Below the pieces are notes generated by a model. That model made no database searches, was not told the DNA's origin, and saw nothing but the letters and a program-made list of their open reading frames with translations. A program made the translations under genes and the position numbers. Positions 1-64,000 of a stretch of 64,000 nt of DNA are shown here, piece by piece; positions within the stretch are counted from its first letter, which is position 1, and every line of letters starts with the position of its first letter. The stretch covers positions 248,001 to 312,000 of the forward strand of contig CM060732.1 in the NCBI GenBank assembly GCA_030704615.1, in the 5' to 3' direction. This DNA comes from Takakia lepidozioides. Its lineage: Eukaryota > Plantae > Bryophyta.

Positions 1-117
1 GGGCTGGGCAAAGGATCATGCAGGAAGAAGAAAGGGTATGTCAGCATGGAAAGGACGTGCGGCTCATTCCAACAGAAAGGGGAACATTCGTGCAGTTAAG
101 AACAACAACCAATTGCC

Positions 118-2150
118 CCTGCCTAACTTCATTTTCATCAGACAATCTCATGGCAACAGACATGGCCTCAGACACTACAGCCTCTAAGGCAGATTTATCC
201 AGCAGGGTCAAGACTTGCGGATCCAGGTCCAGGTCCCTGAGAATCTTTTCTACTCTCTTCTGCCAGGACTTAGCCTGTTTGACAGGGCGGTCCTGTTTCC
301 AAGATATAGAGTCAATCAACTTAGGATATCTGGTGTTGGGCATATGTTGCAGCTGACCCCACCATCTAACCTTGAATTCATCTCGTCGGGAGCTTAAGGA
401 TGGAATGCCAAACTCACCCCGAACAGCCACATTGGCTGTTTTGGAGCATGCTGACATACACTCCTTAAGCACCCCCACTTGAATGGATTCTAGAGACTTA
501 GCCTGGTTGGAGTTATCAACCCATATAGCAGATCCGTACTCCAAGGCAGGTCTAATAACGCGACAAAGCATGGTTTTCTTAACCTCAAAGATGACCCCTC
601 TGCAGTGGAAAAATTTAGTGAGCCCCAGAGCTTTGCCCTTGCCAGTTCGAACAACTTTCCGGATATGTGCATCCCAATTACAATTGGAGGAAAACTCAAC
701 GCCCAGGTAAGTGTAGGAAGGGAGGACCGGGATCTCTTGGCTACCCCACTGCCACTTAAGATCACTTCCTCCCTCTCCTCTGTCGTTGAATGCTACCACT
801 GCACATTTGCTGACATTAGCCTCTAGCCCCCAAAGATCAAAGTATCTCTTCGCGCAATTAATCAACTCCTGAGTGTGATGCCACGGTAGTTCCCCGGTTC
901 TTCTCTGTCACCCTTCTTGTATAGACTGACAATGACCCCCTGTCGCCAGCGAAAGGGGATCATTTCAGTCTTCCAGATAAGGTTAAAGAGGAGAACTAGG
1001 GCCTCTATCATGGGATCGCCACCATGCTTGATAAGCTCGTTGACAATACCATCAGGTCCACCAGCTTTATATCCATTTAAATGTTCAATTGCTTCCACAA
1101 TCTCAGAAGGACTAATGGGAGCGTTATAAGCCATTGAAATATACTCCAGTTCATCAGGGCTGTTTTGAATCATAGGAACAATTTTTCCAACTGTGTCCCT
1201 CCATTCAGTAGAAGACCCCTCACTGTTAGACCTAGAAGTTCTGCCAAGGATACTGTAGTGATTTTCAAAGGTTTTGACAATGTCAACCGATGAAGTCACC
1301 ACTGCACCTTTAGTAGTCTTCAGCGCTTGTACTTGCTGACCGTTTTTAGGCTTGTACAAACGTTGAAGGGCCAACCATAATTTCTTGTCATTACCACCAT
1401 GGTGGTTTGAGTTTATTTCACTGTATAACTTATCCCAGTATAATTTCTTCTGAGACCTAACAAGCTGATTGATATCTTTCCGGAGCTGATAGTACCTCGC
1501 CCACAATTCTCTGTTGGTTTTCAAATTGCAGCACTCTTTATAGAGGGCTCGTCCTCACCAAAAGGCCCAATGATATCGTCCTGATGGAGCCCTTTGCCCA
1601 CCCGGGCATTGAAGTCACCCAATAGCACTACCTGACCTTTGGCAAGGAACGAAGCACAGTCCAGCTTTACATCTTCGAAGGCTTTGTCTGCGTCAGCACT
1701 AAGGGTCCCCTCTGTGGGCATGTAAACACAACCCACAAAGAGGTCCTTCGTACTCATGCCGCCCTTCAGATTCAGTTTTAGCTAGATACTATGTTCATAC
1801 CTCAAACCCTTGTTGATAATTTCACAATTATCAAACAAGAAATCACGGACAAAGAATCCCCCTTTTTGACCGCGTTTGGCAGAGGCTGCCTTGAGAGTAC
1901 ACATCCTACCTGCCCATTTATAACCATTGACATCTCCAACCAGTTTATCCGAAGTTTCCCATGTTTCTTGCCCGGCACAGATATGAATATCATTAGTCCG
2001 AAGGACTTGTCCCACTTCGAGTTGTTTCCTTTGGTTAGTAAGCCCTGAGAAGTTGAAAGTGGCCAGCCGCAAGCCAGCCCTTTGCATGTGAATTGTTTGT
2101 CGTCTAGGTAGCTTGGGATTGCTCCTGGACGCCCAACCGTTCTGCAAAGG
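118..2150 (-). pseudogene. LINE ORF2 remnant (APE endonuclease + RT, probably RTE-X/L2-like), RT core deleted
   Basis: EN motifs RLATFNFSGL, ICAGQETW, GCVYMP, LLGDFNARVG. RT N-terminus KAGGPDGI...WRQGVIVSLYKKGD...NYRGITL joins directly at ~865 to the post-RT WGLEANVSKC...YTYLGVEF...IRPALEYGSAIW; no YADD motif. Frameshifts present. Confidence 0.92.
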
Positions 2151-2756
2151 GGGGACAGTTACCCCATGTGTAGATTTTGCTCGTCTTGTGTAAACTCTTG
2201 AGTACCAAATCCTTCAGATTCAGGACGTTCAGGTTCTGTACACTTAGGGGCATCTTGTCCCTCTGGCTGTTTGGATTCAATAAGGATGAGAATAGGCCTG
2301 ATACAGTGAGTACAACCATTGTGTCACGCCAATCATTATTAGGAAAGAAAATAGGCCTAATGTGCTCATTACCTCTGATGACTGGGATTCTTGATGCCCA
2401 TGTCCTCCTGTCATTGCTGCACAACAATCCGCCACCACACCCGCATATCATCACCGATCAGCCCAGGCCTGCCCCACATTCCCGCGCACTTACTTCATCC
2501 CCTTCGATTCCTGCCCTCTACATACATCACAACCTCAAACCTTCTCCCAAGTCAGTGCCCTCACCACATTCTGGTGCCCTCACCACATTGTCCTACCATG
2601 CCCTGTGGAGAGGAGGGGAGAGGAGAGGAGGAAAAAGAGAAAGCCCGCGGAAGGAAAGGCGAACGCGGGAGAGGAGGAGAAAGAAAAGAGAAAGCCGCGG
2701 GAGGTCAGGGGAGAAAGATCGTGGAGCGAAAAAAAAAAAAAAAACAAACATACAAA

Positions 2757-2825
2757 ACGACGATTCCACGATTTGATCCCGGGATGCATCGCGGCGGAAT
2801 CGCCATTCTTACCACTACACTAGCC
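2757..2825 (-). ncRNA. Degenerate tRNA-like (Pol III A/B box) sequence in TIR element subterminus
   Basis: Minus strand reads TAGTGTAGTGGTAAGAAT...CCCGGGATCAAATC, followed by a long T run (2729-2743). A full cloverleaf is not supported. Confidence 0.5.
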
Positions 2826-4079
2826 CTAAAAACTCAACAACCCCCTCCTGTAAAATTATATTTAAGGTGTTTTAAACCCCCCTCTGTATGTATAATGTTG
2901 TACATGGGGGGGTTTAAAATACCCCCTCCTGTGCACGCACGTGGCTGGTACATTTCATGAGGAGTGCACCCCCCGGGGCTGAATCACATATGAACTTTCG
3001 CACCCGTCACTAGAAGCATTCGTGTCTTTTCCGAATCGACTGCATGTCCGCGACCACTCCGGGAACCACTTGGTAGTAAACGGGACTACTGGAGAGTCGA
3101 AACAGACAATGTGGGCCCACAGGGGCATTTCAGACGGCGGACAGAAGTGGGGTCAACGACTCCGGAGTCGTAGCATAATTCCGGGCTATTTTACGAATTG
3201 CGTAAATACATAAAATTTGAAAAAACCAAAATTACAAGTGGTTGTAATTACTGCACATGCGACTACAAATTTCCTTTCCTAATTCGATTAATGGAGTAAA
3301 GATATTTATTCATTAAAGTGAATATGTAGTCGACTCAACGACTCCATGAACCACTGCGCATTCATTGCACCCATGATTCGGCAGCACATTTGCTGACGTG
3401 GCTTTCACAAAAAGAGGTAAACCAAATGTGGCCTTGGGGGAATAGATATTTTAATACGTGTTGCCTCCACCTGGCAGAGACAGGGATGCAAGTGCTTCGT
3501 CGGACATGGCGGGACGTGGGAATGCGAATCCTGACACGGCAAGGCCTTTGTATACTGTGAGTGCACGTAGTGGCTTCTCAGAAGGGTGTAACATCGGGGT
3601 CTTGGTCATTCAACATTTACAGAATGTGTTGGATGGAGGCACGATGGAGCGCGCATACGGGCATGCCCTTCTGGTATCAATTCCCAAGTATCCACGCAAG
3701 GTGAGGCTGCTGAATTGGGTTTTTGCCCGTCTAGTTTTCTGACAGCATGCTCGAAACGTTCTTAGTGCCATTGAGTGGCCTTGCAATAATTTGAGGTGTA
3801 GCTGCTTTCCAATTTCTTAAGTGATGAAGAAGGCGTCACAGAAGAAGATCGCAAAGACGTCAAGGCTGAAGGATATGCCCTTTGGTTTTGAACTACAATC
3901 ATACTGTAAATATAGGTTTGTTCACAAGACAGTACGGACCACATTCCGGGACATTATCGATACTATTAACTGTCTCGCCCTTGCGCGCTTGCAGGACTGT
4001 ACAAAATGGGTTCTAAGGACAGTAAGAGTCCTTAGCACAGCTCTCGTCTACGAGCTGCCAGCTTAATGGACACTGAGAT

Positions 4080-7000
4080 TCAGCTGGGCTCACTATCCGT
4101 ATCCAAAGAATCTTCCCCTTCACTGCCCATATCTGCAATTTGCCTTGCGGTAATTACCAACCCTGGAATGTCTTCCTCATTAAAGGTAACTGCTCCTTCC
4201 AAAGAGACTGGTTCGGCCGTATCTGGTAGATTTTGTGGTTCCCTCAGACCCTCGTGGTCGGCATTCTCCCCTAGGTCCAGATCATGGACGTCAGCCACGA
4301 CTCGTTTGGCCCAGGGGTCCTGTGAAGAACCACCTTCCATCCCGGCGCATGGGTGTCATCTGAAAAGAAAACTTGCTCAACTTGCGATGGGAAGATGAAT
4401 GGCTCTTCATCTTGTGGTAGCATTTTTCTGAAATCAGCAAGGAGGAACCCGTACTCATCCCGTTTCATGGTGACATTCTCTCCTACCATATTGGCTTTTA
4501 CCCAAGAATAACGGAATATAATTGGCTTCACAAGACCATAGTCTAGTTTAAGGATCTCTTTGATGACTCCTACATATTGCACAGGGCACGAAATTGGATT
4601 TCGATCTCGTGCACAGCTCCTACTCTCTTGTTCAAAAAATGATGTCACTCCGCTGTCATAAGTCACCAGGAGGCTGGTGTTGGCATCGTCCACTCTATAA
4701 TGATTGCCATATGCTTTCATTGACTGGTACGAAGTGGCAATCAGCCCTGGGGGGAATGACAGACTCACCATGCCCTCATATGGGTCCTCGTTCTCTGATG
4801 CGTACAGTGCAATTGCAGATCTGACCCACACTGTAAAGGGCTGCAGCTCCTCCATTGTTGTGGGGTACTCCACCGGGGATCTACGCCTATGACCGCCCCT
4901 CCGCCATGCTTTTGCAAATGCACTCCGTTCCGTTTTCAGGCGGACCTTCTCCGCTGCGTACTTTCTGGCAGAAACCAAATAGAAGCTGCAATTCAGTCCC
5001 CCTGACCAACACCGTACTGTACATTTCAAGCACACTGTAGTGATGCAGCCTACTTCATAATCACTTGCAAGCAACAACACCAACTACGAAACACCCTCTG
5101 TAGTTGTCTGAAGCACCCTGTTAGTACACGATCCCACTCCCATAGTGGCCGGAATGACTTGTGACAATATATATGTAATTACTGCATACAAAGACCATTA
5201 AGAATAGCACAGGAGGGATGTAAGTTTACACCCACTGTCTCCATGGTGTCATGGTTGTTGTGTTGTTCAGCACATAATCATGTGCCACATCCCGAAGGCG
5301 CGGGCTCATGGCACGCTTTGTTCCACCACCTTCTAGGACCTCGCCTACAACTTCTTCCTCGTTCTCGTCCCACACCCGTCGTTGTGTTGCATCAAATGAA
5401 GACATATACTTTGTCATGAAGCCCAGGGCTTCGTCGCGGATGTAGCCCTCTGCCATACTCCCCTCTGGCCGTGCCATATTGCGTACATACCCCTTCAGAT
5501 CCTTCATGTACCTCTCCATGGGGTACATCCAACAGCTGGCTACGGGCCCACACACATGCAGCTCCTCTACAAGATGCACTAGCAAGTGCGTCATGACGTC
5601 AAAGAATGATGGAGGGAATTCTTTCTCCAGCAAACATAGGGTCATAGCCACATCCTCATGCAACGATGTAATGTCCCTCGGATCCCACACCTTCGCACAA
5701 ATCTTCCTAAACACTCGACTTACACGCATTATGGCTGTTCGAGGACCCGGCGCCATCGTACCCCGAATGCACACTGGCAAAATCTGCTGCATCATCACAT
5801 GTAGATCATGTGACTTCATCCCCGACCATTTCTTGTTTATGGCATGCTTTTGGAAAGCACCCAAGAATCCGGTTGGCACTTTCATGGCTCCCAATGTCTT
5901 CAAAAAATGCTCTTGCTCTGATTTGGTCAGGACGTATGATGCTGCTGGCATGAGCACTTTGCGAGGTCTATTTGGATCAGGCCTTAGCCACAGATGTGAT
6001 CGTATCCCTTCAATCTCCATGTCATTTTGTACGTTTATCGTATCCTTCTCCCCAAAGATAGTCTTCAGAATGTTCTCGCAGAAGTTCTTCTCACAATGCA
6101 TGGGGTCCAGGAGGTACCGCTGCAAGAGGTTCTGAAATGCCAGATGTCCTCCCATAAGACCAAGTTCTATGGGCAAAAATAGTAGAATATGTGGCAGAAG
6201 TTGTCCATGTTACTGTATTCTGCTTTCAACAACTGCACGATCCTCTCCACAGTGAGGTGTACGACTTCAATATCTACTGCATAGTAGTTACACTGACTTA
6301 GGAGTTGGTGGAAGGACTCTTGACAGTAAAGGTAATTCCAGGAAGCACAATGTGAAAGAAAGTGAGTGAATGGGGGGGGGGGGATTCATGCACCTTCCAG
6401 TATGGCAAATCCCAAAGGATTGTCCGGCGCTTCACCCCGTGCTCCATGGCTGGATCCGCACTACTTCCTTCTCTCCCTCCAATCTCCATGAACGCCTCTT
6501 TCTCCTTTGCAAATTGCAATGTATCCTCTAGTGTCACAGCATTTGGTGCCATTCTCTTTTCAACACATCCATTGAAGTGTCTTCCTGTTCGTCGGTAGGG
6601 GTGGTTTCTTGCAAGGTAACGTCGATGCCCCATGTATATTGTCTTCCCCAATGGCTTTGAGTGCCGTGAATCCACATAGGGCCCACAAATGGGGCACCCT
6701 TTGTAGCCCTTTGTCTTGCAACCCGCAACAAGGCCATATGCGGGGAAATCGTGGATTGACCACATGAGTATGGCACGGAGGGTGAAACTCCGTTGCCCTA
6801 CTGGTTTCAAAATGTCGTAAGCTTCAACTCCAATCCATAGTTCATGTTGCTCTTCAATCAATGGTTGTAAATACACATCTATGTTTGCATTTGTCACGGA
6901 CTCCTTGCCTGGAATCAAGAGAGACAACATGACAAAGAATTTCTTTGTTGTCAACCATGGGGCAGGTTGTATGCCACCAACTGCACGGGCCATGTGGACC

Positions 7001-8051
7001 ATGTGTAGCTCTTTGATCCGTATGGGTTTACTCCAACCGTAGATACAGCCAATCGCACATTGCGTGGGTCCTCGGCGAAATCGGGCCAAGTTGCATCTAT
7101 ATGCTTCCATGCAAGGGAATCTGGGACATGCCTTACCAAACCATCGTTTGAGGCATTCCTAGAATACCAAGTCATGAGCTCACTAATGGTCTTGCATTTG
7201 TACATTCGTAATAGACGGGGGATAAGGGGAAAGTGCCTCAACACCTTGGCTGGCTGTTGTAACCTGCCCACATCATGGTATTGGGTTGCACCGCATTTGG
7301 GGCACTCCATAGCGTCCTTGTACTCTCTTCTAAAAAGTACATGTCCTTTTGGACATGCATGTATTTTCACGTAGTTGAGGCCAAGCTTCCCAATCATTTT
7401 GTTGGCCATGTGACAGCTTTTTGGCATTTCATTTGGTTGTGGAAGCAAGTTCAGCCGAAGCAAAGAGAACAACTCGTCCACAAAATGGTCTGAGACACCG
7501 TGGGTTGTGCACAGGTTCATCAACAGCATGGTGGCAGCAAGCTTTGTGGATTTGCATCCCTCCTACAGTGGCACACATGCTTCTTCTAGTGTCATGTGTG
7601 CTGAATTCTCATCTCCATCTCCACCTCCTTCCACGCCTTCCCCCACGTGAATGCCTTCATTTCCTGCGTCATCACCATCCCCAGTTGTCGCAGCGCCGTC
7701 CCCCTCTTCAGCATCGTCCATGATGTGGAATGCTTCCTGCAACATTCGAGTAATCTCCACCCCTCCGTCCATGCCTGGTTCATGTCCTGCGCCCATGACA
7801 TAGTCCTCGTCTGGCCTGTCTGTATGGCTCCCACGGGGGTGTGCATTGTCCAATTGTGCCCACTTCTCATCGTCTTCGTATGCAGGTCCATCTCCAATCC
7901 ACACCCGAAATGCTTCATGTCTTTTGTGGTGAAGGAGATGTGTGCGCACACCGTCCTCAGATCTACTTGTAGTGCCCAAACAACGTTCACATGGGCATGG
8001 CATCCTTGAAAGCCCAAGGGGTCGGGCACGTGCCACTTCTCTTTCCCACAA
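4080..8051 (-). pseudogene. CACTA TnpD/Tnp2 transposase (multi-exon, frameshifted)
   Basis: Domain order: transposase-associated (MPCPCERC), Transposase_21 (KIHACPKG, LRHFPLIPRL, DPRNVRLA, STWPV, HDFPAYG), DUF4218-like (DPMHCEKN, MKSHDLH, FPPSFFDVMTH, WMYPMERYM, PEGSMAEGY), DUF4216-like (EPFIFPSQVEQVFF, WKVV). GT-AG introns near 6120-6390 and 4980-5230. Confidence 0.95.
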
Positions 8052-10339
8052 CCTATCATATCAGATGTTCTGTCTGCAGGGGTGATTAATTGGAAGTCCT
8101 CCGCATGGGCGAGGGGAACTCATTTTTGTTGGGGAGCCTCTTCAATGTAGTTTGTGCACTCCATTGCAGAGGGCCGGATTCTCCTTTGCAGAGACTCCTC
8201 AATTTGGCTCTGCCACTCCCATTTCACTACCGTCAATTCCCTCCTCCTGCAATCTCAATTTGAAAGGTTCAGCCGCACATCCTTTGGCAGAGAAGACAGT
8301 TGACATTTTATACCAACTGGTAGATTCCAGAACATGATGGAAAGTTACACTCAACAGCAAACCATTTAAAAGCCATCAAGATGCTTCCCATCATAACTAG
8401 AATCTTTTCAACAAGACACTGAGAGAAATGACCAAAATCGACTCAAACAACGACATCCTAGAAAACCACCTGTCTCTACAGTTCATGTGTGTGTGAGGAA
8501 TCGGAGGACGTACGTGGAATTTCAATTTTCACGATTCAGGACGTTGTGATCTTGGGCATATGGTTGAATGTGTATGAAATGTGTGCATTGAAGTGTGAAC
8601 AACCCGACTACAAGGCCACAACCTGCACCACTTGTCTTAGGCCATAATGAGTGAACTCCACTCATCGGCGGTCATCGTCTGCACAATTTCCAGTTGCATC
8701 GATTCGTCTCTCAAAATCACATTACGATCAAAAGATTGTAGCAGGGGGTAGTTCGCCCAATGCCACCCTCAGCAGAAGAGCGAGACACATTGAGGAATCA
8801 TGTATTGGAAGGTCGAATTCCATCACGGATTCGGCCGCGATCTCCAAATCACGTTTCGACGGACAATCCTGTTCCGTTGCCTTGAAATTGCACCGTGGCG
8901 AGAAGGGAGTCCATTTGTGTGGCTCTATCACCATGGCGGGAAGGGGAGCATGTTAAGAATGGAGCATTGCCTTGCCACTTCACTCATTTGCAGTTTGCAG
9001 CTTCTTCCACCATCTTTCTTACTTAATTGTGATTCTTGCAATGTTGCCCTTGAGACGGCAACTACAAGTGACCGGATCCTTTGACCGTCGCCTTCAAAGA
9101 CACTTATGTGTAGCAGATCGCAGACCCCCAAATGCCTGGAGAGAAAGCCAGACGGCAGTCAATGCATGCACGGTTGTTTTGCACTGGTTGGGACGGAGTG
9201 GAGTGCAGAGGAGGCGTGTTGTGCCGGAGTTCGCATGCCTAGCATCCTGCAGCCGGTGGCTTTGCACGTTGGGCAGCAGTACCCTCTGCTATATGATTAC
9301 CATTTGTGGTACAGATTCACCGGCCTCCCCTGTCCACTTGGGTCTTGGGACAGTGACTTATGGAGTATGTAGACAGAGTTGCATGTCGCGCAGGTGAACC
9401 AAAATCTCCCATGCAATTCTCCTTCCATTTCTCATTCATGCTTGCATGTGATCCACGGGGTAATTTCCATGTTCTCCCAGCTGATGTGGGTTCGCAAATT
9501 CTCGGTGTGCAGGTGTGTGTGTGAGGACCTCAACCTGGCATGGTGCGATGGGTGTCAAATGGACCCTTCTCTACGATGGGAGAACCACTACAGTTGAGTT
9601 TGTTTTTGCTGAATCATTTGGCAGAACACTGTGTTCACTTCTCACACATCATGCGCATTTTCTCCAAGAATGCATGTAAAGCGGAGCCATACACGGCATC
9701 ATTGCAGTGTGTTTCCTTCGCCTAATTTTGAACGAAATAAAGTTAACGGATCCATGTCAGTTGTGTGAATCACTACATCTAGTTGTCTGGAGGATTGTAA
9801 GTGGTTATTTTGAAACGTCTCAAAGTTGAAAAGGCCATAGTGTCGGATGCACAACACGTGTTCCTATTTGAAATCAACAACGGCCGGATCTTCACTACAG
9901 ATCGGGGGGGTGTGTGATCACACTCCCCTCCTTGTCCTTCTTTCCTCCTTTGCATGTCTTGGTCTTCCTCGCTCGTCTTTGTCTTGGTCATGGTCTATGT
10001 CCTCGCTCGTCTTCATCTTTGTCATGGTCTATGTCCACGCCTAGTAAGAAGCGCTCGACCGCCGAGGCAACATCACCTCCTCCCAATTCTGCACATTCCA
10101 GCCCCGCGGTGCGAAGGAGCCCCCGCCTGGCTCGACTGAATCCGCAAAAGATGGCCTCGGTGCGAGAGGGAAGGCGGCACGGTGGGCGGTCTTCGAGTTC
10201 GGATTCTGACACAAGCGAGTATAGCATGGGCGACGACGATGACGTGGAGGACAGTTCGGCGGAAACTGCACCTCCATCTGCAGAGTCTCTCCAAAAGGTG
10301 CGCAAACGGCACAAACCCGCTGCGCATGAGGTGAGTTCT

Positions 10340-11930
10340 ACCCCTACTTGTGTTCATGTTTTCTGGGCGTTGAGTTCTCCTCAAACTGAAACTGGGATGC
10401 ACATATCCATAAAGTTGTTCAAACAGGAAGGGCAAAGCGCCGAGTCTCACTAAATTCTTCTCGTATAGAGGGATTAACTTTGAGGTCAAGAAAACCTTGC
10501 TTTGTCGCGTCATTGGACTTGCCTTGTAGTACACATTTGCTATATGGGTTGATAACTCCAACGAGGCTAGGTCTGCAGAATCCTTCCAAGTGGGGGTGCT
10601 TAAGGAGTGGATGTCCGCATGCTCCAAAACAGCCAATGTGGCTGTTCGGGGTGGGTGTGGCATCCCTTCCTTAAGCTCTTGCGGAGATTAATTGAAGGTG
10701 AGATGGTGGAGTCTGTTGCAACACATGTCTTCACACCAGAGATCGTAGGTTAATCGACTCTATATCTTGGAAACAGAACCGTCGAGCCAAACAGGCCAAG
10801 TCTTGGCAGAAGACAGTAGAATTGACTCTCAAGGATCTGAATGTGGACCCACACATCTTCATCCTGCTGGATAAATGCGACTTAGAGACTGTAGTGTCCA
10901 CGGAAGTGAGTGCTACCAGAGAAAATGTATAATGAAAATGAAGTTAGGCAGAAAACATCCTTGAACATGTTTTCAATCTGTGACATGGGGGAGGACATCG
11001 TGGAAAAACCGAAGGGTCTACCACTGTGTGCAGAGGGACTAATTTTAAGGTCAAGGAAATGTTGCTTTGTCACGTCATTGCACCTGCGTTGGAGTACGCA
11101 TTTGCTATATGCGTTGATAACTCCAACAAGGCTAGGTCTGCAGTATCCTTCCAAGTGGGGGTGCTTAAGGAGTGGATGTCCGCATGCTCCAAAATAGCCA
11201 CTATGGCTGTTCATGGTGAGTTTGGCATCCCTTCGTTAATCGGAAGTGGTGGGAATAGCTGGTGAGATGGTGGAGTCTATTGCAGCACATGTCTTTACAC
11301 CAGATATCGTAAGTTAATCGACTCTATATCTTGGAAATAGGACCGCCCAGCCAAACAGGCCAAGTCCTGCCATAAGAGACTAGACGAGACTCTCAATGAT
11401 CTGAATGTGGACCGTCAAGTCTTGACCTTGCTGGAACCATGTGACTTAGAGACTGTAGTGTCCAAAGCCATGTGTGCTGCCACAAAATTGTGTTCTGACA
11501 AAGAAGTTAGGCATAAAAAATCCATGAACCTGTTTCTAGATTGTGACATGGGGGAGGACATCCTGGATGACCTGAAGGGTCTACCCACTGTGTGCACCAG
11601 ACTGAAATTGTGGATTTGGTGATGAAGCCTACCTTTGGACAGCAAACAGAAGCTAAGAGGGATGAGAGAGTGCTATTGCCCGTTCTATGGGCTCCACAAA
11701 CACAATATTCATTGTTTGATTCACTGCCCGGGGTGCTATCACCAGACAGACCACCGGATATCCAAGCTATCAATTGAATTGTGTCTGCACCTGTGTTTAC
11801 CAACATTGAGAGTCTTTAGGCCTTTTGGGACTCCGTTGCTGGGCAAGCACATACAGCCAGCACATGATTGTGTGAATAGATGTCCACTGGATATGTGGAA
11901 AACCCGGATGGATGTTCTGTTTCTTGGTAA
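10340..11930 (+). pseudogene. Tandem degenerate fragments of the LINE RT C-terminal region inside the CACTA
   Basis: Two to three diverged, staggered copies homologous to 118-720 and 38240-39170 (MLLCHVIAPALEYAFAICVDNSNKARS, QVGVLKEWMSACSK, DMGEDILDDLKGLPT). Confidence 0.85.
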
Positions 11931-12204
11931 GTTTCATGTGGTACTGATGTGAACCCGCCCACATTCTGCTTCTTCACCAATGAATGGCCTTACATGTTAT
12001 GAGGACATTTTGTCCCTCTCATTTTCATTTTTTGGCACTTGCGCTGCAGGGGAGTGGGTTTGAGGTCTGCTGTTTATGGTTGTGGTTGTGGGATGGTTTG
12101 TGCTCTGGTGACGTTGTGTTCAGTAGGACTACAGCTGATGCAACTTGTGTGTGGGATGTTTTTGGCAACGGAAGGGGAGTGAAGCTGCAGCAAAGCACTC
12201 ACAG

Positions 12205-15200
12205 CCACCATACAATGCCAACCAACACCAACCTTGGCACCTACCCCCTGCCGGATGGTCTCCACAACAGAGTGCACCATGGGGAGCCCCCCCTGCTTTG
12301 GGGTCGTGGCGTTGGCTTCCTGATGCTGGCACGTCACAATGGGGGCCTCCCACATCTCCATACAGCCCTCCCCCCTCCGGCACACATCAGTCACCCCCCC
12401 ACAACGTATGACGGCGCTGCTCCAGAGCATGGGGGCAGGAAACGGTCATCAGAGCTGAGGAAGGAACGACGCCATGCCATGAAACAATGGGAAGAAGATG
12501 GAGAGGGAAGGGTGGCTGCAGGGCTAAAGCGCCACAAGGTGGAGGTGCATGGAAATGGAGTCATCAATGTTGGCTGCGAAGGTAAGCAACACTGGCAGCG
12601 TGATTTGCGTGGCCTGGCATTGCATTACCTTGACTCAAGTGTACAAGACATTGACCAGCAGTCCCAGAGTGCCATGTCAACAGTAATAGAGGGCATAAAT
12701 GGAATGTACGAGTACACACCTATCCCTGCCAATTGTGATTTTATAGTCAAGCAATGTGGGAAGATAATGAAAGGAGAACGAGCAAAACTGAAAGATAAAT
12801 GGGCGAAGACTGGTGTGAGGCCAATGAACACTGAACCCGCCTATTGGGATAAGCTTGTTGCCTACTGGGAGTCCCCTCGTGGACTTGCAAAGGCCGAAGG
12901 GATGAAGCAAGCGCGTGCTTGTGTCACGAACCCCTCGCGTTGGGGTCGGGCAGGAGTTGCAAGCCAAGCAGCCCGTTTGGTAATTTCCCACACCCCCTTC
13001 TCATTGCTCTTACGTTGTGGCATGTTGTGATGGAAGAGACACCCACGAGTGGGTTTTATTCCTTGTGCAGAATTAGTTGTTATGTGATATGCAGGGCAGT
13101 GCTTTGTCCATATGCTCCTGGCATTTTGTACTGATAGTGTGTGGATGGGCAAATACAGCAAAGACGCAAAGCGCGGAGCCCGTCACTGTCCGAGCTCGGG
13201 GCGGAGCAAAAGAACGCTGCGATTGGCACCCCATCAAAGTCTGTTTTGAGCCAGGTATGTTTTGAAGTCCGGTTTCCATTCATGAATCTGTTGTTGTACT
13301 AAGATTTGGTGGGTATGTGGGGCCCCCACGCATGGTACACGAGGGGTGTTATGCCAAACCCAGCCATCTCCGAATGCCTGAAATCCTGCACATTCGGCCT
13401 CTTCTTCTAGTTTTTAACAGTACGGGTGGGTGTTTGTATGCGTAGGGAGCGGGGAACTCAATGGCAGCCCGCATGGGGGCCCTGGAGAGGCTTGTGGCTC
13501 TCTCTGCGGAGCGGGAGAGGGGAATGGAAGCACAACTGAAAAAGATAGTGGAACTCATGATGGGGCAAAAAGGGGGTGTGACGGGTGGCATTATAGAAGA
13601 CCCCCCTGCTGCGACCATTGTACCTGACAATGAGGAAGTAATTGTAGTGGGTAGGGATGTGACCGAGGTCCAGCCTGTTGTTGATGATATTCACAGTGGG
13701 AGGCAGGGTCCACTCGTTGAAGAGGGAGAGGTCCAGCAAGTTGGTGGGGATGACATGGACGATGGGGGGTCATTGCTGATGATGGGGGAAAGGGGAAGCT
13801 GTAGGGGGAGAGGGTGGTAGTTTGCCTGGTCCAGGCTGCAGGGGGACCGAAACTTTGCCCTCCGGGGTGACTATTGTCTCCCAACCCACTGAGGTGAGAC
13901 CCCGTGACACCCCTTCAAAAGCTCCTTTCATTGAAAAGTCGAAACTAATTGTTCTAGACCTGAACGGGATCCTGTGCCACTCTATTCCTAACTTTCAGCC
14001 CAACCCGAGGCGTCATTGGCCATGGGTGTTGACCACCAACAAGTATGTTTTCCCAAGGCCCCAGGTTTGTGAGTTTTTAAACCTTCTCTTCCGGTATTTC
14101 TACGTTGGGATATGGTCATGTGCTTCCAAGGGGAATGTTGCAGACATCTTGAAAGTGGTGATGCAGGGGGTCAAGGGTTCTCCCCTCTTTGTGTGGTCAC
14201 AAGAGGAGTGTGACCCCTTGATAGAGCCACACCCCACAAAAGGGCCTGCCGTACAGAACTTACAGAAGAGACTATCGAGGGTGTGGTCGCAATTTTCTGG
14301 ATTTAACGAATCCAACACCCTCTTAGTGGATGATTCACCACACAAGGGGAGGGGGAACTCCCCTTTGAACATGGTCCATCCATTGTCGTTTGATGTCACT
14401 GGCAATGTCATTGAGGGGCCCGATTCAGACTACCTTTTAGAAACAGTCTGGCCCTACTGCCAAGATTTGTTTTGCTCCAAGGATGTGCGTGTCTTCACAA
14501 GCACCTGGAAGCTGACCCCGATTGGCAGCTTGAATGTGGGAGAGGATGGGGTCGTTGGGGGAAGTGCTTCTGCGCCCATGAAGGTGAAACTAACCTTACT
14601 GTTTGCAACATGACATCGAAGCCAAAAGAGATGTTTGTTTTGTTCCCCCGGATGCCCTCTCACGCAAGGCTGGCACTATATGTTTTGCAGGGACCACAGG
14701 GAGTGGCACTGGGGTCGAATGTGAAGAAGGTGGGTCCTGCGCCAAGGACCATAGTGCTATGGCGCCAGCATTCCGGATCTGCCCCCCGGCATGAGGAGGC
14801 AGCGCCCAAGGTATGGTTGTTCCCAGCCCCTCTCCGCAAACTTACTTGGTTGGTTTCCTTTATGGATACACTTCCTGAAGCGTTGCAATGTGTATTCATT
14901 GCAGGTGAGCAAGAGGAGTGGGCTGTCCCCGGCACCATCATCGCAGCAGGACGTGGTTCCCCAGGCATGCATTCATGGTTCCTTGCTTTGCCTGGTTTCT
15001 AGTAGGGTTATTTTTGCCAGGAAGTTGTAGTGTGCAGGGTCTGAGCATGGTGTTTGTTAGCTTGCTCCGTGGAGGTGTGTTTATACCATTGCAGCCACCA
15101 GAGTTCATGTTATTCTTATCCGTCTAACTAAACCTCTTTTTGTTGCTGCAATTGAAGACACGTGGGCAGCTTTCCTCAGTTGCCACCCTCAGCGACGAGC

Positions 15201-15631
15201 CTCGCTTCAAGGTACGTTGGTACACCGTGAATTTGCTGCTGATTCAGTATCGTGGCAACCAAGATCGTTTCCATGCCCTGCTGCGCTTGACTTTCACCCT
15301 ATCATTCCTATGTTTGTTGCTGAGTGGACCCTAATGTTGGTGTCTGCAGATATCAGATCTTGTGTTTCTCCTTAACCCCAATGACAAGCGGTCAAAGACA
15401 GCCGCCGCAAAGGCGGAAGTGGTGGGAATAGCCGGGGTTGACAAGTTCCACTGCAAGGACATTCGTTCCGGGTGGTACAAGGTGAAAGTCCACGAGATCA
15501 TGCTTCCAAGTGTTACATTGCCTTGCCCAAATGTGGACGATGCCCCCCCCCAGACCACACTAGCGCACGTGAAAGGCACGGTGACTTTGTGGCCAGAGAA
15601 GAGTATGAGGAAAGGTGAAAGTATCAAGTGA
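12205..15631 (+). pseudogene. CACTA TnpA-like gene (multi-exon)
   Basis: Ptta/En/Spm-like exon (ERAKLK...YWDKLVAYWES...MKQARACVTNPSRWGRAG, then GT donor ~12980), coiled-coil exon from 13446, and Tnp1-like last exon 15350-15631 (GWYKVKVHEIMLPSVTLPCPN...TLAHVKGTVTLWP). Confidence 0.75.
13822..14613 (+). CDS. FCP1/SCP (NIF) HAD-superfamily phosphatase-like domain captured in the CACTA
   Basis: KLIVLDLNGIL (motif I), RPQVCEFL, VGIWSCAS, FVWSQEEC, KRLSRVW, NTLLVDDSPHK (motif IV). Confidence 0.88.
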   Translation: MPGPGCRGTETLPSGVTIVSQPTEVRPRDTPSKAPFIEKSKLIVLDLNGILCHSIPNFQPNPRRHWPWVLTTNKYVFPRPQVCEFLNLLFRYFYVGIWSCASKGNVADILKVVMQGVKGSPLFVWSQEECDPLIEPHPTKGPAVQNLQKRLSRVWSQFSGFNESNTLLVDDSPHKGRGNSPLNMVHPLSFDVTGNVIEGPDSDYLLETVWPYCQDLFCSKDVRVFTSTWKLTPIGSLNVGEDGVVGGSASAPMKVKLTLLFAT

Positions 15632-16757
15632 GATTTCATGTTTGTAGTCCCTATTGGGTGTGTAATGATACTCATAGAAGTGTGTATGATACTCATGTTA
15701 CCAGTTTTGAATATTTGGGCCATGACAATTTATGTGATGTCCGGCAACCATGTATGTTGGCATTTTGTCTTGCTCATATGCAGGTGTGCCGTGACGGTCT
15801 CTTATTTGAATGTAATATCACATTTTCCTGACTTGTCGTTGTGTCCATCCACCTTCTATGTGTATGTGTGATGGTCTTTGGTCTCCCTGGACTACGTCTA
15901 TTTGGTTCATTAGCGTGATGTTGTGCATGCATCGTGGTCTGTGTTCTGAGTCTCGCCCAATATCAATGCTTCTCAATTCTCCCTGCATATGGGTGAACCA
16001 CTAAAACCACTAGAATGCATCAGAACCATACTTTCAGCTTAGAATGCAAGTCATTTGGACAACTCACACAAACCACTACAAGTGCTCGTTTGCAGTGCTT
16101 TCCTACTGTAGTGCAACCAACTAGCACAGTGGCAGCGGAATTGGCCAAAGCAGTCCCGAGATGGCACAAGCACTCTGCGTCTTTCCACTAGCAGTCATAC
16201 CCCTCACTGCCATTGCATGGGGACGACGCCACGCGTCGATCCACACACTCTCCACGTGGTCCCCGTGGATTTGTCTGCCGGCAGTTGTGCGGTCGACTTC
16301 GCCAGTCGCTGTTGCCACGTGACATGCAGCACTCCAAGTTATGTGGCCGACTGCGATGTGGCGTCTTGGGCCCGTGGCCACGCGGCAGCATTGCCGCTTG
16401 TCGTGGTGCCGCCACATCGGCAACCACGTCCGCATCCACGTCCGCGTCCATGTGTCACCGCGCCCGGGTGAGTCAGTCCACTCATCCGGAGGGAGAAGTC
16501 AAAGTCAGCCCAAAAGGTCAGACACACGGGTGGCCGGCCTTGTTACGCCACGTGGTTCTTCAGCATTAATCGCATTAATTGCTGAGCAGTTGTTTGCGCG
16601 TCTACGTCCTTTACCACTCCAATCATTGGATGTCCAACCTAACTACCACGTCTGTTGTAACTAGTCGTTTCTAACTTCCAGTCGATCCTATTTTTTTGAC
16701 TTTTACGACTCAAAATAGTCGTTACCCCAGTGGTAAATGACACGAATGCTTCTAGTA

Positions 16758-18730
16758 CGTCTACCTGTCTCAGCTGCTGCCAACTCTTTCCTTATCCTTC
16801 TGTCCTCCCTAGCCCTCTCCAAAATCTGCTCTATTTTACTGGGATTCTCACATCGTCTAATCGCTGTATTTGCGAGTTTAGCTGCATAACTAGGAAGGGA
16901 GTAGTCCTTCACCGGGCTCTTCATGAAGTCGGCCCTCGCAAAGAACGGGACATTTGTCCTGGCAAGAAGTGTAGGCCCTACATTTTTCGACCCGGATCCT
17001 GGAATCCTGCACATAACAATCACCCACGAGACCAATGAGAACCACAGTCCGGAAATGCGTTTGACAAAAAATCACCAAGAAGGCTTTGCAAACTTACAAT
17101 GTTTGCACTCACTCGTATTACGGGTTCTCCTCGGCATCAATGTCCACTGTCTCTTCCTCCGAGTCCGACAAATCCGAGGAATCTTTGGCTTTGATGGGAG
17201 CCTTCACATTCCGTTAAAGCCCTTCCAGATGGGATCCCCAGACGGATGTGTCCTCCTCGTAGGCAAAGAGGTGCCGGTCAGAAAATTGCCCAGCCCACAT
17301 TGAGGCACCTGTTACAATGCCATCCACTCATTGAAAAATGGCCCTTCACACATGGCGAATTTGAACAGAATGAGAATTCACAGAACAGCATAGTACAAGA
17401 ATCTGCATACCTGTTCCACAGATGAGGTCCAACACTCTGCCCTCTAGATCAGTGCATGCCTCCGTAATTGTTTGGATGAAGGCGGGGCTCCGAGTCCGTG
17501 AATACCGCAGGGGATCCGTTGAAGTGAGACTATGGGGGAGGAGTTCCGTGAGAACGTTGTTGAACAGGACGTCGTAATCGATGGGGTTGCAGTTCAGGTC
17601 AACCAACGATCCCTCCTTCCGGAAAGCAAAGGTCGAGTTCTCCTTCATAAAGTAGTATGCATCGAACTGCTTCGTCTGCATACACAGTGGGGAACGATTA
17701 GAAATCGAATGCGGCACCGCATTTCAAAACATGTTACAAAATGAAAGGACGATTGCTAATGTCCTAATTACCTTCTTCCCTTCCGACCGAAGGCCCAATG
17801 TGTTGATGCACGTCCACTTCTTCTTCAGAATTGGGACAGCGCTCTTGCGGTCCACTTCGCAATTCTTGTCTCTGTTTTTTTGCCTCTGCTCACCAGGACA
17901 ACCACACAGCCTCTGTCGTCCAACACCATGCGGGCAAGCCCGAATCCTTTCTTCCAAAAGTCCTCGGAGTACCTGTTCCAAGATGGCAAACCTTGCAGTC
18001 CTTCCACAAGCTCTCCGTCCGGAATATCCAAGATGATCATATCGCAAGACCACTTGGTGGCTTTTCCGCCCCTCCTGCAATCATTCCCTGCACACACCTT
18101 CTCAAAGAAAGAGACCATCTTCAGAAACCCAGAGGTGTTGGAAGGCTCTGCTTCAGCCGCCTTCTTCAGGGCTCTGCCCTTCAGACCCTCCATGGTCTTG
18201 ATGTATGCCAACTTGGCTGCCAGTCCGTCCAAAGCCGCCAAGAAACTCTCATTGACACACTGAACTACTGTTTCTGGCTCCACTTTTCGGCCTCGTCATT
18301 TCCCCACCGGCTCGAAAGGGTGCCCCCCCGGGGGGTTGAAGAGTGGCTTCTTGGCTGAGCCTGTTCTCGTCCCTCTCGTGACAACGGTGGGCACAGGGGA
18401 TTTCGGCTGCATTTCAGGGGGTGGGCTGGTTGCAAAGTCTCCATCGGAGTCCTCTTCGTCACCCTCTTCCTGCTCTTTCTGTTTCTGCTTCTTTGTCTTC
18501 TTGGGTGTCACAACTGCTGCTCCTTGCTGGCAAGTCCTCTTCTTCGACCCCTTCTGTTGAGCCTGCACAGCTGCATCCACCGTCTTCTGTGCCATCTCAG
18601 CTGCCTTTCTGGATTGTTCCAGAAGCAGCAGAGCAGCGTCCTTTGCCGACTCAGGCTCAGCACGGACACGTCTTTCCTTTCTCTTCTCAATCCGTTTTCC
18701 CGTGCAGATCTTTCTCCGATTCGTCAACAA
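16758..18730 (-). pseudogene. Beta-class amino (N6-A/N4-C) DNA methyltransferase-like gene, copy 1, spliced
   Basis: DMIILDIPDG (motif IV-like, 18017-18028), ARMVLDDRGCVVVLV, RTRSPAFIQTITEACTDLEGRVLDLICGTG/ASMWAGQFSDRHLFAYEED (motifs X, I, II). GT-AG introns 17676-17771 and 17309-17410 restore the frame. One frameshift near 17850 and a TAA stop near 17215. The 3' part continues at 2978-3007 beyond the CACTA. Confidence 0.75.
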
Positions 18731-18951
18731 GTCCGCCAGACATGTCTAGGTACCACGGGCATCCAACGAGATGCGCGGCATGCCATTGTTTCTGCATCTC
18801 TGGTAGGTAGACACAGCTTGGTCCCAGGCACGGTCCAAGCCATGAAAAACGGGGGCTCTTGCGTATTTCATATACCTGCAAGACAGTCAACATGCGTGAG
18901 CACAAGTTATGAGAATGTACTCGTAGAGTGCAACCGAAACGATAAAGTGTG

Positions 18952-19292
18952 AATGCTACCACAAGATGAAGAGCCATTCATCTTCCCATCGCAAGTTGAG
19001 CAAGTTTTCTTTTCAGATGACATCCATGCGTCGGGATGGAAGGGGGTTCTTCACAAGGACCCCCGGGCCAAACGAGTCGTTGCCGACGTCCATGATCTGG
19101 ACCTAGGGGAGAATGCCGACCACGAGGGTCTGAGGGAACCACGAAATCTACCAGATACGGCCGAACCAGTCTCTTTGGAAGGAGCAGTTACCTTTAATGA
19201 GGAAGACATTCCAGGGTTGGTAATTACCGCCAGGCAAATTGCAGATGTGGGTAGTGAAGGGGAAGATTATTTGGATACGGATAGTGAGCCCA
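18952..19292 (+). repeat. Inverted near-identical duplicate of the CACTA transposase 3' end (4085-4424)
   Basis: MLPQDEEPFIFPSQVEQVFF...LDTDSEP is essentially identical at DNA level to the reverse complement of 4085-4424. Confidence 0.92.
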
Positions 19293-19519
19293 GACAAGAT
19301 GGCTAGTTCTGTGTCCCAGTGGGAAGGGTCCTACTGCACATTCCAGCATTTGCATACTGCACCTTGTGCAAACAGCAATCCATACAACAAAAGACACGTC
19401 CCAGCATACTGGCAGTGAATTGCAAAAAACCTTAACAGAAGATTATCCAAGCATGTATATTCCCCAATGGCACAGGGAAGCTGCTTGATTTCTGAATGAA
19501 AATGTATGTGCCATGAGTG

Positions 19520-20107
19520 TCGGCGAGTCGAAAATGTCTATTCTAGCATGCAAGACCTATGGTCCCTCGCCCAAGAAGAAGGAACTCTAATTGGCCTCTC
19601 AAGGACCTCCTGAGTGACCGGCGTGCCTATATTTGAACAAAATGTCAGTGGTTTCTGTCGCCCGGTTGAAACTAACGAGGATGTCGTGTTTATCGATAGC
19701 GCCCCTTGGTAGAAGGACATTTTCACAGTGGGCCTGTTTCCCCTCCTCCTCATCCTCATAACTGAAGAGAATGTCCCACTTTCCGAGTCAGTCCGTCCAC
19801 GCGTAAAGTTTTCAACCTATGCACTCATCATACGTCCACTCGCAACAATTCCAGCGATACAGCAACGCGTGTGCGTGATCTGTTCGGCTCCCACTCATGC
19901 GGAAAGTCCAGGTCCATGATGTGTAGGAACCACCGGCTCCCCAGCCGGGGTCCAGGAGAATCGTGCAATCCGGGAAGAAAACTCCATTGCTCTCAGCTGG
20001 ACAAGTCGAGGACGTCCCTGTAAACATCCAGGGAAAACAATGATGTCGTGTGCTTCGGGAAAATGACTCCCGTCTGGGCGTCGATAGATGTGATTCGGGC
20101 ACGACAT
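19520..20107 (-). pseudogene. Unknown ~190-aa ORF family, frameshifted copy
   Basis: Motifs HDIIVF, LRAMEF, LHIMDLDFP, LLYRWNCCEW, GAIDKHDILVS are colinear with the ORFs at 56440-57174 and 57558-58136. Confidence 0.7.
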
Positions 20108-20229
20108 GGCCTCACGACCATTAGCACAAACTCAAAGCAGAGGAGGAGATGGGCACAACAGAGAAGAGTGAAGAGCAAAATGAGAGCAAGGCCTCCCTTA
20201 CCGTAAGGCGGGGGTATTTGCTTCCGGAG

Positions 20230-20700
20230 CCCAATTTTGGCGCCGTTATTTGGATGGAGTGCGGAAGCTTCAGCCGAGAATTTTGTTTCCGCAGGTCAAT
20301 TTCGGCGCCGTTATTGGTTGCAATCCCTAGCCTTCAGCGGGTATGGTATTTGGGTTCTGGACCCAATTTCGGCGCGTTATCGGCTGCACTCCGTGGCTTC
20401 AAACCGAGTATTTGGTTTGCGGGCCCATTTCGGTGCCGTTATCGCCTGACTCCGGGTTATTGGGTGGGGAGCCCAATTACTTTCACCGTTGTTGGCTTCA
20501 CTCCCGAGCCTTCAGCCGGCTATTTCTTTTCCTGTGCCCAATTACGGCGCCGTTATACCCAACCATCATGCACTTCTGCAACAGTACTATCCACGGTTAT
20601 AGGTCGCCATTGCATTTTCGGAGTCTGCAACCCGGATCCTAATTCCGTTGGTCTCTGCCTCTGGGATAATTTCGGTGCCGTTATTGCCCAGAATTCAGTT
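20230..20700. repeat. Dispersed array of AATTTCGGCGCCGTTATT-type imperfect palindromes
   Basis: About 7 copies between the small ORF and the terminus at 20924. Confidence 0.75.
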
Positions 20701-20724
20701 TTTCTATGACCTGGCATAGCGGTC

Positions 20725-20924
20725 CATGAGCCTGGGCTCCAAGTCATGAGCGTACAATGGTAACTCATGAGCGGAGTGCTTCCAGCATGAGCGCGGGAAA
20801 ATCTTCGATTTTTGATTATTTATAGTTTGGGCCTGAAAAAAATCTGCCAAAATTCAAAGTGTGTTACTTTGCGGCTCATGGGTGAGCCATGCCCGCTCAT
20901 GAGCTCATGGAATAGCAACCCCCG
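20725..20924 (-). mobile_element. Putative transposon terminus (CCGGGGG..CTATT(T/C)CATGAGC type) with CATGAGC repeats
   Basis: Reverse complement reads CCGGGGGTTGCTATTCCATGAGCTCATGAGCGG, homologous to termini at ~33913, ~56107 and ~59494. Confidence 0.65.
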
Positions 20925-21279
20925 GAATTGGGATGCGGGACCGCATTCCCGTTCAGCCATGTGCAATGGGTTGCATTGTTCAGAAACAACACAATTGCGG
21001 CCTGTCTTAATGAGAACAACTTGTTTGGAGGATTACCTAGTTATGAGCATGAGCGGCATGAGCGGAGAGTAGAGTAGAGAGTAAATAGTAAGACAATCGG
21101 TCTTCATGAGCAGCAGTACAAATTTCAAAAATAAAAAAAACAATAAAAAACATTAATTTAATGCACTGTTAGGAAAAAACAAAATATATTGGCCCTTGAA
21201 GGAAAATTGTAGTTTTGACAGTTGTGCTCATGATATTTCGTCTTCCGCTCATGCCAATTCCCAGCGACATGTGCAAATA

Positions 21280-21535
21280 TGGCGTCCCCAACTTGCTTCC
21301 ACTTTAAATCCAGAGGTCACAGGAACGAGACCGATTGGACGGGCACAGCCATCAACCATTTCGAGCTCAGGAGAAGGTTCCGAAGTCCACATTTAAGTGT
21401 GCGCAATTGCAAGAACCACCACACTGCATGTCTGGTTGTAATGCCAAGCAGTTCTCTGTGTTGCACCGTTTCCCTGACCTCACCCGAGCTTGCATACACG
21501 GTGGTTCTCATTGTCACAAATTGGCGAGGGGGAGG
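21280..21535 (+). pseudogene. Fragment of GCM-like domain of MULE transposase (inverted relative to its neighbour)
   Basis: RNETDWTG...FKCA...CMSGCNAKQF...PDLTRACIHGGSHCHKLARG matches 47280-47490. Confidence 0.8.
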
Positions 21536-21649
21536 GAAAAAAAAGGCGCCGAATTACCTGTCATGAGGGGACCTATAGCTGCGGAATTCGACATCATTTT
21601 GCGCCAGAAGAGACCTATTACGCGAAATACGTCGCCGTTTTTTCAGGTT

Positions 21650-22016
21650 ACGGACGCAACGCGCCCCACAAACAACGTAGCGCACCCGCACACCATCGAG
21701 ACTCTTCATGCTGTTGGTTTTGGTAAGGCACCAAGGATGACCGTCATGTTTTCTATCCATATCTGTCAAACATCCGAACGACCTCGAGTACTCCGCCCGA
21801 GGAAGGAACTCAAAGAAGATATTACCGTCGATCGTCGGCGGGAAGGCATGTAACAATTTAATTGCGAACTTGCGAAACATGCCTGATCTCCAGGACGACC
21901 TCGGAACTTCCATGACCTCGTCTGAGTTGGACAGGTTGTGAACAACCCGGTTCTCGCTCGTCTTCATGGATGGGTTCGGCTCTGGATTTACTTCGTTGCG
22001 ACTTATTCTTTTGAGG
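21650..22016 (-). pseudogene. Fragment of MULE transposase N-terminus, interrupted by the solo LTR
   Basis: FPPTIDGNIFFEF...MDRKHDGHPWCLTKT...DGVRVRYVVCG matches 47030-47225. Confidence 0.8.
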
Positions 22017-22021
22017 TAGCC

Positions 22022-22746
22022 TGTCGCGGCCCTTTGCCTTGAGGGCAGGGGAGGTCGGGACACAAGAGGGGCTGCCCTGTGGTGGGGGGCAGTAGCAGCG
22101 ATAGGTACGAGGGATGAAGCACCCTGAGTGCCCAGGCATCAGGAGGCGGAGGCGCTCACTAGGTGGAGTCCCGCACACCGGGTTGCGGTGGGGTGGTTCC
22201 ACAAGGGGTGGTGGTAGCTTAGCAGGACAGTGGGGGCTGGCATAGGACTCACCATGGGGTGGAGACCTCGAGGTGGGAGTCATGGGAAGTCTTGGGGACT
22301 CATCACGGGCCATTGGGACCGCGGTGAGTGGGCCAAGACTCACCGCGACTCACCACGGGAATCGAGGGTCTCGTGGTGGTTCGCCATAAAATGGGCAGGT
22401 GGTTGGCGTTGTGAAACCCAGCGGGAAAGCTACAGAAGTATATATAGGGAGTAGTAACCCCGAGAACGGTGCAAGCCCGTTGGTGACCAAAAACTAGTGA
22501 GTCAGCGAGCGAGCCGGAAAGCGACCAAAGAGTGGGGAGCTGTTCCGGATTGCCATCTACCAAAGGGAATTCTCCTAGTCCCAATTAGGTGGAGGGTTTA
22601 GTGGGAAGCAAAGGGGGGACCGTTATGTCCCGGTGAGCAGCCGAAGCTCCAAGTTGGCCCGGGCGGCCAGGTTGGGAGTCAGGCGCGCGCATCAAAGCGA
22701 GTAACTATGACTTGAAGGGGAGCTTACCGAAGTGAGGTGCGTGACA
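22022..22746 (+). mobile_element. Solo LTR of the chromovirus family
   Basis: TGTCGCGG...GCGTGACA ends, 5-bp TSD TAGCC on both sides (22017-22021, 22747-22751). Homologous to LTR 34175-34903 but more diverged. Confidence 0.96.
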
Positions 22747-23289
22747 TAGCCACTCTCTGATTCGCAGATTGTTTCGTGGAAGGCGCCAGGATAGAAGGTG
22801 CATTTGGCGGGCAAATGAAGTCCCCAACAGCCCTGTATATGATGTTGTCCGATGGTGGAACTCGTCATTCCCTGCCATCGCCGAAATCATCGTGGAGCAC
22901 AACAATACTCTCGACAACAAGGCCGTTTGAGTCCTTCCTTTCCTCCTCCAAAAAAACCGACCCCGGTTTCAGGTGGTATCGAACGCACAGATTTTTCTCC
23001 ATCACCCGGCAGATGTCCCCTCTGCACGGAAATGAAGCTCTATGCTCGTGAGGAGGGCAGTACACTGTAGCGCTTGGGGTTTCCGCCATGGGAGATGTGC
23101 ACACAAGACTGCCAGGATGGCGTGCAGGGAAGCTCCCTGGTAGAAGGGGGATAGCGATGGGAAGGAATGCGGTGCCGATTTGTCCGAACGACGAAGCCTG
23201 ATCCAAATCCAGGGAGCCAACTATCTCAAAAATCCAGAGTCAAAGCGTTAATGAACCTTGTCTCCGGAATGCGGCCCCTGGTCTTTGCG

Positions 23290-24420
23290 CAATAACTGCC
23301 AACGGTATGCAGTCAGAAAGTGGGGGGCCGTCCGGATGATGTCGGCTGAAGGGGAGAAGCCGGCACTGTGCCGTCACATTACTACCCCCGAATGGAAATT
23401 CGGCACCCAATACCCAACAGGGGCCGCACGGATGAAGTCGTCTGGGGCAGAGATGCCGGCACCTGTCCGACAGAAAACATCCCCCGGATGGAAATTCAGC
23501 GCCGAATTTCCATTCGGATCCACCCAAAGGAAGTCCTGTCGGGGGGTCAGGCCGAAAACTGGCTGACCTAAAAACCTCCACGGATGGAAAAACGGTGCCG
23601 AATTTCCATCCGAGGCCTTTCAGATGCAGTCGGCTCGGGGGAAAGGCCGCAATCTGGCCCTCACATTACAACCCCCGGACGGAAATTCGGCACCGAATAT
23701 ACAACAGGGGAAGCCCGAATGAAGTCGCCTCGGGCGCAGAGGCCGACGCGTGTGCGACAGAGAACATCCCCTGGATGGACATTCGGCGCCGAATTTCCAT
23801 CCGGGCCCCCCAAAGGAAGTCGTGTCGGGGGTCAGGCCGAAAACTGGCCGGCATGAAAACATCCGCAGATGGAAAAAACGGCGCCGAATTTCCATCCGGG
23901 GCGGTTCGGATGCAATCGGGGAGGGGGGAGAGGCCGGCACCTGGCCGTCACATTTCAACCCCCGGACGGAAATTCGGCACCGAATATCCAGCAGGGGACG
24001 CCCGGATGAAGTCGCCTCGGGCGTAGAGGCCGGCACGTGTTCGACAGAGAGCATCCCCTATATGGAGATTCGGCGCCGAATTTCCATCCGGGCCCCCCCA
24101 AAGGAAGTCGTGTCGGGGGGTCAGGCCGAAAACTGGCCGACATAAAAACCTCCCCAGATGGAAAAACGGCGCCGAATTTCCATCCGGGGCCGTTCCAATG
24201 CAGTCAAGGAGGGGGGAGAGGCCGGCACCTGGCCGTCATATTTCAACCCTCGGACGGAAATTCGGCACCGAATATCCAACAGAGCGGCGGAGAGGCCGGC
24301 ACCTCTCCGACAGAGACCATCCCCCGGATGGAAATTCGGCGCCGAATTTCCATCGGGGCCCCCTCAAAGGAAGTCGTAAAAACCTCCCAGAATGGAAAAA
24401 CGGCGCCGAATTTCCGTCCG
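23290..24420. repeat. ~287-bp tandem repeat (~3.8 units), several GAAATTCGGCGCCGAATTTC palindromes per unit
   Basis: GTCAGGCCGAAAACTGG recurs at 23546, 23831 and 24120. Confidence 0.9.
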
Positions 24421-24544
24421 AGGTTGTTCCGATTTGCCTCTAGCAGTCAAGGATTCCAAGAAAAACGTGTCTACAAGTGCACTTCAGCCACCAAACAAAC
24501 AGTTAGGTTTGTTTTTCTCCGAAAAATCAATCGGACACGCTCAG

Positions 24545-25600
24545 AATTACCTGCAGGAAGGTAATTCAGCGATTCGAAATACCTGGCGAATGGAAATTCG
24601 GCGCCGAATATCCATACGCCAACGATCCGACTTACCTGCTGGATGGGAATTCGGCGCCGGATTTCCATCCATCCGGGATTCGAGTTACCTTCAGGATGGA
24701 AATTCGGCGCCGGATTTCCATCCAACCGGGATTCGAATTACCTGTAGGATGGAAATTCGGCGCCGGATTTCCATCCATCCGGGATTCGAATTACCTGCAG
24801 GATGGAAATTCGGCGACGGATCTCCATCCATCCGCTATCCGACCAACCTTGCGGATGGAAATCCGGCCTCGGATTTCCATCCATCTGCCTCCGAATTACC
24901 TGCTTGAGGGAAATTTCGCGCGCCGCCCGACCTGCGCGGATGGAAATCCGGCGCCGGATTTCCATCCATCCGCTTCGGAATTACTTGCGTGAGGGAAATT
25001 TGGCGCGCCGCCCTACCTGCGCAGATGGAAATCCGGCGTCGGATTTCCATCCATCCGCTTCCGAATTACCTGCGTGAGGGAAATTTGGCGCGCCGCCCTA
25101 CCGAATTTGCAACGCCGACTTACCTGGAGGATGGAAATCCGGCACCGGATTTCCATCCATCCGCGCTCCGAATTACCTGCATGATGGAAATTTTGCGCGC
25201 CGACCTACCTGGCGGATAGAAATGCGGCGCCGGATTTCCATCCATCCGCACTTCGAATTACCTGCATGACGGAAATTTTGCGCGCCGACTTACCTGGCGG
25301 ATGGAAATCCGGCACCGGATTTCCATCCATCCGCTCTTCGAATTACCTGCATGACGGAAATTTTGCGCGCCGACTTACCTGGAGGATGGAAATTCGTCGC
25401 TGGATTTCCATCCATCCGCGCTCCGAATTACCTGCATGACGGAAATTTTGTACCTGGCGGATGGAAATCATGCGCCGGATTTCCATCCATCCGCTCTTCG
25501 AATTACCTGCATGATGGAAATTTTGCGCGCCGACTTACCTGGCGGATGGAAATCCGGCGCCGGATTTCCATCCATCCGCTCTTCGAATTACCTGCATGAC
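24545..25600. repeat. 53-bp minisatellite grading into an 85-bp minisatellite (hairpin GGATGGAAATCCGGCGCCGGATTTCCATCC)
   Basis: Unit starts at 24641, 24694, 24747, 24800 (53 bp), then 24853, 24938, 25023 and 25214, 25299, 25384 (85 bp). Confidence 0.93.
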
Positions 25601-26122
25601 TAGAAAAATGGCGCCGAATTTCCGATTTTGGTGCCAGTCAGATCTGGGACTTAGCCATTTTTGGCCCCTAATTGGAAAAATGGCGCCGAAGAAAAAAAAA
25701 AAAAAAAAAAAAAAACGCCATTTTTCTTGTTCGGGGCCGAAAACGGCTAAGTCCCAGATCTGACTGGCACCCAAAATCGGAAATTCGGCGCCATTTTTCC
25801 AGTTCTGGGCCCAGTCAAATCTGGGACTTAGCCATTTTCTTCCCTGAAATGGAAAAATGGCTAAGTCCCTACGATGGCTGGAACCGCAACTGGAAATTCG
25901 GCACCATTTTTCCAGTTCCGTGCCCTATCAGATCTGGGACTTAGCCATTTTCGGCCCCGAACTGGAAAAATGGCGCCATTTTTCCAGTTCGGGGCCGAAA
26001 ATGGCTAAGTCCCTAGGGTGGCTGGCACCAAAATCGGAAATTCGGCGCCATTTTTCCAGTTCCGGGCCCAGTCAGATCTGGGACTTAGCCATTTTCGGCC
26101 CCGAATTAGAAAAAAGGCACAG

Positions 26123-26178
<56 letters not shown>

Positions 26179-26310
26179 GCCATTTTTTCAGTTCGGGGCC
26201 GAAAACGGCTAAGTCCCAAATCTGACTGGCACCAAAATCGGAAATTCGGCGCCAGTTTTCCAGTTCTGGGCCTAGTCAGATCTGGGACTTCGCCATTTTC
26301 GGCCCCGAAC
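25600..26310. repeat. Alternating inverted repeats (CAGATCTGGGACTTAGCCATTTT / AAAATGGCTAAGTCCC) separated by poly-A tracts
   Basis: About 5 units, fold-back layout, each with a GGCGCC palindrome. A-runs at 25692-25715 and 26123-26177. Confidence 0.9.
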
Positions 26311-26436
26311 TGGAAAAATGGTTTTTTTCTCTCTTTTTTTTTTTCTTTTTTTTTTCTTTTTCGTGGCGTTTTTATTTCATTGAAAGACCGTTTCTGCTTC
26401 TGCTGGTATTGACATTCTTCAAGTGGATTTGTTCTT

Positions 26437-26789
26437 ACTGTAGGAGGGACGTCTACACCGCAGTTCATGGGCAGGAGGAACGTGCATTTTTTTGCCAGGG
26501 GGAATTTCATGCCTAGTCCAGAAAGGGACTACATCCTTCCTACTTATGTTGCCCGGCTTGCTTCGGTGTCCATTAGGAGGTGTTCCGAACCTAGTCGTGT
26601 ACAGCAGATTTTAGACGAGGCAAGCCTCAAGAAAATGAAGATGAGGGAGGAGGCAGCAGCTATTAGAGCCCGTCAGGTTTGTAGATTTGTCTTGGATTCA
26701 GCTGAGGAAAGTGGGGGAGAAGATGCAGAAGATTCCCAGGAGGTGAGATGGACAGTCCCCCAAGAGGACGGGATTTTTGAGAGGCATAG
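26437..26789 (+). pseudogene. C-terminal tail exon of the MTase-like gene, copy 3 (continues at 33593-33683 after the Gypsy insertion)
   Basis: HFFARGNFMPSPERDYILPTYVARLA...IRRC...RFVLDSAEES...VRWTVPQEDGIF aligns with PFFARADFMKSPVKDYSLPSYAAKLA and PFFARKSFLASPHKPFFLPAYA. Confidence 0.82.
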
Positions 26790-28339
26790 TGTCGCGCACC
26801 TCCCTTCGGTAAGCTCCCCTTCACGTCATAGTTACTCGCTTTGATGCGCGCGCCTGACTCCCAACCTGGCCGCCGGGCCAACTTGGAGCTTCGGCTACTC
26901 ACCGGGACATAACGGTCCCCCTTCGCTCCCCACTAAACCCTCCACCTATTTGGGACTAGTGGAATTCCCTTTGGTAGATGGCAGTCCGGAACAGCTCCCC
27001 ACTCTTTGGTCGCTTTCCGGCTCGCTCGCTTACTCACTAGATTTTGGTCACCAACGGGCTTGCACCGTTCTCGGGGTTACTACTCCCTATATATACTTCT
27101 ATAGCTGTCCGCGGGGGTTTCACAACCAGCCATGCCATTTTATGGCGAACCACCACGAAAACCCTCGACTCCCGGTGATGAGTCGCGGTGAGTCTTGGCC
27201 CGCTCACCACGGCCCCTATGGACCGTGATGAGTCCCAAGACTCCCCACGACTCCCACCACGAGGTCTCCGCCCCCATGGTGAGTCTTATGCCACCCCCAC
27301 TAAGTCCCGCTAAGCTACCACCACCCCTTGTGGAGCCACCCCCACCGCAACCCGGTGTGCGGGGCTCCACCTAGTGAGCGCCACCGCCTCCTTGAGTGCC
27401 TTGGGCACTCAAGGGTGCTTCAGCCCCCCATACCTATCGCTGCCGCTGCCCCCACCACAGGGGCAGCCCCTCATGTGTCCCGACCCCCTGCCCTCAAGGC
27501 AAAGGGCCGCGACACACACCCCTACCAACAGGGAGTCGATGTCCTCATCGACTTGTCCATTTTGTAGAAACGAACATCCAAGTTGTGGCGTCCCACATCA
27601 AGGAGTTTGTTTCCGTACCATGGCGTCCCATGGCAAAGAACCAAACCCCACACTTGACTCTACTCTCCACTAGCTAGTTCGGCCGACTTCCTCCAAGTCC
27701 CGGCCAAGGGTGGAGCCTCTCCAGCTCCTCCCAGTGCACTCTTCTTGGCCTACTTCAAGGCCAAGGAACGATCCTCCCCGAGGATCGAATCGCCTTACTG
27801 CAACAACATTGCTTGCGATCGCTCATGATGCCGCTTTTGGCATCACCTTGAGCAAGGGTTCACCTAGAACCCTCTTTGACTAGGAAGATAACCTTGAACC
27901 AACCGTGCGCCCCAATCACTACAATTGGGTCCGCCTTGGAATGCTGGCCTGAGGTACGGGAACACGCCGAAGCCGCACTACGACTTCGTCCCGAGGCTAC
28001 ACGATTATAGTACGTGAACGGAAAGCACGTAGCTTCCGCGTTAGCCCGCACTACAAGGAAACCCCCTCGGTAGTGCGGTTATAGTACGCGCACGCGCCAG
28101 GTGCGCACTAGCACGTGAACTCCCAAAGAAGGCGCAAGTTTCCTTGCCCCTTGGATGGGGGTCACCCGATTTCGGCACTACGCAAACACACGATTAACCC
28201 AATTTACCTCTCCCACTTTTATAAGCTAGCATGCATTCTACACACTAGCCAACCATACCATGCATCACCATTCCAAACAAAATAGGACGCACAACATTTG
28301 GAACCCATTTCCTTTATAACAAATTTTTGTACAATTTTT

Positions 28340-31300
28340 GCCTCCACATGATGATAGCCCTTCCATTTGACGAGATACTCCGTTTCTCGATTCCTAAACG
28401 TCCTCGATTTAAGTATTGCCTCCACCTCGTACTCAGGTTCATTTTCATGATCCAACAGCATAGGTGGCGGACGCAACACTTGATGCCGATTCGGACGCGC
28501 TTCATATTTGAAGTAAGGCTTCAAAAGGGAGACATGGAATATTGGGTGCACCTTGCTGTTTGCCGGCAGCTCCAATTCATACACATCCTCATTCATAACC
28601 TTCCGAATGCGAAAGGGTCCCGCATACGGAGGTACGAACTTCGGACTCACTTCCGGAGGTAGTCGGAAATTCTTGATGTTCAACCAGACCTCTGTGCCTG
28701 CCTCAAACTTCACTTCCCTCCGCTTCCGATTCGCCTGCCTTTCATACCGTTTCCTAGCTTTGGCAATATTGTACTTTGCAAGCTTCAACAAACGCTCGCG
28801 TTCTTCCAGTACCGCCGCTACTGCCGGTTCCTCAACGTCATGGGCGGCCCAACATGTCGGCACCAGAGGTGCTTTTCCATAGACCAATACAAAAGGGGAA
28901 ACTCCCGTTGCGGAGTGTTCTGTGTTATTATAACAGAACTCTGCCGCGTCTAAGTGTTCCATCCAGTCTGATTGGTCTGCCGACACGTAATTCCGCAAGA
29001 ATTGCTTCACTACGGAATTCACTCTTTCCGTTTGGCCGTCCGTCGTAGGTCGGAAGGCGGTGCTCATCTTCAGCCTCGTCCCCATCTTCTTCCAAAGTGT
29101 CCTCCAAAATTTACTCGTAAACTTTGGATCGCGGTCCGAGACAATATCCTTCGGGACTCCATGATGCTTTAAGACGTGGGCGAAGTAAAGTCGCCCTGTC
29201 TCCTGCGCCGTTGTCGTCTCCTTGGTGGGGATGAAATGGCCCATTTTACTGAACCTATCCACCACCACCATGATTGCATCGAATCCTTTTGACAGCGGCA
29301 TAGCAGTCATGAAATCCATCGAGACGCTTTCCCAAGTCCCCTCTGGAATCGGCAAAGGTTGTAACAGCCCCGATTGCTTTTTGTACTCACTCCGGTTTTG
29401 TTGGCATGTGGTGCATGTCTTGACATACTCCTCTGCCTCCTCCCTCAGTTTGGGCCAGAAATACTCTTTCTTCAAGAGTGCCGCAGTGCGCTTGGCTCCG
29501 CCGTGGCCCGCAAGCGGGCTATCATGGCATTCTCTCAAGAGGCTATCTCTGATCCCTCCCTTCGGCATGTAGAGATGCTTTTGCTTATACCGGAGCAGTC
29601 CATTTTGCAAGTGGAACTGCGATTTACCCCCCATCCTCAAGTCCTGCATCACGGACTTCGCCAGCTCATCCTTCCGGCATACTTATCACATGTGCCACTG
29701 CCATCACCTTTTTCCTCTCAGCTTCAGTTATAGGACACAGACAAGGAGCTGCTGCTTTCTACTTAAAGCATCGGCCACCACATTGTCCCGTCCCGGTTTG
29801 TACTGGATATCCACGTCGAACACCGCCAAAGTATCTTGCCACCTAAGTTGTTTTGGGGATAACTTGGGCTGCGTGGCAAAATACTTCACTGTGACATTGT
29901 CCGTGAACACCTTCACTGGGTTGGAACCAACATAGTGGCGCCAAAGCTCGAGGCAATGCACCACCGCCTTCATCTCTTTTTCGTGCGTCGGCCACCGTCG
30001 CTCCACTTCATTCAGTTTCTTACTTTCGTAAGCCACTGGACGTCCATCTTGCATAAGTACACCCCCAATCGCGAAGTCCGACGCATCTGTATGAATCTCA
30101 AATGGACGATCGAACTCCGGGATTTTCAAGAGCTTCCGCCATCCGCTGCTTCAATTCAGCAAAAGCTTGGCCACAAAATGTATTCCATACCCAGACTTTG
30201 GATTTACACAGAAGGTCCAACAGCGGCCCCGCGATCTTGGCAAAATTTCTCACATACTTCCGGTAATAGGAGGCGAGTCCTAGGAAGGATCGCACTCCCG
30301 GGACCGCCCAGTCCAAGATCGCCCTCACCTTTCTGTCATCCATTTTGATCCCATCCTGTGTAATCACATGCCCCAAGAACTCCACTTTTGTGACCCCGAA
30401 TTTGCACTTTGAAGCTTTGGCATACAGCTTCCCTTCTCGCAATTTTTGGAACACCCTTTTGAGGTGCTCCAGGTGCTCCTCCTTTGTTTTTGAGTACACC
30501 AAGATGTCGTCGATGTACACGATCACAAAGTCATCCAACCACTCTTGAAAAAGGCTGTTCATCAGCGTGCTAAATGTCGCTGGTGCATTGGTGAGCCCAA
30601 AAGGCATCACCAAGAACTCATATGAACCATACCTTGTCCTGCACGCGGTCTTCTCCTCATCTCCTTCCGCCACCCAAATTTGATGATAGCCGGAGCGCAA
30701 GTCGATCCGGCTGAAATACTTCGCTCCTGCCAACCGATCGAAGAGGTCGTCGATCCTTGGCAAAGGGTACCGGTTTTTTATAGTCACCTTATTCAGAGCC
30801 CTGTAATCGACACACATCCGCAGCGTCCCATCCTTCTTGTCTGCGAATAGCACCGGGGCTCCGTAAGGTGACTTACTCGGTCGGATGTACCCCTTTGACA
30901 TTAGATCCTTGAGCTGAGTCTTCAGCTCGACCAACTCCCTGTGGCTCAACCGGTAGGGTGCCTTGGCAGGCGGTTCCGTTCCCGGTATCACCTCAATCTT
31001 GTGGTCAACTCCTCTTCGCGATGGCAAGCCGCTTGGTAAATCCTCCGGCATCACATCCTGGTATTTCTCCAAAATCCCCTTGATCCAATCTGGGCTCGGC
31101 TCCCCATCGCCTTCTCCCTTCACTTCTCTAATGTAAAGCAAAAACTGGGGTTCATGTGCCTCCTCCACGGCCCACTCCCTTGCTGACAGAAGGTTTATTC
31201 GCCCTCCCACGGATTTGGGCGTTTCCGACACTCGTAAGACCTCGTCACCATTCCCACATGACAGCGTGACTACTCTCTTGCGGCCATCTATGACCGCTCC

Positions 31301-32811
31301 GGATTTGCTCAAAAAGGTCATCCCCAAAATGAGATCTACTCCATCGATCTCGCAGATGGTGAAGTTCTCACGTCCCTCCCAACTCCCCAGTTGAAGAGGA
31401 ACATCAAACGCCAACCTTGTCGCCAACTGTGGTTCTCCTTTGGCAGAACGCACCTCAATAGAGGCCCCCACGTCACTTGTCGGGAGTCCCAGCTTTTGTG
31501 TCGTTGCCGGTGTCATGAAGGAGTGCGACGCTCCTGTGTCCACCAACAACGACACATTAGTTCCGGATATTATCCCATCCACGAACAATAACTGACTCCC
31601 TTTTCGTAAGGCGCCAGTTTCCTGATACAACTCACAAGAAAATTTGCCTACCTTGCAAGTCCTGGCGACCACCGCTTCCACCAAGCGACTGATGGTATCT
31701 TCCGACAGCTCCGTGGTCGCCCGAGTCATGTTCAATTGTCGGGGCTTCGTGCACTTCTTGGCCATTTGCCCGGCTCCCCTCAATTGAAACACACTCCATC
31801 AAAGGTCGCCTTCTGTCCGCCATAAGCCGCTCCACCCGCTTTTCCTTTCGAAGCACCGGGTGCCGCCTTGACGTGTGAAGGCCCTCCCTTTGATTTCCAC
31901 GTGCCATTGTCGCCGCGTGGCCTATCCCACTTCTTTTCCGGTCGGAAGGAGTCACCTTCCCGCCGGGTCTTCTTGTGGTTCAGCTCCGTACGGCCTTGTC
32001 TCTCACCCCTAGGGACATCCGAGAAACATTCAGCCCTCTCAATTGCCTCGTTCAAAGTCTTGGGTGGCTTCTCCTCCAACTTCCGCCTGGCCCATAGGGC
32101 CAGTCCCGCCACAAAGTTGAAGACCATTTCTGGTTCTTCCATGTCCGCGACTTCGAGCAACAGCACATTGAAAGCCTGGACATACCCCCGAATGTCATCT
32201 GTTTGCTTCAAATTCCTCATCTTGTCCCGGGCAAGCCAGGACGCGTTGAGGGGCACAAACTGTCTCTTCATCAATTCCTTGAACCCACTCCAGTCCAAGG
32301 TTTCCGGGCTTGGACCTCGGTCGTGAAGGCGTTTCTGCCACCATTGTTGAGCATAGCCCCTCAAATAGGTGGGAGCCACTTCCACCCGATCCTCGTCACT
32401 CAACTTGACCGCCCGGAAGTACTGCTCTAGCTCCAGGAGCCAGGTGTTGAGTGCCTTCCGATTTCGGACGCCCTCGAAGGTGCCGGGTTCCTTAGGCTTC
32501 ACCTTAAACTTTGCCTTAGTGGAAGTGGCATTAGCCGCCTTCAACACGTCTTTCAACGTCCCGCCAAACTGCGCCAACAACCCTTCCCAAAAGGCTGCCG
32601 GCATGGGAGGCATCTCTTGGTTTGTCGGAGCTCTCAAGGATTCCTCGGGCTCCGACTCCTCGGATTCCTCCCGCTCTTGAGCGGCCTCGTTTTCGGAAAC
32701 ATGCATCGCTTCCTCAAATGGCCGCCTCGGTGACACGTCGCCCCCATCGGGCTCACCGGGATCATCATCTTTTGGGCCGTTCCGCTTTCGCTTCGGCTTG
32801 CCCGACCCCAT
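28340..32811 (-). pseudogene. gag-pol of copy A (gag, CCHC, protease, RT, RNase H, integrase, truncated chromodomain)
   Basis: [32 protein letters not shown] zinc finger, SMDF/SDRD/DGQTER, GPF, EYEVEAIL...EYLVKWKGY. Frameshifts and deletions. Confidence 0.97.
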
Positions 32812-32852
32812 GATGAGGCCAATCCCAAGGACGATCGCATACTGAACTCTAC

Positions 32853-32864
32853 GCTCTGATACCA
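32853..32864 (-). promoter_or_regulatory. Primer binding site (tRNA-iMet)
   Basis: TGGTATCAGAGC two bases after the 5' LTR. Confidence 0.95.
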
Positions 32865-33799
32865 AGTGTCGCGCACCTCCCTTCGGTAAGCTCCCCTTCA
32901 CGTCATAGTTACTCGCTTTGATGCGCGCGCCTGACTCCCAACCTGGCCGCCCGGGCCAACTTGGAGCTTCGGCTGCTCACCGGGACATAACGGTCCCCCT
33001 TCGCTCCCCACTAAACCCTCCACCTATTTGGGACTAGTGGAATTCCCTTTGGTAGATGGCAGTCCGGAACAGCTCCCCACTCTTTGGTCGCTTTCCAGCT
33101 CGCTCGCTTACTCACTAGATTTTGGTCACCAACGGGCTTGCACCGTTCTCGGGGTTACTACTCCCTATATATACTTCTGTAGCTGTCCGCGGGGGTTTCA
33201 CAACCAGCCATGCCATTTTATGGCGAACCACCACGAAAACCCTCGACTCCCGGTGATGAGTCGCGGTGAGTCTTGGCCCGCTCACCACGGCCCCTATGGA
33301 CCGTGATGAGTCCCAAGACTCCTCACGACTCCCAGCACGAGGTCTCCGCCCCCATGGTGAGTCCTATGTCACCCCCACTAAGTCCCGCTAAGCTACCACC
33401 ACCCCTTGTGGAGCCACCCCCACCGCAACCCGGTGTGCGGGGCTCCACCTAGTGAGCGCCTCCGCCTCCTTGAGTGCCTTGGGCACTCAAGGGTGCTTCA
33501 GCCCCCCATACCTATTGCTGCCGCTGCCCCCACCACAGGGGCAGCCCCTCATGTGTCCCGACCCCCTGCCCTCAAGGCAAAGGGCCGCGACACATAGTGG
33601 AACTGATGCATCACAGAACTCGGAGGATGAGGGGGATGAGGGGGATGAGGAAGAAGGTGGGGCAAGTTCCTCGGAGGGTGTAGGAGAGTAGTGCCCATGC
33701 CGGCTATGACAGTTAGAACACACTTGTATAGACGTGGCTTGCCACAAAATTTGCAATAAAATGTTACATTTCAAGTCCACTGGTGCCACAATCCAACTT

Positions 33800-33914
33800 C
33801 ACATGACCCTATTCCGTGCCTCCTAACCCTATTTCCGTGGACTCACAATGGTCTGCTCATGCTTTTTTTTTTTCCGCTCATGCTCATGCCGCTCATGAAA
33901 TAGCAGCCCCCCTT
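33800..33914 (-). mobile_element. Putative transposon terminus (CATGAGC type) downstream of MTase-like tail copy 3
   Basis: Reverse complement GGGGGGCTGCTATTTCATGAGCGGCATGAGC...CACGGAAATAGGGTTAGG resembles 56107-56250. Confidence 0.65.
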
Positions 33915-34958
33915 GTTTGTCTAACTGTTTTAACTAATAGTCCTGGCACTTGTCAGTGCGAACGTTCATGTCTGCACCGCGAATACTGGTTGATCCACCC
34001 TCAGAAGAAACTGTCAGGAGATGTTATTTTGTCGCCGAATCCGCCATCATTGTCATACTTAGTGGATATGGAATCACACCTCCCACCTTCATGCATGTAG
34101 CTTGAAACAATACTTTCCACTTCAATGTGCGATTTCCAATCGTCAATGGACTCTGCAGATCCACTTACATGGTGTGTCGCGGCCCTTTGCCTTGAGGGCA
34201 AGGGGGTCGGGACACATGAGGGGTTGCCCCTGTGGTGGGGGCAGCGGCAGCGATAGGTATGGGGGGCTGAAGCACCCTTGAGTGCCCAAGGCACCCAAGG
34301 AGGCGGAGGCACTCACTAGGTGGAGCCCCGCACACCGGGTTGCGGTGGGGGTGGCTCCACAAGGGGTGGTGGTAGCTTAGCGGGACTTAGTGGGGGTGGC
34401 ATAGGACTCACCATGGGGGCGGAGACCTCGTGGTGGGAGTCGTGGGGAGTCTTGGGACTCATCACGGTCCATAGGGGCTATAGTGAGTGGCCCAAGACTC
34501 ACCGCGACTCATCACCGGGAGTCGAGGGTTTTCGTGGTGGTTCGCCATAAAATGGCATGGCTGGTTGTGAAACCCCCGCGGACAGCTACAGAAGTATATA
34601 TAAGGGGAGTAGTGACCCCGAGAACGGTGCAAGCCCGTTGGTGACCAAAACCTAGTGAGTAAGCGAGCGAGCCGGAAAGCGACCAAAGAGTGGGGAGCTG
34701 TTCCGGACTGCCATCTACCAAAGGGAATTCTCCTAGTCCCAAATAGGTGGAGGGTTTAGTGGGAAGCGAAGGGGGACCGTTATGTCCCGGTGAGCAGCCG
34801 AAGCTCCAAGTTGGCCCGGGCGGCCAGGTTGGGAGTCAGGCGCGCGCATCAAAGCGAGTAACTATGACTTGAAGGGGAGCTTATCGAAGTGAGGTGCGCG
34901 ACACTTGGTATCAGAGCTTAGAGTTCAGTACGCGATCGTCCTTGGGATTGGCCTCATC

Positions 34959-35543
34959 ATGGGTCGGGCAAGCCAAAGCGAAAGCGGAACGGCCCAAAAG
35001 ATGATGATCCTGGTGAGCCCGATGGGGGCGACGTGTCACCGAAGCGGCCGTTTGAGGAAGCGACGCAGGTTTCTGAAAGCGAGGCCGCTCAAGAGCGGGA
35101 GGAATCCGCGGAGTCGGAGCCCGAGGAATCCGTGAGAGCTCCGATCGACCAACAGATGCCTCCCATGCCGGCAGCCTTTTGGGAAGGGTTGTTGGCGCAG
35201 TTTGGCGGGACGTAGAAAAAGGGGTTGAAGGCGGCTAATGCCACTTCCACTAAGGCAAAGTTTAAGGTGAAGCCTAAGGAACCCGGCACCTTCGAGGGCG
35301 TCCGAAATCGGAAGGCACTCAACACCTGGCTCCTGGAGCTAGAGCAGTACTTCCGGGTGGCCAAGTTGAGTGACGAGGATCGGGTGGAAGTGGCTCCCAC
35401 CTATTTGAGGGGCTATGCTCAACAATGGTGGCAGAAACGCTTCACGACCGAGGTCCAAGCCCGGAAACCTTGGACTGGAGTGGGTTCAAGGAATTGATGA
35501 AGAGACAGTTTGTGCCCCTCAACGCGTCCTGGCTTGCCCGGGA
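34959..35543 (+). pseudogene. gag N-terminal half of copy B
   Basis: KPKEPGTFEG...WLLELEQYF...AQQWW, homologous to 31780-32811. Confidence 0.95.
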
Positions 35544-35825
35544 CCCGGGGGGTGCACTCTTTATAAACTGTGCGTATCACGTGCGTTCGTCGCCTAATAA
35601 AAAAACCCCCTGTATACGGGTCCTTGGATAATTTATACCCCCTCTGTACATACTTTTTGAAGATTATAAAATCCCCTCCTGTAAATATACAAAAATTTAC
35701 AATTTTTGAAAAGTACCCCCTTCTGTATGTATATTCTCATTTTTCATCATTAAAAATAACCCTCCAATATGTATATGTATGTTTTTATATTATATCGAAT
35801 TTATTCATTTAAAACATAATAAAAT

Positions 35826-36299
35826 CTAACAAATTAATTTAAAAAAATATTTGCATTTGATAAAGTTGTCAAAGACTTTTCGGTCATTTGCATCAAGAAC
35901 ATATGTGTTTGACTTGACATTGTACTTTAAACATGCTAACGCGATAATGGAATCCAAATCAACCATCATGTTATTCGTCAAATCGTACGTATAGACCCCT
36001 CCTCGAATTTTTTGGTACCATGCTAACCCAATCTCCATATGAGAAGGACGCTCCAATAAATCAACAGAATCCCTACATTCTACAAACCGCTTATTGATTT
36101 TCTTCCGCATTCTTTGAACCCTGCCCAAATACCAAGTGCCTTTGGTTGCTCCGCTGTAGGTTTTCCCTGGTCTACCTTTCCTGTTTGTAGTTTGGATCGC
36201 AGTCTCCCCATCAACAAAAAATACAGCACAATCCGAACCCAATCCCAAGCTCGTGGCTTTGTTGCTGGTAGTTGGTTTGTTTTCTCGGCAAAACAACAT
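35826..36299 (-). pseudogene. Probable 3' remnant of the TIR element's own gene (unknown domain)
   Basis: 157-codon open frame in AT-rich DNA ending next to the left subterminus; protein-like composition (WYLGRVQRMRKK). Family not recognised. Confidence 0.5.
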
Positions 36300-36889
36300 C
36301 GATGCACTTCACCCCTCCCTCCACACTAACAATGCGTACATCATGCCTCTGCAGCTACTACTGTGGCTTCCAGTTGACCATCTACCCATCCAGGTTTCTT
36401 GTAGCTATCATTCCACATGGAATCATAGGTAATCTGGAGCTTGGAATCCGCCATCTGGAAATCTAGGGACGACTCTGATAATAGGGAAAAACAGGCTGAA
36501 ATGTGTTGAAGAAGGTACCTTCATTAGCAGTCCCTTGTTCTATCTATTATCTTTTTTTAGGTGCTGTCATGCTACCACCTCGGCAGCAACTTGCAAAGTC
36601 ACTCCAGAGCACCGCAGATCCACCCAACGAGCTAACCTACAGAATTCAACACATATGCTTCAGGGCTAAGTCTGATGAGAGGGAAAAACAGGCTGAAACA
36701 GGTCAAACCAGAAGGTGCCCTCAGGCTGAAATACGTTGAAGAAGGTACCTTTCATCAGCAGTGCCTTGCTTTATCAATTGCGTTGTTGCCGCTGCTGTTT
36801 CCAGTTGACCATCCACCCACATTGTCCCACCATTGACTGGGGTCAGAAAAGTGTCTCATTCCAAAGCTTCTCTTCATCTCTGTGGTGCT

Positions 36890-37520
36890 ATTGTAGGGTG
36901 ACTTCAATGCCCAAGTGGGCAAAGGGCTCCATCAAGACGATATCATTGGGTCTTCTGGTGAGGACGAGCTGAATTCTAATGGCAGACGGTTAATTAACTT
37001 TCTGGAAGAGCTTCAGCTTTTGACCTTGATTAACAAGACAAGAGGTGACCAAGTGCAGTGGACTCGTGAGAAATCCCAAACTGGGGAACGTTCCATTGTG
37101 GACTATATCATAATGGACAAAAATTTGTTCCCCAGTGTGCCAATGTGTTGATCGACAGAACTGATATTGGTACCTCTGACCACTTTCTGGACTGAGATCA
37201 AAAGGTGTTTTCCCAAGGCCAGAGTAGAAGAGATTCTCAAGGACCTGGACCTGGATCCGCAAGTCTTGACCCTGCTGGATAAATCAGACTTAGAGGCTGT
37301 AGTGTCCAAAGCCATGTCTATTGCCATGAGATTGTCTGATGAAAATGAAGTTAGGCATAAAACTTCCCTGAACTTGTTTCTAGTCAGTGACATGGGGGAG
37401 GACATCTTGGATGACCTCAAGGGTCCACCCACTCTCGGCACTAGACTGAAAATTAAACTCAGGGAAGGAAGCCTACCTTTGAACATGATACAGAAGCAGA
37501 GAGGAAAGGGGGAGTGCACT
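36890..37520 (+). pseudogene. Second LINE fragment (EN C-terminal half fused to post-RT region)
   Basis: GDFNAQVG...NSNGRRL...WTR...SIVDYII...SDH, joined to RVEEILKDLDLDP...KLREGSLPL. Confidence 0.88.
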
Positions 37521-38096
37521 CTCCCAAGTGAACCTGCATCATTCAGTTGGCAAGACTGTGTCTGAAAAATTGATCCATTTGAAGACACCACGGTGCAGCT
37601 GAGCACAGCCTGACATGACAACAATTAAACATCATACTGAGACAAGAGAAGCAGTCAAGGACACAGTCATGCATATGGCAGCAAGTGATCACCCTTCAAA
37701 CATGATTGAAAACATACATGAGGTCAAAGGCAATAAGAAATCAGCGAAGGGTACTGCAGCTAACAGTTGGACTGTCTTTAAAGACAAAGGGAAGAGAAAG
37801 AAACACTTCACTGGCAATGAGGGGAGGCTGTGGAAACGCCAAGAGGATGGCACAAATGATAGAAATAACAGGGCTGGGCAAAGGATCATGCAGGAAGAAG
37901 AAAGGGTATGTCAGCATGGAAAGGACGTGCGGCTCATTCCAACAGAAAGGGGAACATTCGTGCAGTTAAGTACAACAACCAATTGCCCTTCAATTATGGC
38001 TGGAATTTTCCAAAAGGCGAGGGATGATAAGGATGAGATTGTACTCATAAGACGTTGTTTGCCGTAGCCTTGTGGCCATTGACCCCGCGCCCAGTT

Positions 38097-39908
38097 TCAG
38101 TGGGAACAAAAGGAACAGGGCTGACGTTGGTAGTAAGACTTACCATCGTATAAGGAATTAATCCGGGTTTTCCAGATATCCTCTAGAAAACCCTTCACAC
38201 AAGCATCAATCTGCTGTGTGTGATTTGCCCAAAAACTAGGCCTCAGGAGGGCCTGGGCTTTTGGCTCAGCCTCGAGACTTTCAAAGTTGGTAAACAGGGG
38301 TACAGGCACAATTCCCTTGATAGAATTGAAGAGAGCCTCTCTTTGGTGAGAGAACCCGGACAGCGTATCAGAAAATGAATACTGTCTTCAGATTGCCCAC
38401 ACAACGGACAATTGCACTCTCCCTTTCCTCTTTGCTTCTGTTTGCTGTTCAAAGGTAGGCTTCCTGCCCTGAGTTTAAATTTCAGTCTAGTGCCGAGAGT
38501 GGGTAGACCCTTGAGGTCATCCAAGATGTCCACCCCCATGTCACTGACTAGAAACAAGTTCAGGGAAGTTCTCTGCCTAACTTCATTTTCATCAGACAAT
38601 CTCATGGCAACAGACATGGCCTCAGACACTACAGCCTCTAAGGCAGATTTATCCAGCAGGGTCAAGACTTGCGGATCCAGGTCTTGGTCCTTGAGAATCT
38701 TTTCTACTCTCTTCTGCCAGGACTTAGCTTGTTTGACAGGGCGGTCCTGTTTCCCAGATATAGAGTCAATCAACTTAGGATATCTGGTGTTGGGCATATG
38801 TTGCAGCTGACCCCACCATCTGACCTTGAATTCATCTCGTCGGGAGCTTAAGGATGGAATGCCAAACTCACCCCGAACAGCCACATTGGCTGTTTTGGAG
38901 CATGCTGACATACACTCCTTAAGCACCCCCACTTGAATGGATTCTAGAGACTTAGCCTGGTTGGAGTTATCAACCCATATAGCAGATCCGTACTCCAAGG
39001 CAGGTCTAATAACGCGACAAAGCATGGTTTTCTTAACCTCAGAGATGACCCCTCTCTAGTGGAAAAATTTAGTGAGCCCCAGAGCTTTGCCCTTGCCAGT
39101 TTGAACAACTTTCCGGATATGTGCATCCCAATTACAATTGGAGGAAAACTCAACGCCCAGGTAAGTGTAGGAAGGGAGGACCGGGATCTCTTGGCTACCC
39201 CACTGGCACTTAAGATCACTTCCTCCCTCTCCTCTGTCGTTGAATGCTACCACTGCACATTTGCTGACATTAGCCTCTAGCCCCCAAAGATCAAAGTATC
39301 TCTTTGCGCAATTAATCAACTCCTGAGTGTGATGCCACGGTAGTTCCCCGGTTCTTCTCTGTCACCCTTCTTGTATAGACTGACAATGACCCCCTGTCGC
39401 CAGCGAAAGGGGATCATTTTCAGTCTTCCAGATAAGGTTAAAGAGGAGAACTAGGGCCTCTATCATGGGATCGCCACCGTGCTTGATAAGCTCGTTGACA
39501 ATACCATCAGGCCCACCAGCTTTATATCCATTTAAATGTTCAATTGCTTCCACAATCTCAGAAGAACTAATGGGAGCGTTATAAGCCATTGAAATATACT
39601 CCAGTTCATCAGGGCTGTTTTGAATCATAGGAACAATTTTTCCAACTGCGTCCCTCCATTCAGCAGAAGATCCCCCATTTATAACCATTGACATCTCCAA
39701 CCAGTTTATCCGAAGTTTCCCATGTTTCTTGCCCAGCACAGATATGAATATCATTAGTCCGAAGGACTTGTCCCACTTCGAGTTGTTTCCTTTGGTTAGT
39801 AAGCCCTGAGAAGTTGAAAGTGGCCAGCCGCAAGCCAGCCCTTTGCATGTGAATTGTTTGTCGTCTAGGTAGCTTGGGATTGCTCCTGGACGCCCAACCG
39901 TTTTGCAA
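38097..39908 (-). pseudogene. LINE ORF2 remnant, sister of 118-2150, retaining the C-terminal Cys/His knuckle
   Basis: Same RT-core deletion junction. KFKLRAGSLPL...CPLCGQSEDSIHFLIRCP. Most of EN/linker deleted at ~39675. Confidence 0.92.
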
Positions 39909-40494
39909 AGGGGGGACAGTTACCCCATGTGTAGATTTTGCTCGTCTTGTGTAAACTCTTGAGTACCAAATCCTTCATATTCAGGACGTTCAGGTTCTGT
40001 ACACTTAGGGGCATCTTGTCCCTCTGGCTATTTGGATTCAATAAGGATGAGAATAGGCCTGATACAGTGAGTACAACCATTGTGTCACGCCAATCATTAT
40101 TAGGAAAGAAAATAGGCCTAATGTGCTCATAACCTCTGATGACTGGGAATCTTGATGCCCATGTCCTCCTGTCATTGCTGCACAACAATCCGCCACCACA
40201 CCCGCATATCATCACCGATCAGCCCAGGCCTGCCCCACATTCCCGCGCACTTACTTCATCCCCTTCGATTCCTGCCCTCTACATACATCACAACCTCAAA
40301 CCTTCTCCCAAGTCAGTGCCCTCGCCACATTGTCCTACCATGCCCTATGGAGAGGAGGGGAGAGGAGGAAAAAGAGAAAGCCCGCGGAAGGGAAGGCGGA
40401 CGCGGGAGAGGAGGAGAAAGAAAAGAGAAAGCCGTGGGAGGTCAAGGGAGAAAGATCGTGGAGCGAAAAAAAAAAAAAAAAACAAACATACAAA

Positions 40495-40563
40495 ACGACG
40501 ATTCCACGATTCAATCCCGGGATGCATCGCGGCGGAATCGCCATTCTTACCACTACACTATCC
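40495..40563 (-). ncRNA. Degenerate tRNA-like sequence, copy 2
   Basis: TAGTGTAGTGGTAAGAAT...CCCGGGATTGAATC followed by a T run. Confidence 0.5.
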
Positions 40564-40715
40564 CTAAAAACTCAACAACCCCCTCCTGTAAAATTATATT
40601 TAAGGTGTTTTAAACCCCCCTCTGTATGTATAATGTTGTACATGGGGGGGTTTAAAATACCCCCTCCTGTGCACGCACGTGGCTGGTACATTTAATGAGG
40701 AGTGCACCCCCCAGG

Positions 40716-43700
40716 GCCCGGGACAAGATGAGGAATTTGAAGCAAACAGATGACATTCGGGGGTATGTCCAGGCTTTCAATGTGCTGTTGCTCGAAGTCG
40801 CAGACATGGCAGAACCAGAAATGGTCTTCAACTTTGTGGCGGGACTGGCCCCATGGGCCAGGCGGAAGTTGGAGGAGAAGCCACCCAAGACTTTGAACGA
40901 GGCAATTGAGAGGGCTGAATGTTTCTCGGATGTCCCTAGGGGTGAGAGACAAGGCTGTACGGAGCTGAACCACAAGAAGACCCGGCGGGAAGGTGACTCC
41001 TCCCGACCGGAAAAGAAGTGGGATAGACCACGCGGCGACAATGGCACGTGGAAATCGAAGGGAGGGCCTTCACACGTCAAGGCGGCACCCGGTGCTTCGA
41101 AAGGAAAAGCGGGTGGAGCGGCTTATGGCGGACAGAAGGCGACCTTTGATGGAGTGTGTTTCAATTGCGGGGAGCCCGGGCACATGGCCAAGAAGTGCAC
41201 AAAACCTCGACAATTGAACATGACTCGGGCAACCACGGAGCTGTCGGAAGATACCATCAGTCGCTTGGTGGAAGCGGTGGTCGCCAGGACTTGCAAGGTA
41301 GGCAACTATTCTTGTGAGTTGTATCAGGAAACTGGCGCCCTGCGTAAAGGGAGTTAGTTATTGTTCGTGGATGGGATAATATCCGGAACTAACGTGTCGT
41401 TGTTGGTGGACACAGGAGCGTCGCACTCCTTCATGACGCCGGCGGCAGCGCGAAAGTTGGGACTCCCGACAAGTGACGTGGGGGCCTCTATTGAGGTGCG
41501 TTCTGCCAAAGGAGAACCACAGTTGGCGACAAGGTTGGCGTTTGATGTTCCTCTTCAACTGGGGAGTTGGGAGGGACGTGAGAACTTCACCATCTGCGAG
41601 ATCGATGGAGTGGATCTCATTTTGGGGATGACCTTTTTGAGCAAATCCGGAGCGGTCATAGATGGCCGCAAGAGAGTAGTCACGCTGCCATGTGGGAATG
41701 GTGGCGAGGTTTTACGAGTGTCGGAAACGCCCAAATCCATGGGAGGGCGAATAAACCTTCTGTCAGCAAAGGAGTGGGCCGTGGAGGAGGCACACGAGCC
41801 CCAATTTTTGCTTTACATTACAGAAGTGACAGGAGAAGGCGATGGGGAGCCGAGCCCAGATTGGATCAAGGGGATTTTGGAGAAATACCAGGATGTGATG
41901 CCGGAGGATTTACCAAGCGGCTTGCCACCGCGAAGAGGAGTTGACCACAAGATTGAGGTGATACCGGGATCGGAACTGCCTGCAAAGGCGCCCTACCGGT
42001 TGAGCCACAGAGAGTTGGTCGAGCTGAAGACTCACCTCAAGGATCTAATGTCAAAGGGTTATATCCGGCCGAGTAAGTCACCTTACGGAGCCCCGGTGCT
42101 ATTTGCAGACAAGAAGGTTGGGACGCTGCGGATGTGTGTCGATTACAGGGCTCTGAATAAGGTGACTATCAAAAACCGGTACCCTTTGCCAAGGATCGAC
42201 GACCTCTTCGATCGGTTGGCAGGAGCGAAGTATTTCAGCCGGATCGACTTGCGCTCCGGCTATCATCAAATTCGGGTGGCGGAAGGAGATGAGGAGAAGA
42301 CCGCGTGCAGGACAAGGTATGGTTCATATGAGTTCTTGGTGATGCCTTTTGGGCTCACCAATGCACCAGCGACATTTAGCACGCTGATGAACAGCCTTTT
42401 CCAGGAGTGGTTGGATGACTTTGTGATCGTGTACATCGACGACATCTTGGTGTACTCGAAAACAAAGGAAGAACACCTGGAGCACCTAAAAAGGGTGTTC
42501 CAAAAATTGCGAGAAGGGAAGCTGTATGCCAAAGCTTCAAAGTGCGAATTCGGGGTCACAAAAGTGGAGTTCCTGGGGCATGTGATTACACAGGATGGGA
42601 TCAAAATGGATGACAGAAAGGTGAGGGCGATCTTGGACTAGGAGCCTCCGACTTCGGTCCCGGGAGTGCGATCCTTCATAGGACTCGCCTCCTATTACCG
42701 GAAGTATGTGAGAAATTTCGCCAAGATCGCGGGGCCGCTGTCGGACCTTCTGTGTAAATCCAAAGTCTGGGAATGGAATACATTTTGTGGCCAAGCTTTT
42801 GCTGAATTGAAGCAGCGGATGGCGGAAGCTCCAGTCTTGAAAATCCCGGAGTTCGATCGTCCATTTGAGATTCATACAGATGCGTCGGACTTCGCGATTG
42901 GGGGTGTACTTATGCAAGATGGACGTCCAGTGGCTTACGAAAGTAAGAAACTGAATGAAGTGGAGCGACGGTGGCCGACGCACGAAAAAGAGATGTAGGC
43001 GGTGGTGCATTGCCTCGAGCTTTGGCGCCACTATGTTGGTTCCAACCCAATGAAGGTGTTCACGGACAATGTCACGGTGAAGTATTTTGCCACGCAGCCC
43101 AAGTTGTCCCCAAAACAACTTAGGTGGCAAGATACTTTGGCGGTGTTCGACGTGGATATCCAGTACAAACCGGGACGAGATAACGTGGTGGCCGATGCTT
43201 TAAGTAGAAAGCAGCAGCTCTTGTTGGTGTACAAGGGCGAGACGGCGCTCCAAAGGAAGATCCGGAAGGCTTGCCGGAAGGATGAGCTGGCAAAGTCCGC
43301 GATGCAGGACTTGAGGATGGGGGGTAAATCGCAGTTCCACTTGCAAAATGGACTGCTCCGGTATAAGCAAAAACGCCTCTACGTGCCGAAGGGAGGGATC
43401 AGAGATAGCCTCTTGAGAGAATGCCATGATAGCCCGCTTGCGGGCCACGACGGAGCCAAGCGCACTGCGTCACTCTTGAAGAAAGAGTATTTCTGGCCCA
43501 AACTGAGGGAGGAGGCAGAGGAGTATGTCAAGACATACACCACATGCCAACAAAACCGGAGCGAGTACAAAAAGCAAGCGGGGCTGTTACAACCCTTGCC
43601 AATTCCAGAGGGGACTTGGAAAAGCGTCTCGATGGATTTCATGACTGCTATGCCGCTGTCAAAAGGATTCGATGCAATCATGGTGGTGGTGGATAGGTTC

Positions 43701-44697
43701 AGTAAAATGGGCCATTTCATCCCCACCAAGGAGACGGCAACGGCGCAGGAGACAGGGCGACTTTACTTCGCCCACGTCTTAAAACATCATGGAGTCCCGA
43801 AGGATATTGTCTAGACCGCGATCCAAAGTTTACGAGTAAATTTTGGAGGGCACTTTGGAAGAAGATGGGGACGAGGTTGAAGATGAGCACCGCCTTCCGA
43901 CCTACGACCGACGGCCAAACAGAAAGGGTGAATTCCGTAGTGAAGCAGATCTTGCGGAATTACGTGTCGGCAGACCAAACAGACTGGGTGGAACACTTAG
44001 ACGCGGAAGAGTTCTGTTATAATAACACAAAACACTCCGCAACGGGAGTTTCCCTTTCGTATTGGTCTATGGAAAAGCACCTCTGGTGCCGACAAGTTGG
44101 GCCGCCCAGGACGTTGAGGAACCGGCAGTAGCGGCGGTACTGGAAGAACACGAGCGTTTGTTGAAGCTCGCAAAGTACAATATTGCCAAAGTTAGGAAAC
44201 GGTATGAAAGGCAGGCAAATCGGAAGCGGAGGGAAGTGAAGTTTGAGGCAGGCACAGAGGTCTGGTTGAACATCAAGAATTTCCAACTACCTCCGGAAGT
44301 GAGTCCAAAGTTCGTACCTCCATATGCGGGACCCTTTCGCATTCGGAAGGTTATGAATGAGGATGTGTATGAATTGGAGCTGCCGGCAAACAGTAAGGTG
44401 CACCCAGTATTCCATGTATCCCTTTTGAAGCCTTACTTCAAAGATGAAGCGCGTCCGAATCGGCATCAAGTGTTGCGTCCATCACCTATGCTGTTGGATC
44501 ATGAAAATGAACCTGAGTACGAGGTGGAGGCAATACTTAAGTCGAGGAGGTTCAGGAACCGAGAAACGGAGTATCTTGTCAAATGGAAGGGCTATCATCA
44601 TGTGGAGGCATCTTGGGTGCGTGCCTCAGAAATGGGAAACGCATCCGAGGCGGTTGCAACTTTCGAAGGGCGACCTCAAAAGCGGAAGAAGCGTTGA
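40716..44697 (+). pseudogene. gag-pol of copy B (CCHC, PR, RT, RH, IN, complete chromodomain)
   Basis: CFNCGEPGHMAKKC, LVDTGAS, YIDD, YEVEAIL...YLVKWKGY...SWVRASEM. In-frame stops at 41355, 42639 and 42996; frameshifts near 43812 and 44055. Confidence 0.97.
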
Positions 44698-46809
44698 TGG
44701 GGACATCAACCTTGGAGCGTGGGGGAGGAAATGCATGCTTAGCCCGGCTTAGCTAGCTCAGGAATCCAATTGCAAAAACTTGTATTGTACAAAATTTGCT
44801 TTAAATGAAATGTTTCAAAATGTTGTGCTTCCTATTTTTGTTTGGAATGGCGATGCATGGTATGGTTGGCTAGTGTATAGAAGGCATTCTAGCTTACAAA
44901 AGCGGGAGAGGTAAATTGGGTTAATCGTGTGTTTGCGCAGTGCCGAAATCGGGTGACTCCCATCCAAGGGGCAAGGAAACTTGCGCCTTCTTTGGGAGTT
45001 CACGTGCTAGTGCACACCTGGCGCGTGCGCATACTATAACTGCGCTACCGAGGGGGTTGCCTTGTAGTGCGGGCTAACGCGGAAGCTACGTGCTTCCGTT
45101 CACGTACTATAATCGTGTAGCCTCGGGGCGAAGTCGTAGTGCAGCTTCGGCGTGTTCCCGTACCTCAGGCCAGCATTCCAAGGCGGACCCAATTGTAGTG
45201 ATTGGGGCGCACGGTTGGTTCAAGGTTATCTTCCTAGTCAAAGAGGGTTCCAAGTGAACCCTTGCTCAAGGTGATGCCAAAAGCGGCATCATGAGCGATC
45301 GCAAGCAATGTTGTTGCAGTAAGGCGATTCGATCCTCGGGGAGGATCGTTCCTTGGCCTTGAAGTAGGCCAAGAAGAGTGCACTGGGAGGAGCTGGAGAG
45401 GCTCCACCCTTGGCCGGGACTTGGAGGAAGTCGGCCGAACTAGCTAGTGGAGAGTAGAGTCAAGTGTGGGGTTTGGTTCTTTGCCATGGGACGCCATGGT
45501 ACGGAAACAAACTCCTTGATGTGGGACGCCACAACTTGGATGTTCGTTTCTACAAAATGAACAAGTCGATGAGGACATCGACTCCCTGTTGGTAGGGGTG
45601 TGTGTCGCGGCCCTTTGCCTTGAGGGCAAGGGGGTCGGGACACATGAGGGGTTGCCCCTGTGGTGGGGGCAGCGGCAGCGATAGGTATGGGGGGCTGAAG
45701 CACCCTTGAGTGCCCAAGGCACCCAAGGAGGCGGAGGCGCTCACTAGGTGGAGCCCCGCACACCGGGTTGCGGTGGGGGTGGCTCCACAAGGGGTGGTGG
45801 TAGCTTAGCGGGACTTAGTGGGGGTGGCATAGGACTCACCATGGTGGCGGAGACCTCGTGGTGGGAGTCGTGGGGAGTCTTGGGACTCATCACGGTCCAT
45901 AGGGGCCGTAGTGAGTGGGCCAAGACTCACCGCGACTCATCACCGGGAGTCGAGGGTTTTCGTGGTGGTTCGCCATAAAATGGCATGGCTGGTTGTGAAA
46001 CCCCCGCGGACAGCTACAGAAGTATATATAAGGGGAGTAGTGACCCCGAGAACGGTGCAAGCCCGTTGGTGACCAAAAACTAGTGAGTAAGCGAGCGAGC
46101 CGGAAAGCGACCAAAGAGTGGGGAGCTGTTCCGGACTGCCATCTACCAAAGGGAATTCTCCTAGTCCCAAATAGGTGGAGGGTTTAGTGGGAAGCGAAGG
46201 GGGACCGTTATGTCCTGGTGAGCAGCCGAAGCTCCAAGTTGGCCCGGGCGGCCAGGTTGGGAGTCAGGCGCGCGCATCAAAGCGAGTAACTATGACTTGA
46301 AGGGGAGCTTATCAAAGTGAGGTGCGCGACATGGTGCTTATGAGCCTTGGTCTGTCGCTATAGTGTACATCGCACTTGCCAACTTCGTGCGGTGTTCGAT
46401 TGCTCTGAATTCCTACGCTATAGTTTGCTGTCCTCCGCAACTTGGGAGAGCCTGGATCCCAAATTAGGGTGGACTTTACAGAGTGACTGAAACTTACCTT
46501 TGTTCCAAATTCAAGCTCAAACCGGGCACAGTTTATTTGGAAGAAGAAAGGTAGGATGTTCCTGGACAAGTTGACGAGACCATTGTCGTGCTAGGTAACG
46601 ACGGAGGTTGCGGAATCGAATGGCACGTACCCCCATCAGACACATCCTGTACCAAACTGTGGGAATGCCCATTCCCTTTCCGAATCAATCGCTACCCACA
46701 CCATCCACAAAGGAGTCGGGAAACCGACAGGCGGCCACTGCCAACAGAGAGGTATGCAACGATAATCATTCCTGACTGGACCGTCAAGACCCTCCATAGC
46801 TTCTCGTGT

Positions 46810-49306
46810 GTAGGTATTCGACATTTCCGACGAGGAAGATGAGTGCACTGAGGTCCCAATGTCCTCCACACGGTCGTTCAAATCCGACATGGACGTCTCT
46901 GCAGGTGCTACGCATGTACCTTCGAGCATAACTCCAACCCGGTCCATTGTGTAGCTCCTACGGCAACATCACCTTGATGGTTCTCACTCCGAGCTGGCTG
47001 CTCTCGACTATCCCAAATTTCCAGTCAGGAAGGTAACGTATCTGCCTCCCGAAGTTGATGGCAATGTCATCTTCGAGTTTCCACCTGTTACTTCGTCAAA
47101 CAAAGCCTCAGGGATGCTAACAGCATGGATCGAAAGCATGACGGACACCCCTGGTGTGTGACGAAGACCAGTAGTTAGAAAATTGCTGATGGTGTTCGTG
47201 TACGATACGTCCTCTGTGCGGGGAAGCTGAGGTGCCTCAATCCCGCCTGCTTCCACTTTCTCTCCAAAGGAGAGCGGAGAAACGAGACCGATTGGACTGG
47301 CACAACCCATCATCCATTCATTGTCTCCAGCCAAGCTCCGGCGGGTACTTTCAAGTGCGCACATTGCAAAGAACCACCGACGTGCATGTCCATGTGCAGA
47401 GCCAAGCAATATTACGTAATCCATTTGCTCCCGGACTTGACTAGAGCTTGCATACATGTTGGGGTCCACTGCCACCCCTTGGCGAGAGGCAACATGCGGG
47501 AGGTTGTGTAGGAAGCACACGACATCATAAAAGAGGAGGTGAAATTGAGCCCCGGAGCCAGACCAAAGCAGATTCAGCTGAAGGCAGGCCACATGATTGC
47601 TCTTGGCAAAATCATGTCTGAAGATGGTTCAGACCGAGTGCCCTTCAACGAAGAGGAGATGCTTGATCTGTTGGAGTCCGTCTCGCACGTTTGTAGTCCG
47701 AATGTGCGGAATCACATCGTATCTTGCAAGCAGGAGTTTGGTCGGGGGTCGGACATGCACTCAATCCTGGAGGTGAATGAAAAACTGGATATGACTACAT
47801 CCAAGGTAGCAGGTTTCCTGGGCAAGGCAACAAATCCGATCGTTGTTACATTTTTAAAATGTCGACGTGTGGGCCTGGGAGTGGAGTCAACTTGGTCACT
47901 CGCATGACAACTGGAAACTTGTCGAATGCTTGGGTAATGTTTGACCACATCAAGCGAATTACAAACCATCAATGGGTGACTATGGGTGCGCATGTTTATG
48001 ACTATCACTCCAAGAGGCTCATGACGATTGCAATCTGCGAGATGAAAGGGGAGGACACACAGTCGGAGATGCATCTGTGGGAGGGCATAAACGAGCAGAG
48101 CAAAGGCGGGTTTGCTAGAGCCCAATTTAAGGGGATTCATGGCAGACAACGCTCAGGCCAACTGGGCAGCAATGTAGCGTGTGTATGGTGAGGACCCCAA
48201 TGTTCCAATGGAGGGGAAAGAGAGATCCTGTGGATTCCATTGGATGCAGAGTCTATCTCACTACACTACCAAATTTGTTGCTAGTTCATTCCAGGCTGAA
48301 CACCGTGTCATTTGTACGGCGTGGAAGGATGCACCCACATTTGATGATGCGGAGGTTAAGTTTGCTATCATCGAGGCTTGGTGGAACACATCAGGTGCAT
48401 GGAGACAACCAATCTGGGAGCCTTGCACAGCTGGTTGGGGTGGTGGCATTTCCGGTATCGACAGTTCGGACAGTACATGCGGGAGGTATGATGTTGTCTT
48501 TTTCGTGCAATTGTCGTTCTATTACGGACCTTTCCATTGGTCCCTCACCATTGTTTCTGTCCTTGTAGGAGCGGTGCTTGGATTCCGACACGGACATGCC
48601 GAACACGAATATGGCAGAATCAGTCCACTTGTCTTGGCGAGCGTCTTCTGCCGCACATCTGGTGGACGTAGTGATGGCCACAATGGAGGACATCGATAGA
48701 GCAATCATGCAGCAAGCCACGTAGTACAAGTTCCTGAGCGGGAAACAATGGGGCTTTGGGCTGGACAGGGAGGAATTGTTGGTACGAACAGCTTCGAGGT
48801 CAAAGAATCAAATGAAATGGGCAACAACATTGCGAGAGAAGATCAAAGGGACACCTCAGCACCGCAGAGGTGAACACCTAGAGGGGGACGTCCGTACTCG
48901 CCCTGTGAGGCGGAGGATTGAAGAGGAACCTGGGTGCGAAGAGGATTCCTGGAGATCCGACAGGAACATTCGGACAGCACCTCGAGGTCCCGTCATGTTG
49001 CCGCACAATATGTCTTCCAGTAGTAGAAGCCCAAGAGTTTCCAGATCGCCATTGCCTTCAAGAGGGGATTCCGTGCAAGAAAATCCCACCGCTCGCTTGC
49101 CCCAGATTCCACCCGCTGTTATGCAGTATGGCCAAGCCATTGTGGAGACGACTGTGTCTGCGTCACAGTGGAGAATTGCTCGCACAAAGCCGGCATTTCG
49201 AGGCAGGTGTTCCGCAATTCGAGTGGATACACGACAAATTTGTTTAGAGATGATAAGGAGGAATCCAGATGGGGCTGTCCCTGCTCCTACTTTTACAGGA
49301 TCCTGA
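46810..49306 (+). pseudogene. Mutator-like (MULE) DDE transposase with N-terminal GCM/WRKY-like zinc domain
   Basis: MDRKHDGHPW...CAGKLRCLNPAC...CAHC...C...HVGVHCHP; VMFDHIKR (D1), FMADNAQANW (D2), CGFHW (CxxH), PNTNMAESVH (E). Intron ~48486-48568. Confidence 0.8.
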
Positions 49307-49759
49307 GGGACGGTGAAGTGGACGTGTCTGGCGTGAAACGACTTTCAATCGTCTATGAGTTGCCATATTAGGCGGTACATATTCCACAAAAACACCGTCA
49401 ATATCCCTATGCATGCATGTGATATTGCACATTTGGTATGCGTTGCATTGTCACTTTTACGTAAAAAAAATTGTGTAAGTCTTTGTGGGTGGGGATATAT
49501 GTAGGACCTAAAGATTCGCCATCTTCTAGATCCCATGCATATTGTATTGAGAAGAATGTTTGCTCGTCCCTTTTTTGGGTTCTTCATGGCACGCCGGCAA
49601 AGAAGGGAGTGGCTGCAAAAGGAGATTCTCTCGGTGTTAGAAAGGAGCTTGAGGAGCAGGGTCGCATGCGCCATCTATGGGCCAAATAAAATGGTGTGGA
49701 CCCAAAGGGTGTTGTATGGTGGAAGTATAGGCGCGCACCTTGGTAATGGACAAAGGAGG

Positions 49760-51430
49760 AATACAAGAAAGTGATAGCCACCATAAGTGCTGTCCGAACA
49801 CCAACTGGTTATGGGTCATCCCTCCGTACGAAGTTCAGCAAAGAAGACGGGGTCCATGGTTTGAAGTCTCATGACTACCACAATCTATTGCAAGACATCT
49901 TGCCCATTGCAGTACGTGGGACATTGACTCCCAAGGTTTGTGAGACAATCTATAGATTGGGAGGCTTGTTCCGGTGGATTTGCTCCAAAGAGTTGGAAGA
50001 AGCAGATTTTCCAAGCATGAAGACGGAGGCGGCGGAGGTAATGTGTATGTTGGAGATGAACCTTCCTCCCTCCTTCTTTGACATCCAAGTGCACTTGGTA
50101 GTGCACTTAGTGGAAGAGGCTTCGATTGCCGGCCCCGTTCATTCTTGGTGGATGTACTTCCTTGAGCGTTATATGAAGACTTTGAAAGGATTTGTAAGAC
50201 AAATGGCGCACCCGGAGGGTAGCATGGCGGAGGGGTATACGTTGCAAGAAGCTATGTTCTATTGCACGGAGTACATGGCAAGGGTGGATGAGGAATCCCC
50301 TCGGATGTGGAAGGAAGAGGAGGATGCACGAACCAAAGACATCATTTTGCCCAAAAAATCGAAGAGGATAAAATTGCCGACCTTGGTGATTGAGCAAGCG
50401 CATGACTTCATACTGAATAACACCCCATCCATACATGAGTGGGAGGCAAGATACAATAATCTTGTTCAACAACGAGAGGAGGAGACGCTTGCATGGAGGC
50501 GGAACCATCCAAGGCCAGTTACTAGACGCCCACGACGAGGAGCGGGCCGCCGGAATGTTCCTTCACAAATTTGCCCATGGAATTGCAGCCTCCAAGTTCA
50601 TTCCAACAGTGGCTTTGGACTTCAGTTTATGACACCGTTGCTCAAGGAGAGGTGGTTTCAGATTTGGTGTAAGACATTGCAAGGGACCCCTCTCAATTCG
50701 CGACCTCATACACGACGGTTTGGGTTCACGGTCGTCATTTCCGCATTCGTGCTCTTGACATGAAGCGCAAAACAACCTTTGATTCTGGCTTGTGTGCCAC
50801 ATATTGGCAAGACTCCGTGTGGGGCAAGGGAGATACACGACCTGCTATGAGCAAATTTGAGTACATTGGAGAGCTTGAGAGCATACTCCAACTTTAGTAT
50901 ACAAGATACCGGTCTCTTCTCTTCAAGGGAAGGTGGTTCCAGCCACATCTTGTGGGGCCCTCCACAATACAAGTGCAAGATGATTGTGGTTTCATGCGCG
51001 TCAATGCAGATAGGCTCAACCCTACTCATCGTCCCTCCGATGAGCCTTTTTCACGGCCTTCAGACATTGAGCAAGTTTTCTTCTTCGATGACAAAACAAG
51101 AGGGGGGAATTGGAAGGTGGTTGTGCATGCTCAGCCAAGATGAAGACGTATCTATCATGGTCTCGGATCTCCATGGGGAGAGGCAATTGCGGTGGACGGA
51201 GAGACTGGTCATAATGATGCTGATGATGGAGGTTGAGTAGAGAGGGTAGAGGAGGATGATGACGCCCCGGACAATGCATCCTGGACCCTATATGATGAAG
51301 CTCTAGAAGATACGGATGTTGAAGAAAGAGACGAAGACACGGCCATTGACAACGAGATGGAGGATGATTCGGAGGTGCCTTTTGAGGGCTGGGCCATTTA
51401 TGATGACGACTCCGATGACCAAGAAGACTT
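49760..51430 (+). pseudogene. 5'-truncated second CACTA transposase (DUF4218/DUF4216-like) with acidic tail
   Basis: GLKSHDYH, LPPSFFDIQVH, WMYFLERYM, PEGSMAEGY, DEPFSRPSDIEQVFF, WKVV. Clearly diverged from 4080-6176. Confidence 0.92.
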
Positions 51431-51824
51431 GTAGCTTGATGAGGATGAAGAGGCTCCGGATGATGATGTTCAAGTTGATTAGACACAAAATCAAAGCTAC
51501 ATAACAATTCTCGCACCGAACTGGACCCATCCCTTCGATTGATTGTACATGTACATGCATATTGTACTTTACTTCTATGATTCATCAAATATGGCTGTGG
51601 CTGGTAGTCTTTCAAGAAATAAGGCAGAGGCAATGAATATGTTGGAGCAATACATACAGATGTGGTATCAAGAGAATTATCAAAATGAATGTCACAATCT
51701 ACAAGAAGGTCCACAACAACAAGCTAAACCATAAAGAAAAACAAACACCCTACCCCAGTACCATATGGAAAAAAAAAAAAACTAAGAACCCCCAAAGGCC
51801 CTAAACCTAAACCTAGAAAGCCCT

Positions 51825-52276
51825 GCCGTCGCCTCCTGCGACCCCCACGCGTCGCCAACTGTGACGCGTTTTCTGGGATTTATCAGGCCGGGGGTCGCAA
51901 ACGGCGACCGCCAACCATCGCCAACTACGACCTGTTTTTTTGAATGGATTTATGAGGCCGGGGGTCGCAAACGGCGACGGCCAGCCGGCGCAAACTGTGA
52001 CATGTTTCTTTGTTTTGAAAGAATAGGGCAGCCGGGCAGTTTGCGACGCCCGGCCGTCGCAGGGGTCTTTTGATCTTCATGCCACCATGCGACGGCCGGG
52101 TGTCGCAAGAAAGGGCTGCGATGAAAGAAATGACAAGAAATGGTTTTTTTTTCCGGCGTGCGACGACCGGCCATCGCCAGAAAGGGCTGCCTTCTGCCCC
52201 TCGCTGGGGGCGACGCTTAGGCGTCGCACGGAAGGGCTGTCATTTTCCCTTCATCACTCCGTGCGACGGCCTAGTG
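51825..52276. repeat. GTCGCA/TGCGAC subterminal repeats ending in a candidate CACTA terminus (TAGTG)
   Basis: About 10 GTCGC/GCGAC motifs; reverse complement of the end reads CACTAGGCCGTCGCAC. No partner end found. Confidence 0.5.
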
Positions 52277-52295
52277 GCCTATACCTCTCTAGGAA

Positions 52296-52620
52296 AGTGT
52301 CCTTGGCAAGGCCATCCAGCTATCACCAAGTCAATGGCACCATGCCGGTCCAAATCATCCGCCCCCAGCAAGGTAATGTCTGCTGGCAAGGCCTTTTGAT
52401 ACCCTTGAATTGCTGAGAAAGGCAACAACTCTGGATACCGGTGTGTGAGCAAGGCGATGTGACGCATAGAAATACGCCGAGCTATCTCATCCTTCTCCAC
52501 ATACAAGTACTTGCTTACTTTAATCCCTGCTTACAACACTCCTGCAAGCCCAGTGCTCATGCCTCCAAACATGTCTAGCAAACAAATCCCTGAGTCAAGT
52601 GGTTGCCAGGTAATGGGCAT
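52296..52620 (-). pseudogene. C5-cytosine DNA methyltransferase domain (motifs I-IV), truncated, within a retrotransposon polyprotein
   Basis: ICLLDMFGGMSTG (I), YLYVEKD (II), ADIT (III), IDLVIAGWPCQGH (IV, catalytic PC). One TAA stop. Confidence 0.92.
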
Positions 52621-55090
52621 TGTGCCCAAATGAGCTAACTGAGGAGGTCCGGGTGATGTCACTGAACTCCCCTCACTCACCAATGGATAGGCCTCCTACC
52701 ATGCTTGGTGCACACACTCGCCTGCTACTCGATGCAAATTCCCAACTGTACCCCACAGTAAAGATGTTTGAATTTGGAAAGGGTAAGGCTCCAAATCCGC
52801 CTCTGTAAGGCCCAAGCCTGCAATTGCTGCTCTCCCCAACATCAATGGCTGTGCTCCCGAGTCCAACAAGATCCGCAATGACCTATACCTCCTCCCGGTT
52901 GGGCCATCCAATTGAAACACTCCATCCTGATTGTCCACCAGGACTACCCCATGAGTCACCATGCTGCGCTCAATGGCTGGCCTAGCTGGCAACTCCTGCA
53001 ACCTTGCAGCTGCCGCTTGCCATGGTGCAGTTGTGGCTGACTTCACCCTTGAATCCAAAGCATCCATAGACTGCACCTTATCTGCTATCTCCGCAGATAT
53101 TGCCGATGCATCACCACTCTCACAGAGTCTAGCTACTAGTCTGAACACAGCAACTGGCCAAATCCCCGGCATTGCAATGGTCATTGCAGAAAATAATGGA
53201 GCTTGGCAAACCGCCGTAGCCGCCCCCAACAATGTACTGGCTGCACCTTTCTTTGCATCACCACCCACTGGCATTTCCCGAGCCATGCCAACTCTCCCCA
53301 ATGACACTCGTGGCTCTACCTCTGACACACTTGGACGAGCGGGTGTCATTGATGGTGTAGGTGGCACTGTCTCAGCCAATGTAAAGGACTGTTGAAGCCT
53401 TGTCTGACGACTTGTTTCCCCCCTTTGTGGATCAAAATCCACATCCGCTCCTCTTGGCTCAAGAGCACGCATTGCTGCTCGAGTGACAGCAGCAGTAGAG
53501 TCCAATACATGCAATGGCCCTGCAAGTGCGGCTCCACACATGAAGCCCATACCAATCTGATCTTCCCTAGGCATAGGAGGTTGTGCAAGTGGGGCTTGAA
53601 CCTCAATCCTTGGAGTTGGCGCAACATGAGTAGTGGACATGGCAGCAAGACGTTGCTCTAGCTGGGCAAGTCTATCCACCATGCCTTGGTCATGACCTTG
53701 ACCCTGAACCTATGCTCCTTGGTTTTGGTTATGACCTCCACCCCGACCTCTGCCTCCTCTACCTCTCTGGACTACATTGCCTCGTCCTCTGCCACCATTA
53801 TTCCATTGGAACTGGCCTGGCCGTAGCTCATGATGCAAGCCATAACAATGGGCCTCCTCATGCCCATACTTTCCACAATGCCCACACTGTAGTTGTGTAG
53901 GCTGTGCCTATGCCGGCCCTTTGCCTCTCTCCGGGCAATCCTTCTTGACATGGGGTCCTCCACAATCCCAACAAGTCACACCCGACTGTTGTTGGCCTGA
54001 GAATGAAAGAAGAGACCTCTGCATCTGAGATCCTCTCTGTCCTTCCCTCGGCTTCACCTGAGCCCCTTTGTTGCCTTGAACACGTTGGGATAGTGGTTAT
54101 TGTTGGCTAGGAGCCCCACTTCGTGTTGTCTCCTTGCCAAACCCCACCATAACCACTCGCTCCTCCACCATATTGAGCTCTATCCGCTTTGCCAGCAAAA
54201 ACACATTTGCTAAGGTGGGTTGGTCCACTTGTAGGAGAGTTGCATCCCGCACCCTTCTCCTCAGCTCCTTGTCCAGGATCCCATACCAGAACTGGACTGC
54301 CTGAGCTTCTCTAACCCCTTGGGTGACGTTTATGAAGCGCCTCATGCGAGTGTAAACCTCCCTCAAACTCTCAGTAGACCTTCGTTGGAACTCTTGCAAA
54401 CTCCGCAAATTCTCTGTCCTTATCCCTTGGTAGTTTCTCCTCAACTCCTCAAAGAACTCCACAACTGGGTTAAAGGCAGACACAGGTGCTGGTGCTATAG
54501 CAGGAGCTTGAGTGGATTTCCCAACTCCTGTACCACTTGTCCCACTACTAGTGCTTGCAGTTGGAGATGTTTGTGTAGCTGCTGGTATCGCTGCTGCCCT
54601 TGTGCCTCTAGTGATGGAGACATAGTTAGGTGACCAATACTCTTGCCACTCCTCAATCTCCACCGCATGTCCCCGCCTAAATTCATGGTAATCATCCATG
54701 GGCGGCCCCTCAAGGTGCTAGAATAGCCCTTTCCACGCCATAAAGGGCGTAAACAGTTGTGGATTGCGCATCCGTTGCAAATCACACCAACTGTCAAACT
54801 CTTGTATGAAGTCATCAAGCTCGATGGTGCCCACAGCTCCAGAGTACCTACGTGGCCCCTTGGTAGCTCCATACATCTCCTCCATCGTGTCCACAACAAG
54901 GCACGGAAATGACTTGCACCCTCGGCGAGAATCCTCCTGACTCCGAGTCTGAACCTTCCTCAGAAGACACTGAAGGTGAAGGTGGCCTAAACCACACACC
55001 TCGTCTTGTGTACCCACTAGTATCACTGGTGCTCGTACCGGCGCTCCCCTCAGCAACTAGTGGCACCTCCATGATGAAAACTCACAACTC
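52620..55090 (-). pseudogene. Gypsy-type gag (capsid + CCHC) and aspartic protease of the DNMT-carrying retrotransposon
   Basis: RYSG...LDDFIQEFDSW...HLEG, FQRRSTESLREVYTRM, CGHCGKYGHEEAHC (~53845-53887), RILLDSGAQ (~52850-52875). LTR not identified. Confidence 0.88.
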
Positions 55091-55789
55091 AACCGGTTGT
55101 CAACCTGTCTCTAATCCCCACTTTCCACAAAGGTAACCGGGTAGAGAACCTGTTGCGGCTAGTGGTTCAAACAGGAATAATAGGTTTCTAATGTAGATCT
55201 GTACCTGCACCTGCATCCACCGCAAGCACTCCTATGGTCTGCTGGTCATCAACCCAGCCTCACCACCGACAACATACTCTAGGATTGGCCGATGATCAAA
55301 TCCGGACCAACCTCCTTTGAAAACAAGCGCCCACACAAAGCTAACATGGCGCACAATCAAGCATGCAGGTGTGGAGAGGATCCAAACACAAGAAAATCAA
55401 GACAACAACTCCCCACACCAAAAACACTCCACAGTGTTTGCTCCTGCAAGGACACCCCAGCCCAAACCCGGATGACTCTTGCCTCCACCTACGGAAAGGT
55501 TTTGGGCTACAGAGAGGGTGAAAGACTACAAAGAAGAGAGACTAAAGCAACTCCTAATCCCAACATGCTCTCATCCCACTACCCTATATCCACACTCTCT
55601 TGCTGGTCTCTCAAATAACTCTTCAGGAGCCCTCAAGATGTCTCTCAAACAATCTCACTAAGGCTCCCAATCCTTACACAATGGGATTCCAAAACAGTAC
55701 ACCAAGGCCCCAAGAGCCTGCCAAAACTTGGCCCTCGAGGACCCCAAATAGTCCCTCACACAAGTCACCAAAGACTCCTCAAGCTCGCC

Positions 55790-55935
55790 AAATATTGGCC
55801 TCCAAGGACCCCAAAATAGTCCTCCAAATGGTCCTCCAAGGACCCCAAACAGTCCTCCAACGACTCCCAATAGTCCTCCAAATGATACTCCAAGGGCCCT
55901 CAAATATCTTCCAAACAATCCTCCAAAGGCCCTTA
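55790..55935. repeat. Degenerate short tandem repeat (GTCCTCCAA core)
   Basis: About 7 recurrences upstream of gag. Confidence 0.7.
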
Positions 55936-56105
55936 AATTTCACTAAGTGCAAGTCCTTGACTTCTATGCTTCTACTCAAGCAAAAATATGGTTTCTAGGT
56001 GGTCATAAGAGGCATCTTCTTGCTCTCTTCCACCCCAATGTGCAACCAAGAGTGGTCCAACTCAACTAGCAAGTCATTGTCCACCAAATCAATCCCCCTT
56101 GTAGT

Positions 56106-56250
56106 CCTGGGGGGGCTGATATTTCATGAGCCATGGGCCATGAACGGCATGAGCCATGAGCAGAGTCGTAAGTGTCGAAAAAAACATGAGCAGGACTATT
56201 TTCCGGAAATGAGTGTCCGCGGGAATAGGGTTTAGGGTGTCACGGTCATA
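56106..56250 (+). mobile_element. Putative transposon terminus (CATGAGC type)
   Basis: CCTGGGGGGGCTGATATTTCATGAGCC...CATGAGC...GGAATAGGGTTTAGG. Confidence 0.65.
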
Positions 56251-56439
56251 GGGGGAGAAGGACCTCCCGATGAAGAAGGGTTGACAATGTTTTTTAGAAT
56301 TACATGGAACGATGGATACAGAATAGAACAAAAGAGGGCACAATGGGGTTTTTATTGATCCACATGAATTGCATTTGAAGCACGTCTAGTCTGCTGGTGG
56401 TGCAAACAAATCTTTAGCCCTGTGCCTTCTGAATACAAG

Positions 56440-57174
56440 TCACGTTGTCAATGGGACTTCGACTACTCTGAAAACTAGCTCATGAGTCATCGGGCTCCTC
56501 CAAGTAAACTGGATTGGAGCCGTTGTACCGCCCCTGTTGATGTTCACCACAATGTCGTGCCCTTCAATCATACCACCATCGAATATGGAAAGCTTTACGT
56601 TTTCGTCGTCCACACCAATGCGAATGTCCCCATACAATGGAGAAGAGGAGCGCACTCCTTCAGGAGTATACGTCTCTCTGATGGAGTCCACCCACTTCCA
56701 CTGGCAGCAGTTCCACCGCAACAGCATAGCAGTGCGCATTCTTCTGCATGGGTGCCCGTCGTAGCTGGGAAAATCGGAATCAAGGATACGCAGGAGCCAC
56801 GGACTCCTCGGACCAAGATCGTCACCCCGCTCGAAGGCGTAATGGCCTGGGATATACTCAAAAGCGGACAATGTTTCCACATTCGAACCACTATCTTCTG
56901 TATAAACTGTGTGCCAGATAACGATGTCTCCCGATGTGGCCGAATACATTGCATAATCAAAGCCTCCATAAGGGCAGTCATCCCGGTTCTGGAAGCACGA
57001 CATCCTTGCAAAGGAGGTCCTGAGGACGTCTTTGATGCCGATGACAATGACCTTGCGGACAACAACGAAGCCCTTTGATTTTTGAAATGATGAGAGCGGA
57101 AGAGCAGTGGGGCTCCAATAATGGAGCATCTGGGTCCCACGTACCCACCAATCATCGTGTAACGTGTTCATCAT
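56440..57174 (-). CDS. Unknown ORF family (RWNxCxW / GGxIxGHDIVV), open copy
   Basis: Open 244 codons; colinear with 57558-58136 (DIVIW/DIIVW, FEY/MEY, PWLLRI/PWVLKI, RWNCCQW/RWNYCQW, YGDIR, GHDIVV, QFTWR, EVP). Confidence 0.7.
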   Translation of the reverse strand: MMNTLHDDWWVRGTQMLHYWSPTALPLSSFQKSKGFVVVRKVIVIGIKDVLRTSFARMSCFQNRDDCPYGGFDYAMYSATSGDIVIWHTVYTEDSGSNVETLSAFEYIPGHYAFERGDDLGPRSPWLLRILDSDFPSYDGHPCRRMRTAMLLRWNCCQWKWVDSIRETYTPEGVRSSSPLYGDIRIGVDDENVKLSIFDGGMIEGHDIVVNINRGGTTAPIQFTWRSPMTHELVFRVVEVPLTT

Positions 57175-57557
57175 GCCAGCGGTGGATGAACCGATACCTC
57201 TTTCTCATCCATAGGGAATAGTTTGAAATCTGCCACCGAAGTCCATCCCCCGGATGGAAATTCGGCGCAGCATTTACATCAAAGGGGGGATGGACTTCGT
57301 CGTCTCGAGTGGCTATAGGCCCACCTGGCACTTACTGCCCATAGTTTGCATGGCACGGAAGGAAACTGAAATGGCTACATTCATGGAGCAGCCAATCTTC
57401 ATCCGTGCATGTTCCTGTAGGGGGGGAATTTAAATGTGCCCTGGAGTGTTAGTGAGGAATTGCAGCGTTTGCTTAAACTTCTTCCAGCCACCGCGCTGCT
57501 GCCTCCTACATCCGGGAGCTGCTGTCATTGAGCGTACTCCGCTAATCTTTTGCAAGG

Positions 57558-58136
57558 ATGTCGTGCCGCCGCAATCCTGCTGACTGCCCTTATCATGGCC
57601 ATTATTATACGATGTTCAAACCAGAATCAAGAGACATCATTGTGTGGCTCTATGTTTTCACTGACGCTTCTGGAATCAAGCGGCAGTCTTTGCGCGCAAT
57701 GGAGTATTTGGAGGGCTATAATTGCTTTGAGCGAGGTGAGGGCGAGGGTCAATGCGGTCCGTGGGTCCTGAAAATTGTTAACCTCGATATACCAAGCTGG
57801 AATGGGATGCCGGACAGATCACACACGGCCTCGCTTTGGCGCTGGAACTACTGCCAGTGGACCGGGGAGGACGACACCGGGGAAAACTATATTCGTGGAG
57901 TTCACTCCGCTCTTCCAGTGTATGGAGACATTCGGCTGAGTTGCGAAGACGAATCGCACGGGCACACGAGGCCCACAATGACCTTGTCAATGTATGATGG
58001 TGGTATCATTGATGGGCATGACATTGTCGTCAGCTCCACCAAGGGCACCAGAACGACTGCATTGCAGTTTACCTGGAGGTGCCGCGTCAGTAGTGAGCTT
58101 GTTTTGAGGGATATCGAAGTTCCGTCGACTTGGTGA
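57558..58136 (+). CDS. Unknown ~192-aa ORF family, open copy
   Basis: ATG-initiated open frame; a diverged paralog of the adjacent inverted ORF and of 19520-20107. Confidence 0.72.
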   Translation: MSCRRNPADCPYHGHYYTMFKPESRDIIVWLYVFTDASGIKRQSLRAMEYLEGYNCFERGEGEGQCGPWVLKIVNLDIPSWNGMPDRSHTASLWRWNYCQWTGEDDTGENYIRGVHSALPVYGDIRLSCEDESHGHTRPTMTLSMYDGGIIDGHDIVVSSTKGTRTTALQFTWRCRVSSELVLRDIEVPSTW

Positions 58137-58409
58137 TGCCCATGTAGAAGGCAAAAGGGCTTAGATTTGTCTAGAGTTGCTAAATGTGAGACACCGTGTT
58201 CAATCATAAACAAACCCATTGTCCCTCACTTCAATGTGTTGTGTTTTATTGTGTTCAAGAACTGCTGTAATTGGCCCACTGTTTACAATTTGTGGTCTCA
58301 TTTCTATAATGTGTCTGTCCACATGAATATACCAGAGTCAGCGATATCAGAGTCCTGAGGTGAAGGAAATCCTTGTATGAGTAAAAGGAAACATCTACAT
58401 GCCCAAGCT

Positions 58410-58990
58410 CAGAAATACGGCACCGCGTTTCATTTTTCTCCATGCAGCGATTTCTGGCAGCTCCCTTTCCTCCGTTGTGGTCGTAACGGAAATGTGGTAC
58501 CGCATTTCATTTCTTGACATGGCATTTCCATACTTCGAATTCCTAATGCGGCACCGCATTTCCATATTGGACCTTGAATTGTCCAAGCATGTCCAATCGC
58601 CAATGCATGTCCATGTCCGTTCTAGAAATGCGGCACCGCATTTCCATGTCAGTCATCAAAATTTCGTATTGGACAATGGAATGCAGCACCGCATTTCCGT
58701 CCAGCACGATGGAATGCGGTGCCGCATTTTTGTCGAAGGGTCTGGAATTGGACAAACAAGGATGTCCGTTCTGGAAATGTGGCACCGCATTTCCATGTCC
58801 GCCATGGGAATAACGTGTTCGACCTCCGAATGCGGTGTCGCATTTCCATTGACCTCCATGGAAGGAGCTTGCAATCGGCAAAACTTCCGTGTCGAAAACG
58901 GAAATGCGGCACCGCATTTCTATTCGGCCGAACTATTTCGGAAACATTGTTCTTGCCCCGGTTTTGGAAATGCGGTGCCGCATTTCCGGT
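58410..58990. repeat. Array of GAAATGCGGCACCGCATTTC palindromes with unique spacers
   Basis: About 10 copies, irregular spacing of 30-90 bp, both orientations. Confidence 0.88.
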
Positions 58991-59116
58991 TTTGGGAAGG
59001 ACGTGGTTTGGAAGATGGTGTCGTTTAGAAGCACATTGGAGAGGGGACATCGCGGAGAGAATTTCCTTTATATACTCTAGAAGAGAATGTAAATGTACAG
59101 AGAGTTAATTAAAAAT

Positions 59117-59494
59117 CTACAAATCTTGAAAATCATCACTATCGTCATCATGTCCTTGATTGTCCTGCTCCCCTTCCACCCCGTCATTGCCTTTCTCATG
59201 TCCAGCGGACTGCTCGTTGGCCAGACTTTTCAAAATCTCATCTTCTCCTTGCGGAACTGACCATCTCACCTCCGTTGGGTCGTCGTCCTCCCTGTCTGCA
59301 ACGCTCTCTTCCGCTGAATCACATATATACTTTCGCACCCGTCTACATGTCTCAGCTGCTGCTAACTCTTTCCTTATCCTTCTGTCCTCCCTAGCCCTCT
59401 CCAAAATCAGCTCTACTTTATTGGGATTCTCACATCGTCTAATCGCTGTATTTGCAAGTTTAGCTGCATAACTAGGAAGGGAGTAGTCCTTCAC
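59117..59494 (-). pseudogene. C-terminal tail of MTase-like gene, copy 4 (near-identical to copy 1, uninterrupted)
   Basis: KDYSLPSYAAKLANTAIRRCENP...RVRKYICDSAEES. DNA matches 16758-16915 plus 2978-3007. Confidence 0.9.
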
Positions 59495-59950
59495 CGGGGA
59501 GGTTTACTATTTCATGAGCGCATGAGCGCATGAGCCCATGAGCCTATGAGCTCATGAGCGGACATTCGCGGAATTGGAATTTTCCTGCCTTTATTGACGG
59601 TGTTATGTCCTCTTACCTCGGTAATAGGGTCTGTTTCTCCTGGTCCAGGATGCGGAATGAGGTATTTTGGCGTCGTTATTCCCAAGAGCAGTGTGCTAAA
59701 ATGGTGTTTTGAAGACATCCACCGGGGTATTTTGGCACCGAAATTACCTCTTAGAATGTGATATAGTGCGGTATTTAATGGCGCAGAACGGGCTATTTGG
59801 GCGCCGAAATACCCAAGTGGAATGTGCTGAAGTGCCTTGTGCTGAAGGCTTCCATCGCGATATTTTGGTACAGTAATTCATCCGTGGAATTTTTGAGGCC
59901 CATATAACGAAGGCGCGCATTGGGCTATTTCGGCGCCAAATTTCCCAATA
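59494..59950 (+). mobile_element. Putative transposon terminus (CATGAGC type) plus GGCGCC palindromes
   Basis: CCGGGGAGGTTTACTATTTCATGAGCGCATGAGC... starts exactly where copy 4 is truncated. Confidence 0.68.
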
Positions 59951-60190
59951 GGAATGTTAGAAACGGCAGGGTTTTCATGGCTTCAAGTTCTCGGCTCGAT
60001 GGTGTGCATAAATTACTTGTAGGGTTCTTCACTGAAGTTTGCGTCTCTTCTGCTTTTATTATACATTTTGGTTGGCAGAAGAAATGTAGGGAATTGGACA
60101 AGCAGTCTGAACACAATGATTTTTCAAATCGTCAATATTTTCATTAAGTGTTTCAGAACTGTACAACAAAAGGATCCAAATGAGACTTTG

Positions 60191-61870
60191 CTATGGTGAG
60201 GATCCGCTATCACTGTCCGATGCATCCCCGGCCTCATGCAAGGATGGCTGCCTTCCACCTGCCTCCGAACCTGCACTGCCGCTACCGCTGTTACTCTGAG
60301 AAGCCCTCCCCTCAAAAATACCATCCTCACCAGCCGGAACTGTCCACCTGGGTGCGGAAGTGTCCTCAACATTCCCCTCGCTCTCGGACGCGGATTCTAT
60401 TACGAACTTCCCTACTCTGCCTTTCACAATTCTATGTTTGGCCTCACGCCTCATTATAATTCTCTGCTCATTCCCGTATGTCAATTGCTCTAACCGAGTA
60501 GGCCTATCCTCCCTCCTGATGGCTTCTCTGGCAGCCGTGTCTGCATAGGCTGGTAGAAAAAAAGGCTTATGGGGACTCGCGAGAAACGATTTTCTGGCAA
60601 AGAATGGCCGATGCGATTCTGTCTCCTCCTCTGCAACAGGGTCCGATTCGGGCAAGTCTCCCAGCTTCTCCTCGTCGGACGACTCTGCAAGGCTGAGTGT
60701 ACGCACAAACATAGAATGAAGTACATTAGAGAATTCAAACAGGGAATCATCGGCAGGTTGCGTGGTCCCTACAACCGAAACCAATACACTTACTATGGTG
60801 CAACTCACTCGAAGACAGGCATTGGGGGAAGCGGCTTCGGGCGCCCCTGCATCGAACGAATTTCCTGGACTTCCTCCTCTTCATCTTCCTCCTCCCCTTC
60901 CACGTCATCTTCTGCGTTTTTGGGATCCTCAGTCGGAGGCAAACGCTGAAGGCCCGCCAAATTGTAATCGTACAAGGCCGTATCCCCCTCAAATGAGAAC
61001 ACAAATCGGTTCGACGTCCTTCCCGCCCACATACAGGCACCTGCAAATTCATACGACACAACCACAACCAAACTCAAGAATGAGTTGCTTCCTCGCACAA
61101 GCAAACATACACAAACGGAAATGGTGTCAATTTTGGTGCCGCATTCAATTAACGTTCTCACCTGTATTTGCAGTGATGTTGAGGACCCTGCCTTCAACAT
61201 CCGTACATGTTTCCATGAGCGTCTGGGATGAATGCAGGACTCCTGGTCCTGCCATACCTCCATGGCTTGCCCGACAAATCACAAAGAATGTCCTTCTCTC
61301 CCACATGGTTGAACAGGACGTTATACTCCAGTGGAATCAACAAGTCTTCTTGTTTCACGTAATTTGAATTTCTAATGTTTCTTCACGAAGCAAAATGCCT
61401 GAAAGATAAGAGTCTGCAGAGAAGGAAATGTCCTGGAGGTTTTGCTCCTCCGCAAGCTCCAGCAGGTTCTGATCGTCGCCAAGTCGTACCACGTTGTCGT
61501 CCTCTCCTTCTGTCAGCTCAATGGGCCGCCATTCTGCAGATCCAACTCCCACATCTCCAGCGGCCTCCACCGCATCCGTGTTTTTTGAAATTGACTGCAA
61601 ACCCAATATCTCCGCTTCCAGTCTCCCTAGGGGTTTTACTGGCGAAGCCATGGGCTCCTTCTGCTTCCTCGACTTCCGAACTCTAGGTGGGCTTTTCTGA
61701 GGCGATATCTGAGGTGTTGAATGAGGACTCGCCTGCCTCGATGCACTTCCACCTTGCGAGCGCAGCACCCGGGCAGGAGTATCCAAAGTTGACTGTGTTG
61801 CTTCGCCCCCTTGCGATCCCTCCCCAGCTCCCATGTCAAACAAACAGGAAAACATGAGACACTGCACGCA
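60191..61870 (-). pseudogene. MTase-like gene, copy 2 (SAM-binding half and tail; motif IV region not seen)
   Basis: EYNVLFNH...PWRYGRTRSPAFI/QTLMETCTDVEGRVLNITANTG (intron at the same position as copy 1, ~61041-61161) ACMWAGRTSNRFVFSFEGD...RPFFARKSF...KFVIESASES...RWTVP. Confidence 0.78.
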
Positions 61871-62484
61871 AAAAAAAGGGTGTAAAAGGAATATTGCGTA
61901 TGGAGTGCTTCACATCCGCAAAGCACGAATCTCTCACTGGTGGGCGATCCGAGTCTCCGGATAACGAGGTCTGCATTTCATGCATGAGACGGAGCTTAAG
62001 TCGTGTCGTCGGCGGCTTCCCAAAATCTCGCGTCCTCCTTCTCTTTGCCGGAGTCGCCTGAGCTTCCACAAACTCTATGCTACCACTATGCCGCATAAGG
62101 AGAGGAAACGCAGGAGAATGTCACTGCAGAAGGGCAAGGAGCGAGAGAGCGAAGCGGTGGAACATGCAACCACTATGCACGAGCAGATGTGTAAGCAGCC
62201 ACGTCTCCCGAAGCGTTGCCACCGTCCACCACTTTCTGCCGTATGGGTGATGAAGAGATTGTGACCCCTGACACGTTCGCACGGATGAAGTCGACTGGAA
62301 CACGACGCGTGCCAGTTCCAGCCACCAGTACAAGACGGTTTATCCGAATTGCGGCACCGAAATACCTTCCGTTCACCGGATGCTGTTCCCGGAGCAGCCG
62401 ACATTGAATGAAATATCCGCACATCATGAAACCCAACCGCCATGAAAATCCCCTGCCTATGACATTCAACAGTCAGGTCGGTAC

Positions 62485-63145
62485 GTTTCATCAGCGGACG
62501 GATGAATTTCGGCGCCAAAATTCATCCTATTCAAGTGCTTTCGTACACAAACTTACAAATTTCGGCGCTGCAATTCATCGCTTCCCAAGTCCTCATTCGT
62601 CATGAACAAACCTGTCAGTGGGATATCGGAGCCGGAATTAATTCCGGGACAGTGGAAACGGCTGCACTTGGGCACATTTCATCCATATTTCGGCGCCGAA
62701 ATTCATTACGAATATCTCCGTCCGCGCGTAGACGAGGTGAAATCATCCATATTTCGGCGCCGAAATTCATCCAGAGCGAAGACTAAATCGACACCATGCT
62801 ATGCTTTGCCGCCATCATTGCCCCTGACGGATGCTGTCCATGCCTGTTGGACTTGCCATTTCTGGACATTTAACTATAATTTCGGCGCCGAAATTATACT
62901 TTATGTGCGGCAACGTCCCGTGCGAAAAAGACCACTTAATGGATACTGTCGGTTTCAAATGAAAAAAACGGCTAAAATGCAATTAATTTTGACAGAAGGG
63001 GTTCAATATGCCGATTTCTCCATTAAATGCAGAATATTCCTGTTATCTTCGTCGGAACGGGGTATTTCCAACGATTTACCGAAAATTATATCATCTAGAA
63101 GCAAATAGTAAGTGTCGGGTTTGGACAAATTTCAGCGCCGAAATT
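62485..63145. repeat. Dispersed ATTTCGGCGCCGAAAT palindromes
   Basis: About 7 copies (e.g. 62506, 62687, 62751, 62879, 63128). Confidence 0.8.
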
Positions 63146-64000
63146 CATCCGTCGCATAGAAAATGTAATATTAGAGTTACTCATTGCGGACAATAAGGAT
63201 GAATATGCAATCATCCATAGGAAACACAAAGAATCTGAATTGCTCGTCCCATCAGGCCTGCAGGTTACTTTGGTATTATTTATCCTAAAGCGACTTGAAT
63301 ACAATGCCTGAATCATTCTCTTCGCATCTACCAATGTCTTACCGTTTTGGAAAATAGGTAAACATTCAAGGGCATATAACCAAGGACCAGATTTGGCGGC
63401 CACAAAAAGATCCATCCATATAAGTTTGGCATGGTATCAAGTGTCCTAGAGTAACCGGCTTCTAAAAGAGGCTAAGAACACATCATCTACTGCTATGAAG
63501 GATTCAGACGTAGATACCAGGACCGGATGCACACTTATGCAAGAAACAGACATAAGTATTTGAATTTACGGTCATGAAATGCTCCCTTGGTGTAAAGTCT
63601 GTAGAGCCTCTTTCAGTTGTCCTTCCTCACATGATCAAGCATCCTCACATTCCCGCAAATCGTTATAAAGAACATTTTGTGGATCCATCTCTTGGTCCTC
63701 TTTTGGAAGCTGTGGTCATCTTGTGCATTGTGTCGCTGCTGCTGTTTCCAGATGACTATCTACCTATGCAGGTTTCTTGTAGCTATTGATCCACAGTGAA
63801 TCGTAGGTAATATTGTGCTTCAAACCCATCCCTCTTGCATGAATTTCTACCCACCCTCATTCCTGCTCCTTCAACTACCCCTGCCTCCGGAACAATCATG
63901 TATGGATCCAAATCTTGCTCCACATTTGACATAGGTGTCCATGAGGGTATTGTTCAGAATGACCTCTGGAAATGTTCCAGCTTTGATGATGTCACCATGG

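Follow-up and report, generated by a model that had tools for sequence, protein, structure and literature searches.

A methyltransferase-like pseudogene in Takakia lepidozioides as a probable relic of a land-plant DNA transposon family

Does the Takakia lepidozioides genome carry a gene for a bacterial-type DNA amino-methyltransferase, and if so, is it a gene of the host or of a mobile element? The question is raised by a locus within a stretch of 64,000 nucleotides (GenBank assembly GCA_030704615.1, contig CM060732.1, positions 248,001 to 312,000; "the window" in the following), which a preliminary description, made from the sequence alone, had read as a spliced, mobile, multi-copy gene of the beta class (N6-A/N4-C type). 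Land plants were thought to have few bacterial-type amino-methyltransferases (PMC4738411). We consider it quite probable that this locus, dead and cut short at both ends, derives from an accessory gene that belongs to a DNA transposon family of land plants, represented in ferns, a liverwort and Takakia. To our knowledge, the sole characterised bacterial-type amino-methyltransferase of land plants is the Marchantia host gene DN4MT1.

All peptides quoted in the preliminary description are present on the minus strand where they had been read, and the two GT-AG introns that it had removed have exactly the ends it gave (Table 1). Both introns occur at identical positions in L006, an apparently intact relative, and this conservation agrees with the description of the gene as eukaryotised. 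The single frameshift assumed earlier, on the other hand, understates the damage. There are at least three frame changes, namely near 18700, between the ORFs of the linker and of the N-terminal half (not far from a G7 run at about 18320), and at an A7 run near 17885, where L006 reads KQWVCVNTLPF in a single frame. Two in-frame TAA codons are found at 17214-17216 (Gln in the second copy described below) and at 17118-17120, and the gene is cut at about 18952-18959 on the 5' side and at 16758 on the 3' side. Exon 3 closes with YE-TGA (17109-17117), the counterparts being ...PVFE-TGA in the second copy and ...DLFE-stop in Riccia. The locus, hereafter copy 1, is a pseudogene, multiply broken and truncated at both ends, and therefore the copy in the window is dead. 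Nothing functional is left in the window, and the worth of copy 1 is that of a pointer to its family.

Table 1. Coordinates of the methyltransferase-like copies, their motifs and the neighbouring transposon features in the window
Feature	Position	Strand	Evidence or remark
Upstream conserved exon (YRF...CPWYLD region), copy 1	18690..18959	-	Family protein P0017 residues 28-105 align (tblastn)
CPWYLD, copy 1	18744-18761	-	
Basic/acidic low-complexity linker ORF, copy 1	about 18296-18730	-	ORF list, translation; frame differs from both coding neighbours
Methyltransferase-like N-terminal half, copy 1	about 17825-18283	-	phmmer, family HMM, alignments
DMIILDIPDG, copy 1	18014-18043	-	Motif IV-like DIPDG at 18014-18028
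PSWN, copy 1	17975-17986	-	
ARMVLDDRGCVVVLV, copy 1	17891-17935	-	Strand LDDRGCVVVLV at 17891-17923
Exon 1 end in shifted frame, ILKKKWTCINTLGLRSEGKK, copy 1	17772..17831	-	Alignments of P0004 and P0018 run through both frames
Intron 1, GT...AG, copy 1	17676-17771	-	Sequence read; same position in L006
Exon 2 (helix before motif I and motif I VLDLICGTG), copy 1	17411..17675	-	tblastn to L006, family HMM
RSPAFIQTI, copy 1	17466-17492	-	
VLDLICGT, copy 1	17412-17435	-	
Intron 2, GT...AG, phase 1, copy 1	17309-17410	-	Sequence read; splits motif I glycine codon; position also in copy 2 and L006
Exon 3, ASMWAGQFSDRHLFAYEED then acidic C-terminus, copy 1	17109..17308	-	Translation; compared with copy 2 and Riccia
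LFAYEED, copy 1	17250-17270	-	
Tail ORF of copy 1 (FFARADF...IRRCE...), cut at 16758	16758..17035	-	Sequence comparison
Methyltransferase-like gene, copy 2 (C-terminal half alone)	60940..61355	-	tblastn, sequence read, HMM
Tail ORF 3' of copy 2	60191..60625	-	Sequence comparison
Solo tail ORF	59117..59494	-	96% DNA identity to 16758-16916
Solo tail ORF beside LTR	26467..26844	+	47% amino-acid identity to copy 1 tail (tblastn)
SWIM-type transposase fragment (Cys-rich region), divergent to copy 1	21263..21517	+	tblastn E 1e-4
SWIM-type transposase pseudogene, several stops and frame changes	46988..48916	+	tblastn with Riccia ORFs, E 4e-43 and 5e-8
C-terminal CACTA transposase fragment, 342 bp	18952..19293	+	96.5% identical to 4084-4424, end of the CACTA transposase gene
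Full CACTA transposase	4084-8059		
DUF4218/DUF4216 fragment, after the SWIM transposase pseudogene	49549-51137		

A phmmer search of 1.84 billion proteins with a 152-aa exon of copy 1 yielded 22 matches (best E 2e-9), and reciprocal tblastn searches from the family proteins to the window gave E 5e-15. To judge from these comparisons, the similarity of copy 1 to the family is not due to chance. The family is small and comprises members from Adiantum ferns, the liverwort Riccia and further plant contigs, the intact relatives being proteins of about 1000 aa. The N-terminal half of copy 1 matches the family HMM with E 3.7e-33 (that HMM contains the same row), while exon 2 matches it with E 1.5e-11 and is 40% identical to L006 (tblastn, E 7e-18). 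A motif HMM made from 12 family proteins and the window segment itself has the upstream conserved exon as its single match in the window, with an E of 2.6e-27 that is partly so by construction. K/E-rich linkers equivalent to that of copy 1 are seen in family proteins P0024 and P0043. The N-terminal domain of the relatives, in a part absent from the window, contains a W-(E/D)-G-N-H-R motif reminiscent of the DGxHR of ParB; a ParB/Srx fold of this domain, which would suit an origin of the full-length protein from ParB-methylase fusions of phages and plasmids, is a tentative lead at most. The searches for it found neither a ParBc match in Pfam, nor a profile match in the PDB, nor a tblastn match in phages.

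The beta-class identity claimed for the gene stood as regards the order of motifs and the fold, the latter read from a fern homologue, but not as regards the catalytic (D/N/S)PP(Y/F) and the PF01555 cut-off. The motif IV-like element precedes motif I in the window (DIPDG at 18014-18028 and LDLICGTG at 17412-17435, on the minus strand), in all family members and in the structure model. This AlphaFold model, of residues 700-1008 of the fern protein P0043 (44-row alignment; a homologue with about 35% identity to copy 1), has pLDDT 80.8 and pTM 0.83. The top 25 PDB chains found with it by Foldseek are all beta-class DNA amino-methyltransferases (E 1e-10 to 1e-8, TM up to 0.76, on M1.HpyAVI), the best being M.BceJIV, M1.HpyAVI, CcrM, M.RsrI, M.PvuII and N4CMT (8s9m) with E about 1e-10; M.RsrI and M.PvuII are among the enzymes with which the preliminary description had proposed a comparison. 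Phage and giant-virus N4/N6 methylases rank first in a second structure library, and a weaker model of the Riccia domain (28-row alignment, pLDDT 59) finds the same top families. In the P0043 model the motif IV Asp closes the strand E64-70, and an equivalent of strand 3 is not evident after strand 2. The model supports a predicted beta-class amino-methyltransferase fold for the family, as far as the fern homologue can represent it. Fold and order of elements would then be those of M.BceJIV, the DpnA-like M1.HpyAVI, CcrM, M.RsrI, M.MboIIA and M.PvuII (PF01555), with the motif IV strand first, the helix and motif I/II last, and with the G-x-G of motif I and the acidic residue after strand 2 in common. 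Unlike its bacterial and phage counterparts, the family is eukaryotic and intron-bearing, and its domain lies inside a protein of about 1000 aa; by tblastn the domain matched nothing in phages.

At the sequence level, the family conserves motif I (D/E-x-x-x-G-x-G) and an acidic residue behind strand 2: D-L-I-C-G-T-G-A-S followed by ...FAYEED in the window, E-L-G-A-G-T-G-P followed by ...VIDND in ferns, D-L-R-C-G-T-G followed by ...FAFEPD in L006. This region aligns to VLDPFMGSGTT...IGIE of M1.HpyAVI, the only enzyme below E 0.01 when the family profile was compared with PDB sequences (E 0.0015, with a colinear match of about 150 residues that takes in motif I). The Pfam profile PF01555, proposed in the preliminary description as a check, had no match in six window pieces, which gave only AviRa at E 0.1. 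It matched three of the 44 family sequences, all below the gathering threshold of 26.7 bits (best E among domain slices 8.4e-6); full-length P0020 reached 24.5 bits (E 3e-5) over profile positions 166-217 only. PF01555 is the most frequent Pfam match in the family, yet it stays below the cut-off, and in this as in motif IV the family departs from the beta-class enzymes.

Our alignments contain no (D/N/S)-P-P-(Y/F/W) in ferns, liverworts, other relatives or the window. Motif IV of the family is D-(L/M/F/V/I)-P-(T/S/F/D)-G, mostly D-hydrophobic-P-(T/S)-G, with D-I-P-D-G in the window. It had been noted that DIPD is one base away from DIPY; since D-(L/M/F/V/I)-P-(T/S/F)-G is the form found in ferns, liverworts and other relatives alike, the DIPD of the window is typical of the family and not a one-base decay. 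With its catalytic tetrapeptide absent, the family may have lost catalysis on DNA, and these sequences do not establish a working writer of 4mC or 6mA.

Two views of the domain in the intact relatives have to be weighed here. One, possible though less likely than not, is that it is catalytically inert, a module that binds DNA, RNA or SAM. The canonical tetrapeptide is lost family-wide, and there is precedent for such pseudo-enzymes in eukaryotic and retrotransposon methyltransferase domains, as in METTL14/Kar4 and in DIRS1, the latter likewise a domain of a mobile element (PMC4738411). Unlike those, however, the family keeps its SAM-binding motifs, and keeps them well across several hundred million years; DIRS1 differs from it also in fold class and type of element. 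Dead methyltransferase domains seldom keep SAM-binding motifs so well. It is also possible, if rather unlikely, that the domain is a working 6mA/4mC DNA amino-methyltransferase with a new motif IV, in which the Trp of P-x-W-N would replace the missing aromatic residue. Conservation from liverwort to fern extends to the Asp and Pro of motif IV, to P-x-W-N, to motif I and to the acidic residue behind strand 2, the nearest folds are all DNA amino-methyltransferases, and pairwise dN/dS over the domain among Riccia copies is mostly below 1 (mostly 0.37-0.68, with one pair at about 1.1, from small counts). Nevertheless, the PP-aromatic part of motif IV is missing, whereas DN4MT1 has TSPPY, and we know of no active N6A/N4C enzyme without it.

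Methylation of RNA or protein instead of DNA we regard as improbable. MT-A70 RNA enzymes do occur among the structural matches, Pfam gives weak matches to AviRa and cap guanine-N2 methyltransferase models, and one Riccia copy was automatically named trimethylguanosine synthase. In both structure libraries, though, DNA enzymes outrank the RNA enzymes; the sole significant sequence match, M1.HpyAVI, is a DNA enzyme, and the transposon setting favours DNA.

That setting is clearest in the relatives. In Riccia (loci L003 and L004) and Adiantum (L007) the methyltransferase-like gene lies divergently beside a gene for a SWIM-finger transposase, within a multi-copy element of at least 9 kb; at L007 the gene is full-length and the transposase homologue has E 2e-50. 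Four gene copies of Riccia, in one cluster at 90% identity, are on four chromosomes and share 9-13 kb, and Adiantum has many copies. The SWIM transposase forms 17 clusters in Riccia. In the 10 kb examined upstream of the called gene of L006 no transposase was matched. A Mutator-like (MULE) or Zisupton-type DNA transposon is a candidate carrier. Some copies of the transposase are named SWIM-type in UniRef; against Pfam it had no match to transposase or MULE models and weak SWIM matches only (E 0.05-0.5), and its DDE-like motifs were read by eye only. For the Riccia element we found the right terminus, while searches for the left end, inverted repeats and a target-site duplication found none. 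The window holds two remnants of this transposase, one of which occupies, relative to copy 1, the position seen in the Riccia and Adiantum elements; the ORF at 21335-21853 matches the Riccia transposase P0053 with E 3e-6 (blastp). The transposon context of the gene is thus supported, as is its multi-copy, mobile character in the relatives, and in both respects we agree with the preliminary description.

We differ from it in the number of copies, which it had put at four in 64 kb. The methyltransferase-like domain occurs twice, in copy 1 and in the half-length copy 2, which was matched from exon 2 of copy 1 (tblastn E 3.8e-10) and has one frameshift, an intron (61041-61161) at the codon position of intron 2 of copy 1 and a degraded motif I, VLNITANTG. 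The piece present four times, with amino-acid identities of 29-78%, is a conserved downstream "tail" ORF unrelated to the methyltransferase domain, which may be separate or a further exon; its two solo copies have no match in Pfam. In both gene copies a GTGAGT overlaps the TGA, and there may be a third intron here through which the methyltransferase ORF would be spliced to the tail; against it, both window copies and Riccia close the ORF at (F/Y)E-stop. In a self-comparison of the window at the DNA level the methyltransferase part has no close copy, and the only repeats from the neighbourhood of copy 1 are the tail and the CACTA fragment.

The latter borders directly on the 5' truncation of copy 1 and brings up the view that the gene or fragment was captured by, or is part of, a CACTA (En/Spm) element, to which the full transposase in the window and the DUF4218/DUF4216 fragment behind the SWIM pseudogene might also point. 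We find this highly improbable: the adjoining piece is short (342 bp), has the opposite orientation and breaks off abruptly, and the conserved neighbour is the SWIM transposase instead. We read the CACTA fragment as filler or nested debris. The gene was also considered as ORF2 of a CACTA element and rejected as such, the CACTA proteins of the window having no match in the Riccia, Adiantum and L006 loci. Least probable of all is a host epigenetic gene, a 4mC writer like DN4MT1 or N4CMT, lying among transposons by chance: eukaryotic beta-class writers exist and N4CMT is among the structural matches, but copy 1 is a doubly truncated pseudogene with a second broken copy in the same 64 kb, the relatives carry the gene on several chromosomes (Riccia) or in many copies (Adiantum), and the catalytic motif is unlike TSPPY. 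MpDN4MT1a/b and the bdelloid N4CMT resemble the family in being eukaryotic and intron-bearing and in their beta-class fold. They are, however, host genes of bacterial origin with a canonical (T)SPPY (TSPPY in DN4MT1) and demonstrated 4mC activity, whereas the family is transposon-borne and multi-copy, lacks (T)SPPY and is represented in the window by a pseudogene.

If copy 1 is, as we propose, a dead accessory gene of a transposon, intact elements would carry this gene head-to-head with that of a SWIM-finger, DDE-type transposase. Copy 1 itself looks like the product of an internal deletion, in which two thirds of the gene, on the N-terminal side, were lost together with most of the transposase and the CACTA fragment came to lie at the junction. 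In active elements the protein would bind SAM and act on the nucleic acid of the element itself, presumably as an atypical methyltransferase or as a SAM-dependent binder, and the outcome could be regulated transposition or a weakened silencing by the host; the analogy here is to accessory genes in the Plavaka/Zisupton elements of red algae and to VANC of VANDAL. Red-algal Plavaka, Zisupton and Mutator transposons have accessory genes, PAG2 (PF01555 and SET) and PAG3 (ParB-like and 2OG oxygenase), which are long conserved and move between transposase partners (10.1101/2025.02.11.637652). From its description, PAG2 is like our family a beta-class-type methylase domain in an accessory gene of a large cut-and-paste transposon. 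The family differs from PAG2 and PAG3 in belonging to land plants rather than red algae, in being a single fused protein and in missing the PF01555 cut-off; Pfam scans of its full-length members revealed no SET domain. The anti-silencing factor VANC of VANDAL (Mutator-like) elements, and the TET/JBP genes in fungal Kyakuja-Dileera-Zisupton/Plavaka elements, are cited in 10.1101/2025.02.11.637652 and are further cases of DNA transposons with a gene of their own that targets the epigenetic state of DNA. Our family may be analogous to these in function, which we infer only, and the protein folds are unrelated.

A more far-reaching version is a cut-and-paste transposon lineage older than the split of liverworts and ferns, with its own SAM-dependent enzyme derived from a bacterial or phage beta-class methyltransferase; with a new catalytic motif (D-hydrophobic-P-T-G and P-x-W-N), this enzyme would place 6mA or 4mC on the DNA of the element itself, so as to time transposition or to escape 5mC-based silencing. 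We think this unlikely. The position of the gene beside the transposase in both liverwort and fern does point to a lineage of transposons that has lasted long and devotes a gene to a protein of DNA-modification type, in parallel to the accessory genes recently reported from giant transposons of red algae. We found no description of this family in the land-plant literature, and the family looks like an undescribed case in land plants of a transposon with its own DNA-modification-type protein. Should its intact copies prove active, plant genomes would have in them a source of DNA marks other than 5mC, and transposons a new kind of counter-measure; should they prove inert, they would show clearly how a mobile element can recruit a pseudo-enzyme.

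The minus-strand methyltransferase-like sequence at 16758-18959 (copy 1) contains all the peptides quoted in the preliminary description (Table), and both of the introns proposed for it (17309-17410 and 17676-17771) have exact GT and AG ends. The single frameshift claimed for this gene has to be revised, as we found three frame changes, located near 18700, between the ORFs 18296-18730 and 17825-18283 (with a G7 run nearby at ~18320), and at an A7 run near 17885, together with two in-frame TAA codons, at 17118-17120 and at 17214-17216, a site at which a second, shorter copy (copy 2; 60940-61355, minus strand) has a Gln codon. Similarity to the relatives of copy 1 starts abruptly at ~18952-18959 and ends at 16758. 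Thus, copy 1 is a pseudogene truncated at both ends, and in itself it is ordinary debris.

Table. Positions of the features discussed in the text; unless a Riccia locus is named, positions are those of the window
Feature	Location	Strand	Remarks
DMIILDIPDG	18014-18043	-	translation of copy 1
ARMVLDDRGCVVVLV	17891-17935	-	translation of copy 1
RSPAFIQTI	17466-17492	-	translation of copy 1
VLDLICGT	17412-17435	-	translation of copy 1
LFAYEED	17250-17270	-	translation of copy 1
Tail module	16758-17035	-	downstream of copy 1
Tail module	60191-60625	-	downstream of copy 2
Tail module, solo	59117-59494	-	no methyltransferase-like copy beside it
Tail module, solo	26467-26844	+	no methyltransferase-like copy beside it
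Plant-type CACTA transposase gene	4084-8059	-	Transpos_assoc, Transposase_21, DUF4218, DUF4216
Second CACTA fragment	49549-51137	+	30-39% identical
Ty3/gypsy chromovirus	26788-33594	-	98.6% identical LTRs; open gag, protease-RT and integrase-chromodomain ORFs
Second chromovirus copy	40716-46331	+	~95-97% identical; broken up by other repeats
Related LTR-like blocks	22022-22747; 34172-34903
Right terminus of Riccia element	L003 17520-17631
Right terminus of Riccia element	L004 14201-14317
Right terminus of Riccia element	L005 14393-14504

With the 152-aa exon of copy 1 as query, a full HMMER search of 1.84 billion representative proteins returned 22 matches (best E-value 2e-9), one of which, a repetitive bacterial surface protein, is obviously spurious. 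The named matches are hypothetical proteins from the ferns Adiantum nelumboides and A. capillus-veneris and from the liverwort Riccia sorocarpa (the automatic annotation of one Riccia copy is DNA methylase N-4/N-6 domain protein), and the remaining ones come from contigs of read archives and one metagenome. Further searches added ~20 Adiantum proteins, some of them apparently full-length (854-1008 aa). Our literature searches found no earlier account of the family from land plants. The family alignment reveals two blocks of conservation, which follow each other as they do in the window: (W/Y)-x-x-D-L-I-x-x-D-(L/M/F/V/I)-P-(T/S/F)-G ... P-x-W-N ... L-D-D-x-G-(W/C)-hydrophobic strand, and, ~120-170 residues further on, S-P-x-F-x-x-x-(I/L) ... 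(L/I)-(D/E)-x-x-x-G-T-G ... G-R-x-C-x-x-x-D/E. The DIPDG of copy 1, for which a one-base decay of DIPY was previously one of two readings, is thus the normal motif of the family, D-(L/M/F/V/I)-P-(T/S/F)-G, with D in place of the usual T or S, and not such a decay. An apparently intact relative in eukaryotic, plant-like DNA from a metagenome (ENA ERZ25070695 contig, L006 7410-10816) comprises an N-terminal domain, a CPWW region and both methyltransferase halves with the motif D-V-P-T-G, and has both intron positions of copy 1; in the sub-lineage of the window, working copies therefore exist somewhere or did so until recently.

Pfam recognized none of the window pieces of copy 1. PF01555 (N6_N4_Mtase), the model against which the preliminary description proposed to compare the gene, was the commonest Pfam match among 44 family sequences, yet it occurred in only three, always under the curated threshold and limited to the C-terminal part with the SAM-binding motif I; the full-length family member P0020 scored 24.5 bits (threshold 26.7), and the best E-value among domain slices was 8.4e-6. 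Comparison of the family profile with all PDB sequences yielded two matches below E 0.01, both to the beta-class adenine DNA methyltransferase M1.HpyAVI (5hek/5hfj, E-value 0.0015), in a colinear alignment of ~150 residues that begins with the strand after the catalytic motif IV, includes motif I and extends to the acidic residue that follows strand 2. A first AlphaFold model, of the Riccia domain, was poor (pLDDT 59); a second one, of residues 700-1008 of the full-length Adiantum protein P0043 with a 44-row alignment, was confident (pLDDT 80.8, pTM 0.83). Foldseek searches of the PDB with the latter placed beta-class DNA amino-methyltransferases, in which motif IV precedes motif I, at all positions from 1 to 25, including M.BceJIV, M1.HpyAVI (TM up to 0.76 on target), CcrM (TM 0.58 on query), M.RsrI, M.MboIIA and M.PvuII; MT-A70 enzymes, a Type III Mod subunit and N4CMT of bdelloids came next (E-values overall 1e-10 to 1e-7). 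Among predicted viral structures, the best matches were N4/N6 DNA methylases of phages and giant viruses, one of them a ParB-methylase fusion from a phage. The profile match, the model and the structural comparison therefore show that the proposed beta-class amino-methyltransferase fold holds for the family and, through homology (~35% identity to the modelled fern protein), for the window copy.

Catalytically competent amino-methyltransferases are defined by the tetrapeptide (D/N/S)PP(Y/F/W). In our alignment this motif is absent from every family member, in contrast to Marchantia DN4MT1, which has TSPPY. In the secondary-structure string of the P0043 model, inspected by eye, the conserved Asp lies at the end of a beta strand that leads into an L-P-T-G loop, which on our reading is the canonical position of motif IV. 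The liverwort, the fern and the window lineage all retain motif I and the acidic residue that follows strand 2. The family thus has the fold of N6A/N4C writers and probably binds SAM; because the catalytic tetrapeptide is missing family-wide, we do not file it as such a writer, and the 4mC/6mA-writing function implied earlier is not supported.

DNA self-comparison of the 64-kb window revealed nothing closely similar to the methyltransferase-like part, and protein comparison added a single copy, copy 2, which consists of the C-terminal half only, with its own frameshift, a degraded motif I (VLNITANTG) and a phase 1 intron (61041-61161) inside motif I, at the same position as in copy 1. The "four copies" counted initially are thus two, and the piece present four times is a downstream tail module of ~100 aa with the conserved pattern FFAR..F..SP..Y.LP.Y..A..IRR..P, then ...SAEES...RW(S/T)VP..ED. 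Two of the four tail copies were scanned against Pfam and had no match, and tblastn with two copies as queries did not find the module in the Riccia, Adiantum or L006 loci. The methyltransferase-like ORF ends with (F/Y)E and a stop in copy 1, copy 2 and the Riccia protein, so the tail may be an ORF of its own or an additional exon.

Riccia has four loci, each on a different chromosome, with 9-13 kb in common at 88-95% identity. There, the methyltransferase-like gene makes up the 3' part of a longer gene and is arranged head-to-head with a gene for a ~1300-aa protein, in which we found a Cys-rich N-terminal region, a SWIM-type CxC...CxH finger at the C-terminus and, by eye, DDE-like motifs. In Riccia, this protein falls into at least 17 clusters, some of which UniRef names SWIM-type; in Pfam it has weak SWIM matches and none to a transposase model. 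The Adiantum locus of P0043 shows the same arrangement, with the transposase homologue on the opposite strand ~4.7 kb upstream (tblastn E-value 2e-50). The window contains a decayed homologue of the Riccia SWIM transposase, with stops (46988-48916, E-value 4e-43), and a short fragment (21263-21517, E-value 1e-4; blastp E-value 3e-6) divergent to copy 1, exactly the orientation found in Riccia and Adiantum. A CACTA element as the carrier is rejected: the CACTA piece touching copy 1 (18952-19293), of only 342 bp, is on the opposite strand, and the CACTA proteins of the window have no match in the loci of the relatives. From the pairing in Riccia and Adiantum, the remnants in the window and the missing CACTA match, we conclude that a cut-and-paste element with a SWIM transposase carries the gene. 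Its architecture is Mutator-like or Zisupton-like, which does not assign it to one superfamily, and the transposon context proposed for the gene is upheld. Copy 1 appears to be an internal-deletion derivative of it, with CACTA filler at the junction. The Riccia copies have a common right terminus (...GCTGATATGTTACATGGTCTC, with palindromic GCTGATATCAGC subterminal repeats), and the same terminal motifs occur in a short inverted arrangement at L004 ~1150-1217; searches for the left end and target duplication of the Riccia element found neither. Pairwise dN/dS over the domain, calculated from small numbers, is 0.37-0.68 in five pairs of Riccia copies and 1.1 in one, a pattern that selection on active lineages mixed with neutral decay after insertion would give; the retention of the motifs and of the gene pair in both liverwort and fern is a stronger argument for constraint.

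The window is a transposon graveyard with nested Ty3/gypsy chromoviruses, tandem arrays, and a CACTA transposase gene along with pieces of others. The chromovirus with near-identical LTRs and open ORFs is therefore young. A repeat block of ~2.1 kb (96-98% identity) occurs at 119-2979, split by a 690-bp insertion (1222-1913), and at 38573-40717, with more diverged relatives at 10363-11821 and 37221-37518. Two blocks of self-similar tandem arrays (23324-26320; units 66-88% identical) contain ORFs with the reading MEIRRRISI..., and long A/T and AAG-type tracts are found at ~25.7-26.2 kb. Amid this debris, an intronless 263-aa ORF (13822-14613, plus strand) with an NLI-interacting-factor-like (CTD phosphatase) domain (PF03031, E-value 5.7e-14) may have arisen as a retrocopy or by gene capture.

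At the N-terminus, the fern and liverwort proteins also share a conserved domain, characterized by the motif W-(E/D)-G-N-H-R (L004 7478-8032; P0043 residues 170-345) and not present in the window. The motif reminded us of the DGxHR motif of ParB/Srx, a reading that Pfam, the PDB profile search and phage tblastn did not support. Iyer et al. catalogued eukaryotic adenine methyltransferase clades and remarked that few are found in land plants (PMC4738411); the family described here is not among the clades they describe. The closest published analogue we found, described in a preprint on a red-alga genome, is a set of accessory genes carried by giant Plavaka, Zisupton and Mutator transposons, one (PAG2) with PF01555 and SET, one with a ParB-like domain and a 2OG oxygenase (10.1101/2025.02.11.637652). 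Our family is of the same kind, in land plants, but differs in architecture and in its non-canonical motif IV. The value of copy 1 is that it points to this family, a transposon accessory methylase-like gene of a kind recently recognised.

Follow-up and report, generated by a model that had tools for sequence, protein, structure and literature searches.

Introduction

Retrotransposons that carry a DNA methyltransferase (DNMT) have so far been described in dinoflagellates and in charophyte algae. Among the closest described systems is KnitGypsy-Dnmt3 of the charophyte alga Klebsormidium nitens, a Gypsy-type element with a DNMT3-class domain (de Mendoza et al. 2018, PMC5890265). The same work describes SymbioDIRS-Dnmt3 and SymbioLINE-Dnmt, the C5-DNMT-carrying retroelements of Symbiodinium; its species survey included Physcomitrella and Selaginella, and Marchantia was not among the species covered (PMC5890265). 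In yeast, two of the SymbioDIRS domains methylated CG de novo, and the Klebsormidium Gypsy-borne domain gave no methylation, a result which the authors deem inconclusive (PMC5890265). In the literature available outside subscription, a search for land-plant DNMT retrotransposons returned only this paper and its later citations, and KnitGypsy-Dnmt3 is the only published Gypsy-borne DNMT3 element found there.

The window considered here is a stretch of 64,000 nucleotides of the Takakia lepidozioides genome (GCA_030704615.1, contig CM060732.1, positions 248,001 to 312,000). A first-pass annotation described, on its minus strand, an LTR-type polyprotein in which a DNMT follows the protease. On the basis of sequence homology, the region is best explained, with a probability of about 0.88, as a decayed, internally deleted and 3′-truncated copy of a bryophyte Ty3/Gypsy-type family that carries a DNMT3-class methyltransferase.

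Structure of the Takakia Copy

A minus-strand frame runs from 55056 to 52282 without a frameshift, and gag, CCHC knuckles, protease and DNMT all lie within it (Table 1). The start methionine of ORF1 is aligned with Met1 of the Marchantia protein Mp_4g09160, to which the Gag region of the window copy is 48% identical counted from that residue, and the homology extends from 54885 to approximately 52297. Coding had been drawn from 55090, which is upstream of this methionine. The element continues further 5′ as a non-coding leader, matched in the same relative position in Calypogeia (L005, L001), Marchantia (L006, L008) and the metagenome element L009. The 5′ extent is a lower bound, as the leader reaches at least 55434.

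Table 1. Features of the retrotransposon copy and of the adjoining DNA transposon (window coordinates).
Feature	Position	Strand	Details
Conserved non-coding 5′ leader	55209..55434	-	324-549 bp upstream of ORF1 Met (54885); blastn 70-87% identity, colinear
Gag-like capsid region, ORF1	54097..54885	-	profile nodes 43 to ~330; TAG 54720-54718, ends at TAA 54099-54097
Two CCHC knuckles	53973-53935 and 53886-53845 (span 53845..53973)	-	TAG 53910-53908 between them
Family-specific linker, knuckles to protease	52870..53844	-	profile-aligned; no known domain; TAG 53712-53710
Retropepsin, N-terminal third	52759..52869	-	active site LLDSGAQ 52869-52849; rest of protease missing
In-frame deletion junction	52756..52761	-	~135-147 aa (~0.4 kb) lost, by profile alignment
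Putative DNMT3-like domain, N-terminal part	52297..52755	-	profile nodes 911-1052, E = 3.2e-56; pre-domain segment, motifs I and IV; stops 52698-52696 and 52533-52531
DNMT motif I (LLDMFGGMSTG)	52581-52549	-	AdoMet-binding motif (FxGxG)
DNMT motif IV (GWPCQGH) with catalytic Cys	52317-52297	-	PCQ motif
Final 20 nt before the break	52277..52296	-	homology fades; TAG 52281-52279
CACTA-type (En/Spm) DNA transposon, 3′ end	51800..52276	+	ends ...GGCCTAGTG at 52276; terminus 52276-52272

Six in-frame stops, each a TAG or a TAA, interrupt the copy, the last two of them in the DNMT part, and a further stop is located just past the end of the homology. When the stops are masked, the translation matches a profile built from 23 intact relatives with E = 3.4e-191. 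Such a score, at the level of sequence, places the homology of the window copy to the family far beyond chance and bears out the order of gag, CCHC, protease and DNMT motifs I and IV first proposed for this strand. The profile has 1392 nodes, of which the window copy is gapped at nodes 764-910 and stops at node 1052. The relatives are 38-56% identical to the window copy over the colinear parts of ORF1 and 62-66% identical for short DNMT fragments. In a quick tree of ORF1, the window copy falls within the named-bryophyte clade (SH-aLRT 100).

The window pieces by themselves stay under the Pfam cut-offs, because each of them is short and decayed: PF00145 scores 10.6 bits (cut-off 22; the relatives reach 29-45 bits), Asp_protease_2 14 bits and zf-CCHC 13.6 bits. 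Likewise, no Pfam gag model reaches its threshold on the window Gag region. Identification therefore needed the relatives. A 328-aa ORF (52699-53682) matches 30 of them in Marchantia, Calypogeia, Sphagnum and metagenomes, with a best E of 7.6e-58, and the 83-aa DNMT piece alone retrieved 227 proteins at E <= 1e-3 in a representative search (best 1.9e-25). The DNMT part of the window copy is 56-66% identical to those of Marchantia, Calypogeia and metagenome copies.

One CCHC knuckle had been noticed initially; there are two, and the positions of Cys and His in both are invariant across the 23 relatives. The protease motif D(S/T)GA is kept in 22 of the 23, and at the active-site position some relatives score above the Pfam cut-off for Asp_protease_2 (P0042, P0069) and gag-asp_proteas (P0042). 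The DNMT indeed begins close after the protease in this copy. This short spacing, however, is not the design of the family, since it results from an in-frame deletion at ~52758/52759, where the profile passes from node 763 to node 911 between the neighbouring residues 766 and 767. The deletion took the protease beyond its N-terminal third together with the linker to the DNMT, and residues 686-820 of Mp_4g09160 are left without a counterpart in the window.

The element is cut right after motif IV, as the first-pass annotation stated. Past this motif the relatives continue with GH(S/T)RAG and then motif VI, whereas the window reads HFPREV and a stop. Motifs VI-X are missing owing to the truncation; motifs VI (ENV), VIII, IX and X are conserved in the 23 relatives. 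The break is bordered by the 3′ end of a CACTA-type transposon, which is a neighbour separate from the retrotransposon. Three marks of the CACTA class are present: the terminal CACTA, short subterminal repeats and a DUF4218-type transposase, whose ORF (49771-50763, E = 1.8e-33) is on the same strand as the 3′ end. The subterminal GTCGC/GCGAC repeats are dense, with 14 motif copies in ~0.5 kb (51800-52276) compared with 0-4 per kb in other parts of the window, and 52276 is the sole TAGTG end in the window with such repeats; repeats of 70 nt also support the assignment. The CACTA end lies only a few codons after motif IV, and this one junction suggests that the transposon inserted into the retroelement. 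Within the window, no second CACTA terminus with matching repeats and no 3-bp target duplication was found, and Pfam had no match for the ORFs at 44.4-49.3 kb. The neighbourhood as a whole is a patchwork of nested transposons, including two chromoviruses.

Searches of the window by blastn and tblastn with all pieces found no second copy. The missing half of the DNMT and the RT and integrase are also absent from the window by tblastn (150 hits, Marchantia ORF1/ORF2 and Sphagnum ORF2), for which the sole matches, at 27-43% identity, lie in the two unrelated chromoviruses. No RT, RNase H or DDE integrase of the DNMT-bearing element and no flanking LTR or split repeat was found within the window. 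The retrotransposon nature of the piece thus rests on its relatives and, judged by homology, the piece would be a fragment of an RT-RNase H-integrase element. The copy itself is dead and inert: it has the stops, the in-frame deletion and the 3′ cut, and it is strongly depleted in CpG (CpG observed/expected 0.35, compared with 0.70 for the window).

Intact Relatives

The named hosts of the relatives are Marchantia, Riccia, Calypogeia and Sphagnum, all of them liverworts or peat mosses, in agreement with the early guess of a land-plant lineage; the other relatives come from metagenomes. At least one fragment of the family is labelled bacterial in a MAG, and the annotation of Marchantia lists several copies, e.g., Mp_4g09160 and Mp_8g17980, as ordinary genes. 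Genomes contain multiple copies of the family, and there are many loci in Marchantia and Calypogeia.

In an intact ORF1, Gag and two CCHC knuckles are followed by an aspartic protease and then by a complete DNMT3-like domain. Across 23 such proteins the overall identity is 26-44%, yet DNMT motifs I, IV, VI, VIII, IX and X are conserved. Colinear gag-PR-DNMT copies occur in Calypogeia fissa (L001, L005), Marchantia polymorpha (L006, L008) and Sphagnum jensenii (L007), which removes the initial concern that other gag-PR copies might lack the DNMT. These results bear on the possibility that a processed or transduced fragment of a host DNMT3 gene lies by chance or capture beside an unrelated gag-protease remnant. 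In the window the DNMT is incomplete (motifs I-IV) and RT is missing, the DNMT piece alone is sub-threshold in Pfam, and the surroundings are a patchwork of nested transposons, all of which would suit such an event. Nevertheless, gag, knuckles, linker, protease and DNMT share one frame with no frameshift, the segment immediately before motif I is conserved in the relatives as well, and this arrangement is repeated in Calypogeia, Marchantia, Sphagnum and numerous metagenome contigs, with intact ORFs of 1250-1775 aa among them. Chance or capture is contradicted by this conserved colinearity and has a negligible probability. As far as sequence comparison can tell, the gag-protease-DNMT arrangement is a design conserved among these retrotransposons.

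Five intact elements (L002, L008, L009, L010, L012) display the whole architecture: gag-CCHC-PR-DNMT is followed in frame by RT-RNaseH-integrase-PHD. The expected full-length gag-PR-DNMT-RT-RH-IN order thus exists, although not as one continuous frame, as a single in-frame UAG divides the DNMT from the RT. This stop is followed by CAR in 5/5 elements and then by YYA in 4/5. All five have RT, RNase H and integrase in ORF2, four of them with the C-terminal PHD finger; the contig of L002 breaks off within the integrase. The Pol order RT, RNase H, DDE integrase holds in eight relatives (L002, L003, L005, L007, L008, L009, L010, L012).

The same copies allow the assessment of whether the gag-PR-DNMT ORF was co-opted as a bryophyte host gene, with the window sequence as its pseudogene. 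The ordinary-gene annotation of Mp_4g09160 and Mp_8g17980, the intact ORF1 and the conserved catalytic motifs would fit a domesticated gene. Nonetheless, RT-RH-IN follows ORF1 in the copies examined with their flanks (L008, L002, L009, L010, L012, L005, L007), terminal repeats are present in L008, L007 and partly L005, there are many loci per genome in Marchantia and Calypogeia, and the decay of the window copy is of the transposon type. Domestication is accordingly improbable, and a mobile family remains the preferred reading.

The repeats are split direct repeats rather than plain LTRs, so that of the original description as an LTR-type element the retrotransposon nature stands, by its relatives, and the plain LTRs do not. 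Their order is A1, coding region, B1, A2, B2 in L008 (Marchantia) and L007 (Sphagnum), and only the B pair is seen in L005. This is the layout described for DIRS-like elements (PMC5890265), and DIRS is the class best known for carrying methyltransferases, which could indicate a tyrosine-recombinase retroelement of the DIRS/Ngaro type. Against this, ORF2 of the relatives has RT_RNaseH domains of the Ty3/Gypsy type, Integrase_H2C2 and an rve DDE integrase, a tyrosine recombinase is absent from the Pfam scans of the relatives, and the Gag with CCHC knuckles is joined to a retropepsin. A DIRS/Ngaro identity is hence very improbable, even more so than domestication, and the Gypsy-type assignment is retained.

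Class of the Methyltransferase

The class can be judged on the relatives, in which motifs I, IV, VI, VIII, IX and X follow the canonical, non-permuted order. The domain profile scores best with DNMT3A (1e-23), followed by DRM (1e-12), M.HaeIII (6e-8) and DNMT2 (7e-7). In the AlphaFold model of the domain (pLDDT 88), the matches to DNMT3A/3B/3C have E = 5e-19 and TM 0.81-0.84, and the best 50 Foldseek matches are all DNMT3A/3B/3C. By profile and predicted fold, the enzyme of the family is of the DNMT3 class, nearer to DNMT3 than to DRM, DNMT2 or bacterial enzymes. A bacterial Dcm-like origin was considered and rejected, because DNMT3 scores 15 orders of magnitude better.

Host enzymes, namely animal DNMT3A/3B/3C and plant DNMT3/DRM, are the best sequence and fold matches of the family domain. 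With host DNMT3 it shares canonical motifs I, IV, VI, VIII, IX and X, including the AHR-R-(F/W)W-(G/T)NL stretch. Unlike mammalian DNMT3, to which it is ~20% identical, it lacks PWWP and ADD and forms part of a Gag-protease fusion; the motifs are permuted in DRM but not in the family.

Comparison with Known Elements

By its published description (PMC5890265), KnitGypsy-Dnmt3 resembles the bryophyte family in that its Gypsy-type polyprotein (RT, RNase H, DDE integrase) contains a non-rearranged DNMT3-class domain, the catalytic residues are conserved and the host is a streptophyte. It also has the DIRS-like repeat order A, coding, B, A, B, which on the bryophyte side is seen in the relatives L008 and L007. 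One difference lies in the hosts, since those of the bryophyte family are land plants (liverworts, Sphagnum), unreported in PMC5890265. The name Klebsormidium does not occur among the named matches of the homology searches. With this precedent and the intact relatives of full design, the first-pass interpretation is largely supported.

The Symbiodinium elements are more distant in design. In SymbioDIRS-Dnmt3, Pol likewise contains a DNMT3-class domain and the repeats are split, but in place of the DDE integrase SymbioDIRS and SymbioLINE have a tyrosine recombinase or a LINE endonuclease; they are also without the gag-CCHC-retropepsin module and live in a dinoflagellate host.

A metagenomic sister lineage (P0217/L011, P0112, P0092, P0106) has the order RT, RNase H, DNMT, integrase, PHD and optionally Tudor. 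Compared with Marchantia ORF2, its RT-RH and IN-PHD show 44% identity; the DNMTs are 37% identical, and the PHD finger is similarly placed at the integrase C-terminus. In contrast, its DNMT is located between RNase H and integrase within one continuous ORF, while in the bryophyte family the DNMT is found between protease and RT, ahead of the stop codon.

The two chromoviruses of the window have a similar Gypsy-type backbone with a chromatin reader at the integrase C-terminus. This reader is a chromodomain in the chromoviruses and a PHD finger in the family, chromoviruses carry no DNMT, and the family RT is only 37-43% identical to theirs.

Proposed Mechanism

The arrangement of the intact elements suggests how they may be expressed. 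Gag-PR-DNMT would be the main translation product, giving methyltransferase in amounts similar to those of Gag, and the UAG would occasionally be read through to give the full Gag-PR-DNMT-RT-RH-IN-PHD protein. The DNMT might methylate the cDNA of the element or its new insertion, and the PHD finger might steer the integration via H3 histone tails. Self-methylation of new cDNA, which the first-pass annotation also raised, is a hypothesis. The window copy, in turn, underwent a deletion of ~140 aa, gained six nonsense codons and lost most of its CpGs, a pattern typical of prolonged 5mC deamination. A CACTA DNA transposon probably landed a few codons past the catalytic PCQ, cutting the copy.

A wider reading can be offered tentatively, and we consider it somewhat doubtful. 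Bryophytes, including Marchantia polymorpha, may harbor an undescribed and still intact Gypsy-type lineage whose DNMT3-type enzyme is catalytically competent and, being encoded ahead of a leaky UAG, is expressed about as abundantly as Gag, along with a PHD-tagged integrase. Such elements would write 5mC on their own cDNA or insertion site and read histone tails for the choice of target, and the DNMT module would have moved between two positions within the lineage.

Significance

Why a transposon carries a class of enzyme that hosts use against transposons is an open question, and the evidence has so far come from dinoflagellate and charophyte elements, with an inconclusive activity test for the sole Gypsy-borne example. 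The dead fragment in the window points to a sizeable land-plant family. DNMT-bearing copies of this kind inflate the DNMT gene counts in the annotation of bryophyte genomes. Marchantia polymorpha, a plant for which transformation, methylome profiling and genome editing are standard methods, has intact two-ORF copies; therefore, the activity and sequence context of a transposon DNMT, the predicted read-through of the UAG and the role of the PHD finger are directly testable there.

Frame and parts of the window copy

The retroelement remnant occupies a single minus-strand frame, which runs from 55056 to 52282 with zero frameshifts and contains six in-frame stops, exclusively TAG or TAA; a seventh (52281-52279) falls past the end of the homology. 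Pfam gave no score above threshold on the separate pieces of the copy, so the identification, for which the first-pass annotation had suggested a PF00145 search, had to rest on relatives, and it was through these that the DNMT was recognized. A family profile made from 23 intact ORF1 proteins (gag-CCHC-protease-DNMT) matches the stop-masked window translation with E = 3.4e-191. Together with the single frame, this confirms the minus-strand gag-protease-DNMT order read by the first-pass annotation, which had counted one CCHC knuckle where two are present.

The match consists of two aligned blocks, profile nodes 43-763 (window residues 48-766) and 911-1052 (window residues 767-920). Between them, at about 52758/52759, an in-frame deletion has removed ~147 profile positions, or ~135 aa measured against the annotated Marchantia protein Mp_4g09160, which leaves one third of the protease and none of the protease-DNMT linker. 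The distance of only ~250 bp from protease to DNMT, as first reported, is therefore real but is the product of this deletion and not the native spacing. A conserved non-coding leader is common to the copies, and the 5′ part of the window element reaches at least 55434. Upstream of the conserved leader lies a short degenerate tandem array (55814-55938; periods 12, 21 and 33), which may belong inside or outside the 5′ region of the element. With a probability of about 0.9, the fragment is a piece of a Gypsy-type DNMT3-bearing retrotransposon.

Coordinates of features in the window and in related elements
Sequence	Feature	Position	Strand	Remark
Window copy	Gag-like region	from Met 54885	-	
Window copy	Two CCHC knuckles	53973-53935; 53886-53845	-	
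Window copy	Long linker		-	between CCHC knuckles and retropepsin active site
Window copy	Retropepsin active site	52869-52849	-	LLDSGAQ
Window copy	DNMT motif I	52581-52549	-	
Window copy	DNMT motif IV	52317-52297	-	GWPCQGH
Window	DUF4218 transposase ORF	49771-50763	+	same strand as the 52276 end, 1.5 kb inside; assigned to the CACTA element cutting the DNMT copy
Window	DUF4218 CACTA-type transposase remnant ORF	5226-6176	-	second of two in the window
Window	Chromovirus-type Gypsy	28219-32901	-	gag, protease, RT, RNase H, integrase, chromodomain
Window	Chromovirus-type Gypsy	40695-44697	+	gag, protease, RT, RNase H, integrase, chromodomain
Window	Paralogous ORF, 244 aa	56440-57174	-	head-to-head with the next; C-terminal halves alike
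Window	Paralogous ORF, 192 aa	57558-58136	+	
L008	Repeat A	6826-7122; 17248-17545		
L008	Repeat B	17134-17246; 17545-17657		
L007	Repeat A	7913-8251; 16661-16999		
L007	Repeat B	16544-16658; 16999-17113		
L005	Repeat B	16158-16679		B pair alone detectable
L008	PHD finger	16823-16957		ORF2 residues 994-1038; Pfam E = 1e-10
Intact elements	UAG context	L008:13835-13846; L002:6000-6011; L009:4799-4810; L010:5024-5035; L012:5408-5419		
L011	Sister-lineage polyprotein P0217	1188-7223		single ORF ending in PHD, DNMT between RNase H and integrase; also P0112, P0092, P0106, P0060, P0047

Relatives and their hosts

The 83-aa DNMT piece of the window copy was searched against 1.84 billion representative proteins, of which 227 matched at E <= 1e-3 (best 1.9e-25), two of them from the liverwort Calypogeia fissa. 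Matches to the 328-aa linker-protease ORF come from Marchantia polymorpha, C. fissa and Sphagnum jensenii, and from metagenomes. When the DNMT region of a long relative was used as query, the matches included intact ORF1 proteins 1150-1775 aa in length, and several of these are annotated Marchantia genes; a search with the DNMT domain extended the hosts to Marchantia paleacea, Riccia sorocarpa, Sphagnum troendelagicum and S. tenellum. The land-plant lineage, earlier put forward as a possibility, is thus borne out by named hosts in Marchantia, Riccia, Calypogeia and Sphagnum; vascular plants and Klebsormidium do not occur among the named matches of these homology searches. Decayed colinear copies are present in C. 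fissa (L001, L005), Marchantia (L006) and S. jensenii (L007) and on contigs L003 and L004.

P0266, a protein of 455 aa on a 2.4-kb contig, carries the label of DNA cytosine methyltransferase from a Candidatus Obscuribacterales MAG. Its identity to the Marchantia transposon DNMT domain is 48% over 94% of the domain, and it probably represents a fragment of a bryophyte transposon placed in the wrong bin.

Design of the intact elements

Five intact elements have one common plan, one on Marchantia chromosome 4 (L008) and four in metagenome assemblies (L002, L009, L010, L012). ORF1 consists of gag, two CCHC knuckles, protease and DNMT. In all five, a single UAG separates it from ORF2, which lies in the same frame and encodes RT, RNase H, an integrase (Integrase_H2C2 and rve) and a PHD finger. 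The latter is found in four of the elements, and in the fifth, L002, the contig end falls within the integrase. The terminal repeats, seen in L008 and L007 and as the B pair in L005, are split in the order A1, coding region, B1, A2, B2, despite the DDE integrase. The expected gag-PR-DNMT-RT-RH-IN series in one frame between LTRs therefore holds in order and frame, but it is interrupted by the UAG and is not flanked by two plain LTRs.

In every intact element the codon after the UAG is CAA or CAG, and four of them have YYA as the codon after that. Tobamoviruses have a leaky stop in such a context (UAG-CAR-YYA), and because of this likeness, programmed read-through of the UAG is the likely route to the Pol part. 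The PHD finger is located at the integrase end, in the position of the chromodomain in chromoviruses. With DNMT and PHD finger in one element, a predicted DNA-methylation writer is thus joined with a predicted histone-tail reader, and we infer that live copies would work in this manner. Downstream of ORF2, L009 (8281-9315) and L010 (8505-9528) carry an exact tandem duplication of a ~515-nt unit; either assembly or a tandem repeat junction of the element could explain it.

A sister architecture occurs in the metagenomic polyproteins P0217, P0112, P0092 and P0106, where the order is RT, RNase H, DNMT, integrase and PHD, with Tudor in some. Compared with the Marchantia element, RT-RH and IN-PHD are 44% identical and the DNMT 37%. 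The 44%-identical backbone puts the DNMT module in two different positions within one element lineage, in which it appears to have changed place. The search with the 83-aa piece also returned two metagenome proteins with other combinations: P0119, a polyprotein of Copia type (gag_pre-integrs, rve) in which a C5-DNMT segment separates the CCHC knuckle from a protease-like barrel, and P0116, which combines a C5-DNMT domain with a Dam-like adenine methyltransferase domain.

The methyltransferase domain

Measured against P0013, the first of the set, the 23 ORF1 proteins reach an identity of just 26-44%. Motif I, motif IV (GWPCQGH), VI (ENV), VIII (AHR-R--WTNL), IX (ERERAMGF) and X (LGQA-DLN) are nevertheless invariant or nearly so, and their retention across such divergent proteins is an argument that catalysis is under selection in live elements. 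The AlphaFold model of the Marchantia domain (pLDDT 88, pTM 0.89) has its best fold matches in DNMT3A, 3B and 3C (E down to 5e-19; target-normalised TM 0.81-0.84). Profile and predicted fold both assign the domain to the DNMT3 class, and its motifs follow the canonical order. The first-pass annotation had called a C5-DNMT, which stands, and had proposed comparison with DNMT3, DRM and Dcm. Against solved structures, the best E values of the domain profile were 1.1e-23 for DNMT3A, 1.2e-12 for DRM, 5.7e-8 for M.HaeIII and 6.6e-7 for DNMT2, which rules out a Dcm-like or DRM-like enzyme.

Truncation, decay and placement

The window copy stops at profile node 1052 of 1392, directly past GWPCQGH, in agreement with the cut first noticed after motif IV. 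The cut was made by a CACTA-type DNA transposon, whose plus strand terminates at 52276 in ...GGCCTAGTG. In the ~0.5 kb before this end the GTCGC/GCGAC motif occurs 14 times, in both orientations (the rest of the window has 0-4 per kb), and 70-nt repeats are also present. The junction joins an exact CACTA end to coding sequence from the middle of the DNMT, which points to an insertion of the DNA transposon into the retroelement rather than of the retroelement into the transposon. The second CACTA terminus, a 3-bp target duplication and the remainder of the retroelement were not found in the 64-kb window.

The CpG observed/expected ratio is 0.35 in the window copy, 0.70 in the whole window and ~0.87 in the two chromoviruses; the TG+CA ratio is 1.43 in the copy and 1.20 in the window. 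Low CpG, raised TG+CA and stops of TAG and TAA only fit prolonged decay under cytosine methylation, and the copy is an inert relic. A quick maximum-likelihood tree of ORF1 places it within the clade of named bryophyte copies (SH-aLRT 100), outside those of Calypogeia, Sphagnum and Marchantia, so that the window probably comes from a bryophyte other than these. In this quick tree the Sphagnum and Marchantia copies are grouped to the exclusion of Calypogeia (SH-aLRT 93), at odds with the moss-liverwort split; old paralogous lineages or horizontal transfer could account for it.

The window as a whole is a transposon-rich contig of plant and not human DNA. Its two chromoviruses are unrelated to the DNMT copy and much younger, because they retain long open frames and the higher CpG ratio. 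The head-to-head ORF pair has no Pfam family and no relative among solved structures, and may represent either host genes or a piece of another repeat.

Relation to known DNMT-bearing retroelements

de Mendoza et al. 2018 described DNMT-bearing LINE and DIRS retroelements in Symbiodinium and KnitGypsy-Dnmt3 in Klebsormidium nitens (PMC5890265). The latter has a DNMT3-class domain with conserved catalytic residues in a Gypsy Pol polyprotein, and its repeats show the DIRS-like arrangement A, coding, B, A, B (PMC5890265). Compared by published description, the bryophyte family has all three features in common with it (domain class, repeat order and conserved catalytic residues) and is therefore best filed as the same kind. 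The Klebsormidium domain gave no methylation in yeast, a result its authors call inconclusive (PMC5890265), and for this reason self-methylation of cDNA by this kind of element is kept here as a hypothesis. The published species survey included Physcomitrella and Selaginella, with Marchantia absent (PMC5890265), and later papers citing de Mendoza et al. 2018 speak only of 'streptophytes'. In the literature searched, with subscription journals mostly outside it, no description of land-plant members was found. The interest of the relic lies in the family it reveals: its members are land-plant representatives of the Gypsy-DNMT3 kind, and an experimentally tractable model plant has intact ones.
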